Assembly: GCA_963727525.1 (NCBI GenBank)
Contig: CAVSGO010000005.1
Coordinates: forward strand, 448,001-512,000
Source of the DNA: an uncultured bacterium
Lineage (GTDB): Bacteria; Krumholzibacteriota; Krumholzibacteriia; LZORAL124-64-63
DNA length: 64,000 bases
Direction: 5' to 3'
A program made the position numbers and the translations under genes. Every line of letters starts with the position of its first letter. The first letter of the stretch is position 1. Below, piece after piece: positions 1 through 64,000 of the stretch. A model generated the notes under the pieces. That model worked only from the letters and a program-made list of their open reading frames with translations. It had not been told where the DNA came from and ran no database searches.

Positions 1-140
1 TCGTCACCTCGCCCACGTTCTCGAGTTTCCATCTGATCATCGCCGGCGTTCTGCTGCTGGTGATCGTACTCTTCGCGCCGGGCGGCTTCGTCGGCTGGCT
101 GCACGAGCGCTGGCCCGTGACGCGGAAGGTGCTGGAGTGA
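1..140 (+). CDS. livM: Branched-chain amino acid ABC transporter permease, 3' end (partial)
   Basis: Frame from base 3 reads ...[24 protein letters not shown]...KVLE*, a typical LivM C-terminus. The stop overlaps the livG start (GTGA). Confidence 0.8.
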
Positions 141-892
141 CGCGCCTGCTCGAGGTCCGTGGCCTGCACAAGCGCTTCGGCGGCGTGCACGCCGTCGACG
201 ATGTCAGCCTCGAGCTGGACAGGGGCGAGATCCTGGGACTGATCGGTCCCAATGGCGCAGGCAAGACAACGCTCTTCAATCTGATCAATGGCGCGATCCC
301 GCCCGACGAAGGCCGGGTCATCATCGAGGGCCAGGATGTCACCGGCCGTCCATCCTACGATATCGTGGCGCGCGGCCTGGCGCGCACCCACCAGATCGTG
401 CGACCCCTGCGCGAGATGACCGTGCGGGACAACATCGTGGTCGGGGCGTGCTTCGGTGCCGAGCGCCTCGGCCTGCCCGCGGCACGCGGGCGCGCCGATG
501 AGGTGATGCACGCGGTCGGCCTCTACGATCGCCGCGACGTGCTGGCGCGCCAGCTCACCCTGGGCGGCAAGAAGCGCCTGGAGGTGGCCCGCGCGCTTGC
601 GGGCCAGCCGCGGCTGCTCCTGCTGGACGAGGTGCTCGCCGGGTTGAATCCCACCGAGATCGGCGGCATGATCGAAGTCATCCGCAAGATTCGCGACGAA
701 CGTGGCCTGGGTATCCTGATCATCGAGCATCTCATGCAGGCGATCATGAACCTCTCGGACCGGATCCTGGTGCTGAACTTCGGCGCGGTGCTCGCCTCGG
801 GTACGCCCGCCGAGATCTCCCATGATCCGGCCGTTGTCACCGCATACCTGGGTGATCCCGAACTCGCGGAGAAACTGATGGAGCGCAAGTGA
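137..892 (+). CDS. livG: Branched-chain amino acid ABC transporter ATP-binding protein
   Basis: Walker [19 protein letters not shown], and C-terminal [10 protein letters not shown] motif. Confidence 0.93.
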
Positions 893-1605
893 GCGACACG
901 GTTCTCAGCGTCGAGGCACTCGAAGCCGGTTACGGCGAGGTGCAGATCCTGTGGGGCATCTCGCTGCTGGTCGCCAGCGGCCAGCTGACGACCATTGTCG
1001 GAGCCAACGGCGCCGGCAAGACGACCACGCTGCGCAGCATCGCCGGCACCTTGCGGCCGACCGGTGGGCGCATCACCTTCGAGGGCCAGGACATCACGCG
1101 CCTGTCCGCGCACGAGAAGGCCGACCGCGGCATCGTTCTGGTGCCCGAGGGTCGGCAACTCTTCGCCGACATGACCGTGGCCGAGAACCTGGAGATGGGG
1201 GCCTACGCGCGGCGCGCGCACGCCCACCTCGCGCGCAATCGCGACCGAGTCTGCGAGACGTTTCCACGGCTGAAGGAGCGCCTGCGCCAGAAGGCGGGCA
1301 CCCTCTCAGGCGGCGAGCAGCAGATGCTGGCGCTGGCGCGCGGCCTGATGGCCGGGCCCGAGGTCCTGATGATCGACGAGATGTCGGTGGGTCTGGCGCC
1401 CGTGCTCGCGCAGCAGCTCTTCCAGACGCTGAAGGACCTGCGCGACGGCGGCCTGACCGTGCTCCTGGTCGAGCAGAACGTGCATCTGGCCCTCGCACTG
1501 GCCGATCACGCCTACGTGATGGCCGAGGGCAGGGTGTCGATGGACGGACCAGCGCGCGAGATCGCCGGCCGCGACGAGGTCCGCCGCACTTACCTCGGTC
1601 TCTAG
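889..1605 (+). CDS. livF: Branched-chain amino acid ABC transporter ATP-binding protein
   Basis: GANGAGKTT, VPEGRQLF, LSGGEQQML, VEQN, ends YLGL; coupled to livG. Confidence 0.93.
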   Translation: MSDTVLSVEALEAGYGEVQILWGISLLVASGQLTTIVGANGAGKTTTLRSIAGTLRPTGGRITFEGQDITRLSAHEKADRGIVLVPEGRQLFADMTVAENLEMGAYARRAHAHLARNRDRVCETFPRLKERLRQKAGTLSGGEQQMLALARGLMAGPEVLMIDEMSVGLAPVLAQQLFQTLKDLRDGGLTVLLVEQNVHLALALADHAYVMAEGRVSMDGPAREIAGRDEVRRTYLGL

Positions 1606-1699
1606 CGCTTCAATCCATGCCGGAGCACGATCTTCAGCAGCGAGCCGTGGTCGGCAAGACCCCAGCAGGGACAGGAGCTCGATCGGCGGATCTGCAGCG

Positions 1700-2037
1700 G
1701 GGACCTCACCGGAAGCCCCGCGATCCCGTGATCGATCATCCGTGGCCGGTCCTCGTTGCTGGGCACATGACCGAAACGGAAACCGTGCTCCTGGACGAAA
1801 TCTCTCATCCCCCGCAGCGACTGCAGCCGCGTGCACTGCCCCGGCTGGCGGGTGGGCGAGCAAGCCGGAGACCTCAGGAATCCGCATGGCGTGGCGTCCC
1901 GGCCCGCTGTCGCGCAGGTAACCCTCAGGATGCTTGGTCACCCTCTTGGTCGCGTTCTGGCTGAAGGCCTGCAGTGGGCGCCACACAAGGGACCGGACCA
2001 GGTATCCCTTGAGGAGGGCTTCGTAGTCTCGCTTCAT
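1700..2037 (-). pseudogene. Degraded AAA_14/DUF4143-type ATPase remnant
   Basis: Fragments MKRDYEALL, LVWRPLQAFSQNATKRVTKHPEGYLRDSG...LLAHP and, in another frame, RDFVQEHGFRFG...RPRMIDHGIAGLP resemble the N-terminus, DUF4143 segment and C-terminus of this family. No P-loop remains. Confidence 0.6.
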
Positions 2038-2055
2038 GGGGGATAGACAAAAAAA

Positions 2056-2754
2056 CTACGTTTTCGGAACCGGTCTCCCCCGTGCGCCGGCTCGGTCCTG
2101 ATCCGCCACCGCGGCCACGAAGGCGGTCAGCTTCACCGGATCCAGAGCACCGTCGGTCCTGACCCCGGAACAGACGTCCACACCGAACGGCGCGGTGGTG
2201 GCCATCGCGGCGGCGACGTTGTCCGGTCGTAATCCACCGGCCACAAGGACCGGCACCGCCCCAGCCTGCACGATGCACCGGCTGAGCGCCCAGTCGTGCA
2301 CGCGCCCGGTGCCGCCGAGCTCGCGCACCGCGGCGCCTGGCCGGCCGGAATCCAGGAGCAGCGCATCCACGAATGGGGCGCAGCGTGACGCCTGCCCGAG
2401 TGCGCTCTCGTCCGCCACGTGGATCGCCTGCACGATCTTCACGGCGGGACAGCGATCGCGCAGGGCGCGGTACGTGGCCTCGGGCACGGTATCGACGAGT
2501 TGCACGACGCCCGTCCGACACATCAGGACGTGTTCGACGACGTCGTCGGGCGCGGTCCGACACGTGAGCAGGAACGTCGCCACCGGCGGTGGCACCAGGT
2601 CGGCAATCGTCGCGATGAGCCCGTCAGGGATGGGGCCCGGTCCGCTCGGCATCGCCGACACGAGCCCGATTGCGTCGGCACCCGCGTCGATGGCCAGACG
2701 CGCCTCCTCGACGCTCATGATGCAGCAGATCTTGATGCGGGTTCGTCGGAACAT
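2056..2754 (-). CDS. trpF: Phosphoribosylanthranilate isomerase
   Basis: RIKICCI...GADAIGLV, VVQL, LLLDSG...GGTGRVHDW, AGGLRPDNV, GVDVCSGV. Start re-assigned to ATG 2754 (MFRRTRIK). Confidence 0.88.
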   Translation of the reverse strand: MFRRTRIKICCIMSVEEARLAIDAGADAIGLVSAMPSGPGPIPDGLIATIADLVPPPVATFLLTCRTAPDDVVEHVLMCRTGVVQLVDTVPEATYRALRDRCPAVKIVQAIHVADESALGQASRCAPFVDALLLDSGRPGAAVRELGGTGRVHDWALSRCIVQAGAVPVLVAGGLRPDNVAAAMATTAPFGVDVCSGVRTDGALDPVKLTAFVAAVADQDRAGARGRPVPKT

Positions 2755-2929
2755 GGCGACGATTCTAGCACGCGGGAGCGCACCTGTCCCGCCCGGCTCC
2801 GCACTGGGCCGAACCGCCCGAGCGGTGATTTCAAGGCCAGGTTCGGTCCCAACCTTGCCGGCGTCGTCGCACTGATCACTGAGGGCACCACGTTGACCCC
2901 GGCCACGTCCTGACCGGGCGCACCGCCGT

Positions 2930-3271
2930 CTACTTCGGCGGCCACAGGTAGAGCCAGGTCGGATCCTCGCCGGCATCGACGGCGGCGATCGCCTCCTGGA
3001 TAACGCGGCCGAACGTGTCATGCACGTCGACGTCCGCCACGGAGCGCCAGCACGCGCCGGCCTCGTCGTGAGCTCCGGCCATCCAGCGGCACAACCCGTA
3101 GAAGTAGGCGTTGACGAGGCGACCATGCGGTCGCTCGTCTTCCATCAAACGAGCGAAAATCTCCTCTGCTTCCTTGCGGTGTCCTCGTTGCATGAGGACG
3201 ACGCCGAGCGTGTTGTCCTCCTCCGCACCGCCACTGAGCGGTTCTTGATGGCGTTGTACCTGTGTCGCCAT
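2930..3271 (-). CDS. Small TPR-like hypothetical protein (possibly chimeric or truncated)
   Basis: NTLGVVLMQRGHRKEAEEIF and YFYGLCRWMAGAHDEA are TPR-like helices; AAGGA ribosome binding site upstream. Confidence 0.55.
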   Translation of the reverse strand: MATQVQRHQEPLSGGAEEDNTLGVVLMQRGHRKEAEEIFARLMEDERPHGRLVNAYFYGLCRWMAGAHDEAGACWRSVADVDVHDTFGRVIQEAIAAVDAGEDPTWLYLWPPK

Positions 3272-3390
3272 AATTTTTGTTCCTTAAAACCAGTAAACCA
3301 GTTGAAATTTTGTGATGAACTAATTATTCATCATCTTTTGGCAATTCATCGAAGGCATGTATACATTCCCTACAAATCAATATCTATCTG

Positions 3391-3417
3391 CAGGGAGCGT
3401 ATGTATGCGCTCCCCTG
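3391..3417 (-). terminator. Stem-loop just downstream of the VOC gene
   Basis: GGGAGCG-TATGTATG-CGCTCCC inverted repeat about 10 bp after the stop at 3428. Confidence 0.55.
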
Positions 3418-3427
3418 AAGCCAGAAT

Positions 3428-4129
3428 TCAATGAAAATTCTTTGCGACCCGCCCGATGATGGTGCAAACCGTATCCGGCAGAGTCAACACACTGTCTTCA
3501 TGGGTATGGTCGATAACCACCGTCATTGGATTGTTGCCCGCAGGGACGCTGGTATTCGGAAACCATTCGCGCCCTGCTGTAACGACAATTAACAAGCCGT
3601 CATCGTTCCCCATCGCGGTAAAATCGTCATTATCCAGCCCATCAAACACCGGCACATCAAACGCCGCGCTGATTTCGTACACCGCGTTTTTAACATCCGG
3701 CACGCCCATACCAATTTCACTGATTGACAGCAGAGACTCCACACTGAAAGGCGAGTCGCTGGCATTCTTCAAGCGATGGCGGGCGATAAATTCGAGCACA
3801 TTGCCCGCGCTATCGTAACAATACAGACCGTGCGCCACCCACGACTCAAAATGGATGCTTCCCGCGCCGTCCGTCATCGGGATTAAATGCACGCGGTCTT
3901 TCACCCACGCTTTAGCCGCTTCAAATTGATTTTCCGGAATATTGAAGGCGACATGATAACGATGCGCGCCACCGGACACAAACCTGAGTAGGGATTCGCC
4001 GATGCGAATTTCGATGGCTTCGTCGTCGTCAGGAGCGTTCCAGCGGATATCTAAGCCGAGTGTCTTTTCGTAAAATGACGCAAGTTGAGCGAGGTCGGCG
4101 GTTTGCAGATGGAGTTCACGAATGTGCAT
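3428..4129 (-). CDS. VOC/glyoxalase-like (ring-cleaving dioxygenase fold) protein
   Basis: MHIRELHLQT...FYEKTLGL, YHVAFNIPENQF, YCYDSAGNVLEFIAR, SISEIG. Start set at ATG 4129. Sequence is visibly AT-richer than its flanks. Confidence 0.82.
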   Translation of the reverse strand: MHIRELHLQTADLAQLASFYEKTLGLDIRWNAPDDDEAIEIRIGESLLRFVSGGAHRYHVAFNIPENQFEAAKAWVKDRVHLIPMTDGAGSIHFESWVAHGLYCYDSAGNVLEFIARHRLKNASDSPFSVESLLSISEIGMGVPDVKNAVYEISAAFDVPVFDGLDNDDFTAMGNDDGLLIVVTAGREWFPNTSVPAGNNPMTVVIDHTHEDSVLTLPDTVCTIIGRVAKNFH

Positions 4130-4318
4130 TGAAGCCTGTCTCCGTGTTTGGTTTTCATGATCGTTCGCGGATTTTTCTCGATGAGTAAAGGACGATAAGA
4201 CCACGTTCTCGAAACCCCACTCCCCCATGGCGCCGGCTCGCGGGCTCGATTCTACCACATGTTCGCCGTGCGATCGCGCGGGAATCGCCCATGAACCTCT
4301 CGACACGCCAAACACGGC

Positions 4319-4552
4319 CGGCGGCTCGCTCTCCGGGTCCAGGTGGTCGAGGGTCCGCTTGATCACGGCCGAGTCCGGGATGAAGAACACGATGGTCGTC
4401 GGGCCGCCGTATCGGGGACACTGCAGGGGCCGCGCTTCGTGGATGCGCGCCGGTAGCAGTACCCAGCAGCGTGACGCCCTGGGTCGCGGCTCAGTCGCCT
4501 CCGCCAAACCCATCACCGCCCGGACGCGCTCGTGGGCATGCGGCACCGTGCC
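4319..4552 (-). mobile_element. Degenerate IS91/ISCR-family (Y2/HUH) transposase C-terminal remnant
   Basis: WVLLPARIHEARPLQCPRYGGPTTIVFFIPDSAVIKRTLDHL...EPP matches the W-x-x-L-x-x-R-I-Y-E-x-x-PL-x-CPxCGG-x-M-x-I-I-A-F-I...VIxxILxHL tail of this family; the second Cys has become Tyr. Confidence 0.65.
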
Positions 4553-4633
4553 GGCGGGCCCGGCCGTCCGAGTGACCGCCGTGCACATCTTCGCCACCGG
4601 GGCCAGCACACTGCAGTAGCGGTATCTCGAGTT

Positions 4634-5269
4634 TCAGGCCGAGGCGTCGCGGTGCATCCGCAGCTCGTCGCTGATCTCGCTGACGCCCTCGAACATGCGG
4701 CGGGCAGCGGCGACCAGGGTGTCCGTCTCGGCCGTCGCGAAGCCGACGGCGTTCATGTCGGCCTTGAACTGCCGCCACTTCGCGGGCTGATCGTCGCCGT
4801 AGGGCGCGAGGTAGCGGCCACCGCGGGTGGGTGTCAGATCGAGCGCCGGCAGCAGCTTGTCGGCGATGAATCGGTTGCCGTTGTTGCTTCCCTCGAGCAC
4901 GTAGTGGAATCCGAGCAGGGCGAGAGGATCCTCGCGCGACGCACGCACGATGTCGGCCACCAGCCGGCGCGTCGCCGGCAAGGCCGTGATCGCCGTATCC
5001 TCCACCCCCAACACCGCGAGATCGTCCCGCAAATATGGCGCCTGCATCTGCTCGTCGCGGACGGCGGCGAAGCGTGGGTCGTCGCGGTGTTCGACGAGCC
5101 GGGCCTCCAGCTCACGGTGGATGACCAGCATCTGGCCGAGCCAATCGGCAAAATCTCCGCGCGACAGCTCACCGGCCACCATCCGCTGCTGGAAACGCCG
5201 ACCCTCGGCGGTATCGTGCAGGTCGCGGGTCTCGGTGCGCAGGCGCGTCATCACGGTCGTATCGGACAT
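4634..5269 (-). CDS. Biliverdin-producing heme oxygenase family protein
   Basis: LRTETRDLHDTAE (proximal His), YVLEGSNNG motif, YGDDQPAKWRQF, ARRMF. Confidence 0.85.
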   Translation of the reverse strand: MSDTTVMTRLRTETRDLHDTAEGRRFQQRMVAGELSRGDFADWLGQMLVIHRELEARLVEHRDDPRFAAVRDEQMQAPYLRDDLAVLGVEDTAITALPATRRLVADIVRASREDPLALLGFHYVLEGSNNGNRFIADKLLPALDLTPTRGGRYLAPYGDDQPAKWRQFKADMNAVGFATAETDTLVAAARRMFEGVSEISDELRMHRDASA

Positions 5270-5537
5270 GGTCTTTCTCCTGGCGTGTCGGCATGCGGGA
5301 TTCGATATGGAAACCATAAGTCAAATGGTCCCCTTCCACCACCATAACGGGAAAGCGCCGATTGGGCTTCCGCGGCGCGCTGGGATCGGCACACGACCGG
5401 CCCGCGATCGACGACCCGGAGTCACCGGCCTTCATCCTCGCTTCATCGTCGTTTGCGATGGTATCGCCTCAGATCTGGCCGCAGCGTACGGCCGGCACTT
5501 CTCACGACGGGAAGGAGACGACGATGAAAATCTCGAG

Positions 5538-7250
<1,713 letters not shown>

Positions 7251-7476
7251 GATCGACCTTTCGTGGGTTACAACGCGTTTGCCGGCGCCATCGACGCCGA
7301 CCTCGTGGCGTTCAGTGTGCAACGTCCGGTACCCGCTGTCGAGGCCACCGATGATCGCGCACCCGCCGCGGCAAGTCGAGCCCTGGCACGTGAAGGAGAA
7401 TGCGAACAGGCCACCCGTCCGGGGAGGATCGGGGTGGACGTCGGATTGCCAGATGTCGGAACAGGCCGGCTCGGCA

Positions 7477-8331
7477 CTACCGCACCAGAATCATGCGCCG
7501 GGTCGCCGACACCCCCAGCGCCTCGATCCGGCAGAAGTAGGTCCCCGACGCCACCGCGCGCCCCGTCGCGTCGAGCCCGTCCCACTCCACCTCGTGCTCG
7601 CCAGGTGACACGACGTCTCCGTCGACCAGCACCCGGACCGACTTGCCCGACACATCGTGCACCGACAGAGTCACGCGCCCGCTCCGGATCAGGGCATACC
7701 GGATCGTCGTCCGCGGGTTGAAGGGATTCGGCCGGCACTGCTCGAGCACGACGGCTCGACGCACCGCGGCCCCGGGGACATCCGTCACACCGCCGTTGAT
7801 CGTCGCGACCGGGACGTCGACGTCGCCGGATGACGGGATCAGGGGCACCATGGCATCACCCGCCAGGTACGCCGGAAGGCCGTCGTCGATCGACTGGACC
7901 GAGGCCGGACCGAGCAGGATGCTGACCGGCACATCCTCCGCGAGGACGAACTGCCACGTCACCAGCACCACCGTCGCCGTCGACGGCAGCGGCGTCGCCA
8001 GACCCACGATGTAGTCTCCCTGCCGCGGGTCCTCGCTGTTTCCGAGGTCCACCGATTGGAACGGCCCGTCATGACCGAGCCGGGTCAACGCGCCCTCGGA
8101 TCCCGCCGGCACGTCGAGACGGTATCCCAGCTCGGCACCGCCGACGCTCGCTCCCGTCGGATTCGTGACGATCACGTAGGCGTGGAACGGAACGCCAGGC
8201 GTGCTCTCGAGGTCCGTCGACGTCGCGTCGGTATCGAAGTACACCCCTATATGATCGGGCGCAGGATCGGCGGGCACCGCGAGTGCGGCCCCGGCGACCA
8301 TGGCGCTCATGATGACGAGGACCTTGAGCAT
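7477..8331 (-). CDS. Secreted protein with beta-sandwich (cohesin-like?) domain and C-terminal FlgD-Ig/CTD-like tail
   Basis: Signal peptide MLKVLVIMSAMVAGAALA; C-terminal PNPFNPRTTIRY...VHDVSGKSVRVL...WDGLDATGRAVASGTYFCRI. Confidence 0.82.
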   Translation of the reverse strand: MLKVLVIMSAMVAGAALAVPADPAPDHIGVYFDTDATSTDLESTPGVPFHAYVIVTNPTGASVGGAELGYRLDVPAGSEGALTRLGHDGPFQSVDLGNSEDPRQGDYIVGLATPLPSTATVVLVTWQFVLAEDVPVSILLGPASVQSIDDGLPAYLAGDAMVPLIPSSGDVDVPVATINGGVTDVPGAAVRRAVVLEQCRPNPFNPRTTIRYALIRSGRVTLSVHDVSGKSVRVLVDGDVVSPGEHEVEWDGLDATGRAVASGTYFCRIEALGVSATRRMILVR

Positions 8332-8378
8332 GGGCCAGACTCCCTGGCTGGACAGCGTCGCGCTCTCCGCGCGACACG

Positions 8379-9044
8379 TCACGGGCATTCGTGAATCGGC
8401 GGAACTCCGAAGTATGTATGCTGCGCGAGAATCGCGGCATCCGCAGGAGTCCACATACCGTCGTGATTCAGATCAGCGCAATCATCGTGATTGAAGTACA
8501 GCACCGCCATGGCAAACCTATCGGTACCTGTAGGCCCGGTGGGGTTGACGGCGCCGTCGCAATCGAAATCGACGCTGGTGATATGCAGGTTCAGAGGTGT
8601 GGAACTCGTCGCACATACGGTTCCGTTGATGACCAGTTCGACCGTGGGGTCGGTCGCACAACCGCCCCCGAGGAGTGAACCCGAGAACGTGAAGACACCA
8701 TTGGCATCCGAGTCGGCATCGGCCAGGAGGGTCCGGTCGGGATCACACGTGCAGAGACCGTCGATGTGGAGCCACGCGTCCTCGAAGGGGAAATTCGAGA
8801 TGGGATTGCCGTTGTCATCCATCAGCACGGCCGAGATCGTCGCATCGACCTGGACCGCCGGTGAGCCGCGAAGCCACGCTTGCGCCAGAGAATCGCCGTC
8901 ACCATAGGGACAGATCATGAGGCACACGGGCGGGGTTCCGGTGAGGACGGCGGGGATGATCAGGCTGCACTGGACCGCCGTCGCGCGCGTTCCCGCGAAC
9001 AGGATGAGGGACGTCAGAACGATCGACGTGTATCGTGCTCTCAT
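8379..9044 (-). CDS. Secreted Cys-rich protein with dockerin/EF-hand-like Ca-binding loops
   Basis: Signal peptide; paired DFDCDGAVN and DLNHDGMWTPAD loops near the C-terminus. Confidence 0.7.
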   Translation of the reverse strand: MRARYTSIVLTSLILFAGTRATAVQCSLIIPAVLTGTPPVCLMICPYGDGDSLAQAWLRGSPAVQVDATISAVLMDDNGNPISNFPFEDAWLHIDGLCTCDPDRTLLADADSDANGVFTFSGSLLGGGCATDPTVELVINGTVCATSSTPLNLHITSVDFDCDGAVNPTGPTGTDRFAMAVLYFNHDDCADLNHDGMWTPADAAILAQHTYFGVPPIHECP

Positions 9045-9134
9045 CGGGTGGCCCCTCGGGTGTGAGGATCGACACGCCGGACACGGGGAAAACGTACTCC
9101 TATCAAAGACAGATTTCAACGGATTTAGAAGTCG

Positions 9135-9150
9135 AGGAACACAACTTGCT
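9135..9150 (+). promoter_or_regulatory. Possible sigma54 -24/-12 element
   Basis: AGGAAC-ACAAC-TTGCT has GG-N10-GC spacing and lies 46 bp upstream of ATG 9197. Confidence 0.35.
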
Positions 9151-9196
9151 CGGTCGAGCATCGCACCGCCGCCGCAATACACGAAAGGCCGGTTCC

Positions 9197-10312
9197 ATGC
9201 GCGTGCCGCTCTTGCCGATTCTCATCCTCGCCCTGGCCCTCCTCGCCGCCTGCGGCGGGGACCCGGGGTCTCCCGCCGACACCGCGACGCCCGGTTTCGA
9301 GCTGCTCACCAACCCCGAGGACGGCCCACCGGCCGGCAACCCCGACGTCACCAGTCCGGTCCCCGACGGCGCGGGCCTGGCCGACGTCTCCAGCCCCGAC
9401 CACGTGATCGGCACTGGCACGCCGGAGAGCTGCACCGCCGAGGCGTTCCTGGCGGCGGTGGCTGCCGGGGGCGTGATCGTCTTCGACGGCGGCGACCGGC
9501 CGTTCACCCTGACGCTGGGCGAACCGGCGCGTGTCTTCAACGATGCGAACCCCGACGTGGTCATCGACGGCGGCGGCCTGGTGACGCTGGACGGCCGCGG
9601 CCAGACCCGCCTCGTTTACATGAACACCTGCGATCCCGACCTGGTCTGGACCACACCCCACTGCCAGGATCAGGACAGCCCCCGCCTCGTGGTGCAGAAC
9701 CTCACCTTCATCAACGGCAACGCCATGGGAGACGTCGCGCACGACGGAGGCGGTGCCATCTGGACCCGCGGCGGACGCTTCCGCGCGGTGAACTGCCGCT
9801 TCTTCAACAACCGCTGTGCCCTCGCGGGACCCGACGTCGGCGGCGGTGCCATCCGCGCCTTCGACCAGTTCGAGGACCGGCCCGTCTATCTCGTCGATTG
9901 CACCTTCGGCGGGATGGATGGATTCGGAAACGTGGGCGCCAACGGCGGAGCAATCAGCAGCATCGGCGTGTCGTGGACCATCATCGACTGCGTCTTCGAT
10001 GGCAACCAGGCGGTGGGCAATGGCGGCAATCCCGCCGAGGCCGGCACCCCGGGCGGCGGCAGCGGCGGCGCGATCTACAACGACGGCAACACCATGTCCC
10101 TGTCGCTGGTCGGCACGCGCATCGAGTACAACCGTGTGAACGCGTACGGTGCGGCGATCTTCTTCGTGAGCAACGACCACACCGGCGACATCCGGATCGA
10201 GAATTGCGTGATCCGCGACAACCCCGGCGGATCGTGGTACCCCGCTTACCCCGGCATCTCCATGCACGCCGACACGCCCTGCGTGGTGATCGATTCCATC
10301 ATTGCGAGGTAA
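9197..10312 (+). CDS. Lipoprotein with right-handed beta-helix (pectin lyase-like/Pmp GGAI repeats)
   Basis: Lipobox LLAAC; repeated GGGAI and FxxN motifs; NLTFING. Confidence 0.85.
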   Translation: MRVPLLPILILALALLAACGGDPGSPADTATPGFELLTNPEDGPPAGNPDVTSPVPDGAGLADVSSPDHVIGTGTPESCTAEAFLAAVAAGGVIVFDGGDRPFTLTLGEPARVFNDANPDVVIDGGGLVTLDGRGQTRLVYMNTCDPDLVWTTPHCQDQDSPRLVVQNLTFINGNAMGDVAHDGGGAIWTRGGRFRAVNCRFFNNRCALAGPDVGGGAIRAFDQFEDRPVYLVDCTFGGMDGFGNVGANGGAISSIGVSWTIIDCVFDGNQAVGNGGNPAEAGTPGGGSGGAIYNDGNTMSLSLVGTRIEYNRVNAYGAAIFFVSNDHTGDIRIENCVIRDNPGGSWYPAYPGISMHADTPCVVIDSIIAR

Positions 10313-10381
10313 CACGTCGCCCGTCTTCCGTGGCGAATCACGCGCACGCCGACGCACGTCGGGACGTCGATCCGGGCGTAG

Positions 10382-12064
10382 TTACCGCGAGAACACCAAA
10401 CGCGCCGTGGCGAAGTCCGCCGTCACCGCGCTCGCGCCCGCGGGCTCCACCCGCTCCCGCACACCGCCCACGCTGACGTCGCAGCGGCTGATGCCCAGGA
10501 AGCGGCGCCATGTGAGCGTCACCTCGGTGCGCCGGGCGACGCCGGGCAAATGACCGCACATGGCCCACGCCGTGCGGCGAAGCTGCAGTTCCAGCTCGTC
10601 GTCGCCGTCGTGCCAGCGGCCGCGGACGATGCCCAGCCACGATTCGGCGGCGCCGCCCTGGGGCAGGCCGAGGACCCAGCCGTCGTCGCTGAAGCCCCGG
10701 GTGAAGCCGCTGTTGGTGTACCAGAGCACATCGGGGTGGCGAGTCTCGCTGTACTGCAGGGCGAGGTCCCAGGCGGGGTCGAGCAGCTCGGCGCCGAGGA
10801 TGGCGGCGGGAACGGAGAGCTGCGGGATGGGGAGCCAGTCGTGGGGGTTGATGTCCTCTCCCCCGTACTCGGCCCATACGCGGCCGGCGGCTGCGGGCAG
10901 CAGCGGCCAGGGCGCGTGGCGAAATCGGACCTCCGTCGCGAAGGTCAGGATGCGGTCGGTTACGGGGCCATCGGAGGTCTCGCTCCAGGTGACGCCCGGA
11001 GTGGGGAACATGACCTCGGGCCAGTCGGTCCACAGGGTCTTGCCCGCGCGGGGCGCGGCCATGGCGGCGTGGGTGACGGTGGTGCGCAGCCAGGGCGTGT
11101 GGTTCCACGTGACCAGGGCCTGGGTGAGCAGGGGATGGGCCTCGCGCGTGAATCTTGTGTCATGGGCGTCCTCGTACTGGATGGTCTGGCGCGAAGTCGC
11201 GCCCACGCGTAGCAAGAGATGCGTCGGGGCCACGTGCCGCCACCAGCCACCCCAGGCGAAAGGTGCCACGCGCCGCACGGTGACGGCCGGGTAGGCCGGC
11301 GCCGAGAGGCTCGCGGTGAGGCCACCGTCCAGCCCCGGCCCCACGGACAGGGGTGTGAGCCCTGCCGACACCGACCAGCGTCCGAGGCGCACGCCGGTGA
11401 GGGCTCGCGGCCACGAGAGGTGCCAAGCGGGATCGCCATCGCGCGTGGTTCCGCGACGCGGCAGCATGGTGGCGTCCGGCCAGCCGCGATAGGCAAGCGA
11501 CGGATCGACGTCCCGTCCGAAGGCGATCGCGCGCCCTTCGAGGCGCGGGGCGACGCTGGCCCACCACGAGCCGGCCCACAGCGTGAACCCGGGCGCCAGA
11601 TCGGTGGCGATGCCGGTGCCGGCACCGAGGCCCGCCTCATCACGGATGAGGTCGCCGAGTCCCAGCGCCGTGATCCCGACCCGGCCCGCCAGACGGGCAT
11701 GAACGGGGTACCGTTTGCATTCGCAGGTCTGGGCGTACCACCCGTAGGTGCCCAGACCGTAGCGGGCGAGCAGGCGCGCGGCGACCCGACGCTCTGCGAG
11801 CGAGGACGTGACGTCACCGTCCTGGTCGCCGAGCAGGGACGCGGTGATTTCCCCCGCCGAGATCGGGAGATAGGGTGGCAGGAAGGTGCCGCCGAGGAGA
11901 GCTTGGCGACGCAGGGTCGCCCGCGGGATTGCGCGCGGATCGACCTCCACGGCGCCGCCGGTGCCGGCGCCAGCGGTGAGCAGGCCGCGGATCGCGTAGT
12001 AATCGTCGGCAGATGGTGGCGCGTCGGCTGCCGCGGCGGGGCGTGGGAGGCCAGCCGCGGCCAT
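10382..12064 (-). CDS. Outer-membrane beta-barrel, capsule assembly Wzi-like
   Basis: VGPGLDGGLTASLSAPAYPAV, WAEYGGED, WYTNSGFTRGFSDDGWVLGLPQG resemble Wzi motifs. Start is uncertain (12064-12109). Confidence 0.65.
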   Translation of the reverse strand: MAAAGLPRPAAAADAPPSADDYYAIRGLLTAGAGTGGAVEVDPRAIPRATLRRQALLGGTFLPPYLPISAGEITASLLGDQDGDVTSSLAERRVAARLLARYGLGTYGWYAQTCECKRYPVHARLAGRVGITALGLGDLIRDEAGLGAGTGIATDLAPGFTLWAGSWWASVAPRLEGRAIAFGRDVDPSLAYRGWPDATMLPRRGTTRDGDPAWHLSWPRALTGVRLGRWSVSAGLTPLSVGPGLDGGLTASLSAPAYPAVTVRRVAPFAWGGWWRHVAPTHLLLRVGATSRQTIQYEDAHDTRFTREAHPLLTQALVTWNHTPWLRTTVTHAAMAAPRAGKTLWTDWPEVMFPTPGVTWSETSDGPVTDRILTFATEVRFRHAPWPLLPAAAGRVWAEYGGEDINPHDWLPIPQLSVPAAILGAELLDPAWDLALQYSETRHPDVLWYTNSGFTRGFSDDGWVLGLPQGGAAESWLGIVRGRWHDGDDELELQLRRTAWAMCGHLPGVARRTEVTLTWRRFLGISRCDVSVGGVRERVEPAGASAVTADFATARLVFSR

Positions 12065-12105
12065 CAGTCCGAGGCCGAGGATCAGGGCACGAAGCGGGAC
12101 ACGAA

Positions 12106-12375
12106 TCAGTGCACGAGCGCGAGCACGATGGCGCCGAGAATCCACACCGGAGCCAGCGCCAGCGCCAGGGACACCACGATCGGAGCCACGCCAAGAACGA
12201 GCACCGCGCCCAGCGCGAGCAGCGGCAGGCCCACCACCAGCAGGAAGGCCCCCTTCGCGAGGACGAAGGCCAGCTTGATCGGCAGGATCACCAGGCCGAC
12301 CACGAGCTTCAGCAGGCCCAGACCGAGCCCCAGCAGGACCATCAGGAATATCAGACCGAAAATCGCCTCGAACAT
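12106..12375 (-). CDS. Small hydrophobic membrane protein
   Basis: 89 aa, almost entirely hydrophobic; GGAGG ribosome binding site upstream. Confidence 0.75.
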   Translation of the reverse strand: MFEAIFGLIFLMVLLGLGLGLLKLVVGLVILPIKLAFVLAKGAFLLVVGLPLLALGAVLVLGVAPIVVSLALALAPVWILGAIVLALVH

Positions 12376-12662
12376 GGACCTTCCTCCCGCGATCGTGCGG
12401 ATTGCCGTGGACCCGACCGCCGAATACTACGTGCTTGGCGGTGTCTGGTTGCATCAGCGGGGCCGTCCCGGCTGGCAACGAGGGAGATACCCGGAGCGCG
12501 GCGTGTTTGTTCGGTTATCAGAAAACGGAGTTATTTTAATCAAAGAACCCGTAAATTTGTGATAAAATACTAAAAGCTGCTTCATTGGTGACATCCCGTG
12601 GTCCGTGGAACGCGCGCAATCCTCATTCCCACCCGGGCGGACCGTGAAGCAGCTACCTAGAT

Positions 12663-12695
12663 CGGCCGGCGGCACCGCCAGGATGCCGCCGGCCG
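12663..12695 (-). terminator. Stem-loop downstream of the M16 peptidase operon
   Basis: Perfect 12-bp inverted repeat CGGCCGGCGGCA/TGCCGCCGGCCG with a 9-nt loop. Confidence 0.6.
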
Positions 12696-12721
12696 CTGTC
12701 CTTCCGGTCTTCGGCCCTCGG

Positions 12722-14857
12722 TCACGACTCCTTGGTGAACATGGCCTTGTCCACCTTGGGATTGGCCTGGAAGTCCTTGACCTCGATCGTGCCGAATTCC
12801 TCGTCGTCGAAGAACATGCGCATGGTCTTGGGCATGGTGAATCCTGCCATGTCCGCCGTCCCGTCGACATAAACCTTCACGGTGGTCGGCGACTGCGTCA
12901 TCGGGTTCGTGCCCTTGCTCTGCATCATCTTCACCAGACCCGTCTTCGCGTCCAGGAAGTAGATCTGGTAATCGTCCCCACCCTTGGGCGTGACGTAGAC
13001 CGGCTGGCAAGCCACGCCGTCGACCTCGGTGGGCTCGAGGGCCTGACAGTCGAACTGGTCGAGTTCCCGCAACAGGGCCACGGTGTCGCTACGCATGTCA
13101 CGATGGGCTTCCTCGAGATCATCGGCCGACATGTCCTTCGTCTTGCCCATGCCCGTGGCCCAGCCGGCATCGCCGGTGACAACCTGGGTCTGCTCGCCGA
13201 AGGGCAGCTTCGTCACCATGACCATGCGGTCGGGGAAGACGACGGTCTTCTCGATGTTGATGTCCATCGATCCCATCGGCGTGTTGGCCGTCATCACGCT
13301 CACCTCGTGATAGCTCGTGAGGCTGGTGATCTTCTTGCCGCCCGACCTGTCCCGCAGAGCCACCATGAGGTCGTGCCCCTTGGCCAGCGTCTCGGGGGTG
13401 GGATCCGGCACGTTCAGCGCGATCGACGGCTCGGGAATCGTGATGTCGATGGCGTTGACGGGGCCGAACTTGCTCAGATCGCCGTCCCAGTCGGACGCGT
13501 TGCCCACGGCGAGGATGCTCATCCGGTCCGGATGCCACAGCGCATCGCAGGCCGCCTGGATCTTCTGCGGCGTGAGCGCGCGCACGGCCTCCTGGTACTT
13601 CTGCAGGAAGTCGGCGGGGTAGCCATTCATCTCGAAGGTCACCAGCCGGTCGAGGACATCGCGCTTGCTCTCGTAGTCGAAGACCTCGCTGTTGAGAATC
13701 TGATCCTGAGCGCGCTTCAGCTCCTCCTCGGTGACTGGCTTGTCGAGCATGGCCTTGATGTCGTCGAGGATGACGTCGACCGACTGTTGCACGGTGCTGT
13801 TCTTGGTCAACGTGTAGGCCATGAACATGCCGGGGAACCGGTAGCCCGTGCCAGGAGCGCTGCCCACCGCGTAGGCCCAGCCGCGGTTGCTGCGCACGTC
13901 CTTGAATAACCGCGAGCCGAACCCGCCGCCGAGGATGTCGTTGGCGACCATCGCCGCCGCGTAGTTCGGATCGTCGTTGCGAATACCCTTGTGCCCGAGC
14001 ATCACCGTGGTCTGCGTGAGGTCGCTCTTGTCCACGATGTTCACGGTGCGCGGCAGATCGGGGATCGCCGGATCCGGTGGCAGCGGCTGCGTGGCCTTCT
14101 TCCAGCCCGTGAAGGCCTGGGTGATGGCGTCGACCATCTGCTGCCGGTCGAAGTCGCCCACGACCACGAGGTACGTGCGGTCGGGGTGGAAGTAGGTGTC
14201 GTGGAATGCCACCATGTCGTCGCGGGTGATCGCGGCGATGGAGTCGTACTCGGGCGTGCGGGCCAGCGGATGATCCGGGCCGAAGAGCACCTTCATCGCC
14301 TCGCGACGCGCGATGGCCATCGGCTCGTCGTTGCGACGCGAGATCTGTGCCTTCTGCTGCTCCTTCGCCAGGTCGATCTTGTCGTCGGCGAAGCGCGGAT
14401 GCATGAGGATGTCGGCCAGCAGGTCCAGCCCGAGGCTGGTATCCTCCTTCAGACACGATAGGTAGGCGTTGCCGCTGGTCTGCCCGATCGACGTCTCCAC
14501 CACCAGTCCACGCGCCTCGGCGAGCTGGTCGATCTCGTCGCCGGTGCGGTCGCCGGCGCCACCGGTGCGCAGCACGGTGCCGGTCATCGCGGCGAGACCC
14601 ACCTTGTCCGTGGGGTCGTAGATACCACCCGCGCGGATCGTGGCCGAGAGCTGGATCATGGGCAGGAAATGGTCCTCGGCGAGGTACAGCACCATGCCGT
14701 CGTCCAGCTCTACTCGCTCGTAGTCGGGCATCGTGAACGGTGCGAGCGCCGGGATCTTGATCTTCTGCCAAGGCTCCTTCGCGGTCGCCCCCGTCGCCAG
14801 CGACAGGGCGAGCACTGCCAGGAGGGCAGCCAGCGTCACGCGTGTCTTCGTCTTCAT
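12722..14857 (-). CDS. M16 (pitrilysin/insulinase) family non-catalytic subunit with C-terminal extension
   Basis: Signal peptide; M16 motifs (LGGGFGSRLFKDVRSNRGWAY); no HXXEH; about 230 aa extra beta-rich C-terminal domain. Confidence 0.88.
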   Translation of the reverse strand: MKTKTRVTLAALLAVLALSLATGATAKEPWQKIKIPALAPFTMPDYERVELDDGMVLYLAEDHFLPMIQLSATIRAGGIYDPTDKVGLAAMTGTVLRTGGAGDRTGDEIDQLAEARGLVVETSIGQTSGNAYLSCLKEDTSLGLDLLADILMHPRFADDKIDLAKEQQKAQISRRNDEPMAIARREAMKVLFGPDHPLARTPEYDSIAAITRDDMVAFHDTYFHPDRTYLVVVGDFDRQQMVDAITQAFTGWKKATQPLPPDPAIPDLPRTVNIVDKSDLTQTTVMLGHKGIRNDDPNYAAAMVANDILGGGFGSRLFKDVRSNRGWAYAVGSAPGTGYRFPGMFMAYTLTKNSTVQQSVDVILDDIKAMLDKPVTEEELKRAQDQILNSEVFDYESKRDVLDRLVTFEMNGYPADFLQKYQEAVRALTPQKIQAACDALWHPDRMSILAVGNASDWDGDLSKFGPVNAIDITIPEPSIALNVPDPTPETLAKGHDLMVALRDRSGGKKITSLTSYHEVSVMTANTPMGSMDINIEKTVVFPDRMVMVTKLPFGEQTQVVTGDAGWATGMGKTKDMSADDLEEAHRDMRSDTVALLRELDQFDCQALEPTEVDGVACQPVYVTPKGGDDYQIYFLDAKTGLVKMMQSKGTNPMTQSPTTVKVYVDGTADMAGFTMPKTMRMFFDDEEFGTIEVKDFQANPKVDKAMFTKES

Positions 14858-14896
14858 CGTCGGTCCTTTCTCACGGCTCGGGACACGGGGCCCGGC

Positions 14897-16435
14897 TTAC
14901 GACTCCTGGTTCTCGATCATGCCCACGGTGAGCTTCTTGTCCTGGAAGATCTCGGCGGCCACGCGCGTGATGTCGTCGGCAGTGACGGCGTCCATCTTCT
15001 GAACCTCGCGGAACAGGTTGTGCCAGTCGCCGGTCTCCATCTGATAGGTGGAGAGCTGGTCGGCGAGGCCCTCGTTGTCGTCGAGGCCGCGCAGGAAATT
15101 GGCCCGGGCGCGCTGCTTGACGCCGGCGAGTTCCTCGTCGGTAACACCATCGGCGACCAGGCGCGCCACCTCATCGCGCACAGAGGTTTCGAGATCGGAT
15201 GCCGTGACGCCCTTGGCCGGTACGCCGATCAGGGCGAGCAGGGTGCGGTACTGGTTGCCGGGGAAACCGGCGAAGCTCATGACCTGGACGGCCTGCTTGT
15301 CTTCCTTCACCAGCTTCTTGTAGAGCCGGCTCGTGCGCCCCTGGCCAAGGATGTCGGCGATGGCCCGGTAGACCGGCCAGTCGTCGCTGTGGATACTGTC
15401 GATCTGCCAGCCCATCATGAGGATCGGCTGGCTCTGGGAGGGCATATCCAGGCGGCGTTCGGCGATCTGATCGGGCTCGCGCGTCTCCTCCACCTCGGGA
15501 TGGCCCGCGGGGATCCGGGAGAAGTACTTGCGCGCCAGCTTCTCCACCTCGTCCGCCTTCACGTCGCCGACCACGGCGATGCAGATGTTCTTGCCGACGT
15601 AATTGCGATGGTAGAAGTCCGCGCAATCCTGGCGGCTGATGTTCTGCAGATCGGACATGTAGCCGATGGTGGAGTGATGGTATCCGTTGGCGATGAAGGC
15701 GAGATTCTGGAACTGCTCCATGAGCTTGCCGAACGGGCTGTTGTCGGTGCGCATGCGGCGCTCCTCGGTGACCGGCCCGTCCTTCTCGGTGTAGAACTCG
15801 CGCAGGACCGGGTCGGCCATGCGATCGCCCTCGAGGTAGGCCCACAGCTCGAGGCGATTGCTCGGGAAGCTGTAGTAGTACTGCGTCTGATCCACCCACG
15901 TGGACGCGTTCAGCCCCACGCCGCCGTTGCTCTCGACGATCTCGCCGAACTCGTTGCTCTTGACATACTCGCGCGCAGCGTCCTTGGCGTCGTCGAAGGC
16001 CTTCTGCAGCGCCGCCAGCTTGTCGGGGTCGGCCTTGTCGCGCTTCAGACGCTCGGTCTTGAGGGCCGCGAAGGCCGCATCCTCGGCCGCCATGGCCTTG
16101 GCCTCGGCCTTGGAGTCGGTGGTGCCGATGTCGTGGGTGCCCTTGAATGCCATGTGCTCGAGAATGTGGGCGATGCCGGTGATGCCACGCACCTCGTTGG
16201 CGCTGCCGACGCTCACGTAGGTGTGGAACGAGAACACCGGCACTTCCGGACGCTCGAGCACCAGGAAGGTGATGCCGTTGTCGAGCGTGAACGCGTGTAC
16301 CTGATTCTCGAGGCCGAGATAGGTCTGGTTCTGATCGGTCTGGGCCGTGGCCAGCGCGGCGCTCGCCACGACGACGCCGACCGTGATCACGGCCAGCCAC
16401 GCGCGCGTGGCCGACAAAGAGGTGAACCTGGGCAT
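14897..16435 (-). CDS. M16 family zinc metallopeptidase, catalytic subunit
   Basis: Signal peptide; GIAHILEHMAFKGT (HXXEH), NASTWVDQT, VTEERRMR. Confidence 0.93.
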   Translation of the reverse strand: MPRFTSLSATRAWLAVITVGVVVASAALATAQTDQNQTYLGLENQVHAFTLDNGITFLVLERPEVPVFSFHTYVSVGSANEVRGITGIAHILEHMAFKGTHDIGTTDSKAEAKAMAAEDAAFAALKTERLKRDKADPDKLAALQKAFDDAKDAAREYVKSNEFGEIVESNGGVGLNASTWVDQTQYYYSFPSNRLELWAYLEGDRMADPVLREFYTEKDGPVTEERRMRTDNSPFGKLMEQFQNLAFIANGYHHSTIGYMSDLQNISRQDCADFYHRNYVGKNICIAVVGDVKADEVEKLARKYFSRIPAGHPEVEETREPDQIAERRLDMPSQSQPILMMGWQIDSIHSDDWPVYRAIADILGQGRTSRLYKKLVKEDKQAVQVMSFAGFPGNQYRTLLALIGVPAKGVTASDLETSVRDEVARLVADGVTDEELAGVKQRARANFLRGLDDNEGLADQLSTYQMETGDWHNLFREVQKMDAVTADDITRVAAEIFQDKKLTVGMIENQES

Positions 16436-16539
16436 GATGCCTCCGTGGAAATCCCCGACTCGGCGGGGGTCGACGCAGGTCCGGACGCCGCCGTTCCTGC
16501 GGTCACTCGAGTGATGGTGGCGTCGCCATGAACCCTGGC

Positions 16540-16568
16540 ACGCTAGCATCGACGCCAACCCCTGTCAA
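16540..16568 (-). promoter_or_regulatory. Sigma70-type promoter for the M16 operon
   Basis: Minus strand TTGACA-N17-TAGCGT with extended TGn; the -35 overlaps the mpg stop codon. Confidence 0.6.
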
Positions 16569-17206
16569 AAAACCGCTTTGCGGCGAAGTTCCGGCCGGGA
16601 CGCGCTGAGGCACTCGCTCTGCGCGTCACAGAAACGCCAGGGCCGTTCGGCGGCCTGGCGTACGCCGATGCGTCCCGTGGCCTCCACAGCGGTGACCGGA
16701 CGCTCGGACGCACTGATCCACACCTGGATGTCCGCCGCGGCCCGCACGCGCCGACCGGCGAGGAATCGGCCGTTGCAGGCCCGCGTGACCCCCAGAGCCC
16801 GGCAGAGCCTGCCCGGCCCGCGGCAGAGGTCCCGCACGGGTCGCGGGCGCCCCGCGCGGGCTCCCATGAGCGGCAGCCCGGCCACGGGTTCGAGCGCCCG
16901 CAGCAACACGGCACCGGCCACGCCATCGCGCTCGGTCACGGCATTCAGGCAGTGGTGCATACCATAGACCATGTACACGTACGCCACTCCGGGCTTGCCG
17001 AACATGATGGCACTGCGCGGCGTCGGCCCCCGGCCGGCGTGCGACGCGGGGTCGTCGGTGCCGAGATACGCCTCGACCTCGACGATGCGTCCGCCCGCGA
17101 CCTCGCCGCACACCCGGGTCCAGAGCTGGCACCCCAGCAGATCACGCGCGACGGTCAACGTGTCGCGAGCGAAGAAGGCCACGGAAAGCGGCGCGGGTGT
17201 CGCCAT
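16565..17206 (-). CDS. mpg: DNA-3-methyladenine glycosylase (AAG/MPG family)
   Basis: FFARDTLTVARDLLG, GRIVEVEAY, YVYMVYGMHHCLN, AVLLRALEP, GPGRLC, RIGV. Confidence 0.93.
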   Translation of the reverse strand: MATPAPLSVAFFARDTLTVARDLLGCQLWTRVCGEVAGGRIVEVEAYLGTDDPASHAGRGPTPRSAIMFGKPGVAYVYMVYGMHHCLNAVTERDGVAGAVLLRALEPVAGLPLMGARAGRPRPVRDLCRGPGRLCRALGVTRACNGRFLAGRRVRAAADIQVWISASERPVTAVEATGRIGVRQAAERPWRFCDAQSECLSASRPELRRKAVF

Positions 17207-18075
17207 CAGCCCCCCTGCCTGTCCAGCTCGCGCCGGCGCAGCAGCACCACGCCGAGGAACGTCGCCACCATCACGACGATGATGAGCACGACCCCCGACT
17301 GCCACGCGGGCATCGGCTGCCGCGCGAGGGCACGGTTGAGCAGGTCCTCGATGACGCCGCGAAGATCCTGCGCCGGCAGATCGGGCCAGTCGATGAGGTT
17401 GCGCAGGTGGAACCGGATGGTCCATTCCTGGATGCGCTGCGGGATCCCGCTGACCAGTGTTTCCCAGCCGAAGACGAAGAGGATCGCGACGAGCAGCGGG
17501 CGCTTCAGCCACGTGCCCACACACGCGAAGATCGCCGTGTACACCGCCGCGCCGAGCAGCACGACCACGGCCGCCATGAGGTAGAGCTTGATGAACGCGA
17601 GCGTCACCGCGCCGAAGCCGCCCAGCATGAGCATCACGAAGCACGTGGCCAGGGCCAGCACGAGCAGCCCGCCGGCCACCGCCTGCGCGGCGAGCAGCCG
17701 CCCCAGGTACAGGGCGCTCCGGCGGATGGGACGCGTCCAGTAGTAGACGAGCGTGCCGTCCTCGATGGGCTCACCGATCGCCGACGTGCCCACCGCCATC
17801 GCCACGACCGGGATGAGGAACGGGATGAGCAGGTTGCCGACGAGCATCGCCAGCAGGGACTCGGGCGCCAGCGCGACCGGCAGCCACAGCCGCGCGGCCA
17901 GAAGCAGGGCCACCGGCACCAGCATGAGCAGGGACAGCGACACCAGCCGGCGCCGGCGCGCCATCTCGCGCACGGCATAGAAGGCGATGATGGCGATGGC
18001 CGGCAAGCTTGGCATCGCCGCCGGCGCGGCCGGCGCGGTGGCGTTGCGGGGGGAGGTGTCGGACGCGATCGTCAT
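17206..18075 (-). CDS. ABC-2 type transporter permease
   Basis: Multiple transmembrane segments; EPIEDGTLVYYWTRPIRR motif. Confidence 0.85.
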   Translation of the reverse strand: MTIASDTSPRNATAPAAPAAMPSLPAIAIIAFYAVREMARRRRLVSLSLLMLVPVALLLAARLWLPVALAPESLLAMLVGNLLIPFLIPVVAMAVGTSAIGEPIEDGTLVYYWTRPIRRSALYLGRLLAAQAVAGGLLVLALATCFVMLMLGGFGAVTLAFIKLYLMAAVVVLLGAAVYTAIFACVGTWLKRPLLVAILFVFGWETLVSGIPQRIQEWTIRFHLRNLIDWPDLPAQDLRGVIEDLLNRALARQPMPAWQSGVVLIIVVMVATFLGVVLLRRRELDRQGG

Positions 18076-18082
18076 GCGGGCC

Positions 18083-19018
18083 TCAGCTCTCCGTCAGATA
18101 GGCGAACACGGATTCCAGGTCGTCGTCGAGCGTATGGATCTCCTCGATCGGCAGTCTCGCATCCAGCAGCCACTGCGGCAGGTGCCGGTAGAAGTCGAGA
18201 GCATGGTCGGTGCGTACCACCAGCCGGCCATCGCCAGTCAGCTCGGTGCCCACCACGTGGTCCTGGCGCGCCAGGTACGCCGCGAGATCGCGCAGGCGTG
18301 GCGAGCGCAGGGCCACCACCGTGGGATGCTCGGGGATGAGATCGCGGATCTCGGCAACGTCGCCCTCGGCCAGCACCTTGCCACGGTGGATGAGCACCAC
18401 GTTGCGCGTCATCTCCTCGACCTCCGGCAGGATGTGGCTGGAGACCAGCACCGTCTTGCCCGCCTGGCCGAGTTCCTGGATGAGCTGGATCGTCTGATGG
18501 CGGCTCACGGGATCCATGCCGTTGAGCGGCTCGTCCATGAAGAGGATGTCGGGATCGTGCGCGAGGGCCTGGGCGAGCTTCAGTTTCTGGCGCATGCCCT
18601 TGGAGTAGCCGCCGAGCTGCCGCCGTGCGGCATCGGTGAGCTCGAAGCGATCGAGCAGTTCCTGCGCGCGCCGCGCGGCCAGCGCCGCGGTGAAGCCATG
18701 CAACCGCAGCATGAGGTTGAGAAACTCGCGCCCGGTCATCCAGCCGGGCAGCGCGTCGCTCTCGGGGCAGAAGCCGATGCGGCGATACAGGCCGATGTGG
18801 CTGCGCAGCGGCTGGCCCTCGAGGTGCACGTCGCCGTGGCTCGGCGTGATGAGGCCGGCCATCAGCTTGAAGAGCGTCGTCTTGCCCGCGCCATTCTGCC
18901 CGAGCAGACCGATCACGCCCCCGCCGACGGACAAGGTGCAGCTGTTCACGGCCACGACCTCGCCGAACCACTTGCCGACGCGGTTGGCGGACAGGCGCGC
19001 CTGGCCCGCGCCGATCAT
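18083..19018 (-). CDS. ABC transporter ATP-binding protein
   Basis: GQNGAGKTT, YSKGMRQK, MDEP, SSH. Start at ATG 19018. Confidence 0.92.
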   Translation of the reverse strand: MIGAGQARLSANRVGKWFGEVVAVNSCTLSVGGGVIGLLGQNGAGKTTLFKLMAGLITPSHGDVHLEGQPLRSHIGLYRRIGFCPESDALPGWMTGREFLNLMLRLHGFTAALAARRAQELLDRFELTDAARRQLGGYSKGMRQKLKLAQALAHDPDILFMDEPLNGMDPVSRHQTIQLIQELGQAGKTVLVSSHILPEVEEMTRNVVLIHRGKVLAEGDVAEIRDLIPEHPTVVALRSPRLRDLAAYLARQDHVVGTELTGDGRLVVRTDHALDFYRHLPQWLLDARLPIEEIHTLDDDLESVFAYLTES

Positions 19019-19872
19019 ACCACCACCTCCACCGGCCGGATCTGCTTGCGCAGCACGAGGATCGCCCCGCCGGCCCAGAGCAGGCACACGCCCAGACTCA
19101 CCCACGGCGACACGTCCAGCCGCGGCGGCGCCGCGAAGAGCAGCGTGCCCGCGTTGTGGAACTGACCGCCGAAGTTGACGATCTGCATCGACTTCACGCC
19201 GACGAGCGAGAAGAGATTGCCCACGGCCTCGCTGCCCATGTAGAGCACCGTCCACCACACGACGATGAAGATCGTGCGCTTGCCCAGCGACGAGAACGCG
19301 AGCAGGACGAGGCTCACGATCACCCCGCTGGCGAGGCAGTAGACGAGCAGGCGTAACGGCGTGAGCAGCAGCACCTGCACGCCCGTGGCCGTGGGGTCGA
19401 CCAGATAGGCGAAGATGCAAAGAACCCAGGCGGGCACGAGAGTGACCGCGAGGTACCAGCCGAGGATGACCAGCCCCTTGCCGGCCACGTACGAGCTCAC
19501 ACCGAGCGGACGGGAGAAGTAGAGCGACAGCCCGTTCTCGCGCCGGTCGCGCGCGATGAGGCTGGCGCCGACGAGGGCCGTGAAGAGGAACACGAAGAAA
19601 CGCTGGCTCTCCACGTAGCTGAGGAATCCGCCCGGCGCGATGCTCGTCCACGCGCTGCCGGCGGCGAGGTCGAGGATCTGTCCTGCCTTGGCCTTGAAAT
19701 AGATGATGCCGCCCTTGACGATGGCCGGGATCCAGGACATGAACACGAGGAAGAGAAACGCCCGGCGTTGCAGCGGCGCCACGAGGCCGCGCCGCGCGAT
19801 GGCCCACCAGGGGGGATCGGCGGCGAGGCCAGACGGTGTCCAGTGCGTGTATCCGCGTTCGTAGACGGGCAT
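19015..19872 (-). CDS. ABC-2 type transporter permease
   Basis: MPVYERGY start, IARDRRENGLSLYFSRP motif, multiple transmembrane segments. Confidence 0.85.
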   Translation of the reverse strand: MPVYERGYTHWTPSGLAADPPWWAIARRGLVAPLQRRAFLFLVFMSWIPAIVKGGIIYFKAKAGQILDLAAGSAWTSIAPGGFLSYVESQRFFVFLFTALVGASLIARDRRENGLSLYFSRPLGVSSYVAGKGLVILGWYLAVTLVPAWVLCIFAYLVDPTATGVQVLLLTPLRLLVYCLASGVIVSLVLLAFSSLGKRTIFIVVWWTVLYMGSEAVGNLFSLVGVKSMQIVNFGGQFHNAGTLLFAAPPRLDVSPWVSLGVCLLWAGGAILVLRKQIRPVEVVV

Positions 19873-19875
19873 CGA

Positions 19876-20844
19876 TCAGTCTCCCTGGACCATGGCGTGG
19901 AAGTGGTCGGAAAGTGTCACCGGTTGCGGGCGCAGGCGGCGCAGCGCGTAGCCCACCGCGGCCGCCTCGGCAAGAATGGCATGCACGGCGGGCGCGGCAC
20001 CGTCGTCACCGCCGTCCTGAGCCGGCGGCAGACGGTCGAGCTCGAGCGTGACCAGCATGACGCGCCCCGACGTCTCGAGAGCGGCACCGAGCCGCCGCAG
20101 ACCGGCCTGGAACGCCTCGGCGGGGCCGAATCCCTCGACCTCGAAGACCTGCCGGCTGCCCGCGGGCCGGGCCGCCACCCCCCGGCGCGCCAGGAGTTCC
20201 CCCTGCCGCAGCACGAGGATCTCGTCGCACACCGCTTCGACATCGGCCAGCAGGTGCGTGGAGAGAATGACGCCGAGACCCTTGGCACGGGCGAGGTCAG
20301 CCACCAGCTCGAGGATGGCGGTGCGGCCGCCGGGATCCAGTCCGCTCGTGGGTTCATCGAGGAAGATCCAGCGCGGATCGTGCACGAGGGCCGTGGCGAG
20401 CTTGAGCCGCTGGCGCATGCCCTGGCTGTAGGTTTCACACTTGCGGTAGCGCTCGTCGCCCAGGCCCACGAAGTGCAGCACCTCGTGGGCGCGCTGCATG
20501 GCGTCGCGGCGCGGCAGTCCGGCTAGCTCCCCCATGTAAGCCACGAGCCCCACGCCGCTCATGCCAGGGATGATGCCGCCTCGCTCGGGCATCCAGCCGA
20601 GCCAGCGCCGGGCATGCTGCGCGGCGTGGGCCATGTCGTGCCCCAGCACGTGCACCCGCCCCGCCGGCAGGGGCACCTGGCCGAGCAGCACCCGCAGCAG
20701 GGTCGTCTTGCCCGACCCGTTCGGTCCCAGCAGGCCGACAGCGCCATGTTCGAGCGTGAACGTCACGCCACGCAGGACCGGTTCGCGTCGATACGCGAAG
20801 GTCAGATCCTGCACGCGTAGACTCGTGTCGGCGGTGTCGCTCAT
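19876..20844 (-). CDS. ABC transporter ATP-binding protein
   Basis: GPNGSGKTT, YSQGMRQR, LDEPTSGLDP, STH. Confidence 0.92.
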   Translation of the reverse strand: MSDTADTSLRVQDLTFAYRREPVLRGVTFTLEHGAVGLLGPNGSGKTTLLRVLLGQVPLPAGRVHVLGHDMAHAAQHARRWLGWMPERGGIIPGMSGVGLVAYMGELAGLPRRDAMQRAHEVLHFVGLGDERYRKCETYSQGMRQRLKLATALVHDPRWIFLDEPTSGLDPGGRTAILELVADLARAKGLGVILSTHLLADVEAVCDEILVLRQGELLARRGVAARPAGSRQVFEVEGFGPAEAFQAGLRRLGAALETSGRVMLVTLELDRLPPAQDGGDDGAAPAVHAILAEAAAVGYALRRLRPQPVTLSDHFHAMVQGD

Positions 20845-20905
20845 GCGAATCTCCTCGAATCTGATACCGAGTCGGGCGCTCTACGCGATTGGTCGAGGCC
20901 GGGTT

Positions 20906-22609
20906 TCACGCGGGCGACTCCTCGAGAAACGTGTTGTAGTCCTCGAACTCCTCCGCATGCAGGATCTCGCACACGTGCGCCGGCGTGTCGGCATGGAAAA
21001 CCAGCGACCGGATTCCCGGATCCGACCCGATCGAGCGTGCCAGTGCCGCCTGCACCTGCACATGCCGCTGCCGCTCCTGCGGGGGGATCACCAGCAGGAC
21101 GATGCAGTGCACCGGCTGCCCGTCGGGTGTCGGAAGATCCAGACCCGATTCGCTCACGGCCATGACACCGCACAGCCGGGTCACGCCCTCGATCTCGGCG
21201 TGCGGCACGAATAGTCCCCGGCCGATGCAGGTGGACATGGCCTCCTCGCGCGCGCGGACATCGGCCAGCACCGTGTCGCGGCTCACCCCGCCGAGCTGGT
21301 GCGAGCGCATGAGCAGATCGACGAGGGCCGTGACGGCCGTGTCCTTGTCGGCGGCCTCGAAGCCGGTGACGATGTTCTCCTCGTGCAGGAAGTCGATGAG
21401 CCGTGGCCTGTCCTTGCCGAGATCGCCGGAGTGGGCGAGGGCGATGCGGGTGGTCACCGGTCCGACGAGCTCGTTGATGGCCACCGAGGTCACGCCGACG
21501 GCCAGGAACAGCTCACCCACCGCGGCGAATTGCGGACTCTCGCGCAGCTTGAGCAGCAGCCCGACGGCCACGCCCGCCTGCGGGATGAGGGCCAGCCCGA
21601 GGTACCGCCGCAGCGCAAACGTGGCGCCGGACACCCGCATGCCGAGCCAGCCCGCCAAGACCTTTCCCGCGATCCGCGCGACCACGACGACCGCCACCAG
21701 GACCCCCGCCGGCGCCAGGTAGTGCAGATCGAGCTCGAGCCCCGCCAGGATGAAGAAGGTGGCCAGGATCGCGGGCTCGAAATTCGCGAACACGCGATGC
21801 CCGATCTCCTCCTTCGCCGGTGCGAGGTTCGCGATGGTGGCGCCGAGGCTGAGACAGGCCAGCAGGGGGGAGAAGCCGACGCTGTCCGCCGCCCCCACGG
21901 TGAGGAAAATGGACACGAGCGAACCGGTCGTGAGCCGGTCGAGCTGCACGACGTGCCGTGTCGCGAAGACAAGCACCGCGCCGATCCCGGCGCCCAGCAG
22001 CACCGCGCCGCCGAGCTGGATGACCGGCGAGAGCACCAGGGTCAACGGCGTGGCCAAGCCGAGCTTCTCGCTGACGCTCACCACCGCGAGCGCGACCTCG
22101 AAGAGCGCGATGCAGGCGATGTTGTTGAGTGCCACCCCCATCAGGAGCGTGGACACGAAGACGCCCCGGCTCCGCGTCTCGTTGATGATCGCCACGACAG
22201 TGGCCGGCGCCGTGGACACGGCGAGGGCGCCGATCAGCAATCCGAACGACCAAGACACGTCGCCGGCGATCCTCACCGCGAAGATCACGGCCAGGGGCAC
22301 GATGATGCATTCCGCCGCGAGCAGCCAGCGCAGGCGCCGCCCCGCGGTGCCCAGGCGGTGCAGGTGCAGATGGCTCCCCACCGCGACGGCAATGAGCCCC
22401 AGAGCGAAGTGCACGACGGGCCGTAAATTCTCGCCGACATCATGGGACAGCCAGCCCAGCGCCGATGGCCCCAGCGCGACCCCTGCGAGGATCTGCCCCG
22501 TCACCGACGGAAGGCGAAGTCGCTGCGCGAGTTGGCCCGCGAGCAACCCCACGGCGACGATCACGGCCAGCGCGAACAAGCTGTTGTCCCAGAACGACAC
22601 GGCAGCCAC
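20906..22609 (-). CDS. Cation:proton antiporter fused to a C-terminal PTS EIIA domain
   Basis: About 12 transmembrane segments (LPSVTGQILAG, STAPAT, PQAGVAVGL) followed by REEAMSTCIGRGLFVPHA. Probable GTG start at 22609. Confidence 0.88.
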   Translation of the reverse strand: MAAVSFWDNSLFALAVIVAVGLLAGQLAQRLRLPSVTGQILAGVALGPSALGWLSHDVGENLRPVVHFALGLIAVAVGSHLHLHRLGTAGRRLRWLLAAECIIVPLAVIFAVRIAGDVSWSFGLLIGALAVSTAPATVVAIINETRSRGVFVSTLLMGVALNNIACIALFEVALAVVSVSEKLGLATPLTLVLSPVIQLGGAVLLGAGIGAVLVFATRHVVQLDRLTTGSLVSIFLTVGAADSVGFSPLLACLSLGATIANLAPAKEEIGHRVFANFEPAILATFFILAGLELDLHYLAPAGVLVAVVVVARIAGKVLAGWLGMRVSGATFALRRYLGLALIPQAGVAVGLLLKLRESPQFAAVGELFLAVGVTSVAINELVGPVTTRIALAHSGDLGKDRPRLIDFLHEENIVTGFEAADKDTAVTALVDLLMRSHQLGGVSRDTVLADVRAREEAMSTCIGRGLFVPHAEIEGVTRLCGVMAVSESGLDLPTPDGQPVHCIVLLVIPPQERQRHVQVQAALARSIGSDPGIRSLVFHADTPAHVCEILHAEEFEDYNTFLEESPA

Positions 22610-22813
22610 GGTGCGGATCCTTCCCTCGGGTCTCGTCCTCGTCGATGGGCCTGGCTGTGACCGGCACCCGGAGCGTTCTGAAAACATGGTGGCGCAAGAT
22701 CGGGAATTGAGATATCTCGAATACCATATTATGCTCTTTTCAGTGTTTCAGCCGCGCTTCCCGCGCACCACGCGCGCTTCGGGGTGTCCCATGACACCCT
22801 GGAAAGGTGGCTC

Positions 22814-23179
22814 ATGGCCCGAGTGCTAGTCATAGAAGACGACCCCGAGGTGAGGACCTACCTCGTCGCCGTGCTCACGCGCGCCGGTCACGAGGTCCTG
22901 GAAGCCGGCAACGGCAAGGATGGCGTGCAGGTGTTCAACGATGAGCCCTGCGAGGTGGTGATCACCGACATCATCATGCCGGAGAAGGACGGTATCGAGA
23001 CCATCCTCGACTTACGTCGGGATCACCCCAACCTCAAGGTCATCGCCATCAGCGGCGGCGGTCGATCCACGCCCGACAACTACTTGCACTCGGCGAAGCT
23101 CCTCGGCGCCGATCGCGCCATCCGCAAACCGTTCACGAACGAGGAGATCCTCTCGGCTGTCGCCGAGTTGACACCGTGA
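22814..23179 (+). CDS. Single-domain response regulator (CheY-like receiver)
   Basis: VLVIEDD, ITDIIMPEKDG, AISGG, KPF. Confidence 0.92.
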   Translation: MARVLVIEDDPEVRTYLVAVLTRAGHEVLEAGNGKDGVQVFNDEPCEVVITDIIMPEKDGIETILDLRRDHPNLKVIAISGGGRSTPDNYLHSAKLLGADRAIRKPFTNEEILSAVAELTP

Positions 23180-23934
23180 CGGGTACCCGGCGCAATCCTA
23201 CCGAACGCGGGCTTCTGGCCGACCTCGCCCCACTGTTCGCGCTCCCACCACGGCAACGCGTCGTCCTGGTCGAGGAACTCGCGTCCTTTCTCACACCGCG
23301 GCGCCTCGCCAGGATCGACGCCGTGCTGGCGAACCGCACCCGCCATGTCACCATGGTGTGCGAGGACGTGTATCACCCGCACAACGCCAGTGCCGTCCTG
23401 CGCACCTGCGAGTGCTTCGGCGTCCAGGACGTGCATGTGGTCGAGGGTCTGCACCGCTTCCGCCCGAGCACGGACGTGGTGCGCGGAGCCGCGCGCTGGC
23501 TCACCATCCAGCGCTGGCGCCACCGCGAGGGTGACGACATCAGCACCTGCCTCGCGTCGTTGAAGGCACGGGGATACCGCATCGCCGCCACCGCCCCGGG
23601 CCATTCGGGAGAGACGATCGCCGATCTCGATCTCGCGAAACCAGTGGCGCTGTGCTTCGGCACCGAGGAGACCGGACTCAGTCCCGCCCTCCAGGAGCTG
23701 GCAGATGTCAGCATCTCTGTACCCATGCACGGCTTCACCCAGAGTCTGAATGTCTCAGTGACCGCGGCGCTCTGCCTCTGGGATCTCACGTCGAGGCTGC
23801 GGCGATCCAGCGTCGACTGGCCGCTGTCGGCCGAGGCCCGCGACGATCTTCGTCTCGCCTGGCTCGCGACGGAGAGTCCGCGCGCCCGCGCCCACGTGGC
23901 GACACTCCTCGCGCCGCGGACAGACGCCGGTTGA
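23176..23934 (+). CDS. trmH: SpoU/TrmH family tRNA 2'-O-methyltransferase
   Basis: HNASAVLRTCECFG, FGTEETG, VPMHGFTQSLNVSV. Confidence 0.88.
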   Translation: MTGTRRNPTERGLLADLAPLFALPPRQRVVLVEELASFLTPRRLARIDAVLANRTRHVTMVCEDVYHPHNASAVLRTCECFGVQDVHVVEGLHRFRPSTDVVRGAARWLTIQRWRHREGDDISTCLASLKARGYRIAATAPGHSGETIADLDLAKPVALCFGTEETGLSPALQELADVSISVPMHGFTQSLNVSVTAALCLWDLTSRLRRSSVDWPLSAEARDDLRLAWLATESPRARAHVATLLAPRTDAG

Positions 23935-23956
23935 CGGCCAATAAAAAGTCCCTGAT

Positions 23957-23980
23957 TTGATCCGATCAACGTGTTATGAT
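23957..23980 (+). promoter_or_regulatory. Palindromic operator-like site plus extended -10 upstream of rpfF
   Basis: TTGATC-C-GATCAA palindrome (23957-23969) followed by TGtTATGAT (23972-23980). Confidence 0.5.
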
Positions 23981-24059
23981 TGAGGTGACATTCGTGTCGG
24001 CTCGTGGGGATGCTGGCCGCGCAACTGGATGAGAGCACCTTCGCTGGGGGGGCCGGCGC

Positions 24060-24959
24060 ATGTTCCTCAGACCCGACGGAATGCCAATCGCGGGCGATTA
24101 CGATCAGTTGCAGCTCCAATACGACGGCCAGCGGCGGGCGTTGTGGTATATCCTCGACCCCCATCACCGCCCGTGTTTCAACGGCGGCCTGCTGCGCGAA
24201 CTGCGCAGCTTCCAGGACGACCTCGTTCGCGCCAATGAAACCGCGATGGCGATGGGAGAAATCCCACCGGTACGCTATACGATCCTCGCGAGCGCGGTGC
24301 CGGGCGTGTTCAACCTCGGTGGCGATCTCGAGCTCTTCGCGAAACTGATCCGCGCTCAGGATCGCAGCGGCTTGCTCCGCTATGCGACCGCCTGCATCGA
24401 CGTGCTGTATCCCAACGCCGTCGGCTACCATCAGCCGGTGACGACGGTGACCCTGGTCCAGGGGGATGCCCTGGCCGGCGGATTCGAGGCAGCCATCTCC
24501 AGCAACATCGTCATCGCCGAGCGCAGTGCCCGTTTCGGGCTGCCTGAGGTGCTTTTCAACCTCATTCCCGGCATGGGCGCCTACAGCTTCCTGGTGCGCC
24601 GAGTGAGCCCGGACGTGGCCCGCGAGCTCATCATGAGCGGCAAGGTCCTCACCGCCGACGAGATGATGGATCTGCACCTCGTCGACCTCGTCGTGAACGA
24701 CGGTGAGGGCGTCGACGCCGTGAACGACTATCTGGCGCGCTTCCACAAGCGCGCCAACGCCCATGCCGCCCTGGAACGCGTCCGCCAGCTCGTCGATCCC
24801 GTGACCTACGAGGAACTTATCGCGATTACCAGGATCTGGGTCGATGCCGCGCTGAAGCTCTCCGAGCGGGATCTGAAGATGATTGCTCGGATCGTCCAGG
24901 CGCAGGATCGGGCCCTGGCGCGGCAGAACCGCCTCGAGGCGATGGAAGCCGCCGAATAG
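24060..24959 (+). CDS. rpfF: DSF synthase-like crotonase/enoyl-CoA hydratase
   Basis: RPCFN, VFNLGGDLELF, LLRYATACID, LVQGDALAGGFEAA, FGLPEVLFNLIPGMGAYSFL, WVDAALKL: characteristic RpfF motifs with both catalytic Glu retained. Confidence 0.85.
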   Translation: MFLRPDGMPIAGDYDQLQLQYDGQRRALWYILDPHHRPCFNGGLLRELRSFQDDLVRANETAMAMGEIPPVRYTILASAVPGVFNLGGDLELFAKLIRAQDRSGLLRYATACIDVLYPNAVGYHQPVTTVTLVQGDALAGGFEAAISSNIVIAERSARFGLPEVLFNLIPGMGAYSFLVRRVSPDVARELIMSGKVLTADEMMDLHLVDLVVNDGEGVDAVNDYLARFHKRANAHAALERVRQLVDPVTYEELIAITRIWVDAALKLSERDLKMIARIVQAQDRALARQNRLEAMEAAE

Positions 24960-25111
24960 GGCGCACCCACGCAGCCATGACGGCGGCCGGCGGCGCGACG
25001 CTGCCGGCCGCCGTCGTTTTCCCGCGTATGGACCTTCAGTCCCGCGAATTCCGGCCGAAATGTGTCGACGACCACCCGTGGTCTCGACCCCAAACCCCGA
25101 GGACGGCCACC

Positions 25112-26839
25112 GTGCCCTGGACGCCGGTCACCGCGATCGACGAGGAACGCTCGCAGAGTCGAGCCAGGCTGGCGATCTGCCTGGTGTCCCTGCTCGGATT
25201 CTACATCATCGTCAAGTCGCACCACCTGGTCGACGGGCACACGACCATCGTCGGATTCGCGACCATCCTCGGCTACCTCACCTTCGCGCTCGCCTGGCAT
25301 GCGATCATCGCCCGGTTTCCGAATCGATGCCTGTGGCGTCGGTATGTCGGCATGTTCGCGGACCTCGGCATCATGGTGTACTGGATGCACCTGGGTGACG
25401 AGTACGTCACGTCGTACTACCCGATCTTCCTCTGGGTGATCATCGGCAACGGCATTCGGTTCGGGCCGCGCTACTTGAAGATGGGCATCGCGATGGGGAC
25501 CACGGGGTTCACCGTGCTCCTCGCCCGCGATTCGTACTGGGCGCAGAATCAGGCGCTGGGCGTGGGGTTGCTCATCGGCGTGATCGTGCTGCCGGTCTTC
25601 TTCCTGACCGTGCTGAAGCGTCTGCAGGCCGTGTCGCGCCTCGAGGTCGAGCTGGCGAAATCACGGCTGGCCGACAAGGCCAAGGATGAATTCCTGGCCA
25701 CGATGAGCCACGAGCTGCGCACGCCGATGAACGGCGTGCTCGGCATGGCCGAGCTGCTGAAGGACTCCGTCCTCGACCGGCAACAGCGCGAACAGGTCGA
25801 CGTCATCACCCGTTCGGTCGATTCGTTGCTGAACATCATCAATGACATCCTCGACTACTCGAAGATCTCTGCGAATCGGCTCACCCTCGAGGCGATCCCC
25901 TTCAACCTGGAGCGTGTGCTCGCCGACGTATACCGGCTGCTCGCGACGACGGCGGAAGCGCAGGGGATCTCGCTGCACTTCGAGTACCCGGACGTCGAGC
26001 TGCGCGGGTTCCTGGGCGATCCGACACGCGTGCGGCAGATCGCACTCAACCTGGTCGGCAATGCCATCAAGTTCACGCCCGCCGGAGGCGTGCGGCTCCG
26101 CTGCCGCGTGGTGCCCGACCGCAGCCGCGGCAACGTGATCATGGAGGTCGCCGACACGGGCATCGGGATACCCGCGAACCGGCACGAGGCGATCTTCGAC
26201 GTCTTCGAGCAAGTGGACAACTCGGTGACGCGCCAGCATGGCGGCTCCGGACTCGGACTCGCGATCAGCCAACAGCTCGCCCAGATGATGGGCGGCGAGA
26301 TCACGGTGCGTTCGGAAGTCGGCGCGGGTTCGACGTTCACGGTGAGCCTCTCGCTGCCGCCCGCCGAGATGCCGATGGCGAAATCGGAGCCGGCCACGCG
26401 CGACCTCCCCCGCTTCAAGCTGCGGGCCCTCGTCGTGGAGGACAACCCATTCAATCAGATGGTGACGAAGCAGACGCTGCTGAAGCTCGGCATCGCGTCC
26501 AAGGTGGCAGAGAACGGCGCCGTCGCGCTGGAGATGATCGATGCGGCCGACTATGACATCGTATTCATGGACATCCGGATGCCGGTGATGGATGGATACG
26601 AGGCGAGTCGCCGGATCCGCGCGCGCGGGGATGCCAGGGCCGGGATTCCCATCATCGCCATCACGGCCGAGGCGACGTCGCAGGCCCAGGAGCAATGCCT
26701 GGCCGCGGGCATGACCGACTACCTCGCGAAGCCGCTGCGGATGGACCGCATGGCCGCGGCCATCGCCGCCCGTTTCGAGCCCGTAGCCGAGGCCACGCCC
26801 CGCGAGGCGCACGATAGCGGGCAACCCGTGAACGTGTAG
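25112..26839 (+). CDS. rpfC: RpfC-like hybrid sensor histidine kinase (TM sensor-HisKA-HATPase-REC)
   Basis: N-terminal E-x-x-Q-x-x-x-R, RRYVGMFADLG, FLWVIIGNGIRFG (RpfC sensor-like); MSHELRTPMNG; N/G1/F/G2 boxes; receiver FMDIRMP. GTG start with GAGGA ribosome binding site; the ORF opens at 24977. Confidence 0.8.
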   Translation: MPWTPVTAIDEERSQSRARLAICLVSLLGFYIIVKSHHLVDGHTTIVGFATILGYLTFALAWHAIIARFPNRCLWRRYVGMFADLGIMVYWMHLGDEYVTSYYPIFLWVIIGNGIRFGPRYLKMGIAMGTTGFTVLLARDSYWAQNQALGVGLLIGVIVLPVFFLTVLKRLQAVSRLEVELAKSRLADKAKDEFLATMSHELRTPMNGVLGMAELLKDSVLDRQQREQVDVITRSVDSLLNIINDILDYSKISANRLTLEAIPFNLERVLADVYRLLATTAEAQGISLHFEYPDVELRGFLGDPTRVRQIALNLVGNAIKFTPAGGVRLRCRVVPDRSRGNVIMEVADTGIGIPANRHEAIFDVFEQVDNSVTRQHGGSGLGLAISQQLAQMMGGEITVRSEVGAGSTFTVSLSLPPAEMPMAKSEPATRDLPRFKLRALVVEDNPFNQMVTKQTLLKLGIASKVAENGAVALEMIDAADYDIVFMDIRMPVMDGYEASRRIRARGDARAGIPIIAITAEATSQAQEQCLAAGMTDYLAKPLRMDRMAAAIAARFEPVAEATPREAHDSGQPVNV

Positions 26840-26873
26840 CCGCCGCAGTAGCGATAGCATGAATAAGGTGGGT

Positions 26874-28838
<1,965 letters not shown>

Positions 28839-28848
28839 GGGCCGCCCC

Positions 28849-30129
28849 TCAATCGCGAACCGGCAGCACCGTACCGGCCACCTGCCCGAATCCAATGCGC
28901 ACACCGCGCCCCTCGCAGTGTCCGGCCATGATCACGCGATCGCCGTCCTGCAGGAAGCGGCGCTCGTTGCCGTCGGCAAGGCGCAGGGGCTCGGCACCGC
29001 GCCATGTCAATTCCAGCAGGCTGCCGAAGCTGCCCTTGTCCGGTCCGCTGATCGTGCCCGATGCCATCAGGTCGCCAGGCCGCACGTTGCAGCCGGTGAT
29101 CGTGTGGTGGGCGAGCTGCTGCTGCACGGTCCAGTAGAGGTACCTCGCATTGCTGCGGCAGATCGTCTGCGGCGCAACATCCGGAGCCTGCAGCGCCACC
29201 GTGAGCGCGATGTCGAAACCGGTGTTCGCCGGGGAGCGCAGGTACGGCAGCGGTTGCGGATCCTGCGCCGGCGGCGGACACCTGAAGGGCTGCAGGGCCT
29301 CCCAGGGCACGATCCAGGGCGAGATGGACGTGGCGAAATTCTTGGCGGTGAAAGGGCCGAGCGGCTGGTATTCCCACTTCTGGATGTCCCGCGCCGACCA
29401 GTCGTTCACCAGCACCATGCCGAAGATGGCGTCGTCCGCAGCGTCTGCCGGAATCGGTTCGCCCATCGCGTTGCCGGGGCCAGCCGTGAAGAACCCCAGC
29501 TCCAGCTCGAAGTCGAGCAGCCGGCAAGGGCCGAACGTGGGCGCCGTGGCATCGGCGGCGACCGTCTGCCCAAGCGGTCGGCGTACCGGCGTGCCATCGA
29601 CCACGATGGAACTCGCGCGGCCATGGTATCCCACCGGCAGGTGCAGCCAGTTGGGCATGAGCGCGTTGTCCTTGCCACGGAACATGATCCCAACGTTGGT
29701 CGCGTGCTCGCGCGACGAATAGAAATCGGTGTAGTCGCCGATGCGTGCGGGCAGGTGCATCGCGATGTCCGCGCAGGGCCAGAGCGCACGCTCGCACAGA
29801 CCGGTGTCACTGCGCAGCGCGGGGGTGCGCAGGTCGAGCAACTCGCTGATGCGGGCACGCGTGGCGCGCCGTACGCCGGCCGGCAGGGCCATGAATGCGT
29901 TGAGCGCATCTTGCGCGAAGACGCCGGCCGGTAGTTCCGCCACATCGAGCAGCCCCGCGTCCTGCAGCATGGCCAGGTCGAGCGCGTGGTCGCCGATGCG
30001 AACGCCGCATCGTGCGCCGCCACCGCTTCGCGGCGTGAAGACGCCCCACGGCAGGTTCTGGATCGGGAAGTCGGACCCGGCCGGCACCGGGACGAACGAG
30101 GCGAGATCGGGCGCAGTGGTCGCATCCAT
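28849..30129 (-). CDS. fahA: Fumarylacetoacetase
   Basis: DFPIQNLP, GDYTDFYSSREHATNVG, LDFELE, NDWSARDIQKWEY, SGTISG. Confidence 0.95.
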   Translation of the reverse strand: MDATTAPDLASFVPVPAGSDFPIQNLPWGVFTPRSGGGARCGVRIGDHALDLAMLQDAGLLDVAELPAGVFAQDALNAFMALPAGVRRATRARISELLDLRTPALRSDTGLCERALWPCADIAMHLPARIGDYTDFYSSREHATNVGIMFRGKDNALMPNWLHLPVGYHGRASSIVVDGTPVRRPLGQTVAADATAPTFGPCRLLDFELELGFFTAGPGNAMGEPIPADAADDAIFGMVLVNDWSARDIQKWEYQPLGPFTAKNFATSISPWIVPWEALQPFRCPPPAQDPQPLPYLRSPANTGFDIALTVALQAPDVAPQTICRSNARYLYWTVQQQLAHHTITGCNVRPGDLMASGTISGPDKGSFGSLLELTWRGAEPLRLADGNERRFLQDGDRVIMAGHCEGRGVRIGFGQVAGTVLPVRD

Positions 30130-30160
30130 CGGGTATCGCTCCTGGACAGTCGCTTGCAGG

Positions 30161-31102
30161 TCAGGTGTCGCCGCGGTCAAGCATACCGAGGTCGCGGAGA
30201 TCGTCGCGCGGCTCGATGAACGAGCAGCTACCGAATCCGGCGAAGCGGGTCCGGCGCCAGAGCTGGATCGCGTCGATCGGCACGACCTGATCGTGCCAGC
30301 GGAACCCCGCGGCGTCGAGGCCGAACGCCTGCGCCGCCGTCTCGGTGACGATCGGCACGAGCGCGTCGGCAGCCATATCGTGCGCCTGGGCCAGCAATCC
30401 GGCACCGACGACGTTGAGAAACCCGTGCATGGGCGCGTCGCCGACGTGCGCCATGCCGCGTACGGGGTGGTGGAGGCCGGCCGTGCATTTCAATGGTACA
30501 GACAGAGCGTGCGCCTGCGCCACGACATGGGCGACGCGCGCCACCGGCGGGATCGCCGCGGGCGTCACGCCACCGCAGCGGAGCTTGTAGCCGAGCCGCG
30601 GTCCATCATCGCCTCCGGGGTGCTCGGCGAGCACCTGGAGCAGCGCCCTGTCGGTGTCCGCGGTCGGCAATGAGGTCGGCGAAGACGCCACCGCCTCGCA
30701 CCAGAGCGCGCAGCGCCCGAGTCCGGCGTCGCTCACGCATGCGACAACGTCGCGCAGCGCGCGCCACGATCCGTCGCCAGCCTCGGCGACCTTCGTCTCG
30801 AGGGCCTCCACACGCACGTCCGGATGGCTGGCGACGAAGGCCGCGACAACCGGGATGTCGCCGGGTGCCGCAAGGACGGAGAGCCGCCAGGCGGCCTGAC
30901 CAGGCGGCGGCGACGTCAGCCACGGTTCCAGCTCCGCCAGCCGGGCAGCAGGGATGATGAAGCGGGCCAGCATGCCGGCCGCCGGATCGGCGCGGTGGTC
31001 GAGATAGGTGCCCACCGCCTGCGGCAGCGACAGGCTGGCGGGAGGAAAGAGTCCGGCGTAATCGATCAGATCGGCGAGGAGAGCGGCCTGAGCGGCGGTC
31101 AA
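30161..31102 (-). CDS. Conserved hypothetical protein within the tyrosine catabolic operon
   Basis: LIDYAGLFPPA, KLRCGG, KCTAGLHHPVR, HGFLNV, FGSCSFIEP; probable TTG start; lies between hmgA and fahA. Confidence 0.8.
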   Translation of the reverse strand: MTAAQAALLADLIDYAGLFPPASLSLPQAVGTYLDHRADPAAGMLARFIIPAARLAELEPWLTSPPPGQAAWRLSVLAAPGDIPVVAAFVASHPDVRVEALETKVAEAGDGSWRALRDVVACVSDAGLGRCALWCEAVASSPTSLPTADTDRALLQVLAEHPGGDDGPRLGYKLRCGGVTPAAIPPVARVAHVVAQAHALSVPLKCTAGLHHPVRGMAHVGDAPMHGFLNVVGAGLLAQAHDMAADALVPIVTETAAQAFGLDAAGFRWHDQVVPIDAIQLWRRTRFAGFGSCSFIEPRDDLRDLGMLDRGDT

Positions 31103-31113
31103 ATCGACGCCCC

Positions 31114-32274
31114 CTAGGTGAGCCACGACCGCGCGTAGTCGCGGTCCTCGCAGGCGAGGGCGTTCCGGCTGACGGCGAGCGGTGCGAAGGTGTCGACCAT
31201 GACGGCCAGCTCGTGCGTCTCCTTCTTTCCGATCGAGGCCTCCGTCTTGCCCGGTTGCGGGCCGTGCGGGAGGCCGTCGGGATGCAGGGTGATCGACCCG
31301 AACTCGATCCCCTTGCGGCTCATGAACTCGTCGTTGCAGTAGTAGAGCATCTCGTCGGACATCACGTTGGAGTGCGCATACGGCGCCGGGATGGAGTCCG
31401 GATGATAGTCGTACAGACGCGGCACGAACGAGCACAGCACCCAGCCGTCGCCGGCGAAGGTCTGGTGCACCGGCGGCGGCTGGTGCAGCCGGCCCGTGAT
31501 GGGCTCGAAGTCGTGGATGCTCAGCGCCCAGGGGAAGTAGTAGCCGTCCCACCCCACCGTGTCGAACGGATGGTGGTCGAGGACCACCTGATGCAGCAGG
31601 TTCTGCTTCTTGACCAGGATGGGGAACTCGCCCTTCTCGTCGTGCGTGACGAGACGGCTGGGCGGCCGAATGTCGCGCTCGCAGAACGGGCTGTGTTCCA
31701 GGAGCTGCCCGTGGTCGTTGCGATACCGCTGTGGCGTGCGCACGTAGCCGCGGCTCTCCACGATGAAGAAGATACGCTCGGCGTCGCCCTCGAGTCGCCA
31801 GCGGTGGATGATACCGCGCGGGATCACGACGTAGTCGCCCTCGCGAACATCAAGCTCCCCGAACTGCGATTCCAGCACCCCGTCGCCGGCGGTGACGTAG
31901 ACGATCTCGTCGCCCTGCGCGTTGCGGTAATACGGCGTCTGCGGTCCGCGCGGCCGCGCCAGCGACATGGCGATGTCATGATTGAAGAGCAGGGGCACAC
32001 GGTCGCGCACGGGATCGTGCCCGGCCAGTTCCAGGCGGTGCGTGCGCAGGTGCCGCATCCGTAGCGTCGGATCCGGATCAGCTTCCCAGCCCGGCGAGGT
32101 CAGCATCTCCACACTGACCACGGCCGTCGGCGGCCGCAGCGAGTAGATGAGCGACTGTAGCCCCGTGAAGCCGAGGTTGCCGATCAGATGCTCCGGGTGC
32201 AGCTCGCCATCGTCGCGGCGGAAGACGGTGTGCCGCTTCGGGGGAATCTTGCCCAGCCGGTGGTAATACGGCAT
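31114..32274 (-). CDS. hmgA: Homogentisate 1,2-dioxygenase
   Basis: MPYYHRLGKIPPKRH, HHPFDTVGWDG, HQPPPVHQTF, HSNVMSDE, PHGPQPG, AVMVDTF. Confidence 0.95.
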   Translation of the reverse strand: MPYYHRLGKIPPKRHTVFRRDDGELHPEHLIGNLGFTGLQSLIYSLRPPTAVVSVEMLTSPGWEADPDPTLRMRHLRTHRLELAGHDPVRDRVPLLFNHDIAMSLARPRGPQTPYYRNAQGDEIVYVTAGDGVLESQFGELDVREGDYVVIPRGIIHRWRLEGDAERIFFIVESRGYVRTPQRYRNDHGQLLEHSPFCERDIRPPSRLVTHDEKGEFPILVKKQNLLHQVVLDHHPFDTVGWDGYYFPWALSIHDFEPITGRLHQPPPVHQTFAGDGWVLCSFVPRLYDYHPDSIPAPYAHSNVMSDEMLYYCNDEFMSRKGIEFGSITLHPDGLPHGPQPGKTEASIGKKETHELAVMVDTFAPLAVSRNALACEDRDYARSWLT

Positions 32275-32315
32275 GCTCGAAACTCCTCGCGATTTCCGCG
32301 CGATCGTTCTCCGCG

Positions 32316-33449
32316 CTACAGATTCCCGCGTCTGGACTGCTCGCGCTCGATGGCCTCGAACAGCGCCTGGAAGTTGCCCTTGCCGAAGCTGTCGCTGCCG
32401 GCGCGCTGGATCACCTCGAGGAACAGAGTCGGCCGATCCTGGAGCGGGCGCGTGAAGAGCTGCAGCAGGTAGCCCTTCTCGTCGCGGTCGACGAGAATCT
32501 TCAGATTGCGCACGCGGTCGCGGTCTTCCTCGATGTCGCCAACGCGATCCCAGATCGTCTCGTAGTAGGAATCAGGCACGTCGAGGAACTCGGCTCCATT
32601 GTCGCGCAGGACCTCGATCGTCTCGAGAATGTTGTCCGTGCGCAAAGCGATGTGCTGCACGCCCGCCGACATGTTGAAGTCGATGTATTCCTGGATCTGG
32701 CTGCGCTTGCGACCGGGCGCCGGCTCGTTGATCGGGAACGTGACGGCACGGTTGTCGTTCGTCATCACCTTGCTACGCAGCGACGAGAACTCGGTGCAGA
32801 TGTCCTTGTCGTCGTAGCTGACGAATTGCGTGAAATCGAAGACCTGCGTGTAGAAATCGCACCAGTGCTGCATCCGCTCGTACTCGACATTGCCCACCAC
32901 ATGATCGACGCAGTGCACGCCCACATTGTGGCCACGTACCGTGTCGAGAGCGAAACCGGGCAGGAAACCTCCGTAGTCGCCACGTTCGATGAAGCTGTGG
33001 ATGGTATCGCCATAGGTCCGCACGGAGGCCCGCCGCACGGCACCGTCCGCCGATTCGAGATCGTGGGGAGCGCGCACGGGCGTGGCACCGCGCGCCACCG
33101 CCGCCGCATAAGTGGTCGCTGCGTCCTCCACCTCGAAGGCCAGATCGCGTACGCCGTCGCCGTGCAGCGCCAGCCAGTTGTTGAGGGGACTCAGATGCGT
33201 GAGCGGCGAGGTGAGGACCAGAAATACGGTGCCCTGGCGAAGCACGTAGCTGGCGCGGTCGTGGCAGCCCGTTTCCGGACCCCGATAGGCGACCTGATCG
33301 AAGCCGAAGCACTTGCGGTAGAAGTACGCCGCCTGTTTCGCATTGCCGACCCAGAGCTCGATGTGGTGAATGCGCAGGAGCTTGATGCTCGTATCGGGCA
33401 AGGCGGATTCACCGCGCGCGGGACCGGACATGATCGTCGAATCGGGCAT
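32316..33449 (-). CDS. hppD: 4-hydroxyphenylpyruvate dioxygenase
   Basis: HGDGVRDLAF, DHVVGNV, PINEP, SQIQEY, GVQHIAL, GYLLQLFT, FGKGNFQALFEAIE. Confidence 0.95.
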   Translation of the reverse strand: MPDSTIMSGPARGESALPDTSIKLLRIHHIELWVGNAKQAAYFYRKCFGFDQVAYRGPETGCHDRASYVLRQGTVFLVLTSPLTHLSPLNNWLALHGDGVRDLAFEVEDAATTYAAAVARGATPVRAPHDLESADGAVRRASVRTYGDTIHSFIERGDYGGFLPGFALDTVRGHNVGVHCVDHVVGNVEYERMQHWCDFYTQVFDFTQFVSYDDKDICTEFSSLRSKVMTNDNRAVTFPINEPAPGRKRSQIQEYIDFNMSAGVQHIALRTDNILETIEVLRDNGAEFLDVPDSYYETIWDRVGDIEEDRDRVRNLKILVDRDEKGYLLQLFTRPLQDRPTLFLEVIQRAGSDSFGKGNFQALFEAIEREQSRRGNL

Positions 33450-33509
33450 GCCGCACCTTCACCTGGTTGAGTGAGAGATTGGGCGATCGAGAACGCTCTA
33501 ACGTGGACA

Positions 33510-33538
33510 CAACTAGTCGCTTTGGCGACAATTGTCAA
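33510..33538 (-). promoter_or_regulatory. Probable promoter/operator of the hppD operon
   Basis: Perfect TTGACA on the minus strand (33533-33538) with palindrome GTCGC-N4-GCGAC in the spacer; the -10 is imperfect. Confidence 0.4.
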
Positions 33539-33621
33539 CGCAACCAGGCCCGACCGGACGCGTACGGAGGGTTTCGCCGAGAGTTCGCCCGCAGGAGCCG
33601 GAGAATGGCCGGGATGCCGAC

Positions 33622-34878
33622 GTGACGATCACCAGCCGGATGCGCCGCATCGCGGGTCTCGCCCCTGGCGAGGGCGTACCTGTCTGCCTGGCCACCCTCC
33701 TCTTCTTCGTCCTGATGACCGGCTATGCCATACTCAAGCCCCTGCGCGACGAGATGGGTATCGCCGCGGGCGTGGACAGCCTGCCCCACCTCTACCTCGC
33801 GACTCTCGCCACGATGGTGGCGGCCGCTCCGCTCTTCGGCTGGCTGGCGCGACGGCGGCGGCGCGAGGTGTTCCTGCCCGTCACGTACCAGTTCTTCGCG
33901 GCGAACCTCCTGCTTTTCTATGGTTTGCTGCGCTGGTGGCCCACCGCAGAGACCGTGGTGGGCCGTATGTTCTACGTCTGGGTAAGCGTCTTCAACCTCT
34001 TCGCACTGTCCCTGTTCTGGGGCTTCATGGCCGACGGCTTCGGCCTCACGCGCAGCCGCCGCACCTTCGGAGTCCTGGCCGTGGGAGGTACGGCGGGCGC
34101 AGTGCTCGGAAGCACGATCACGGCTGCGCTCGTGCAGCTCGTCGGACGCCTGCCGTTGCTGCTCGTCTCGGTCGTCTGCCTGGAGACCGCGGTGGTCCTC
34201 GTCCGCATCCTGCACCGCCGGTTCGTGGCGCTGGATGCCACGGACGCCGCCCCATCCGAGCCACCGGGGCACGCCCTCGACGGGATCCGACTCACGTTCA
34301 CATCACCCTACCTCATCGCCGTGAGCGCGTTCCTGATCCTCTACAGCCTGACGTCGACGCTCGTGTACCTCGAACAGGCCCACATCGTCGCGGCCGCGGA
34401 ACATGGCCGCGCGGCACGGGCGGCGCTCCTGGCCCGGATCGAGGTCTGGGTGCAGGGGGTCACGCTCGCCACTCAGCTCCTGGGCACGAGCCGCGTGCTG
34501 CGCTGGCTCGGGACCGGGCTCACCCTCGCCTTGTTGCCCATGGTCACCGGTCTGGGCTTCCTGGCGCTCGGCTTACGGCCGACTCTCACCATGCTCATCG
34601 CCTTCCAGGTGGTACGCCGGGCCACGAACTACGCCCTCGTCAAACCGGCGCGGGAGACCCTCTTCGCCCCCCTGGCGCGCGTCGCCAAGTACCGAGCCAA
34701 GACCTTCATCGACACCTTCGTCTACCGGGGCGGCGATGCCCTGGGCGCAGCCCTCTTCGACCGGCTCGCCGCCCGCGGACTTGGCCCCGGCGGTGTGGCC
34801 GTGGTAGCCGCGGCGCTGACGGTGGCCTGGGCGGCGGTGGCCGTCCACCTCGGACGCCGCCAGGCGGCACTCGCGTGA
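33622..34878 (+). CDS. MFS-like NTP/NDP exchange (Npt/AAA family-like) transporter
   Basis: YAILKPLRDEMG, FYVWVSVFNLF, LFWGFMAD, KPARETLF, KYRAKTFIDTFVYRGGD. Start uncertain. Confidence 0.8.
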   Translation: MTITSRMRRIAGLAPGEGVPVCLATLLFFVLMTGYAILKPLRDEMGIAAGVDSLPHLYLATLATMVAAAPLFGWLARRRRREVFLPVTYQFFAANLLLFYGLLRWWPTAETVVGRMFYVWVSVFNLFALSLFWGFMADGFGLTRSRRTFGVLAVGGTAGAVLGSTITAALVQLVGRLPLLLVSVVCLETAVVLVRILHRRFVALDATDAAPSEPPGHALDGIRLTFTSPYLIAVSAFLILYSLTSTLVYLEQAHIVAAAEHGRAARAALLARIEVWVQGVTLATQLLGTSRVLRWLGTGLTLALLPMVTGLGFLALGLRPTLTMLIAFQVVRRATNYALVKPARETLFAPLARVAKYRAKTFIDTFVYRGGDALGAALFDRLAARGLGPGGVAVVAAALTVAWAAVAVHLGRRQAALA

Positions 34879-35043
34879 AAGCCCGCCTGTGCCACCCCTG
34901 GCCGCCACCGATGTCGCGAGCGTGAGCGAGATGCGCCGTGGCGGGTGCTTCCCCTCAAGATCCCCGTCAACCCGCCGATAGCTACGGAGAATCCGCAAGC
35001 GGTCGCAGCCGTGATCACGCCTTCAAGCTCGAGGTCAGAACGT

Positions 35044-35388
35044 ATGCGAGAACGTCGCAAGAGCCTCCGCCGCAACACACCTCACCGCGTGAACGTCCTG
35101 TCCGCCGCCGACGGACATGTCGTCGGACGCCTCGTGGATATCACCACCTCGGGAATGATGGTGGTGACCGCCACGCGTATGCTGCCGGGACGATCGGTCT
35201 CCTTGCGCATCCCCCTTCCCACCATGGTCAACGGCCGCACCGAGATCGACGTCACGGCGAAGTCGATCTGGAGCCGCCCCGACTCGAATCCGCGATACCA
35301 CCGCATCGGACTGGTATTCGAGGACCTGGGCCCGGAAGAAGCTTACATCATCCAGACAACCCTGCACCGCCTGCATCTGGTGGGGTGA
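35044..35388 (+). CDS. PilZ domain protein
   Basis: ERRKSLR (RxxxR) and DITTSG motifs; IWSR...GLVF. Confidence 0.82.
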   Translation: MRERRKSLRRNTPHRVNVLSAADGHVVGRLVDITTSGMMVVTATRMLPGRSVSLRIPLPTMVNGRTEIDVTAKSIWSRPDSNPRYHRIGLVFEDLGPEEAYIIQTTLHRLHLVG

Positions 35389-35410
35389 CGGGGACACGGA
35401 GGACACGACG

Positions 35411-36382
35411 ATGGGCGCGGCCGACGGCATCCTGCTCGAATCGGGCACCAACGAGGTGGAGATGCTGGAGTTTGCACTCCAGGACCAGAGCTTCGGCGTC
35501 AACGTGCTGAAGATCCAGGCCATCGAACAGTTCGACCCCCAGCGGGTCACCGCCGTGCCGCTCGCGCACCCGTCGGTGGTCGGCAGCTACGGCTTCCGCG
35601 ACGCCGTGGTGACGCTCGTGGACCTCGGTTTCGAGCTGGGTATCAGAGACACGGCGATAGTGCTTGACCAACCGGGCAGCGACGGCGACGCCGAGACCCG
35701 GATCGTACTCGTCATGGAGTTCAACGGACTCACGACCGCGTTCCTCGTCGACGGGGTGAACCGCATCCACCGAGTGAGCTGGGAATCGATCAGCGCCCTG
35801 AGCCCGTTCCTGAGCGCGTGCAGCAGCAAGTTCACGGGATCGCTCAACATCGAAAGCCGCGAGATCATGGTCGTGGACATGGAGCGCGTCGTGGTGGATG
35901 TGCTGCCCCGTGCCCAGCAACTCCACCGGGTGATCGACGACAGCTCGATTCCTTGCTACGCCCGACGCGCCACCGTCCCCGTACTCCTTGCCGAGGATTC
36001 GGGCACGATCCGCGAGACCGTGCGCGCCGAGCTGCAGCGCGGCAACTACCAGCAGGTCCACGCCTTCGCCAACGGCAGTGACGCCCTCACCGCCCTCACC
36101 GCATTCGCGGAGCGGGCGGCCAGCGAACGACGTCCGCTCACCGAGTACGTGGGCGCTGTCGTCACGGACATCGAGATGCCTCAGATGGACGGCCTGGCTC
36201 TCTGCAAGACGATCAAGCAGACGCCAGGACTGTGCGACCTGCCCGTGATCATGTTCTCGTCGCTGATCAACGAGCAGATCGCCGCGAAGTGCCTGTCCGT
36301 GCATGCGGATGCGACGATTTCCAAGCCGCAGTTCAACGAGCTCGTCCACTTGCTCGACAAGCATGCCCTCGCATGTCCCTAG
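35411..36382 (+). CDS. cheV: Chemotaxis protein CheV (CheW-REC)
   Basis: ILLESGTNEVEMLEF, FGVNVLKI, receiver AEDS...TDIEMPQMDG...FSSLI...SKP. Confidence 0.9.
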   Translation: MGAADGILLESGTNEVEMLEFALQDQSFGVNVLKIQAIEQFDPQRVTAVPLAHPSVVGSYGFRDAVVTLVDLGFELGIRDTAIVLDQPGSDGDAETRIVLVMEFNGLTTAFLVDGVNRIHRVSWESISALSPFLSACSSKFTGSLNIESREIMVVDMERVVVDVLPRAQQLHRVIDDSSIPCYARRATVPVLLAEDSGTIRETVRAELQRGNYQQVHAFANGSDALTALTAFAERAASERRPLTEYVGAVVTDIEMPQMDGLALCKTIKQTPGLCDLPVIMFSSLINEQIAAKCLSVHADATISKPQFNELVHLLDKHALACP

Positions 36383-37197
36383 GGGACGCCCGCGTACTCC
36401 AGGTGGGCGGTCACCGTCTCGTTGCCCGCCCCTTCCACCGATATCTCCACCAGTAGGCGCGTCCCGTCCGGCGCAAGGCGCAGGCGCCGGACGATGGTCA
36501 GGGGTCCACCCGCCTGTTCGACGACGAGGGTGCCGTCCTGCCAGGTCGCGCGGGTCACGTGCGCACCGGGGCGTGGTTCGTTGCCATGCGGCCCTCCGGC
36601 GTTCGCGTGTAGCTGGCCGTCGGTGATGTACGTGTAGCTCCGGTCGTTTCCGTCCATGATCTCGATCGTCCCGGAGGTGCCGCTGATCAGGAGCTGGCGA
36701 ATGGCGGTCTCGAGGTGCTGTCCGGGACGGGCATCGTCCCCGGAACGCGCGCCCTGCGCCGCGCCATGGCGCCCACCACCAGGACGCCCCCTCCCACCGC
36801 CAGCCATGGCGCCGCGGCCCATCCCACCGCGACTCATGCCGCCGCCTCCCATCTGGTCGTCGTTGTCGAAATCGCCGCGGCCGCCGGGCATGTCGTCGCC
36901 GCCGCCGACCTCGGCGCCGGCACGCTGACGGGAGGCGCGTGCGCTCGCGAGGAGCTTGCCGATCCGGGACGTGAAGGCCTCGAGGTTGTCGCTTCCGTGC
37001 TCGTCGAGGTTCCAGACGCCGTTGAGGTTGGGTGCAGGAGTCGCCGATTCTGGAGACGCGGATTCAGGAGGCGCGGATTCGAGGCTCGTGGAGTGGGGTT
37101 TCGCAGACCCGGCGCTCGCGGACCCGGGCTCCTGGGCCCGGCCTGGTGACGTCAGGCAGGCCAGAATCGTGAGGACGACGGCAGCACGCAAAGCCAT
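36379..37197 (-). CDS. Secreted hypothetical protein with Gly-rich linker
   Basis: Signal peptide; PNLNGVWNLD; Gly/Met/Arg-rich middle; beta-rich C-terminus. Confidence 0.7.
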   Translation of the reverse strand: MALRAAVVLTILACLTSPGRAQEPGSASAGSAKPHSTSLESAPPESASPESATPAPNLNGVWNLDEHGSDNLEAFTSRIGKLLASARASRQRAGAEVGGGDDMPGGRGDFDNDDQMGGGGMSRGGMGRGAMAGGGRGRPGGGRHGAAQGARSGDDARPGQHLETAIRQLLISGTSGTIEIMDGNDRSYTYITDGQLHANAGGPHGNEPRPGAHVTRATWQDGTLVVEQAGGPLTIVRRLRLAPDGTRLLVEISVEGAGNETVTAHLEYAGVP

Positions 37198-37283
37198 GGC
37201 AACATTCCTTTCGGCCGACGTGGGGTGGGCTGGTGTCGGCCCCAACGCCGCACCGGCCGCAAACCAGCGCTCACCTGGTCCAT

Positions 37284-37311
37284 AAAAGCGGCGCGGGTGT
37301 CCCCGCGCCGC
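37284..37311 (-). terminator. Rho-independent terminator after ctpA
   Basis: 10-bp stem GCGGCGCGGG/CCCGCGCCGC followed by TTTT on the minus strand. Confidence 0.75.
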
Positions 37312-37335
37312 ACCAGCTATGGACTTCGTCCAGCG

Positions 37336-39069
37336 TCAGTGGTCGGCCGAGGTCACCGGTTCGCCCGCTGCGGCCGCGGAATCGGCGGCGGCCTTCTCGA
37401 GCTGATCGCGATTCCACTCGGCGGCCACCGCGAACAGGTCCTTCAGGGTGTGCGCCCGCTTGAAGATATCGAGGGCCTCCTCGAGCTGCATGTCCTTCTC
37501 GATCGCGACCTCGTAAGCCGCCTGCGCTCCCTGCGACCGCCGCATGAGCTCACGTCGCAGCCCCCACTTCAGAAAGTCCTCGTTGGCGTTGAGCAGCGAG
37601 TCGCTCATGGTCAGGTTGAAGGCGCCGAGGTACTCCGGCAGATTTTCGCGGTGGCGCAGGAAGTCCTCGAAATGACCGAAGAGCTTCTCGTCGACCTGGA
37701 AATCCCGCGGCACGTCGCCATGCTGACTCACGTAGTCGACAGCGTAGGCGAAGAGCGCGTAGTCGCGTTCCACCGCGACCTCGAAATCGCTGAGGAAATC
37801 CTGATCGATCTCGATGTCGGGCGTGATGCCACCGCCGCCGTAGACGACGCGGCCGCTGTCGGTATGGAACTGCTCCTTCTTGTGACGGGGCACCTCGCGA
37901 TCGGCGGGTTCCTGCTGCAGATCGGTATGGTTCTCGTCGTCGGGCGCGTCGTCGGGTTTGAAGAGATGGTGCCCCTCGTCCTTGCGATCCTTGTGGATGG
38001 AGCGGCCCGACGGCGTGTAGTACCGCGCCGTCGTCAATTTCAACGCCTCGTCCTCGGTGAGCGGGAAGACGGTCTGCACGGAGCCCTTGCCGAAGCTGGT
38101 CTTGCCCACGACGAGGGCCGCGTCATGGTCCTGCAGAGCGGCTGCCACGATCTCGCTGGCCGAGGCCGACGACCCGTTGACCATGACGATCATGGGTAGG
38201 TTGTCGTACACCTTGCCCTTCTGCTCCGAGTAGAACGACATGCTGTTCGAAGGCAGGCGGCCCTTCGTGTAGACGAGCAGATCGCCACGCGGCAAGAAAA
38301 GCTCGGCCACCTCCTTCGCCGATCCCAGCAAACCGCCGGGATTGAAGCGCAGATCGAGGATCAGACCGCGCGGATGCTGGGCCTCAAGCTCCTCGAGCTT
38401 GGTGCGCATCTCCTCGGCCGTGGTGCGCGCGAAGTTGGAGACGCGGATGTAGGCGATGTCGCCGAGCATGAACGCGTAGGGCACGCTCTCCACCTTGATG
38501 ATATCGCGCGTGATCGTGAGCGGGATGGCGTCGGCGCGCCCGGGCCGCTGGATCGTGATGTTCACCTTCGTACCCTTCGGACCCCGCAACTTCTCCACCG
38601 CATCCGTGCTCGTGAAATCGTAGGTCGAATTGCCCTCGATCTCGGTGATCTGATCGCCACCCTGGATGCCCATGTAATAGGCGGGCGTGCCCTCGATCGG
38701 CGAGATCACCGTCGGGTAATGGTCGCGAACGTTGATCGTGATGCCCAGTCCGCCGAACTCGCCCTCGGTGGACATCATCAGATCCTCGTAGTTGCGCTGG
38801 TTCAGGAAATCCGAGTGCTCGTCGAGCTTGTCGAGCATGCCCTGCACCGCGGCCTCGGCGATGTTCTCGGGGTCGAGCTCGTCCACGTAGTTGAGCATGA
38901 TGCGGTCGAAGACGTCCTGCATCAGCTGCCCCGCGTCGAGGTACTGCTCGCGCCGCGACTTGCTCGACGGCTCCTGTCCGGCCGCCTGGGCCGCGAGCCA
39001 GCCGCCGCAGGCGCCGATGACCAGCGCGCCCGCGAGCAGGAGCAACAATTGCTTGGGAAAACGCATCAT
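37336..39069 (-). CDS. ctpA: S41 C-terminal processing peptidase
   Basis: GEFGGLGI (PDZ), LDLRFNPGG, SASASEIVA, FGKGSVQ, TTARYYTPSGR. Confidence 0.93.
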   Translation of the reverse strand: MMRFPKQLLLLLAGALVIGACGGWLAAQAAGQEPSSKSRREQYLDAGQLMQDVFDRIMLNYVDELDPENIAEAAVQGMLDKLDEHSDFLNQRNYEDLMMSTEGEFGGLGITINVRDHYPTVISPIEGTPAYYMGIQGGDQITEIEGNSTYDFTSTDAVEKLRGPKGTKVNITIQRPGRADAIPLTITRDIIKVESVPYAFMLGDIAYIRVSNFARTTAEEMRTKLEELEAQHPRGLILDLRFNPGGLLGSAKEVAELFLPRGDLLVYTKGRLPSNSMSFYSEQKGKVYDNLPMIVMVNGSSASASEIVAAALQDHDAALVVGKTSFGKGSVQTVFPLTEDEALKLTTARYYTPSGRSIHKDRKDEGHHLFKPDDAPDDENHTDLQQEPADREVPRHKKEQFHTDSGRVVYGGGGITPDIEIDQDFLSDFEVAVERDYALFAYAVDYVSQHGDVPRDFQVDEKLFGHFEDFLRHRENLPEYLGAFNLTMSDSLLNANEDFLKWGLRRELMRRSQGAQAAYEVAIEKDMQLEEALDIFKRAHTLKDLFAVAAEWNRDQLEKAAADSAAAAGEPVTSADH

Positions 39070-39174
39070 TCGTGTCCGTCCTTCTCTGTCAGTGCCGACA
39101 GCGACCCTTCCCGGGGCGGGACCGCGCTCACGGGCTCGGGGCGGCACCACCACCAGCGCAACACTCGGGGTTCC

Positions 39175-39843
39175 CTAAAGGAATTTAAGCAATCCGTGTT
39201 CCAACCGCGCCAGATGAACCAGAGCGACCGCCAGCATGCCCTGCGGGTCCTGCCGGGCGTCGATCACCACGATCCGGGACCGGCCGGCCGCCGCGAGGGC
39301 CTGGTAGCCGTCGTAGACCCGTGCATGGAATTCGAGATCCTCCCGATCGAGCCGGTCCTGCTTGCGGCTGCGCAACCGTTCTCGGCCCTCCTCCGGGGGG
39401 AGCAGGCAGAAGAACGTCAGGTCCGGTTCGACGCCAGCGGTGGCGAAATCGTTGAAACGCCCCACGACCTTCTCGCCCAGGCCGCGCCCGAACCCCTGGT
39501 AGGCCACCGAGGCATCGGTAAATCGATCGCACAGGACCACCAGGCCGGCCTCCAGCGCGGGCTGGATCTTTTCCCGCACGAGCTGGGCTCGGCTCGCCAC
39601 CATGAGCAGCAGCTCCGTCTCCGCGCACATGTCGCGAGACGCGAGATCGAGCAGAATGTTGCGCACGCGCTCGCCGATCTCGGTCCCACCCGGCTCCCGC
39701 AGCAGCATGGCATCGCAGCCCCGCGCGGCCAGGTGGTCGGCGAGGGCCCGGATGAGGGTGGTCTTGCCGCTCCCCTCGGGCCCCTCGAAGGTGACCAGCA
39801 GACCCCGGCGTTCGCGCTCGCCGGCGGTGCCGCCGGGCGTCAT
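39175..39843 (-). CDS. tmk: Thymidylate kinase
   Basis: FEGPEGSGKTT, REPGGT, CDRFTDASVAYQG. Confidence 0.95.
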   Translation of the reverse strand: MTPGGTAGERERRGLLVTFEGPEGSGKTTLIRALADHLAARGCDAMLLREPGGTEIGERVRNILLDLASRDMCAETELLLMVASRAQLVREKIQPALEAGLVVLCDRFTDASVAYQGFGRGLGEKVVGRFNDFATAGVEPDLTFFCLLPPEEGRERLRSRKQDRLDREDLEFHARVYDGYQALAAAGRSRIVVIDARQDPQGMLAVALVHLARLEHGLLKFL

Positions 39844-40511
39844 GGCCAGACCTCGCCGTCGGCCTCGACGTCGGCCGGGGGATCCGCATCGGTCGCCGGC
39901 ACGCCCACGGCCGGTGCGGCGGACGTCAGCCTTGCCCCCACGTGCGTGATCCGCTGGAGCACGGTTACCAGAGTCAGGATGGCCAGGACCCAGAGCACGA
40001 TCCGCAGCAGCCACCACCCCAGCAGCACCCCCACGCTGAGGATGATGACGCGCTCCGTGCGCTGGAGCACTCCTACGAGGCAGGTCTCCCCCAGCCCCTC
40101 GGCCCGCGCACGGACGTAGCTCGTGGCCAGGCTGCCGAACATGGTCACCAGGATGAGCACCACGCCCGTCTGCCATCCGGACGGCATGCTGTCCATGCAC
40201 CAGGCCGCCACGGCCGTGAGCATGGCAGCTTCGCCGAAGCGATCGAGGCAGGAGTCGAGGAAGGCGCCCCGCCGCGATACCGTGCCCTGCCGGCGGGCGA
40301 GGTCGCCATCGAGCATGTCGAAGCCCGACCCGACGAGGAACACGATGGCACCGAGGAAGAGCTGACCGATCGCCACCAGCCACGCCCCCAGAAAGGAGAG
40401 GGCCAGGCCGAGCAGCGTGACGGCGAGGGGCGAGAAGCCCAGCGAATCGAGCAGCAACACGAGGGGGCGCAGGGCACCACGTGCCGTCGTCTTGAGCTGG
40501 TTCGTATCCAT
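39840..40511 (-). CDS. CDP-alcohol phosphatidyltransferase
   Basis: DMLDGDLARRQG...GAFLDSCLDRFGE, SYVRARAEGLG, RTER. Confidence 0.9.
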   Translation of the reverse strand: MDTNQLKTTARGALRPLVLLLDSLGFSPLAVTLLGLALSFLGAWLVAIGQLFLGAIVFLVGSGFDMLDGDLARRQGTVSRRGAFLDSCLDRFGEAAMLTAVAAWCMDSMPSGWQTGVVLILVTMFGSLATSYVRARAEGLGETCLVGVLQRTERVIILSVGVLLGWWLLRIVLWVLAILTLVTVLQRITHVGARLTSAAPAVGVPATDADPPADVEADGEVWP

Positions 40512-40512
40512 G

Positions 40513-41289
40513 CTAGCGTGACCTCGTCTCGTCGTCGCGCACGGGGTCGTCGTCCCCGTCGTCGCGGTTCAAGGCGGGGAGCGAACCCCGCAGCAAAAGC
40601 ACGAGTTCCCCCTTGAGCCGCGGTCCCGTCATCGCCTCGAGCAAGGCCGATGCGGGCCCGCGCAGGGTCTCCTCGTGCACCTTCGTGATCTCGCGCGCCA
40701 CCGCGATCTCGCGCATGGGCGCCAGGTCGGCCAGTTCCTCGAGCGTGCGCCGGATGCGGTGGCAGCTTTCGAGCATGATGACCGTGCCCCGCTCTGCGAG
40801 GACATCTTCCAGGAACCGGCGGCGGGCGCCGGTCTTGCGCGGCGGGTAGCCCACGTAGAGGAATCGATCGGGCGGAAAGCCCGCCAGCACGAGCGCCGCC
40901 AGGATGCTGGACGGACCGGGCACCACGCTCCACGGCAGCGACGCCTCGGCGAGCGCGCGCACCAGGCTGTAGCCCGGGTCCGACACGCACGGCATGCCGG
41001 CGTCGCTGACCACCGCCACACGCTGGCCGCTGTGCAAACGCTCGACGATGCGCGGGATGGCGCGGGCCTTGTTGTGATCGTGGTAGCTATCCAGGGGTGT
41101 GTGCAATCCGAATCGCTGCAGGAGGCGGCGCGTCTGACGGGTGTCCTCGGCATAGATCGTGTCGACGGCCTCGAGCACCGACAGCGCGCGCAGCGAGATG
41201 TCGCCCAGGTTGCCGATGGGCGTGGCCACGAACCAGCACGAGCCGGGTTCCAGGTCCACGGTCGGGCAAGCCACCGGGGCCGGCATCAT
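40513..41289 (-). CDS. rsmI: 16S rRNA (cytidine1402-2'-O)-methyltransferase
   Basis: VATPIGNLGDI, AEDTR, VSDAGMPCVSDPG, REITKVHEE, KGE. Confidence 0.95.
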   Translation of the reverse strand: MMPAPVACPTVDLEPGSCWFVATPIGNLGDISLRALSVLEAVDTIYAEDTRQTRRLLQRFGLHTPLDSYHDHNKARAIPRIVERLHSGQRVAVVSDAGMPCVSDPGYSLVRALAEASLPWSVVPGPSSILAALVLAGFPPDRFLYVGYPPRKTGARRRFLEDVLAERGTVIMLESCHRIRRTLEELADLAPMREIAVAREITKVHEETLRGPASALLEAMTGPRLKGELVLLLRGSLPALNRDDGDDDPVRDDETRSR

Positions 41290-42104
41290 CCGTCTCCCGG
41301 GGCGCAGCGCTCGAAGTCGCATACGGGCGACGCGGCGCGCTTGAAAGCCATGGCGCGCACACGGGCGGTCACCGCCTCCACCAGTGGGGCCGCGAATCCC
41401 AGGGCCGCGAGTTGCCGGCGCGCGAGCCTCTCGTCCACGAGATGGTGCAGCACCCGATCGGCCTCGGCGTAGGTGAAACCGAGTTCGTCCTCGTCGAACT
41501 GCCCGGTCCACAGATCGGCGCTCGGACGCTTCGCGAGCACGGCGGGCGGCAGGGCGAGGTGCGCGCCGAGCAGGCGCACCTCCGTCTTGTAGAGCTGACC
41601 GACCGGGTTCAGATCGCATGCGGCGTCGCCATGCCGCGTCGTGTACCCGAGAAGCCACTCGGAACGGTTGCCGGTGCCGAGCACGAGCGTCCCGTCGCGC
41701 CGGCTCGTGTCGTAAAGAGCGAGCATGCGCACCCGGGCCATGACATTGCCGGCACGGATGGCGTCGGCGTCGGGCCGCTCGCGCAGGAACGCGTCGACGA
41801 CGGGCGTGATCTCGATCAGCTCGGTGCCGATGCCCAGCGCTTCGGCGAACGTCCGGGCATCGTCCCGGGAGGCCGGCGCGCTCGTCCGGTAGGGCAACAG
41901 GAGCCCCCGGACGCGCTCACGGCCGAGTCCTGCTACCGCGAGGGCAGCCGACACGGCCGAGTCCACTCCGCCGGAAAGTCCCACGACGACCCCCCGCGCC
42001 CCGGCGGTGGCCACCGTCTGTGCCACGAAAGCGCCCGCCCTGGCGACCGCATCGGCGGGCGCAACGGCCCAGGAGGGGATGTTCGGATCGTGCAAGTCGG
42101 GCAT
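41286..42104 (-). CDS. nadE: NH3-dependent NAD+ synthetase
   Basis: GLSGGVDS, GNVMARVRM, GTGNRSE, LYKTEV, PSADLWTGQFDE. Confidence 0.93.
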   Translation of the reverse strand: MPDLHDPNIPSWAVAPADAVARAGAFVAQTVATAGARGVVVGLSGGVDSAVSAALAVAGLGRERVRGLLLPYRTSAPASRDDARTFAEALGIGTELIEITPVVDAFLRERPDADAIRAGNVMARVRMLALYDTSRRDGTLVLGTGNRSEWLLGYTTRHGDAACDLNPVGQLYKTEVRLLGAHLALPPAVLAKRPSADLWTGQFDEDELGFTYAEADRVLHHLVDERLARRQLAALGFAAPLVEAVTARVRAMAFKRAASPVCDFERCAPGDG

Positions 42105-42210
42105 GCAGGCTCGCTTCCGCGACATGGGTTCCAAGTGTGTGCCGCCAAGATACCGCCCCGGACGTGAAAAGTCTCCCGTCGTGCGGGAAAATCGTCCCGG
42201 CTTCCGCGCG

Positions 42211-43659
42211 CTAGCCGCGTCGCCAGGCTTCTGGCAGGAAGAGCACGACGACCGTGTAGATCTCCAACCGGCCTGCCAGCATGAAGAAGACGAGCAGCCA
42301 CTTCTCCCACCCCAGCAGCGCTGCGTAGTTGCTGGCCGGCCCCACGAGGCCCAATCCGGGGCCGATATTGCCGAGCGTGGCGGCCGTGGCCCCGACGGCG
42401 GTGACCAGGTCGCGGCCGCCCAGGGTGAGCGCGAGCACCCCGGCCACGTACACGAGCATGTACAGGAGGAAGAAACCGAGCACGTTGGTGGCGAGGTTCG
42501 GCGACACGGCGCGGTCGTTGAACCAGATGGTGACCACGGCTCGCGGGTGGAGGAGCTTGCGCATCTCCACCTTGGCCTGCTTCAGCAGCAGGAGCAGGCG
42601 CACGACCTTGATGCCGCCGCCGGTGGATCCGGCGCATCCGCCCACCGACATGAGGATCAGCAGCACTGCGTGCGCCACGGGCGGCCACAGCAGGTAGTCG
42701 GCAGTCCCGAAACCCGTGGTCGTCATGATCGAGACCGTCTGGAACGTGCCGTGGCGCAGCGACGTGGTCCAGGCCGGGTACGCGTGCAAGAGCACCAGCG
42801 GGGCGGTGACGAGCACGGTGGCGACGGCCGCCACGCCGATGTAGAAGCGGAACTCCTCGTCATCCCAGTACGCGCGCCACTTCCCGGTGAGGACCAGGTA
42901 GTGGAGCGTGAAGTTGGCTCCGGCCAGGAGCATGAACACGATGATGATCCACTCGATCGCCGAGCCGCCATAGGCGCCGATGCTCGCGTTGCGCGTGCTG
43001 AAGCCGCCCGTGGCCATGGTGGCAAAGGCATGGCACACGGCATCGAAGACCGGCATGCCGGCGATGACGAGGGCCACCACCTCGGCGCCTGTCAGCAGCA
43101 CGTACACGCCCCAGAGCAGCTTGGCCGTCTGCTTGATGCGCGGGCGCAACCGCTCGGCCACGGGGCCGGGCACCTCGGCCCGGAAGAGCTGCATGCCGCC
43201 GACACCCAGCAGGGGTAGGATCGCGAGGGCAAGCAGCACGATGCCCATGCCGCCGAGCCAGTGCGTGAGCGCGCGCCAGAAGAGCACGCCGTGCGTGCAC
43301 CCCTCGATGTCCGTGAGGATCGATGCGCCGGTGGTGGTGAAGCCCGACACGGACTCGAAGACCGCGTTGGTGAAGCCCGGGATCTGGCCGCTGAACCAGG
43401 CGGGCAGCGCCCCGAGGAGACCGACGGCGAGCCAGCCCAGACTCACCACGGCGAAGCCCTCGCGTGTACGCACGTCCGGCGCGCCGCGGGAAAGGCGCAG
43501 GGCGACGCCGCCGACCGTCGCACCGGCCACCGCCGCGACGACGAAGGACCACGCGTCGCTGTCCCCGTACAGGGCCGAGATCACCGCCGGCACGAGCAGA
43601 CAAGCCGCCGTCACCGCCAGCAGGAAACCGAGCACCCGGACGACCGCGCGCAGATTCAC
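42211..43659 (-). CDS. trkH: Trk potassium uptake membrane protein
   Basis: [51 protein letters not shown] start. Confidence 0.95.
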
Positions 43660-43666
43660 GGATCGA

Positions 43667-45019
43667 TCACGTCCTTCTCGCCCCGCCGGCGAAGAAATCC
43701 TCGACCGCATGCACTGCGTCAGGCAACGCGAAGACGATGACCTCGTCGCCGGCTCGCAGCACCGTATCGCCTCGCGGCGTCTCCACGCGGCCACGCGTCA
43801 GGACCGCGCCGATCACCGCGTGACGCGGAAACGCCAGCTTGTGCAGGGGACGCCCGGCCGCGGGATGCGCATCGCCCAGGCGTAGCTGGAGGATCTCGGC
43901 GCCGGTGTAGCCCAGCTTCTCGGCGCTGATCACGGCGCCCCGCTTCACGAAACGCGCGATCCACGCCGCCGTGGACAGGCGCGGCGATACGGCCGCATCG
44001 ATGCCCAGATCCGGCAGTAGCGGCACGTAGTCGGGGCGGTCGACGAGGCACACGGTCTTGCGTGCCCCGTGATGCCGCGCGAGCAGGCAGGCGAGGATGT
44101 TGATCTCCTCCTCACCCCCCACCGCCACGAATCCGTCCATCTCGCCCACGCCCTCGCTCTCGAGCAACGAGGCGTCGACGGCGTCGCCACGCAGTACGAG
44201 CGCGCGATGGAGCTGCCGGCTCGCGTGCTCGCACCGTGCCTCATCGTCGTCGATCAATTTCACCTTCACGCCGGCGGCGAGCAGGTCGCGCGCCAGCTCG
44301 ATGCCCATGGCCGTGGCGCCCACGATCATCACGCGGTTGAGCGCTCGACCGCGTGTCTGCACGAAGTAGAGCGACCGATCCACGAGACGGCGCTCCCCCG
44401 TGAAGTAGATGGTGTCGTCGGGCTGTAGCACGGTGTCGCCGTTCGGGATGACGGTCTCGTCGCCACGCGAGACGGCAGCCACCAGGGCGATGTTCTCACC
44501 CTGTTCGCGATCGAGGTCGCGCAGGCGGCGGCCGGCCACGTAGGAGTCGGAAGCCACGCGCGAGGCGACCACGCGCACGCGCCCACCAGCGAATTCGTAC
44601 ACCTCGCGCGCTGCGGTCTGGAAGAGGATCTCGCGGATCGAGTGCGCCGCCTCGTGGTCGGGATTGATCGCGAGGTCGATGCCATCGAGGGCCAGGCGGC
44701 TGCCGAGGAAGTAGTCGTCATTGCGCACACGGGCCACCTTCACGCGGGCGCCCAGACGATGCGCGGTGAGGCAGGCGATGAGATTGATCTCGTCGCGGTT
44801 GGTGACGGCGGCGAAGAGATCGCAGCCGGCCATGCCGATGGACTCGAGCGTGGCCGGATTGACGCCGTTGCCGTGGACGAAATGGCAATCGAGCGACTCC
44901 TGGGCCGTGCCGAGCACGTCGACATCCTTTTCGACGACGATGACGTCGTGCTCGCGCTCGCTGATCGTCCGCGCGAGGTCGGAACCCACCGCCCCGGCCC
45001 CGATGATGACGATCTTCAC
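43667..45019 (-). CDS. trkA: Trk potassium uptake NAD-binding subunit
   Basis: [12 protein letters not shown], two RCK modules, IPNGDT and TPRGDT. Confidence 0.93.
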
Positions 45020-46041
45020 GAACCGGCTCCTGGAAAATCGTTCAGGGCCGCGATCGTCGCGTCGATGTCGGCGTCGCTGACATCGAGATGGGGGATCAGC
45101 CGCACGCGTCCCGGTCCGAAGCCCACGCCGAGCACGCCCCGTTCCCGCAGATGGGCCAGCAAATCCACGGCCGTGGCCGGGGGCGCTACCCGCAGGATCA
45201 CGATGTTCGACTCCACCGGATGGGCGCGGCGCAGGAGCGGATGCTTCAACTCGCTAACCAGGCGCCGTGCCCGGGCGTGATCCTGCGCCAGCCGTGGTAG
45301 ATGGTGCGCCAGCGCGTAGCGGCATCCTTCGGCCAGGATGCCCACCTGGCGCATGCCGCCGCCCCACATCTTGCGGAACTTCCGTGCGCGCGCCACGGTC
45401 TCGCGGCGACCCACCAGGGCCGACCCTACGGGCGCGCCCAGGGCCTTGGAGAAACACACGCTCACCGTGTCGGCGGGCGCCGCGAGGTCGGCAAGCGAGA
45501 TCCCGGTGGTGACGTGGGCGTTCCATAGCCGGGCCCCGTCGAGATGCACACGCAAACCGCGCGCATTCGCCTCGCGGCCGATCTCCACGATCTGCGGCTG
45601 CGGGAAGATGCGGCCGCCCGCGCGGTTGTGCGTGTTCTCGAGGCACACGAGGGCCGGTGGCGCGGCGTGGATATCCGCGGGGTGCAGCGCCGCGGCCACC
45701 TGCGCCCAGGTGAAGGCGCCGCTTTCGCCCACGATGGTCGTGAGCTGCACGCCGCTGAGCACTGCCGGTGCGCCCACCTCGTAGTGTACGATATGAGCAT
45801 CGGCCTCGACGATCACCTGCTGCCCGGGCTCGGTCTGCGAGCGGATCGCGAGCTGGTTGCCCATGGTGCCGCTGGGGACGAAGAGAGCGGCCTCCTTGCC
45901 CAGCAGGGCCGCCACCTCGTCCTGCAGGCGATTGACGGTGGGGTCGTCGCCGAAGACGTCGTCGCCGACCTCGGCCGCAGCCATGGCCGCACGCATGCCC
46001 GGGGTGGGGCGCGTGATGGTGTCGCTGCGCAGATCGATCAT
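45016..46041 (-). CDS. ltaE: Low-specificity L-threonine aldolase
   Basis: [49 protein letters not shown]. Confidence 0.93.
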
Positions 46042-46149
46042 CGGCCAGCCTCGCTCGTTCTGGTGGTGGAACGTGGTGCGCAGCAAGAAACCGACACGAC
46101 CAGCCGCACGGGGCCGTTCGGTCGGTTTCTGGCGCCTGTCGCGGTCAGC

Positions 46150-46446
46150 CTAGACCGTGGCCTCTCCGTCGAGTACGGCGACCCGGTCCTTGAGCATCTT
46201 GGAGACCTTGAAGACGGGGACATGGCGCGACGGCACGGGCACGGCATCGCCGGTCCGCGGATTCCTGGCCATGCGCTCCTTGCGCTCCTTGACCTTGAAG
46301 GTCCCGAAACCGCGAATCTCCAGATGCTGTCCCTCGACCAGAAGATCGCCGATCTTCTGCAGGAACAGATCGACGGTCTCGCTCACTTCTTTCTTGGTCA
46401 GCCCCGTTCGCTGGGCGATGTCTTCCACGATATCGGCTTTGGTCAT
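46150..46446 (-). CDS. HU/IHF family nucleoid DNA-binding protein
   Basis: MTKADIV, IRGFGTF, ARNPRTG, PVFK; GGAG ribosome binding site. Confidence 0.95.
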
Positions 46447-46740
46447 GCGGATCTCCTCCGAACGGCAACCCGGTGCTGCGGCGAGCAGCCCCCTCGCGAC
46501 TCTGCCATGTTTAACGATAACCGCAACCGAGTCAAGGGCTTTATGCCGCCACCGCCCGGTCGCGACGCCCACGGATCGGTCGATCCGGCACATTGCACGG
46601 TTTGCAGGTCTCCGCATGGCAGGACGAAACGAGGTCCAGGATACCCAGGGCCTCCTCGCACGACCTCGATCTTCCTGATGGCTCCCGCAACTTGCTATCG
46701 AGCATCGAGTTATCCCGCCACGTACGCGCCGCGCGCGGCG

Positions 46741-46756
46741 TGGCACCCCCCTTGCA
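46741..46756 (+). promoter_or_regulatory. Sigma54 promoter
   Basis: TGGCAC-CCCCC-TTGCA is an exact -24/-12 consensus, intergenic and upstream of the lipoprotein pair. Confidence 0.8.
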
Positions 46757-46880
46757 ATCCGCGTGCAGCGAAGATGGCCGGAGGTGCCAGTACGAAGCAC
46801 CGTGCCACTGCAACCGACGGCCTCCGGCCTCTTCGTCAAGCAGAACATCGGGCAATGAATGCAATAAGGAGGACCGACCC

Positions 46881-47309
46881 ATGTCGAATCAGAAGTGGAC
46901 GCTGCTGCTGGCGGCGCTGGCCCTGGTCAGCCTGGTGGCGACCGGCTGTGGAAGTGACGACTCGAGCCCCGCCGCTCCGACGCTGGACACCGCGCCCCCC
47001 GTCCTGCCCTCGGGCGTGGACGTCGCGTACGTGTCGACGCAGCATCAGGCCGTCCTGTCCTGGGACGCGAACACGGTGGACGCCGACTTTGCCGGCTTCC
47101 TGGTCACGCGCACGGCTTACAATGGTACCGTCGAGCTCTTCGCGACGCCGCAGGCTCAGACGTCTCTGGTCGACGACATCGCCGGCCTGGGCCGCAGCCT
47201 GACCTACCACATCTATGCCGTCGACACATCCGGCAACGTGAGCGCGGCCACCAACGCCGCTCTGACCATCACGATCGATGAGCAGGCGCCGTCGCCGTCC
47301 AATCCGTGA
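46881..47309 (+). CDS. Lipoprotein with FN3-like domain
   Basis: AAGGAGG ribosome binding site; lipobox ATGC; DTAPP..P, LSW, YHIYAVDTSGNVS. Confidence 0.85.
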   Translation: MSNQKWTLLLAALALVSLVATGCGSDDSSPAAPTLDTAPPVLPSGVDVAYVSTQHQAVLSWDANTVDADFAGFLVTRTAYNGTVELFATPQAQTSLVDDIAGLGRSLTYHIYAVDTSGNVSAATNAALTITIDEQAPSPSNP

Positions 47310-47347
47310 GTCCCGCGAGGGGTTGGTTCCCTGTTGCAACGTGCTCG

Positions 47348-47373
47348 GGGGCCTTCCGGTGACGGAAGGCCCC
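47348..47373 (+). terminator. Intercistronic stem-loop
   Basis: 11-bp stem GGGGCCTTCCG/CGGAAGGCCCC with GTGA loop and no U-tract. Confidence 0.5.
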
Positions 47374-47409
47374 TCACCTCGACCACCTCACGGTTCCTGG
47401 AGTTCGACC

Positions 47410-47841
47410 ATGCCGCGCATCACGAATCCGATCTATCTTCTGGTCGCCTTCGGGCTACTGCTCTTCGACGCTGGTTGCGGGAACGACGCGACGGAGGCGC
47501 CTTTGCCATCCGCACCCGCGATCGTGGACACGGCGCCGCCGATCCCACCCACGGGTCTGCTGGCCGAGGTCGGGTTTCACGACGTCAAGCTGCGCTGGGA
47601 ACCCAACCTGGCCGATCCCGACTTCCGAGGTTTCACCCTGACGCGGACGGCCGCCGGGGCCGACGTCGCGATGCTCGCGGATCCCGTGAATACCACGGTC
47701 TTCGTCGACACGCACCCGTTCACGGGCCTTGCGACCTACACGCTCTGCGCCGTGGATGGCGAGGGCAACGTCTCGGCAGCCTGTGTGCTGGTGGTGGACA
47801 CCTCGATCGATCACGTCCCGTCCGACATCACGGTGCCCTGA
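47410..47841 (+). CDS. Lipoprotein with FN3-like domain (paralog of the upstream gene)
   Basis: DAGC lipobox-like; DTAPPIPPTGL, LRW, YTLCAVDGEGNVSA. Confidence 0.8.
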   Translation: MPRITNPIYLLVAFGLLLFDAGCGNDATEAPLPSAPAIVDTAPPIPPTGLLAEVGFHDVKLRWEPNLADPDFRGFTLTRTAAGADVAMLADPVNTTVFVDTHPFTGLATYTLCAVDGEGNVSAACVLVVDTSIDHVPSDITVP

Positions 47842-47852
47842 CACCCGCCGGT

Positions 47853-48995
47853 TCAGCGGGCCGGCGACGCACGCAGCGGGAGGCCTGACCAGGCGTCCCA
47901 CACCTCCGCGACCGTGAGCGTCTCGAGGTAGCCGTATTCCGGCCCGCGGAGATCGGGCTCGCGGTCGTGTGCGCACAGGGCGACGACCTCGGGCACGGGC
48001 GGCTTCCACAGCGCCGGCTCGGTGGGCCCGAACAGGGCCACGGTGGGCGTCCGCAACGCGCCCGCGATGTGCATCACTCCCGTGTCATTGCAGAGGAAGC
48101 GTTCGGTACGGGCAAGGACGGCCGCGCCCGTGCCCACCGACAGCGGGGGCGCGATCACCACGGGAGCGGCCCCCGGGGCGAGTGTCAGATGGGCTCGCAT
48201 CTCGGCGAGAGCACCCGCGTCGGCCGGTCCGTGCAAGACGAGTACGGGATACCCCGCCTCCGCCGCGCGTGCGGCGATGGCGGCGAATCGCGCCGCCGGC
48301 CACAGATTCTGCCTCTTACCGGCTCCGGGGTGCAGGGCCCAGAACGGGCCGGGCGGCATCAACGCCTCGAGCAGTTCCTGCGCCCTGTCCACCTCGGACG
48401 GCGCGGGCACGACCACGGTGCTCGTGTCCTGCGTGGTGATGCCCACGGCCCGCAGCGGCGCCAGGCCGTGCAGGACGGCATGCTCGTCGAGATCCGGGCT
48501 GCCCGGAAGCTGCAGGCTGTACGCACGCGCACTCACGGCAGAACCGAACGGACGACTGTCACCGCCGACGACCCAGCGCGCCCGTGACCAGAGCGCCAGG
48601 AACGCGCTGGTCACCGAGAAACTCACGCTGTTGAGCACGAAGGCCAGCTCCGCGTCCCACGCGCGCAGCTCGCCGAGGAACCGGCGCAGGGCCGCGGGTT
48701 GCCACCATAATCGCTGCTCGAAGAGGATGATCCGGTCGAGATGGGGGTTCGCGCTCACGACCTCGCGATTCACGGGAGCCGTGACCAGGGCGATCTCGCT
48801 GTGCGGCCAGGTCTCGCGCAGGGCGCGGAAGCAGGGCGTGGCGCAGACCATGTCGCCCATCTGGTTGTGCTGGCGCACCACGAGGATCCGGCGCGGACGC
48901 AGGGCGAGCATCGCACGCGGAGCGAGCGGTTCGCGGCGCCAGTGCGCCGCCAGCGCGGCGGTGGCCGTTCTCTTGAAGCGCCGGCTCGCACTCAT
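47853..48995 (-). CDS. Glycosyltransferase family 9 (heptosyltransferase-like)
   Basis: MGDMV, LHPGAG...W, NDTGVMHIAGA...LFGPT. Confidence 0.9.
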   Translation of the reverse strand: MSASRRFKRTATAALAAHWRREPLAPRAMLALRPRRILVVRQHNQMGDMVCATPCFRALRETWPHSEIALVTAPVNREVVSANPHLDRIILFEQRLWWQPAALRRFLGELRAWDAELAFVLNSVSFSVTSAFLALWSRARWVVGGDSRPFGSAVSARAYSLQLPGSPDLDEHAVLHGLAPLRAVGITTQDTSTVVVPAPSEVDRAQELLEALMPPGPFWALHPGAGKRQNLWPAARFAAIAARAAEAGYPVLVLHGPADAGALAEMRAHLTLAPGAAPVVIAPPLSVGTGAAVLARTERFLCNDTGVMHIAGALRTPTVALFGPTEPALWKPPVPEVVALCAHDREPDLRGPEYGYLETLTVAEVWDAWSGLPLRASPAR

Positions 48996-49945
48996 TCGCG
49001 GTCCTCCAGGTCGCGCAGCAGATCCAGATAGGCGCGATGGCGCCACGGCGGCAATGTACCATGGCTCACGGCGCGCTTCACGGCGCACTCCGGCTCGTCG
49101 CGATGCAGGCAGGTGCGGAAGCGACAGTCATCGGCGAGGGTCGCGAGATCGGGGAAGTGATCGCGCAGCTCCACCGGCGCGATGTCCCAGGGGTCGAAAC
49201 CGCGCAGGCCGGGCGAGTCGGCGATGAATCCGCCGCCGGTGAGCGGAAACAGCTCGGTGTGCGTCGTGGTGTGGCGACCGAGACCGGTCTTGCCCGTGAC
49301 CTCGGCCGTGCGCAGGCTCAGCCCGGGTTCGATCGCGTTGAGCAGGGTGCTCTTGCCCACGCCCGAGGCGCCGAGAAAGACGGAGATTCCCTCGTGCAGA
49401 AGCGCCTGCAGCTCGGCGAGACCGGCGCCGGTCTCCGCCGACGTGCGCAACACGCGAACGCCGAGACCGGCGTAGTAGTCCCAGCGCGGATCGGACGCGA
49501 GCGCGAGATCGAGATCGCATTTGTTCAGGCAAAGCACGGCCGCCACGCCGAAGCTAGAGGCACCCACGAGGAGTCGATCCACGAACCCTGTCTGCGGGGC
49601 CGGTTCGGCCACCGATTGCACGGCGACCACCCGGTCGAGGTTGACGATCAGCACCTGCTCGATGTGGCCGCCGGTGCGCCGCGCGGCCTGGCGCGAGATC
49701 CGGTTGTGACGCGGCAGCACGGCCTCCACCACGCCCGCGGGCACGGCTGATTCCGCCTCGCTAGGCAGCGTGCGCAGATGCACGCGATCGCCCACCACGA
49801 CGACGTTCTGCTCGCGCTTCTCACCCCGCTTGAGCTTGCCCCGGAGCTGGCAGCGCCACACGTCGCCTGCTGCCGCCACGAGGCATGACCCGGCGCCGGC
49901 GCGCACCACGACCCCCTCGAGCAATGGCGGATCATCGTGTTTCAG
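48992..49945 (-). CDS. rsgA: Ribosome small subunit-dependent GTPase A
   Basis: VVGDRV, NKCD, GASGVGKST, GRHTTT, DSPG, CRFRTCLHRDEPEC. Start uncertain. Confidence 0.92.
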   Translation of the reverse strand: MKHDDPPLLEGVVVRAGAGSCLVAAAGDVWRCQLRGKLKRGEKREQNVVVVGDRVHLRTLPSEAESAVPAGVVEAVLPRHNRISRQAARRTGGHIEQVLIVNLDRVVAVQSVAEPAPQTGFVDRLLVGASSFGVAAVLCLNKCDLDLALASDPRWDYYAGLGVRVLRTSAETGAGLAELQALLHEGISVFLGASGVGKSTLLNAIEPGLSLRTAEVTGKTGLGRHTTTHTELFPLTGGGFIADSPGLRGFDPWDIAPVELRDHFPDLATLADDCRFRTCLHRDEPECAVKRAVSHGTLPPWRHRAYLDLLRDLEDRE

Positions 49946-50075
49946 TGTTTCGCCCAGAATGAGGTCCTTTCCATGCGGGTAAAACGACTTGTGCCTGGCA
50001 GCGCGTTTGGTTAGGTTAGCCGTGGCAGAATGTGATAACACGGAAGATCTGGAAACTCAAGGTGGTGCGTTCACC

Positions 50076-50540
50076 ATGGACATGGCTGAAGTCCTTCAGC
50101 ACACCTCTCCCGCACTATTCATCCCCGATCTCAAAGCCAAGGACAAGGCTGCGGCACTCGAAGAACTCGTCGACGGACTCGTCGTCGGCAGTCCCGAGAT
50201 CACGAAGAAGGAAGCCGTCCTGCAGATGCTGCAGAGCCGCGAGGACCTCGGCTCCACCGCGGTCGGCCCCGGCGTGGCCTTCCCCCACGGCCGCACCCTC
50301 GCCGTCCAGAAGCTGACGGTCCTCATGGCACGCTCGCTCGCGGGCATCGCCTTCGACTCCATCGACGGCGAACCGACGCACCTGTTCTTTGTGCTCATCG
50401 CGCCGCCGCAAGACTCCGGTCACAAGTACATCAAGTCGCTGGCCGTGCTCACCGATCGCCTGCAGAGCGACGACGTGCGCGAACGTTTGCTGGCCGCCGA
50501 GGACTTCGAGGGCTTCTGCGCCGCGTTGCAGGAGGTGTAG
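50076..50540 (+). CDS. PTS EIIA (Ntr/fructose-type) protein
   Basis: REDLGSTAVGPGVAFPHGR, FDSIDGEPTHLFF. Confidence 0.9.
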   Translation: MDMAEVLQHTSPALFIPDLKAKDKAAALEELVDGLVVGSPEITKKEAVLQMLQSREDLGSTAVGPGVAFPHGRTLAVQKLTVLMARSLAGIAFDSIDGEPTHLFFVLIAPPQDSGHKYIKSLAVLTDRLQSDDVRERLLAAEDFEGFCAALQEV

Positions 50541-50542
50541 CC

Positions 50543-50887
50543 ATGCATCCGCAGTTGCAGAAACTCGTGGCGCTCCAGGATATCGAGCAGATGATCCATG
50601 AAGCCGAGGACAAGGCCAAGGCCGAGGAACTCGAAGATATGGGCTTTCAGCTCAGCGGGCTGGAGAACCTGAAGAAGCGCAAGGAAGAACTGGAAGCCGG
50701 CATCGATACGCGGCACCTGAGCTATTACCGACGCCTCACCAAGCGCTTCGGCCACGCCGTCGTGCCGGTGGTGGGCAACCTGTGCATGGGCTGCTTCGCC
50801 AACATCCCGGCAAGCTTCGTCAGCGTGACCAACGAGAACAAGTTGCAGAAATGCGAGAACTGCGGCCGGATCCTGTACTGGCCGTAG
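50543..50887 (+). CDS. C4-type zinc-ribbon domain protein (short coiled coil)
   Basis: LQKLVALQDIE; YYRRL; CMGC...CENCGRILY. Confidence 0.88.
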   Translation: MHPQLQKLVALQDIEQMIHEAEDKAKAEELEDMGFQLSGLENLKKRKEELEAGIDTRHLSYYRRLTKRFGHAVVPVVGNLCMGCFANIPASFVSVTNENKLQKCENCGRILYWP

Positions 50888-50902
50888 CCCCCGCGCCATT
50901 GC

Positions 50903-50931
50903 CAAGGAGCAGGCTCGTCGCCTGCTCCTTG
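50903..50931. terminator. Stem-loop between convergent genes
   Basis: Perfect 12-bp stem CAAGGAGCAGGC/GCCTGCTCCTTG. Confidence 0.7.
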
Positions 50932-50966
50932 CGTTTCGGACGTCCGTGGCACGAGCCGCGGATTCG

Positions 50967-53807
50967 TTACTTCTGCACCATGAGTTGCCGCGTGACGACC
51001 CGCCGCCCGGCTCCCTGTCCCACCACCATCCGCGCCACGTACACTCCGCTGGCCACCGTCGCGCCATGCGCGTCGCGGCCGTCCCAGGCCACCGCGTGGT
51101 CGCCGGCCGCGAAGTCCTGTCGGCCGAAGTCGCGCACCCGCCGGCCGCGGATGTCGTAGACCGCCAGCGCCACCGATTCGCCCGCCGGCAGCGAGAATCC
51201 GAATGTCGTGCGGCCAGGGGCCGGGTTGGGGAACGCGCCCCGGAAACTCACACGCGTCTGGCTCACCTGCGGCTGCGGATCCTCGACACCCGTTGCTTGG
51301 GCCGGTACGCCCTCGGTGCAGCCCGTGCGCGCCAGGTCGTGGCCAGCCATCGCCCAGCGGCGCGTCGCGCCCGCGAGTGCGTCGGTGCCGGTGCCGCAGA
51401 CGTAAAGGAAGCGGCCGACGGTGATCACGAGATCGGCGATGCCGTCGTTCTCGATGTCGGTCACCACGGCGCTCTGCGCCGTCTCGAGGTCGAACAGGTT
51501 CGGCCAGTCGGCCGGGATCGTCGCCTGCGCCGCCCACTCGTGCAACCAGCCGCCCGTGGTACCGACCAGGAGCTGGGGACGGTCGATACCGGGACGCGCG
51601 ACGCGCCCGATGATCGGTTCGGTGCTCGCGTTGTCGGCGGGCCCGACGGTCACCGGATATCCGGCGAGCAACGTCCCGTCGACATTGACCGCAAACACAC
51701 TGCCCGACCGCGTGCTGAAGCAGAGCACCGGGTCGGTAGCGTTTTCCACGCCGGCCACTGTCACGCCCAGGATGGGCGAGCCCGTGCCGGTGTTGTAGGG
51801 CCAGGCCCCGTTCACGGCGCTGCCGTCGCGATTCAACAGCTGCACGCGGCCCGTGCTCATCGGCACCGCGATCTCGAGGTTGCCATCGCCGTCGAGATCG
51901 CTGAGCGTGACGCCGCCCGACGGCGCCGCGCCGGAGCCGAGCAGGAAGTCGTGCACCGAGCCGTCGGACTCGATGATCGCCACGCCCGTGTTGAGGGCGG
52001 CGACGACCTCCGGCGCACCGTCGCCGTTGAGGTCGCCGATCGCGGCGCGGCCCAGCACCTGCGCGCCCGGGAACGTGACGGGCCAGCCGGGGCGCTCGTT
52101 GCCGGCGCTGTTGAGCAGGTGCACCTGGTTACCGCTGGCCGCGACGATCTCGCCGGCATAGAACCCGGTGATCGGCCCGACGCTCACGTAGGTGTCGCTA
52201 CCGGTCCCGAGGTCCCGAGGAAACGACGGCAGGGGCACGAGAGCCGAATCGAGAGCATGGACCCGGCCGTTCGTGTCGCCGACGACGACCTCTCGCACGC
52301 CGTCGCTGTCCAGGTCGAAGAGAACGGGCAGCGAGCAGTCGCCCGCCGCGCCCATCCCGTAGCTTGCCACCGTGCCCGCACCCAGCGCGTAACGCCGCAC
52401 GAAGCCGTCGCTGTCCACGGCGACGACGTCCTTCACGCCATCGTCGTCGAGGTCGGCCACGCCAGGCGCGGACACGTAGTGGGTGGTGTTGCCGCCGAGG
52501 GTGAAGAAGCCACCGTCCTTGGCCACCGCGAACCCAGGCGAGGTGCGCCACGCGGCGTTGAAGAGTAGCGGCGCCTCATCGTGGGCATCGACTTGCATCA
52601 CCGCAGCGATGGCCGTCTGGTTGCCCTGCGAGGGATCGAGCGCCAGTGCGGCCGGCTGCGTCAGGAGGTGGCCGTTGGCCAGGTACTGCGCGGTCTCGTA
52701 GGTCCCCAGCGGGCCGCTGTCCGGACGCAGCACGTAGTATCCCGCATAGTCGCACATGGTGCCCATGACGCCGTACGCCGTCCAGAACAGCCGCAGGTGG
52801 TTGCGGATCGTCGGGCCCTCGAGCGTGGCCGGCGACCAGGTCGCTCCTCCATCGAGCGAGCCCACGACCGTGGCGCCGAGATTGGGCGAGGAGTCCTTGT
52901 GGTAACCGATCACGACGTCGTCCCCGTGCTGGTCGCTGGCCAGCGACAGACCGGAATAGCCCCATGTCGTGTCCGCAACCACCAGCGTGGCCGGCGCGGG
53001 CCAGTCGGCCAGAGTGATACCGTTGCTGGTCGCGCGGGCGAAGTTGATCTGCATCAGGTCATTGCCGCAGTCGAGGACCGTGCGCAGGCCCGCCAGGTTG
53101 ACGGTGGCGCCGCCACCGAAGCCGAGGCTGAGCGCCATGGTTCTCGTGATGCCGGACGCGAGGGGCGGAAAGTCGTAGATGACGACGGGCGCGGTGAACA
53201 CGGTCGCGGCGTCCTCGGAAAGGCTGTAACGCAGCTCCCAGTCCTCGATATCCGTCTCGACGGCGTACGCCACCGCGACGTCGATGTACTGCGTGGCCGA
53301 CGTGCGCAGCGCCACCGTCAGACCATCGACACGCGGCAACACACCGGGCACGTCGGGGAAAGTGTCGACGACGGTCTGCGTCCAGAAGGGCGTGGGCAGA
53401 TCTACCTGGGACCGCCACACCCAGATCGTCCCGTCGCCCGCATCCGCGTAGAAGCTGAGGAATACCCACTCGTCGAACAGCCCGCTGGAGATTTGCAGGC
53501 GCGCGTCCTTGTACTCCGTGCCGGGCGCGCTGACGACGTCCCACGTCATCCAGGTGGCGCCATGGTCGTCGCTGCGCAGGATGACGAGTTCGCTGGTGTC
53601 GAGGTCGATCTCGCGATTGACGAGGGTGTAGATCTTGCCGGTGGAACTGATGGCCAGGCTCGGCTCCGTGCCGTCGATCTGGTGTCCATCGTACGGGTAG
53701 TAGACGAACTTGCCGGGATTGCCACCTAAAACGGTGGCCCGGGCGGCGGGCAGCATCCCGAGCACCGAGGTGGCGACGACGACGAGTATGATCAATGCCT
53801 TGCGCAT
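50967..53807 (-). CDS. Secreted BNR/FG-GAP repeat protein with FlgD-Ig/CTD-like tail
   Basis: Signal peptide; Asp-boxes SDDHGATW and SLDGGATW; repeated DLDxDG loops; C-terminal FPNP...VYDIRGRRVR...WDGRD...ASGVY. Confidence 0.88.
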   Translation of the reverse strand: MRKALIILVVVATSVLGMLPAARATVLGGNPGKFVYYPYDGHQIDGTEPSLAISSTGKIYTLVNREIDLDTSELVILRSDDHGATWMTWDVVSAPGTEYKDARLQISSGLFDEWVFLSFYADAGDGTIWVWRSQVDLPTPFWTQTVVDTFPDVPGVLPRVDGLTVALRTSATQYIDVAVAYAVETDIEDWELRYSLSEDAATVFTAPVVIYDFPPLASGITRTMALSLGFGGGATVNLAGLRTVLDCGNDLMQINFARATSNGITLADWPAPATLVVADTTWGYSGLSLASDQHGDDVVIGYHKDSSPNLGATVVGSLDGGATWSPATLEGPTIRNHLRLFWTAYGVMGTMCDYAGYYVLRPDSGPLGTYETAQYLANGHLLTQPAALALDPSQGNQTAIAAVMQVDAHDEAPLLFNAAWRTSPGFAVAKDGGFFTLGGNTTHYVSAPGVADLDDDGVKDVVAVDSDGFVRRYALGAGTVASYGMGAAGDCSLPVLFDLDSDGVREVVVGDTNGRVHALDSALVPLPSFPRDLGTGSDTYVSVGPITGFYAGEIVAASGNQVHLLNSAGNERPGWPVTFPGAQVLGRAAIGDLNGDGAPEVVAALNTGVAIIESDGSVHDFLLGSGAAPSGGVTLSDLDGDGNLEIAVPMSTGRVQLLNRDGSAVNGAWPYNTGTGSPILGVTVAGVENATDPVLCFSTRSGSVFAVNVDGTLLAGYPVTVGPADNASTEPIIGRVARPGIDRPQLLVGTTGGWLHEWAAQATIPADWPNLFDLETAQSAVVTDIENDGIADLVITVGRFLYVCGTGTDALAGATRRWAMAGHDLARTGCTEGVPAQATGVEDPQPQVSQTRVSFRGAFPNPAPGRTTFGFSLPAGESVALAVYDIRGRRVRDFGRQDFAAGDHAVAWDGRDAHGATVASGVYVARMVVGQGAGRRVVTRQLMVQK

Positions 53808-53951
53808 GACGGGAACCTCCGGAACGGGGCGGCATGTCTCTTCTGGACGTTCATGCGCAGGAACGAGCCACGATGTGCAGGTCCGCGCGAAAACAAGGCG
53901 GCAGCCCCTCGCGGAGCCGCCGCCCGTTCTCCCTCACCTGTCGCGAATGTT

Positions 53952-55181
53952 CTAGTGGTCGTACGCCCCCGCGGTGGCGAGGACCTGCGCCAACTCCTCG
54001 ACGACCTTCTCCTTCTCGCCCCCGTCGTCTTTCACGCCGAGGTCGTCCTTGCCCCACTTCTCCTGCGGGAAGGGTCCGAGGGCCTCGAGTTCGTCCCAGT
54101 CGGCGGCACCGGTCTCCTTCTGGAAGACCAGGTTCTCCTGGCGGCAGTCGACGGTGATGAGGTCACCCTTGCGGATCTGGTCGCTGCAGATCAGGTTGCT
54201 GATGTTGGTCACCACTTCCTTCTCCACGAGCCGCTTCAGCGGGCGTGCGCCGTACTGCACGTCGGTGCCCTTCTCGACCAGGTAGGCCTTTGCCGAGGGC
54301 GTGATCTCCAGCAGGAAGGGCTCGGCGCAACGCAGACTGCGGTGGTGGATCTGCGTGAGCAGGATGTCGAGGATCTGGAAGAGGTGAGGCCGCTTCAACG
54401 TGTCGAACGTAACGATGTCGTCGAAGCGGTTGAGGAACTCGAAGGGGAACACCTTCTTGGCCTCGCGCATGGCGGCTTCGGCAACGTCGCGGTCGAGGGC
54501 GGCGTCAGCCGCGCCGGTACTGAAGCCGATGTGATTCTGGGCCAGGTGCGCGCCCATGGCCTCGCTGCCCACGTTGGTGGTGAGGATGATGATCGACTGC
54601 CGGAAATCGACCTCTTCGTTGTTGCCCAGCACCACGGTGCCGTCCTCGAGGATGCCCAGCAGGAGATTCCACAGCTTGGGGTGCGCCTTCTCTATCTCAT
54701 CGAAGAGCACGATGGAAAGGTTGCGCTCGCTCTCGGGCGGGAAGAGCCGCGTGAGGCGGCCGCCCGGCTCGGTGATCAGGCCGCACTGGTTCTCGATGGC
54801 GCGGCGATGATGCCGGTCGATGTTCTCCTGCGCGAGCAACGGACGGATCTCGCCGCCCACGTAGCCGGGAGGCGAGCCGAGCAGCTTGCTGATGTTGTAG
54901 TGCGCGGAGTACTCCTGGCAGTTCACGCGCGTGAAAGCGCGCTTGCTGCCGAAGACAGTCTCGGCCAGGGCGCGGACGGTCTCGGTCTTGCCGACGCCGG
55001 TGGGCCCCATGAACATCATCGTCAACAGCGGACTCTCAGGATCGTGGATCCCGGCGATGAGCCGGCTGAAGCTGTCGGCGATCTTGTCGATGGCCGTGGG
55101 CTGGCCCACCACCATCTTGCGCATGCGGTTGGCGAAGCGATCGAGCTGGGTGTTGGTCTTGTCCAGGCTTAGCGTTTTCAC
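53952..55181 (-). CDS. Clp/Hsp100-like AAA+ ATPase with only the D2 module
   Basis: VVGQ, GPTGVGKTE, LLGSPPGYVG, LFDEIEKAHP, TTNVG, HIGF, EFLNRFD, YGARPLKR; GTG start. Confidence 0.88.
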   Translation of the reverse strand: MKTLSLDKTNTQLDRFANRMRKMVVGQPTAIDKIADSFSRLIAGIHDPESPLLTMMFMGPTGVGKTETVRALAETVFGSKRAFTRVNCQEYSAHYNISKLLGSPPGYVGGEIRPLLAQENIDRHHRRAIENQCGLITEPGGRLTRLFPPESERNLSIVLFDEIEKAHPKLWNLLLGILEDGTVVLGNNEEVDFRQSIIILTTNVGSEAMGAHLAQNHIGFSTGAADAALDRDVAEAAMREAKKVFPFEFLNRFDDIVTFDTLKRPHLFQILDILLTQIHHRSLRCAEPFLLEITPSAKAYLVEKGTDVQYGARPLKRLVEKEVVTNISNLICSDQIRKGDLITVDCRQENLVFQKETGAADWDELEALGPFPQEKWGKDDLGVKDDGGEKEKVVEELAQVLATAGAYDH

Positions 55182-55468
55182 GACGTGACCTCGTGCCGTT
55201 CGCGTTCCTGCGTTCCTGATGGGACATCCCTGTCCCTGCGGCAACGGTGGGTTCCGGGGCGCGAGTAGCGGCTCCACCGTCGGGTTCTAGATCGGCCCGC
55301 GACAAGACGTCTTGAGTGCCAAAGTTTTGAGCTGTTGTCAGTTACCGGCGCGCGCGGGGGCCAGGTAATTGATGTTTCATCATCGCCTGGCGCGTCGCCG
55401 AGGTAGGGGCGGCATTGCTGGTCGGCCGCCTTGATGCGCTTGCCGTGCTCTCGGGATTCGCCCCCCGG

Positions 55469-57211
55469 TCACGGCAGGTATGGCACCGCCAGGTACGGCG
55501 CCTGAGCCTGGCCCACGTGCTCGGCCCACCGTCCATCGCTGATCGGCGCCACGGGGCTATGGACCTGGAAATACCGCTCCACCGCCTCTGCCGTACGCAC
55601 CTGGGTGGGGGTCACGTCGGCGGGCGGGACCTTGGTGAGCATGTCGAGGCCGCTGTTGCCCTCGAGCAGGAAGTTCGTACACACGGCGGTGTAGGTGGCG
55701 TCGGGATCCCACGGCTTGCCGCCGACGGTGAGCGCGACGAGGCGATCCCAGTCTGGGCGCGAGGAGTCGTACACGACGGTGACGCCCGAGACGCAGAGAC
55801 CGCTGACATCGCCGCGCAGCTTGGCCTCGATCACACTGCGCAGCAGGCGGCCGTTCATCTGCACCACCACCAGTTCGTTGCCGAAGGGCAACACGCCGAA
55901 GATGTCGCCGGCAGTGATGGGGCCAGGCGGCAGATCGGCACGCAGACCGCCGAGATTCTGGAAGGCGAAGTCGGCATCGAAATAGGCACGCATGGCGTCG
56001 GTGACGAGGTTGCCCACCTGGTTCGAGCCGGCGCCACCGCGGGACATCGCCGCCGTGGTCTTGCCGATCTCGGCATTCATCTCCGCATTCGCGCGGTCGA
56101 GGTAGGGCTGGAGCAGGTTCGTGGTCGTCGAGTCGGGCCACAGCTCGTCCTGAAACAGCGTGACCAGCGTGCCGCTGTCGTGGGCCGGTTCGTAGCCCAC
56201 GAGCGTCTTCGTCTGCGGATCGATCAGCAGGATCACGTGGCCCACGCTCGACCCGTTGCCGAACGTTTCGAAGCACATCGTGTGATTCACGGGATCGATC
56301 CAGGGCTTCTGATAGCCGCGGTGAGTGTGGCCACCCACGGCGATGTCGATGCCCGGCACGGTGTTCACGAGTTCCATCAGGTTCATGCCGCCGTACGAGG
56401 TATTGCTGCCGTAGGTCTGCGACGCCTGGCTCTGATTCTCGGCTCCCGCCTCGCTATCGACGATTTCCGCATCCTGCTTCCCGACGATCTTCTCCCAGCC
56501 TTTCTTCGGGTCATAGGGCAGCCCCTCGTGGATCGCGAGCATGATCAGGTCCGCACCCTGTGCGCGCAGCTCGTCGCGATATTTCGCCACGACGGGCGGC
56601 ATGGGCAGAAACGTCAGACCGACGATGTTCTCGGGAAAGCTCATCTTCGCGGTCGCCGGCGTGATGATGCCGATGACGCCGATCTTGATGCCTGCCTTCT
56701 CCACCATGAGCGTGGGCCGGCACCAGTCCACGACCTTGCCGGTGTCCGTGGAGACGAGATTGGCGGCGAGCCACGGAAAGTGCGACTGGCGGGCCAGGGC
56801 CTCGTTCACGTCGCGGCCGAGGTCGAAGTCGTGGTTGCCTGGGACTGCGAAGTCGTACCCGATGCTGTTGTAGTAGTCGATGACGGCGCGGCCCTTGGTC
56901 TTGTTGCCGATGGGCGTGCCCTGGAACATGTCGCCCACGTCCACCAGCAGCACCGGTTGGCCGGCCTGCGCGGCCTCGTCGCGGACCTCGTGGATGTAGG
57001 TGGCCGCCGAGGCGGCGCCGCCGAGCGGTGGTGGGAACGCGGGGTTCATGAAGCGCGCGGGCTCGGGCGCGATGTGGCCGTGGACATCGTTGGTCCACAG
57101 CAACTGCAGATGGATGAGGGCATCGTCGGCCGGCTTCGCCGACGCCGCGCTGGCAAACGCCAGGAGCAACAGGCCGCACCCGAGAACGACGGTGGTCTTG
57201 CGCATGGTCAT
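55469..57211 (-). CDS. Secreted bifunctional 5'-nucleotidase/UDP-sugar hydrolase family metallophosphoesterase
   Basis: Signal peptide; NDVHG, DVGD, GNHDFD, IHEG, GGHTH; C-terminal NLGGLR, LPFGN, FLLEG. Confidence 0.92.
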   Translation of the reverse strand: MTMRKTTVVLGCGLLLLAFASAASAKPADDALIHLQLLWTNDVHGHIAPEPARFMNPAFPPPLGGAASAATYIHEVRDEAAQAGQPVLLVDVGDMFQGTPIGNKTKGRAVIDYYNSIGYDFAVPGNHDFDLGRDVNEALARQSHFPWLAANLVSTDTGKVVDWCRPTLMVEKAGIKIGVIGIITPATAKMSFPENIVGLTFLPMPPVVAKYRDELRAQGADLIMLAIHEGLPYDPKKGWEKIVGKQDAEIVDSEAGAENQSQASQTYGSNTSYGGMNLMELVNTVPGIDIAVGGHTHRGYQKPWIDPVNHTMCFETFGNGSSVGHVILLIDPQTKTLVGYEPAHDSGTLVTLFQDELWPDSTTTNLLQPYLDRANAEMNAEIGKTTAAMSRGGAGSNQVGNLVTDAMRAYFDADFAFQNLGGLRADLPPGPITAGDIFGVLPFGNELVVVQMNGRLLRSVIEAKLRGDVSGLCVSGVTVVYDSSRPDWDRLVALTVGGKPWDPDATYTAVCTNFLLEGNSGLDMLTKVPPADVTPTQVRTAEAVERYFQVHSPVAPISDGRWAEHVGQAQAPYLAVPYLP

Positions 57212-57227
57212 GTCCCTCTCTCGACCG

Positions 57228-58559
57228 CTAGAAATCGCGCGAGAATCCCAGACCCACCCGGAATCGCGTATCCTCGACCCGTGCCTCGGGATCGGTGGTG
57301 AACCCGGCGGGGTACGCGAAGATATGCGGCTGGATCGACTGCAGCTTGCTCAGCTCCACCGATGCCAGCAACGCGCCCCCGGCCACCGGCATGCCCGCAC
57401 CCGCGGTGAACACCACGGTGCCGGCGTCGCGGTCCGCATAGCTATCGTAGTGGCGGAATCCGAACATCGCCCGCATGCCGTTGTAGAAGGTGTGTTGAAC
57501 GCCGAGCCGCACGTCGAAAACGTCCTGCAACTCGCCCGGGTTCCCGCTCATCGTGCTGCCGAGGGCGGCCCGCGGGCCCTCCAGCTTGCTCCACTGGCAA
57601 TACAGGAGTTCGGCCGAGACGATCGTGCGCGGGTCGTTGCGCGGATAGAGCGTGAAGCCGGCGCGATACTGGCCCGGGTAACGGACGCTCGCGGAGCCGC
57701 TCGTGGTCGTGGTCACGTACGCCGTGTCGACGGCCGACCAGCCGTACGTGTCGATCGCGCGATCGCCGTCCACCTTCAGCGGCAGGTCGTAGGCCAGCCC
57801 GACGTCCACGCGTTCGCTGACGTGCACGCGCCCGCCGAACGTGGCGTTGACGCCCGAGAGGTCCCAGCGGTCGGTGATCTCGAAGCTCTGCGTGACGTCC
57901 TGGGTATAGCGATCCGAAACGTAGGTATCGCGCGAGCCGAACGCATAGTGCAGCGTGGCGCCGACGGAGATCGCCGACGTGACCGCGGCGGCGGCGCCCA
58001 GGCCCAGGTCATGCAAGGTGCCGACCACCTTGTAGGTGCGGTTCTGCAGCACCGCGTCGCGGTTGTTGTACGGGTCGGGGCTGCGCAGCTCCTCGTCGAA
58101 CACGTAACCGAACTCGTTGCGGTCGGCGAGGGCGAGCCCGATAGCGACCGGGACGTTCCCCAGCCGCAGCCCGCGCGCCGCACTCAGTCCGCCCGGGAAG
58201 TGATCGTGGCGGTTGCTCGCGATCACCGTGTCGGTGACGTAGTTCTCGAAGGTGTCGAAGAGCGGCTGGAAGCGGTCCTCGTCGGCATGGTCGACCGCGG
58301 CCGCGAGATCGACGCGCCAGTACCCGGCATCGATGAGGAACGCCGGATTGAAGAGGCCGGACAGACCGCCCCTGTACATGGCCACCCCGGTCCCACCCAT
58401 CGCGTTGACATCGGCCGCCAGATACGGATTCTGGCCCCCATAGGTCGACTCGATCTGCGGAACCGCCACCGCCGTGCCCGCGAGGGCGAGCACGCCGGCC
58501 ACCGCCAGCGTCCGCAGCGCGTGTCCGGAGATCACCTCGGTCAAATGTCGCGTGCACAT
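57228..58559 (-). CDS. Outer-membrane beta-barrel (FadL/PorV-like)
   Basis: Signal peptide; NAMGGTGVA...LFNPA N-terminal plug motif; amphipathic strands; ends GFSRDF. Confidence 0.75.
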   Translation of the reverse strand: MCTRHLTEVISGHALRTLAVAGVLALAGTAVAVPQIESTYGGQNPYLAADVNAMGGTGVAMYRGGLSGLFNPAFLIDAGYWRVDLAAAVDHADEDRFQPLFDTFENYVTDTVIASNRHDHFPGGLSAARGLRLGNVPVAIGLALADRNEFGYVFDEELRSPDPYNNRDAVLQNRTYKVVGTLHDLGLGAAAAVTSAISVGATLHYAFGSRDTYVSDRYTQDVTQSFEITDRWDLSGVNATFGGRVHVSERVDVGLAYDLPLKVDGDRAIDTYGWSAVDTAYVTTTTSGSASVRYPGQYRAGFTLYPRNDPRTIVSAELLYCQWSKLEGPRAALGSTMSGNPGELQDVFDVRLGVQHTFYNGMRAMFGFRHYDSYADRDAGTVVFTAGAGMPVAGGALLASVELSKLQSIQPHIFAYPAGFTTDPEARVEDTRFRVGLGFSRDF

Positions 58560-58592
58560 CGCTTCGATTCTCCTTTTGCGGGGCAATCCCGC

Positions 58593-61133
58593 CTAGAAGC
58601 TGTAGTCCAGCTGCAGACGGACCGACAGCTCGTCTCGCGGCACGTAGGTCGACGCCAGTTCGTCGGTCGTGTTGCCGTATGACCGCCGATCGAGATAGGT
58701 CTTGGGCAGGTTGTGATCCCGCGTGACCTTGAGCTGGCAGAGCAGTCGCTGGGAGACGCGGCTCTCCACCTTGAACCAGTTGCGGAAGCCCGAGCCGTCG
58801 AGCAGCACAAACTCGTTGCCCTCGAAATTCCACAGGAAACCGTCGTAGATCGACGTGGCGAACTGCAGTGTGATGCCCGGCGTGAGATTGTGCTCGTAGC
58901 GCGCCTCGAACGCGTGCGCCGGCCCCGCCGCCAGACCGACGCCGCTCCAGCCCGTACCGGGAGGGGCCGGGTAGGTCAGACGCGGCCGCGGCGGAAACTG
59001 CACGTTGCTCGTCATGTACGTGAACTGCAGCCGGTTGTAGTTGCTCAGCAGGGCGATGAGCTGCCAGCGCGTCTCCCAGTTGCGATAGGTGCGCACGTCG
59101 GTGGGCCAGGCCTCGGTACGGCTGCTGTAGCGTTGCCGCAGCCGTAACCGCAGGTTGAAGATCGGCTGGTACTCGGCCTTGATGGTGTAGCGCTGCAGGT
59201 CGGCGCCGTCGGCCTTGCGCTGCCACTGGTCGTATTCCAGGCCCGTGAGATTCAGCGTGCGGCTGATCCGGTAGTTCATGCTGAGGAAGAGCCCCTTCTC
59301 TGCCTTTGGCTGGGGCGATTCCGTCACGAGCCACGAGTATAGATCGTCCTGCAGGCGGAACGGCGAATCGAGCAGCGTCTGCTCGTACTTGCTGTCGTTG
59401 CTGAACGAGCGCTGGTACGGATTGTCGAAGTCGAGATCGTAGTCGCGGTAGATCGCGAGCAGATTGAGATTCTCCCACTGGGTGTAGGCGTTCACCAGCC
59501 AGGCCTTGGGATTGTCCCCACTGAAGAGACCGCGCCGCGGATCTTGCAGCCAGGCGTACTCGCCCTGTACGGCCACGTTGCGATAGACGGTCTGGAAGTC
59601 CGTGCCGAAGACCCGGCGAAACTTGTACTCGCGCCGCACGCCTGCGGCCTGATCGTCGAAGACGCTGCGATAGCCGGCGAACACCTCGGAATCGCGGGCC
59701 GTGATCAGATCCTCGATCGTGGTGATGGAATAGTCGTAGAGGGTGTGCGGATCGGGATCGAAGGCCCTGTTGTACCGCGCCGAGTAGCCGCTCACGCCCA
59801 CGAACGTGCCGGGCGCCACCGTGACGTGCACGGCGCCGCCGAACATGTCCTCTTGCAGGGCATCGCGCGCCAGACCCGTGGGGTCGCCTGCCGTGGTGAG
59901 GTGCTGGTCGAGATACGCCGTCGACGGGCGCGGGACCATGGCCACGTAGCGATTGACGGTGCCGTCGTCATTGAGGATGACGTCCTTACGGTCGGTCGAC
60001 CCGAAGAGCGCGATGTTGACGGGTCCCACCGTGCCTTCGAAGGCCGCGCCGTTGAGTGCGTACTCGCGAGTGCGGCTCAGATCGCCGCGCACGCCCAGCG
60101 GCCGCTTGTTCCAGCCGTAGCCGGTCTGCCGGAAATGGATGAAGTCGGTGTTATCCATCACCAGGCCCTGGCCGAACGCGACGCGGAAGTTGCCCAGTAC
60201 CCCGCGCTTGAGATGGAACGGTCCCAGGTCCTTGTTGCTGACGCCGAGGTAGAGCTTGGCCGTCTCGTCCCACGTACTCTCGCCAACGTTGCGGTGGGTC
60301 GTGGCCCCCACCCGGACACCGTGCGTGAGGTTGAGCCGCATCTTCTGCGTCATCGCCGGATCCATGACCCGCGTGTCGCCGGTCGCGAAATGCGTGTCGA
60401 AGCTCGGCCCCCAGATGAGGGAGAGATTCGCCAGGGATTCGTCGTCGCCGCTGGCGTAGGGCGTGTCGTAGTACCGCAGCGTGTACTGGCCGCGCACCTT
60501 GTCCACGCCGAGGTCTTCTGGACTGTACACGACGAAGTCGCGCAGGTTGCGATAGGCCCAGTAGCGCATGCCCTCGGCGCGCCGGAGCTGGTACGCGTTC
60601 TCGAACCCGCCGAGCTGGTCACGCGCCCCCAGGATGCTGGTGGCGTCGACCGGTGAGACGTTCTGGAACGACATCAGGTCGAAGAGGTCGAGATCGTTCA
60701 CGTTCACGGGATCGAGCAGCATGTCGAAGTACTCGTCGGCGAGACCCTCGCTCGATCCTTCCTGCCCGAGATAGCGGCGGGCCTGACGGTAGCTCTGCGT
60801 GAGCCGCTGGATGGCCTCGTCCGGCGGCGGCGGCGGCAACGTTTCCACGAGCGGCTTCAGCACCGCCAGGATGCCGGGCGTCACGCCGGGCACCTCGAGG
60901 AGATCGTAGACACTGCTGAAATAGCGATCGTAGGTGCGGTAATCGTGGATCGCGCGCGCCACGTCCGGCGGGATGGGCAAGGCGAGCATCTGCTCGAGGG
61001 TGGCGCGGTTGAGATCCAGTTTCGCGACCGGATCGGCGTGCGCCGGCGCCGCAGCGAGACCGCCGAGCCACAGCGTGGCGCCCACGAGCGCCAGCGCGAC
61101 CAGGAGCTCTCGGGTCTTCCGCTCGTGCCTCAC
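58593..61133 (-). CDS. Helix-hairpin-helix (ComEA-like) domains fused to a beta-barrel
   Basis: Signal peptide; LDLNRATLEQM...FSSVYDLLEVPGV and VNVNDLD...GGFENAYQL; GNFRVAFGQGLV; C-terminal QLDYSF beta-signal. Confidence 0.82.
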   Translation of the reverse strand: MRHERKTRELLVALALVGATLWLGGLAAAPAHADPVAKLDLNRATLEQMLALPIPPDVARAIHDYRTYDRYFSSVYDLLEVPGVTPGILAVLKPLVETLPPPPPDEAIQRLTQSYRQARRYLGQEGSSEGLADEYFDMLLDPVNVNDLDLFDLMSFQNVSPVDATSILGARDQLGGFENAYQLRRAEGMRYWAYRNLRDFVVYSPEDLGVDKVRGQYTLRYYDTPYASGDDESLANLSLIWGPSFDTHFATGDTRVMDPAMTQKMRLNLTHGVRVGATTHRNVGESTWDETAKLYLGVSNKDLGPFHLKRGVLGNFRVAFGQGLVMDNTDFIHFRQTGYGWNKRPLGVRGDLSRTREYALNGAAFEGTVGPVNIALFGSTDRKDVILNDDGTVNRYVAMVPRPSTAYLDQHLTTAGDPTGLARDALQEDMFGGAVHVTVAPGTFVGVSGYSARYNRAFDPDPHTLYDYSITTIEDLITARDSEVFAGYRSVFDDQAAGVRREYKFRRVFGTDFQTVYRNVAVQGEYAWLQDPRRGLFSGDNPKAWLVNAYTQWENLNLLAIYRDYDLDFDNPYQRSFSNDSKYEQTLLDSPFRLQDDLYSWLVTESPQPKAEKGLFLSMNYRISRTLNLTGLEYDQWQRKADGADLQRYTIKAEYQPIFNLRLRLRQRYSSRTEAWPTDVRTYRNWETRWQLIALLSNYNRLQFTYMTSNVQFPPRPRLTYPAPPGTGWSGVGLAAGPAHAFEARYEHNLTPGITLQFATSIYDGFLWNFEGNEFVLLDGSGFRNWFKVESRVSQRLLCQLKVTRDHNLPKTYLDRRSYGNTTDELASTYVPRDELSVRLQLDYSF

Positions 61134-62053
61134 TTCGCCTCACCACCCCACACGAAGGTGAGTCCGAACTGGTGGGTCGAGTCAAGCACGCCACCGCCCG
61201 TCGAGAAGCCGTACTGCACGGCCACACCGTGCACAGTATAGCCGAAGCCCGCCGTGAGCTTGCCGGGATTGGTCACCACGCCGCCGCGCAGGACGAAGCC
61301 GTCCACCACGCTGAACTCGATGCCGCCCCGGTACTGGACCTCATGATCGAGATGGTTGGCCACCTCGAAGGAAGTGATCACGCCGGTGTAGGGCTCGTAG
61401 GCCACGCCGCCCTTGACGAGCTGCGGCAGCTCCTCCTGATCGATACCGATGTTGGGCTGGTTCAGGTTGTGCACCAGGAAGCCCAGATGGGTGCGCTCGT
61501 GCAGGGTCACGGCCATGCCCACATCCACCCCGACGCTGCTGTCGTTGCCGGGATCGGTGCTCCCGGCGAACTCGTTGTCCCAATCGCCGACCGTGTCGGC
61601 GAACTTCAGGTGGAAGACGTTCAGGGAACCGCCCAACGTGATCGTGGAATGCATGTCGTCGTAGAGCACCACGCCGTAGCCGGCCGACAGCGTGAGCTCG
61701 GTCATCAGGTCCACCGCGCCCTGAGTCACGGAGAACCGACGCATGCCCACACCCACGGCGCCGGCCTTGCCAGGCAGCGGGATCGCCGCCCCGATGAAGG
61801 CCTGGCGCGCGAAGGCGAGGCCATAGGGTTGGACGTAGGTCGCCGCCAGGGTGGGTCGGTCGGCCCGCGCGAGGAACGCCGGGTTCGTGGCGACGGCGAA
61901 GGGCGCGTCGGCCACGGCCACGCTCGCCTCCCCCATGCCCCGCGCGCGCGGATCGATCGTCACGTCCTCGAACGCCGCGCGCGCCGCCAGCGGCGCCAGC
62001 AGCACGAGGGCGAGAATGAGGCGGCTGACCAGGATTCTCGGTGTGCGCGTCAT
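61130..62053 (-). CDS. PorV/PorQ-like outer-membrane barrel
   Basis: Signal peptide; RARGMGEASVA...NPAFL; DVG; NLNQP; LRGG; HQFGLTF. Confidence 0.78.
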   Translation of the reverse strand: MTRTPRILVSRLILALVLLAPLAARAAFEDVTIDPRARGMGEASVAVADAPFAVATNPAFLARADRPTLAATYVQPYGLAFARQAFIGAAIPLPGKAGAVGVGMRRFSVTQGAVDLMTELTLSAGYGVVLYDDMHSTITLGGSLNVFHLKFADTVGDWDNEFAGSTDPGNDSSVGVDVGMAVTLHERTHLGFLVHNLNQPNIGIDQEELPQLVKGGVAYEPYTGVITSFEVANHLDHEVQYRGGIEFSVVDGFVLRGGVVTNPGKLTAGFGYTVHGVAVQYGFSTGGGVLDSTHQFGLTFVWGGEAK

Positions 62054-62064
62054 CGCTTCCTCTC

Positions 62065-64000
62065 CTACTTCAGCCGCGTGGCCACGACCACGGGTACGGT
62101 TTTCGTTTCCTCGTCACCGGTCGTCTCGTCGACCACCGACAGATGGGCCACGTACACGCCCGCTCGCACGAGCTCGTAATCCTGGTCGCGACCATCCCAG
62201 ACGACCACCTTGTGCAGGTTGGTTGGAACGGCATCGAAATGGCTATCGAAGAGCGTGACCACGAGCCGCCCATCGAGATCGTAGAGCCGCAGACGGGTCT
62301 CGCTGTTCTCCCGGGTCCCAAACGTGATGGGGAACGTCTCGCCCAGACGCGGCAAGAACGTCCGCGACGGCACCGAGAGCGCGACACCCTCGCCCACCGC
62401 GGGCTCCCCACCGCCACCGTTGCCCCCGCCGGTCGGCGGATCCGGCGTGGCGGTTTCCGCTGCGAAGGTGACGCTCCAGTTCTCGCTCAGCTCGTCGCGC
62501 CCATCGACGCCGTTGCTCCCGGTTGCGATCTGTTCACCCTCGTTCATGTCGATGCGGGTGTACGACTCGCCAACCGCATGTGCGAACATGATCGTGTCCT
62601 GATTGGCCGGCGCCGTGTCGGGCGCGTAGGACGTGGGAGTCGTGTCCGGATCGATGCCGTCGATGCTCACACCGGTCTTCGAGAAGCGGTAGGAGCTGCC
62701 GTTGCCCCAGATCACGATGTCGATATCGGTGACGAGATCGGAGAGCTGGTCCCAGTAATAGAGGATGACCAGCTCGCCATTGCCGGTATCGACGTTGAAA
62801 TTCGTCAGATCGCCGTACTGGCTCAGCACGTTGCTGCCGTCGAAGACCGGGACCATGTCGGGTACATCGTCGGGCACGGCGCCGTCCTCGAACATCTCGA
62901 AATCCGGCAAGACGCCGAACTGTCCCTCGAAGCCGTCACTGCCGCCGAGCGACACGGTCACCCGATCGCCGGCCGCCACGACCGCATCGGCCGGGAAGCG
63001 GATGTGGAAATCGCCGAACGTGCCGTCGCCGCCGACGTTGTCGGCAGTGGGGTTGCCCTCGACAACGCGCCAGTAATATTCCGAGCTCGGCGCATAGAGC
63101 GCGTCGGTCAGGTAATAGTTGGCCAGCGACACGTCAAAGTCGTTGGGATTGTCGATCTCGACGAACTCGCCGGGCGTGGGCGTGGTGCACACCTCGGTGA
63201 AGAGCAGCTTGGCCGGCCCCTCGCCCTGCTGGGGCGCCTCGATCACACCGAAGGTGTTCGCGTGGGCGAAACCTCCCATGGGCACGGTCGCGGTGGCCCC
63301 CTCGGTGGTGGCCGCCGTCACGTACCAGGCGACGGTGTCTTCCACCGCGAGCCCCTCGATCGCGGCCGTCCAGGCGCTCGCCGCGCCGGAGGTGCCGGGG
63401 AGCGTCTGCTCGTCGCCGCCGTTGACGGCGTAGTGGAACGTCACCGCCGCCAGCGCGTCATGGCTGAGCACCGTGGCCGCGAGGGTGACCGGCAAGCCGG
63501 CGTAGGCGGGACTCGAGGCAGTGGCCGCGGTGACGATCGGCGCCGTGCGATACCAGGTCTCCGGTGCGGCCGCCGGCTCCTGCGTCGACACGTCGTGCCA
63601 GCTCGCCGCAAGATTCTCGCTCGTCTCGTCGTGTCCCGTGAGGCCGTTGCCGCCCGACTCCGCCTCGCCCGTCTCGTCGAAGGAGAGACGCTGCAGGGAG
63701 TGGCCAAAGGTGGGCGCGGCGGCCAGGGCAGGGTGCTGCGACGCCACCGGGGTATCGTCCAGGTACGTGCTCGAAGCCTGGTCGACATCGACACCGTCGA
63801 TGGCCACGCCCGTCTTGTCCACGCGCACGCGCGTGTCGCTGCCATAGACGAGATAGTCGAGGTCCTGGACGAGATCCGTCGCACCGTCCCAGCGATACAT
63901 GACGATGCTGTCGAACGTATCGCTCAGCCTGGGCACGTTCGAGCCCGAGCTGCCGAGGCCCGCGCCGATGGACCCCGGGGCCACGGCGCGCATCTCCGGT
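62065..64000 (-). CDS. Lamin-tail-domain repeat surface protein with FlgD-Ig/CTD-like tail (5' end outside window)
   Basis: LLFTEV...EFVEIDNPNDFDVSLANYYLTD; internal duplication; C-terminal LRLYDLDGRLV...WDGRD...AGVY. Confidence 0.82.
   Translation of the reverse strand, partial: PEMRAVAPGSIGAGLGSSGSNVPRLSDTFDSIVMYRWDGATDLVQDLDYLVYGSDTRVRVDKTGVAIDGVDVDQASSTYLDDTPVASQHPALAAAPTFGHSLQRLSFDETGEAESGGNGLTGHDETSENLAASWHDVSTQEPAAAPETWYRTAPIVTAATASSPAYAGLPVTLAATVLSHDALAAVTFHYAVNGGDEQTLPGTSGAASAWTAAIEGLAVEDTVAWYVTAATTEGATATVPMGGFAHANTFGVIEAPQQGEGPAKLLFTEVCTTPTPGEFVEIDNPNDFDVSLANYYLTDALYAPSSEYYWRVVEGNPTADNVGGDGTFGDFHIRFPADAVVAAGDRVTVSLGGSDGFEGQFGVLPDFEMFEDGAVPDDVPDMVPVFDGSNVLSQYGDLTNFNVDTGNGELVILYYWDQLSDLVTDIDIVIWGNGSSYRFSKTGVSIDGIDPDTTPTSYAPDTAPANQDTIMFAHAVGESYTRIDMNEGEQIATGSNGVDGRDELSENWSVTFAAETATPDPPTGGGNGGGGEPAVGEGVALSVPSRTFLPRLGETFPITFGTRENSETRLRLYDLDGRLVVTLFDSHFDAVPTNLHKVVVWDGRDQDYELVRAGVYVAHLSVVDETTGDEETKTVPVVVATRLK

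Follow-up and report, generated by a model that had tools for sequence, protein, structure and literature searches.

The window analysed here, a stretch of 64,000 nucleotides from the genome of an uncultured Krumholzibacteriota bacterium, contains five co-directional and tightly packed genes on the minus strand, all of which encode envelope proteins. The genes and their domains are as follows:

62065..64000, minus strand: LTD-CTD gene, of which the window has the 3' 1.9 kb only; the gene continues past the window edge
62068..62397, minus strand: T9SS-like CTD of the FlgD-Ig type, C-terminal 110 residues ending in ...PVVVATRLK (from conservation and profile matches)
61130..62053, minus strand: PorV/PorQ/PorP-like outer-membrane barrel of the 14-strand type, 307 aa (PorV_fam profile, family profile)
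58593..61133, minus strand: HhH-barrel fusion, 846 aa (HHH_3 domains and structure model)
60852..61022, minus strand: HhH_3 domain 1 (34.4 bits alone, above cut-off)
60531..60710, minus strand: HhH_3 domain 2, QNVSPVDA...EGMR (30.1 bits alone, above cut-off)
58596..60494, minus strand: large beta-barrel domain of about 24 predicted strands (structure model; no Pfam/NCBIfam family)
57228..58586, minus strand: FadL-family barrel of the 14-strand type, BamG-like (BamG model, family profile against solved structures)
55469..57211, minus strand: UshA-type 5'-nucleotidase/phosphoesterase, 580 aa (5_nucleotid_C, Metallophos)

From the LTD-CTD gene to the nucleotidase gene, the intergenic spacing is 11, -4, 6 and 16 bp, and the negative value reflects a GTGA overlap of the stop of the PorV-like gene with the start of the HhH-barrel gene, which can be read directly in the sequence. 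Judged by reading the translations, all five products possess signal-peptide-like N-termini. Thus, the compact, co-directional set of exported proteins described in the sequence-only reading was borne out. In the window genome, the cluster is flanked by the housekeeping genes for a PtsN-like EIIA, HslU and RsgA. The same genome carries its own SprA, ComEA, ComEC and secretins.

The cluster is one inherited unit across several candidate phyla. The gene order was identical in 17 of 17 and in 80 of 80 related loci, and the arrangement is therefore far beyond chance. Where the contigs of the 80 loci from species genomes allow, the core is kept without exception (PorV-like gene 73/73, FadL-like gene 67/67, nucleotidase 51/51), and a conserved CTD is encoded directly upstream of the PorV-like gene in 67 of 68 loci. 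Moreover, nine loci lacking the HslU flank, among them records labelled Eisenbacteria and Gemmatimonadota with 37-46% identity, still hold the core; in a tenth distant locus, from a record labelled Zixiibacteriota, the sequence does not extend far enough for the nucleotidase to show. The proposed co-conservation thus extends beyond the synteny of close relatives to distant phyla with different housekeeping flanks. Among 151 genomes sampled from the phylum, the HhH-barrel (called at E < 1e-40) and the FadL-like gene were both found in 71 and both not found in 79, while a single genome, which is 89% complete, had the FadL-like gene only; the two genes are hence concordant in 150 of 151 genomes, which are kin and represent few independent gain or loss events. 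In two other phyla, the HhH-barrel was present in 7/7 and 31/31 genomes. Within Krumholzibacteriota, the cluster occurs in three families only and was not found in six of the nine families sampled. In one phylum, the cluster is universal and single-copy (31/31 genomes), which would also suit an envelope-structural role.

The LTD-CTD gene was completed from the genome, which yielded an ORF of 826 aa. Its probable start is an ATG at window-equivalent position 64455, preceded by GGAGAG and resulting in a protein of 796 aa; an alternative 5' end lies at window-equivalent position 64545. The protein consists of a signal peptide, LTD unit 1, an Ig-like module, LTD unit 2, a Gly-rich linker and the CTD. 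A Pfam scan of the full protein revealed LTD in two stretches (47.4 bits versus a cut-off of 34.3; E 2.7e-12), a weak CBM_56 match and nothing else. The model is all-beta (pLDDT 79.9), and the fold search yielded Ig-like/adhesin arrays only and no nuclease fold, adhesins and S-layer proteins being the top matches. The suggestion that the displayed protein acts on nucleic acids was not supported, as Pfam and the fold search detected no nuclease, catalytic or OB domain in the full-length protein of the window genome, including the part encoded beyond position 64000. Of the 28 upstream genes scanned, 24 carry LTD as the passenger, which also holds for the loci L094, L097 and L099; the LTD proteins of L094 and L099 have weak OB-fold matches. 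The CTD stays conserved where the passenger domains vary between loci (mean column identity of 47% across 22 loci). Pfam recognised FlgD_ig in 11 and CHU_C in three of the 22 CTDs. Neither Pfam nor the curated T9SS models recognised the window's own CTD, which weakly matches the CTD of PorU (E 0.022).

The PorV-like barrel aligns over its full length to the PorV_fam model NF033709 with 64.1 bits, which falls short of its cut-off of 90, and also matches the curated PorP model TIGR03519 below its cut-off (31.3 bits) and PorP_SprF of Pfam (E 1.7e-4). The sole match of its family profile among solved structures was PorV (6h3i_F, E 2.9e-9). It is also homologous to the FadL-like gene of the cluster (hhalign probability 98.5%). 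Complex modelling predicted that the CTD binds the PorV-like barrel with an ipSAE of 0.91, versus 0.00 for the best control. Of 157 solved complexes, 116 attain this mark, as do two of 215 mismatched pairs, and the pass may reflect likeness to complexes of the PorV-CTD type that are already among the solved structures. At least 98% of the contacts agreed between runs, and the partner pLDDT was at least 89. The barrel is the presumed cognate anchor or shuttle of the upstream CTD, in line with the pairing suggested by the sequence-only reading. Furthermore, the genes are not merely general T9SS components because the window genome encodes SprA separately, along with at least seven better PorV-family genes. 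PorP/SprF-like shuttles are encoded beside their cargo (PMC9143113, PMC12618676). The cluster resembles the pairs SprB-SprF, PG1035-PorP, PorU-PorV and PorZ-PorQ in that the CTD gene directly precedes the gene of a small FadL-superfamily barrel; CTD and barrel are conserved jointly, the model supports binding and SprA is encoded in the genome. However, the barrel scores below the PorV_fam and PorP cut-offs, the window's CTD escapes the Pfam and curated T9SS models, and the pair belongs to an invariant set of five genes in which its partners are not T9SS components.

The fusion protein comprises a signal peptide, two ComEA-type HhH_3 domains with a helical linker (residues ~38-202) and a barrel (residues 214-846) that ends in ...DYSF (pLDDT 84.7, pTM 0.81). 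HHH_3 of Pfam was found in two stretches with 54.7 bits versus a cut-off of 27. Domain 1 can be aligned with ComEA (2duy, 8dss) as well as with the tandem HhH of EEPD1, and its fold match to 8dss_B has a Z-score of 11.6 and an rmsd of 1.2 A over 65 residues. The domains share with ComEA a fold that is nearly identical (rmsd 1.2-1.7 A, 34-38% identity) and a predicted periplasmic location. In contrast to ComEA, they form a tandem that is joined to an outer-membrane barrel, and the protein reaches 34.4 bits against the ComEA model TIGR01259 (cut-off 152); a ComEA-like gene is present separately in the genome. Domain 1 has a ComEA-like structure but lacks the GIG hairpins, which are replaced by LP-IPPD and PGVTPG; in the family, 40 of 42 members have degenerate hairpins without the canonical glycines. 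Across the family, the mean net charge is -2.5 for the acidic domain 1 and +1.8 for the mildly basic domain 2. Comparable HhH modules with degenerate hairpins, for instance PsbU, which is among the matches, are not known to bind DNA. Judged by the arrangement of strands and loops in the model, the HhH domains are predicted to lie in the periplasm rather than at the surface. The sequence-only reading had these domains bind DNA at the outer membrane; given the degenerate hairpins and the acidic domain 1, such binding is putative.

The large barrel domain belongs to no Pfam or NCBIfam family, and the Pfam scan revealed no TonB_dep_Rec, Plug or DUF5689 domain. Among 1.84 billion representatives, its relatives account for only 270 clusters at 50% identity, and nearly all of them are 800-860 aa long. 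The most conserved motifs are Arg/Lys-rich and lie in the long loops L3 and L7. The fold matches are generic, the longest alignments being those to 24-strand ushers (Z 12.5-12.9, 365-390 residues), and the top matches include the outer-membrane-attachment porin OmpM1 (Z 14.6) and Deinococcus SlpA.

The FadL/BamG-like gene starts with TTG, and an in-frame ATG is present at position 58559. Its family profile matches the solved structures of BtBamG (9hiv_F, E 3.9e-20), PgBamG (6.2e-16), TodX (5.2e-13) and FjBamG (7.6e-9). BamG is the FadL-like platform that carries the surface lipoprotein BamH in the BAM complex of Bacteroidota, and the genes of BamG2 and BamH2 are arranged as an operon (PMC12578637, PMC12611786). 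Similarly, a lipoprotein gene lies behind the FadL-like gene in relatives of the cluster. However, the barrel obtained 59.4 bits against the BamG model NF053685 (cut-off 250), the cluster gene is a paralogue of a better BamG candidate (106.5 bits) encoded elsewhere in the window genome, no link to BamA was seen, and the partner lipoprotein is an MBL hydrolase rather than BamH and is missing in the window genome. This extra gene separates the FadL-like gene from the nucleotidase gene in 8/17 and 7/51 loci, and lies upstream instead in L098-L101. The nearest solved or curated relatives of its product are ComEC MBL domains (9ic4_A, E 1.1e-16; 30bt_A, 3.6e-16; TIGR00361, E 1e-12 to 1e-18), the HxHxDH motif is intact, and phosphorylcholine esterase CbpE/Pce is a weak match (E 0.002-0.025). 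The cluster of the window genome contains no nuclease gene, and the genome's only MBL relative is ComEC itself.

The nucleotidase matches 5_nucleotid_C (125.7 bits, E 2.3e-36) and Metallophos (38.4 bits, E 2.4e-9), and its metal-binding motifs NDVHGH, GDMFQG, GNHDFD and GGHTH, read directly, are intact. It stays under every equivalog cut-off, including that of UshA (NF007109, 169.9 bits versus 600). The enzyme is presumably periplasmic since its signal peptide is of the SPI type, a CTD is lacking and there is no conserved lipobox (a loose pattern occurs in 6/58 orthologues at inconsistent positions). UshA-type enzymes also hydrolyse UDP-sugars and further phosphoesters. The family is likewise described as broad in substrate (PMC8475336). 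Distant clusters additionally harbour genes for a UgpB-like binding protein (118-146 bits) and two permeases; the UgpB-like genes are absent from the cluster of the window genome, and the best relatives in that genome are on another contig.

Taken as a whole, the predicted parts point to an undescribed outer-membrane and periplasmic apparatus that would scavenge extracellular nucleic acid or its breakdown products, a reading to which we give about an even chance. Nucleic-acid or nucleotide scavenging is supported by the MBL lipoprotein, the OB-fold matches in the LTD protein and the UgpB-like ABC transporter of relatives, as well as by the two HHH_3 domains with their ComEA-like fold, the frequent LTD passengers and the intact nucleotidase motifs; the predicted ComEC-type nuclease inserted in relatives' clusters lends the nucleic-acid theme of the sequence-only reading independent support. 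The lack of a nuclease in the cluster and of a catalytic or OB domain in the LTD protein, the degenerate hairpins, the acidic domain 1, the substrate breadth of UshA-type enzymes and the housekeeping flanks speak against such a role.

These observations would also fit a complex for envelope architecture or surface display without any nucleic-acid role, which we regard as unlikely. The LTD protein, whose all-beta Ig-like array best matches adhesins and S-layer proteins, would then be an adhesin or surface-layer-like part on the PorV-like barrel, the large barrel with its periplasmic HhH domains would tether or organise the outer membrane by protein contacts, and the nucleotidase would be a stably linked neighbour. 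OmpM/SlpA-type barrels tether or organise the outer membrane via periplasmic N-domains, and OmpM1 and SlpA are among the structural matches; however, this is generic barrel similarity (TM <=0.26, 232 aligned residues). The degenerate hairpins, the acidic domain 1, the single-copy presence in all 31 genomes of one phylum and the housekeeping flanks in Krumholzibacteriota agree with such a complex. By contrast, the nucleotidase is kept in 51/51 loci, including those with different flanks, a ComEC-type nuclease lipoprotein has repeatedly been recruited, and the absence of detectable clusters from six of nine families argues against a general envelope requirement.

It is rather improbable that phosphate is scavenged from glycerophosphodiesters, teichoic-acid-like polymers or nucleotide sugars, a reading in which the MBL lipoprotein would be a phosphodiesterase of general function and the UshA-like enzyme a phosphatase of broad specificity. 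The sub-cut-off nucleotidase score, the breadth reported for its family (PMC8475336), the UgpB-like protein with its two permeases and the CbpE/Pce match are in keeping with this idea, but the ComEC matches surpass that to CbpE by about 13 orders of magnitude, the HHH_3, LTD and OB-fold domains go with nucleic acids rather than lipid or teichoic substrates, and the window genome's cluster lacks the UgpB-like genes. Even less probable, and in our view very doubtful, is a pilus-independent DNA import that feeds natural transformation, in which the barrel would be the DNA pore and the ComEA-like domains a periplasmic ratchet towards ComEC. Tandem ComEA-type domains are predicted on the periplasmic side of a wide barrel, ComEC is encoded in the genome, and Bacteroidota DNA-utilisation loci are related in evolution to a transformation system (PMC12478041). 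However, two secretins and a small ComEA-like gene outside the cluster (52.9 bits) are already present in the genome, the HhH hairpins are degenerate, and the obligatory partner nucleotidase as well as the facultative partner nuclease destroy rather than preserve DNA.

The claim that no characterised system has such an architecture holds for the parts but not for the kind of function. The Bacteroidales ddbABCDEF locus serves DNA utilisation (PMC12478041). It likewise is a compact locus in which surface-exposed proteins that act on or bind DNA are joined by a conduit in the outer membrane and a hydrolase in the periplasm, with a PUL-like division of labour and an evolutionary link to competence components. 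It is the closest functional analogue and is built from unrelated parts: ddb relies on the TonB-dependent transporter DdbC, on DdbD, a surface lipoprotein with DUF5689, and on three nucleases of proven activity, whereas in the cluster the candidate conduit is the HhH-fused barrel, display would depend on the CTD and the PorV-like barrel, and the constant hydrolase is a nucleotidase, with no nuclease in the window genome's cluster. DNA-degradation loci are also known from Ca. Izemoplasmatales, DNA-foraging uncultured bacteria (PMC8289736); as in the cluster and its relatives, genes for nucleotidases and transporters are co-localised there with one for a large nucleic-acid-binding protein that contains LTD; these loci differ in their wall-less, monoderm-type hosts, several bona fide extracellular nucleases and the lack of outer-membrane components.

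In the scavenging apparatus favoured here, the LTD protein would be exported by the ordinary T9SS of the genome and kept on the surface by its CTD, which would stay docked on the cognate PorV/PorP-like barrel, so that it may serve as a non-catalytic polymer-binding arm. The barrel of about 24 strands would be the conduit or hub through which material might pass the outer membrane, and the two HhH domains could receive the incoming material in the periplasm, possibly by binding DNA, or tether a partner. The BamG-like FadL barrel may act as a lipoprotein platform, behind which many relatives encode the ComEC-type MBL nuclease/phosphodiesterase, a gene that the window genome would have lost; the four membrane proteins might form one complex. 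Finally, the periplasmic 5'-nucleotidase would strip phosphate from (deoxy)nucleotides and release nucleosides and phosphate for uptake. The goods harvested from environmental DNA or nucleotides by these bacteria would thus most likely be phosphate and nucleosides.

The cluster comprises five ORFs arranged in tandem on the minus strand, from position 55469 to the end of the window (G000:C5:448001-512000; G+C content about 0.65-0.69). The source genome, G000, is 4.66 Mb in size and 96.7% complete, and public records give its close relatives the label Candidatus Krumholzibacteria or Krumholzibacteriota. The central gene encodes a protein, here called the HhH-barrel, in which two ComEA-type HHH_3 domains are fused to an outer-membrane barrel.

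Genes of the cluster and its flanks
53952-55277, minus strand, HslU-like AAA+ gene flanking the cluster
55469-57211, minus strand, 5'-nucleotidase, 580 aa
57228-58586, minus strand, FadL-like barrel, 452 aa from a TTG start, with an ATG 27 nt downstream
58593-61133, minus strand, HhH-barrel, 846 aa
61130-62053, minus strand, PorV/Q-like barrel, 307 aa
from 62065 to beyond the window end, minus strand, LTD protein, completed from flanking genome sequence
L003:12567-13085 (locus of a relative), minus strand, PtsN-like PTS-EIIA gene flanking the cluster

The intergenic distances are 16, 6, -4 and 11 bp, the negative value being a GTGA overlap that was confirmed on the sequence. When completed from the flanking genome sequence, the LTD ORF encodes 826 aa, and translation from an ATG located 30 codons in, after GGAGAG, yields 796 aa including a signal peptide. 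The upstream neighbour of the cluster, on the same strand, is a PTS-EIIA (PtsN-like) gene. Downstream, the HslU-like gene follows after about 190 bp, and next come the gene of an FG-GAP protein carrying a FlgD_ig tail and, after it, RsgA. The PtsN-like and HslU-like genes bracket the cluster in most Krumholzibacteria loci examined. A promoter and terminator scan of positions 55000-64000, which is uninformative for this phylum, returned 0 promoter-like sites and 1 terminator-like, intragenic site, with no excess over shuffled sequences.

The gene order is identical in all 17 loci from the genomes of relatives. This order alone says little because the flanking genes (sulfatase, PtsN, HslU and RsgA) are conserved within the family as well. 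A wider sample consisted of the best 80 of 459 loci in one-genome-per-species contigs, and loci were counted only where the contig reaches far enough. Among the assessable loci of these best 80, the PorV-like gene adjoins the HhH-barrel gene in 73/73, the FadL-like gene does so in 67/67, and the nucleotidase gene is located within 5.3 kb in 51/51. Moreover, in 67 of 68 loci the PorV-like gene is preceded, at a distance of at most 600 bp, by a gene ending in the conserved T9SS-like C-terminal domain (CTD); the exception has only 526 bp of sequence there. HslU follows the cluster in 42 of 51 loci of the same sample. The nine loci lacking it are distant (37-46% barrel identity), are labelled Eisenbacteria, Gemmatimonadota or not at all, and keep the core among other neighbours. 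With the core retained in distant phyla, the co-conservation in other genomes on which the sequence-only reading depended is borne out. In 151 Krumholzibacteriota genomes, which are kin and represent a small number of independent events, 71, including the source genome, yielded both the barrel (at E below 1e-40) and the FadL-like gene (at E at most 1e-40), and 79 yielded neither; in the remaining one, a fragmented genome of 89% completeness, the FadL-like gene alone was found. Three of the nine sampled families account for the carriers (f1, f6 and, with a single genome, f2), and neither gene was found in the 69 genomes of the six other families that were searched. In two other phyla, reached through the distant loci, the barrel is present in 7/7 and 31/31 genomes.

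The full-length product of the first gene matches LTD in two stretches with 47.4 bits (Pfam gathering score 34.3); the partial copy in the window alone gives 23 bits. It also contains a weak CBM_56-like Ig module (Pfam). A structural model using 25 orthologues (pLDDT 79.9) is all beta, and its fold matches are Ig arrays of the adhesin, complement-MG, S-layer and PorU type. A hidden nuclease or OB fold was rejected, as scanning, folding and fold-searching the full gene yielded Ig-like arrays only. Thus, the nuclease or OB-fold domain that the sequence-only reading thought the completed gene might contain was not found in this genome by domain scan and fold search. When 28 further upstream genes of relatives were scanned, LTD was detected in 24 and Big_5 only in four, and the domain scan revealed a nuclease domain in 0/28. 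The last 110 residues of the LTD protein form a conserved tail ending in PVVVATRL (mean column identity of 47% across 22 loci), which is also present in loci with a Big_5 passenger in place of LTD. The window's own tail matched no Pfam family and gave a weak match to the PorU tail (E 0.0043). Of the 22 orthologous tails, Pfam recognised FlgD_ig in 11 and CHU_C in three, and the tail profile matched the PorU CTD with an E value of 0.022.

Judged by its scores, the PorV/Q-like barrel is a superfamily member without membership of a curated family. It aligns over its full length with NF033709 (PorV_fam) at 64.1 bits (58 bits in the genome search), below the 90-bit cut-off, and reaches 31.3 bits with TIGR03519 (PorP/SprF), below the cut-off of 90.55. 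The sole solved chain matched by the family profile is PorV (E 2.9e-9). The PorV/Q-like and FadL-like barrels are homologous to each other (hhalign probability 98.5%). A predicted complex of the CTD with the PorV-like barrel has an ipSAE of 0.91, compared with 0.00 for the best control; the ipSAE mark is reached by 116 of 157 solved complexes and by 2 of 215 mismatched pairs. The runs showed at least 98% contact agreement and a partner pLDDT of at least 89, and the interface takes in the C-terminal PVVVATRLK strand. Conservation of the CTD across varying passengers, its adjacency to the barrel gene and the complex model together support the predicted docking of the LTD protein via its CTD on the PorV-like barrel; similar complexes have already been solved. 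The binding of a CTD by one of the barrels, which had been proposed for structure prediction, is supported by the model for the PorV-like barrel. PorU and PorZ remain bound to PorV and PorQ. PorP/SprF-like barrels are reported to be encoded beside the CTD proteins that they carry or anchor (PMC9143113, PMC12618676). Like T9SS cargo-shuttle pairs, the cluster has a CTD-protein gene adjoining a small barrel gene, but its barrel stays below the PorV/PorQ and PorP/SprF cut-offs.

The T9SS translocon is present in the source genome, since SprA was detected with 480 bits. SprA was also matched in 5/5 distant genomes, above the cut-off in four of them, and the idea that the HhH-barrel could be the missing T9SS translocon of the phylum was therefore rejected. 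The PorV-like gene of the cluster was likewise rejected as the PorV of the genome because at least seven PorV-family genes score above the curated cut-off elsewhere.

PorV-family genes above the curated cut-off (at least seven) in the source genome
G000 C7:673171, C7:793584, C7:509285, C8:28076, C7:361732, C2:60417, C7:967258

These genes come in addition to the divergent copy in the cluster, and a paralogue set of this size, unusually large for one genome, suggests numerous pairs of a cargo and its dedicated shuttle. Another likely T9SS cargo is encoded two genes downstream of the cluster (50967-53807, minus strand): an FG-GAP repeat protein of 946 aa whose C-terminal tail is of the FlgD_ig type. 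A tblastn search with one CTD revealed more than 50 similar tails across the source genome.

The HhH-barrel as a whole matches HHH_3 with 54.7 bits, and its single domains reach 34.4 and 30.1 bits (Pfam cut-off 27). Against the curated ComEA model TIGR01259 it scores 34.4 bits, the cut-off being 152.35. For the approximately 630 barrel residues, no family was matched in Pfam or NCBIfam. The model obtained with a 42-sequence alignment (pLDDT 84.7, pTM 0.81) has helices up to residue 200, followed by about 24 long strands with alternating short turns and long loops and a terminal Phe. From this strand and loop pattern and the usual topology of outer-membrane barrels, we infer that the HhH domains would be periplasmic. 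Domain 1 superposes on ComEA with an rmsd of 1.2 A over 65 residues (Z 11.6), and the two domains in tandem can be aligned to the tandem HhH region of EEPD1. The protein thus resembles ComEA in an HHH_3 score above the gathering threshold and in a superposable fold, but it lacks the canonical hairpins and stays below the TIGR01259 cut-off. The hairpins of domain 1 read LP-IPPD and PGVTPG rather than Gly-hydrophobic-Gly; 40 of the 42 family members lack both glycines of the first hairpin, and one glycine is retained in the second. Across the family, the mean net charge is -2.5 for domain 1 and +1.8 for domain 2. PsbU, an HhH relative that is not known to bind DNA, is among the weak matches to the region.

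A search with Foldseek and VIA-align for a specific structural relative of the barrel returned generic barrels only, which does not make the fold new. FimD and PapC, which are ushers with 24 strands, gave the longest alignments (365-390 residues, Z 12.5-12.9), and the Foldseek TM was at most 0.32. The likeness to chaperone-usher ushers is at the fold level only (TM about 0.3), and the Pfam Usher domain gave no match in the HhH-barrel. The family is small: a search of 1.84 billion representatives matched 270 clusters at 50% identity with an E value of at most 0.001. Full-length members are nearly all 800-860 aa long, and the match begins near residue 100. One relative's genome, G013, contains three full-length copies (C5:36443-38977, C117:2-2560 and C90:3333-5909; 59-62% identity to the query), which reflect either several clusters per genome or a mixed bin. 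In the small phylum around the distant locus L094, a second, shorter paralogue is found in ORFs of 667-691 aa that match profile positions of about 230-540 only and apparently lack the HhH part.

Shorter barrel paralogues
G159:C104:40736-41533
G162:C62:5392-6171
G163:C72:2268-2849
G161:C70:1774-2322

The closest solved relatives of the FadL-like barrel are BamG subunits of Bacteroides and Porphyromonas BAM complexes: its profile matches BtBamG (3.9e-20), PgBamG (6.2e-16), TodX (5.2e-13), TbuX (1.2e-10) and FjBamG (7.6e-9). Despite this homology, it scores 59.4 bits with the BamG equivalog NF053685, below the cut-off of 250. It was rejected as the BamG of the genome, as another locus scores 106.5 bits. 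The possibility that the proteins are plain general T9SS components thus finds no favour, neither small barrel being the principal copy and SprA and at least seven PorV genes being located elsewhere. BamG is reported to grip the lipidated N-terminus of the surface lipoprotein BamH, and a BamG2-BamH2 operon is known (PMC12578637, PMC12611786). By analogy, the FadL-like barrel would hold a lipoprotein that is encoded behind it in relatives. This protein of about 450 aa, encoded between the FadL-like and nucleotidase genes, is present in 8/17 relatives' loci and in 7/51 loci of the best 80 of 459; four Eisenbacteria-type loci have it about 9 kb upstream instead. It contains a lipobox, a purple-acid-phosphatase-N-like domain and an MBL domain with an intact HxHxDH motif. 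Its best solved or curated relatives are ComEC MBL domains (9ic4_A 'Competence protein', E 1.1e-16; ComEC 30bt_A, 3.6e-16; TIGR00361, about 1e-12 to 1e-18), and the phosphorylcholine esterase CbpE comes next with 0.002-0.025. The MBL domain of ComEC is regarded as the nuclease degrading the non-transforming strand. The source genome lacks this lipoprotein in its cluster, and a stand-alone copy elsewhere was rejected, ComEC itself being the sole relative found.

The nucleotidase carries Metallophos and 5_nucleotid_C domains, and its metal-binding motifs read as intact on the sequence. With 169.9 bits against the UshA equivalog NF007109 (cut-off 600), it can be placed in the family, the score assigning no UshA specificity. 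It is presumably periplasmic because it has an SPI-type signal peptide and no CTD, and a conserved lipobox is absent (a loose pattern occurs in 6 of 58 orthologues, at varying positions). At L048, a relative's locus (13847-17125, plus strand), the nucleotidase frame has 1092 aa and reaches into the place otherwise taken by HslU, and it may represent a fusion, a frameshift or an assembly error. The distant clusters are larger and include two ABC permeases along with a binding protein that is UgpB-like, scoring 118-146 bits against a cut-off of 411; at L099:1349-4733 and L094:2409-5955 (both plus strand), these are encoded on the cluster strand, and no ATPase was seen. Downstream of the cluster, a Na/Ca exchanger is present in L099 and L096. 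Directly upstream of the PorV-like gene, the distant clusters encode LTD proteins with weak OB-fold (tRNA_anti-codon) matches and FlgD_ig tails, and they hold further LTD-CTD proteins. Directly after the nucleotidase at L094:15682-19308 (plus strand) follows a PorU-like protein of 1208 aa that combines Peptidase_C25 and MAM-like domains with a FlgD_ig/Por_Secre_tail CTD.

We give an even chance to the view that the cluster is a module for scavenging or utilising nucleic acids or nucleotides. In such a module, the LTD protein would be docked through its CTD on the PorV-like barrel, as in PorP/SprF-type pairs, and in relatives the FadL-like barrel would hold the MBL lipoprotein, as BamG holds BamH. 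The HhH-barrel would be the only candidate conduit, and the nucleotidase would perform the final chemistry, from nucleotide to nucleoside and phosphate. A bolder and rather doubtful version sees in the HhH-barrel a new outer-membrane nucleic-acid translocon of about 24 strands, independent of pilus, secretin and TonB. Its ComEA-derived domains would hold or ratchet DNA or oligonucleotides in the periplasm. Beside the pore, a capture protein displayed by the T9SS and a nuclease lipoprotein would be docked on two FadL-superfamily barrels. Several points speak against scavenging, among them that the cluster of the source genome lacks a nuclease, that the HhH modules are non-canonical in their hairpins and in the charge of domain 1, and that UshA-type enzymes have a broad specificity.

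An envelope-structural or surface-display role would suit a cluster that is universal in one phylum and has housekeeping neighbours, and we regard it as unlikely. Scavenging of non-nucleic phosphoesters is an improbable alternative. A service in transformation, which we consider very improbable, is unnecessary because a ComEA-like gene, ComEC and two secretins are encoded elsewhere in the source genome.

Scavenging of nucleic acids or nucleotides would have functional parallels in two known systems. The ddb locus of Bacteroidales likewise serves DNA utilisation, but it relies on the TonB-dependent transporter DdbC, the DUF5689 partner DdbD and secreted nucleases, and none of these domains is found in the five cluster proteins (PMC12478041). 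The DNA-degradation loci of Izemoplasmatales are likewise reported to contain an LTD protein (PMC8289736). Within the terms searched, no description of the HhH-barrel fusion or of the five-gene cluster was found in the literature. Each part can be assigned to a known superfamily, and the functional category is not new either, but both the architecture and the barrel family are as yet undescribed.

Extracellular DNA is a major pool of phosphorus and nitrogen in soils, sediments and sludge. To our knowledge, the FCB group has only one characterised outer-membrane route for its use, namely the TonB-dependent ddb system found in gut Bacteroidales. If the proposed function is true, the cluster would be a second solution, structurally unrelated to ddb. 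Moreover, it would provide testable cases of the ComEA and ComEC-MBL competence domains being put to nutritional use and of FadL-type barrels acting as docking platforms beyond BAM and T9SS; a further testable case is the large barrel itself, whose family is without a described member.
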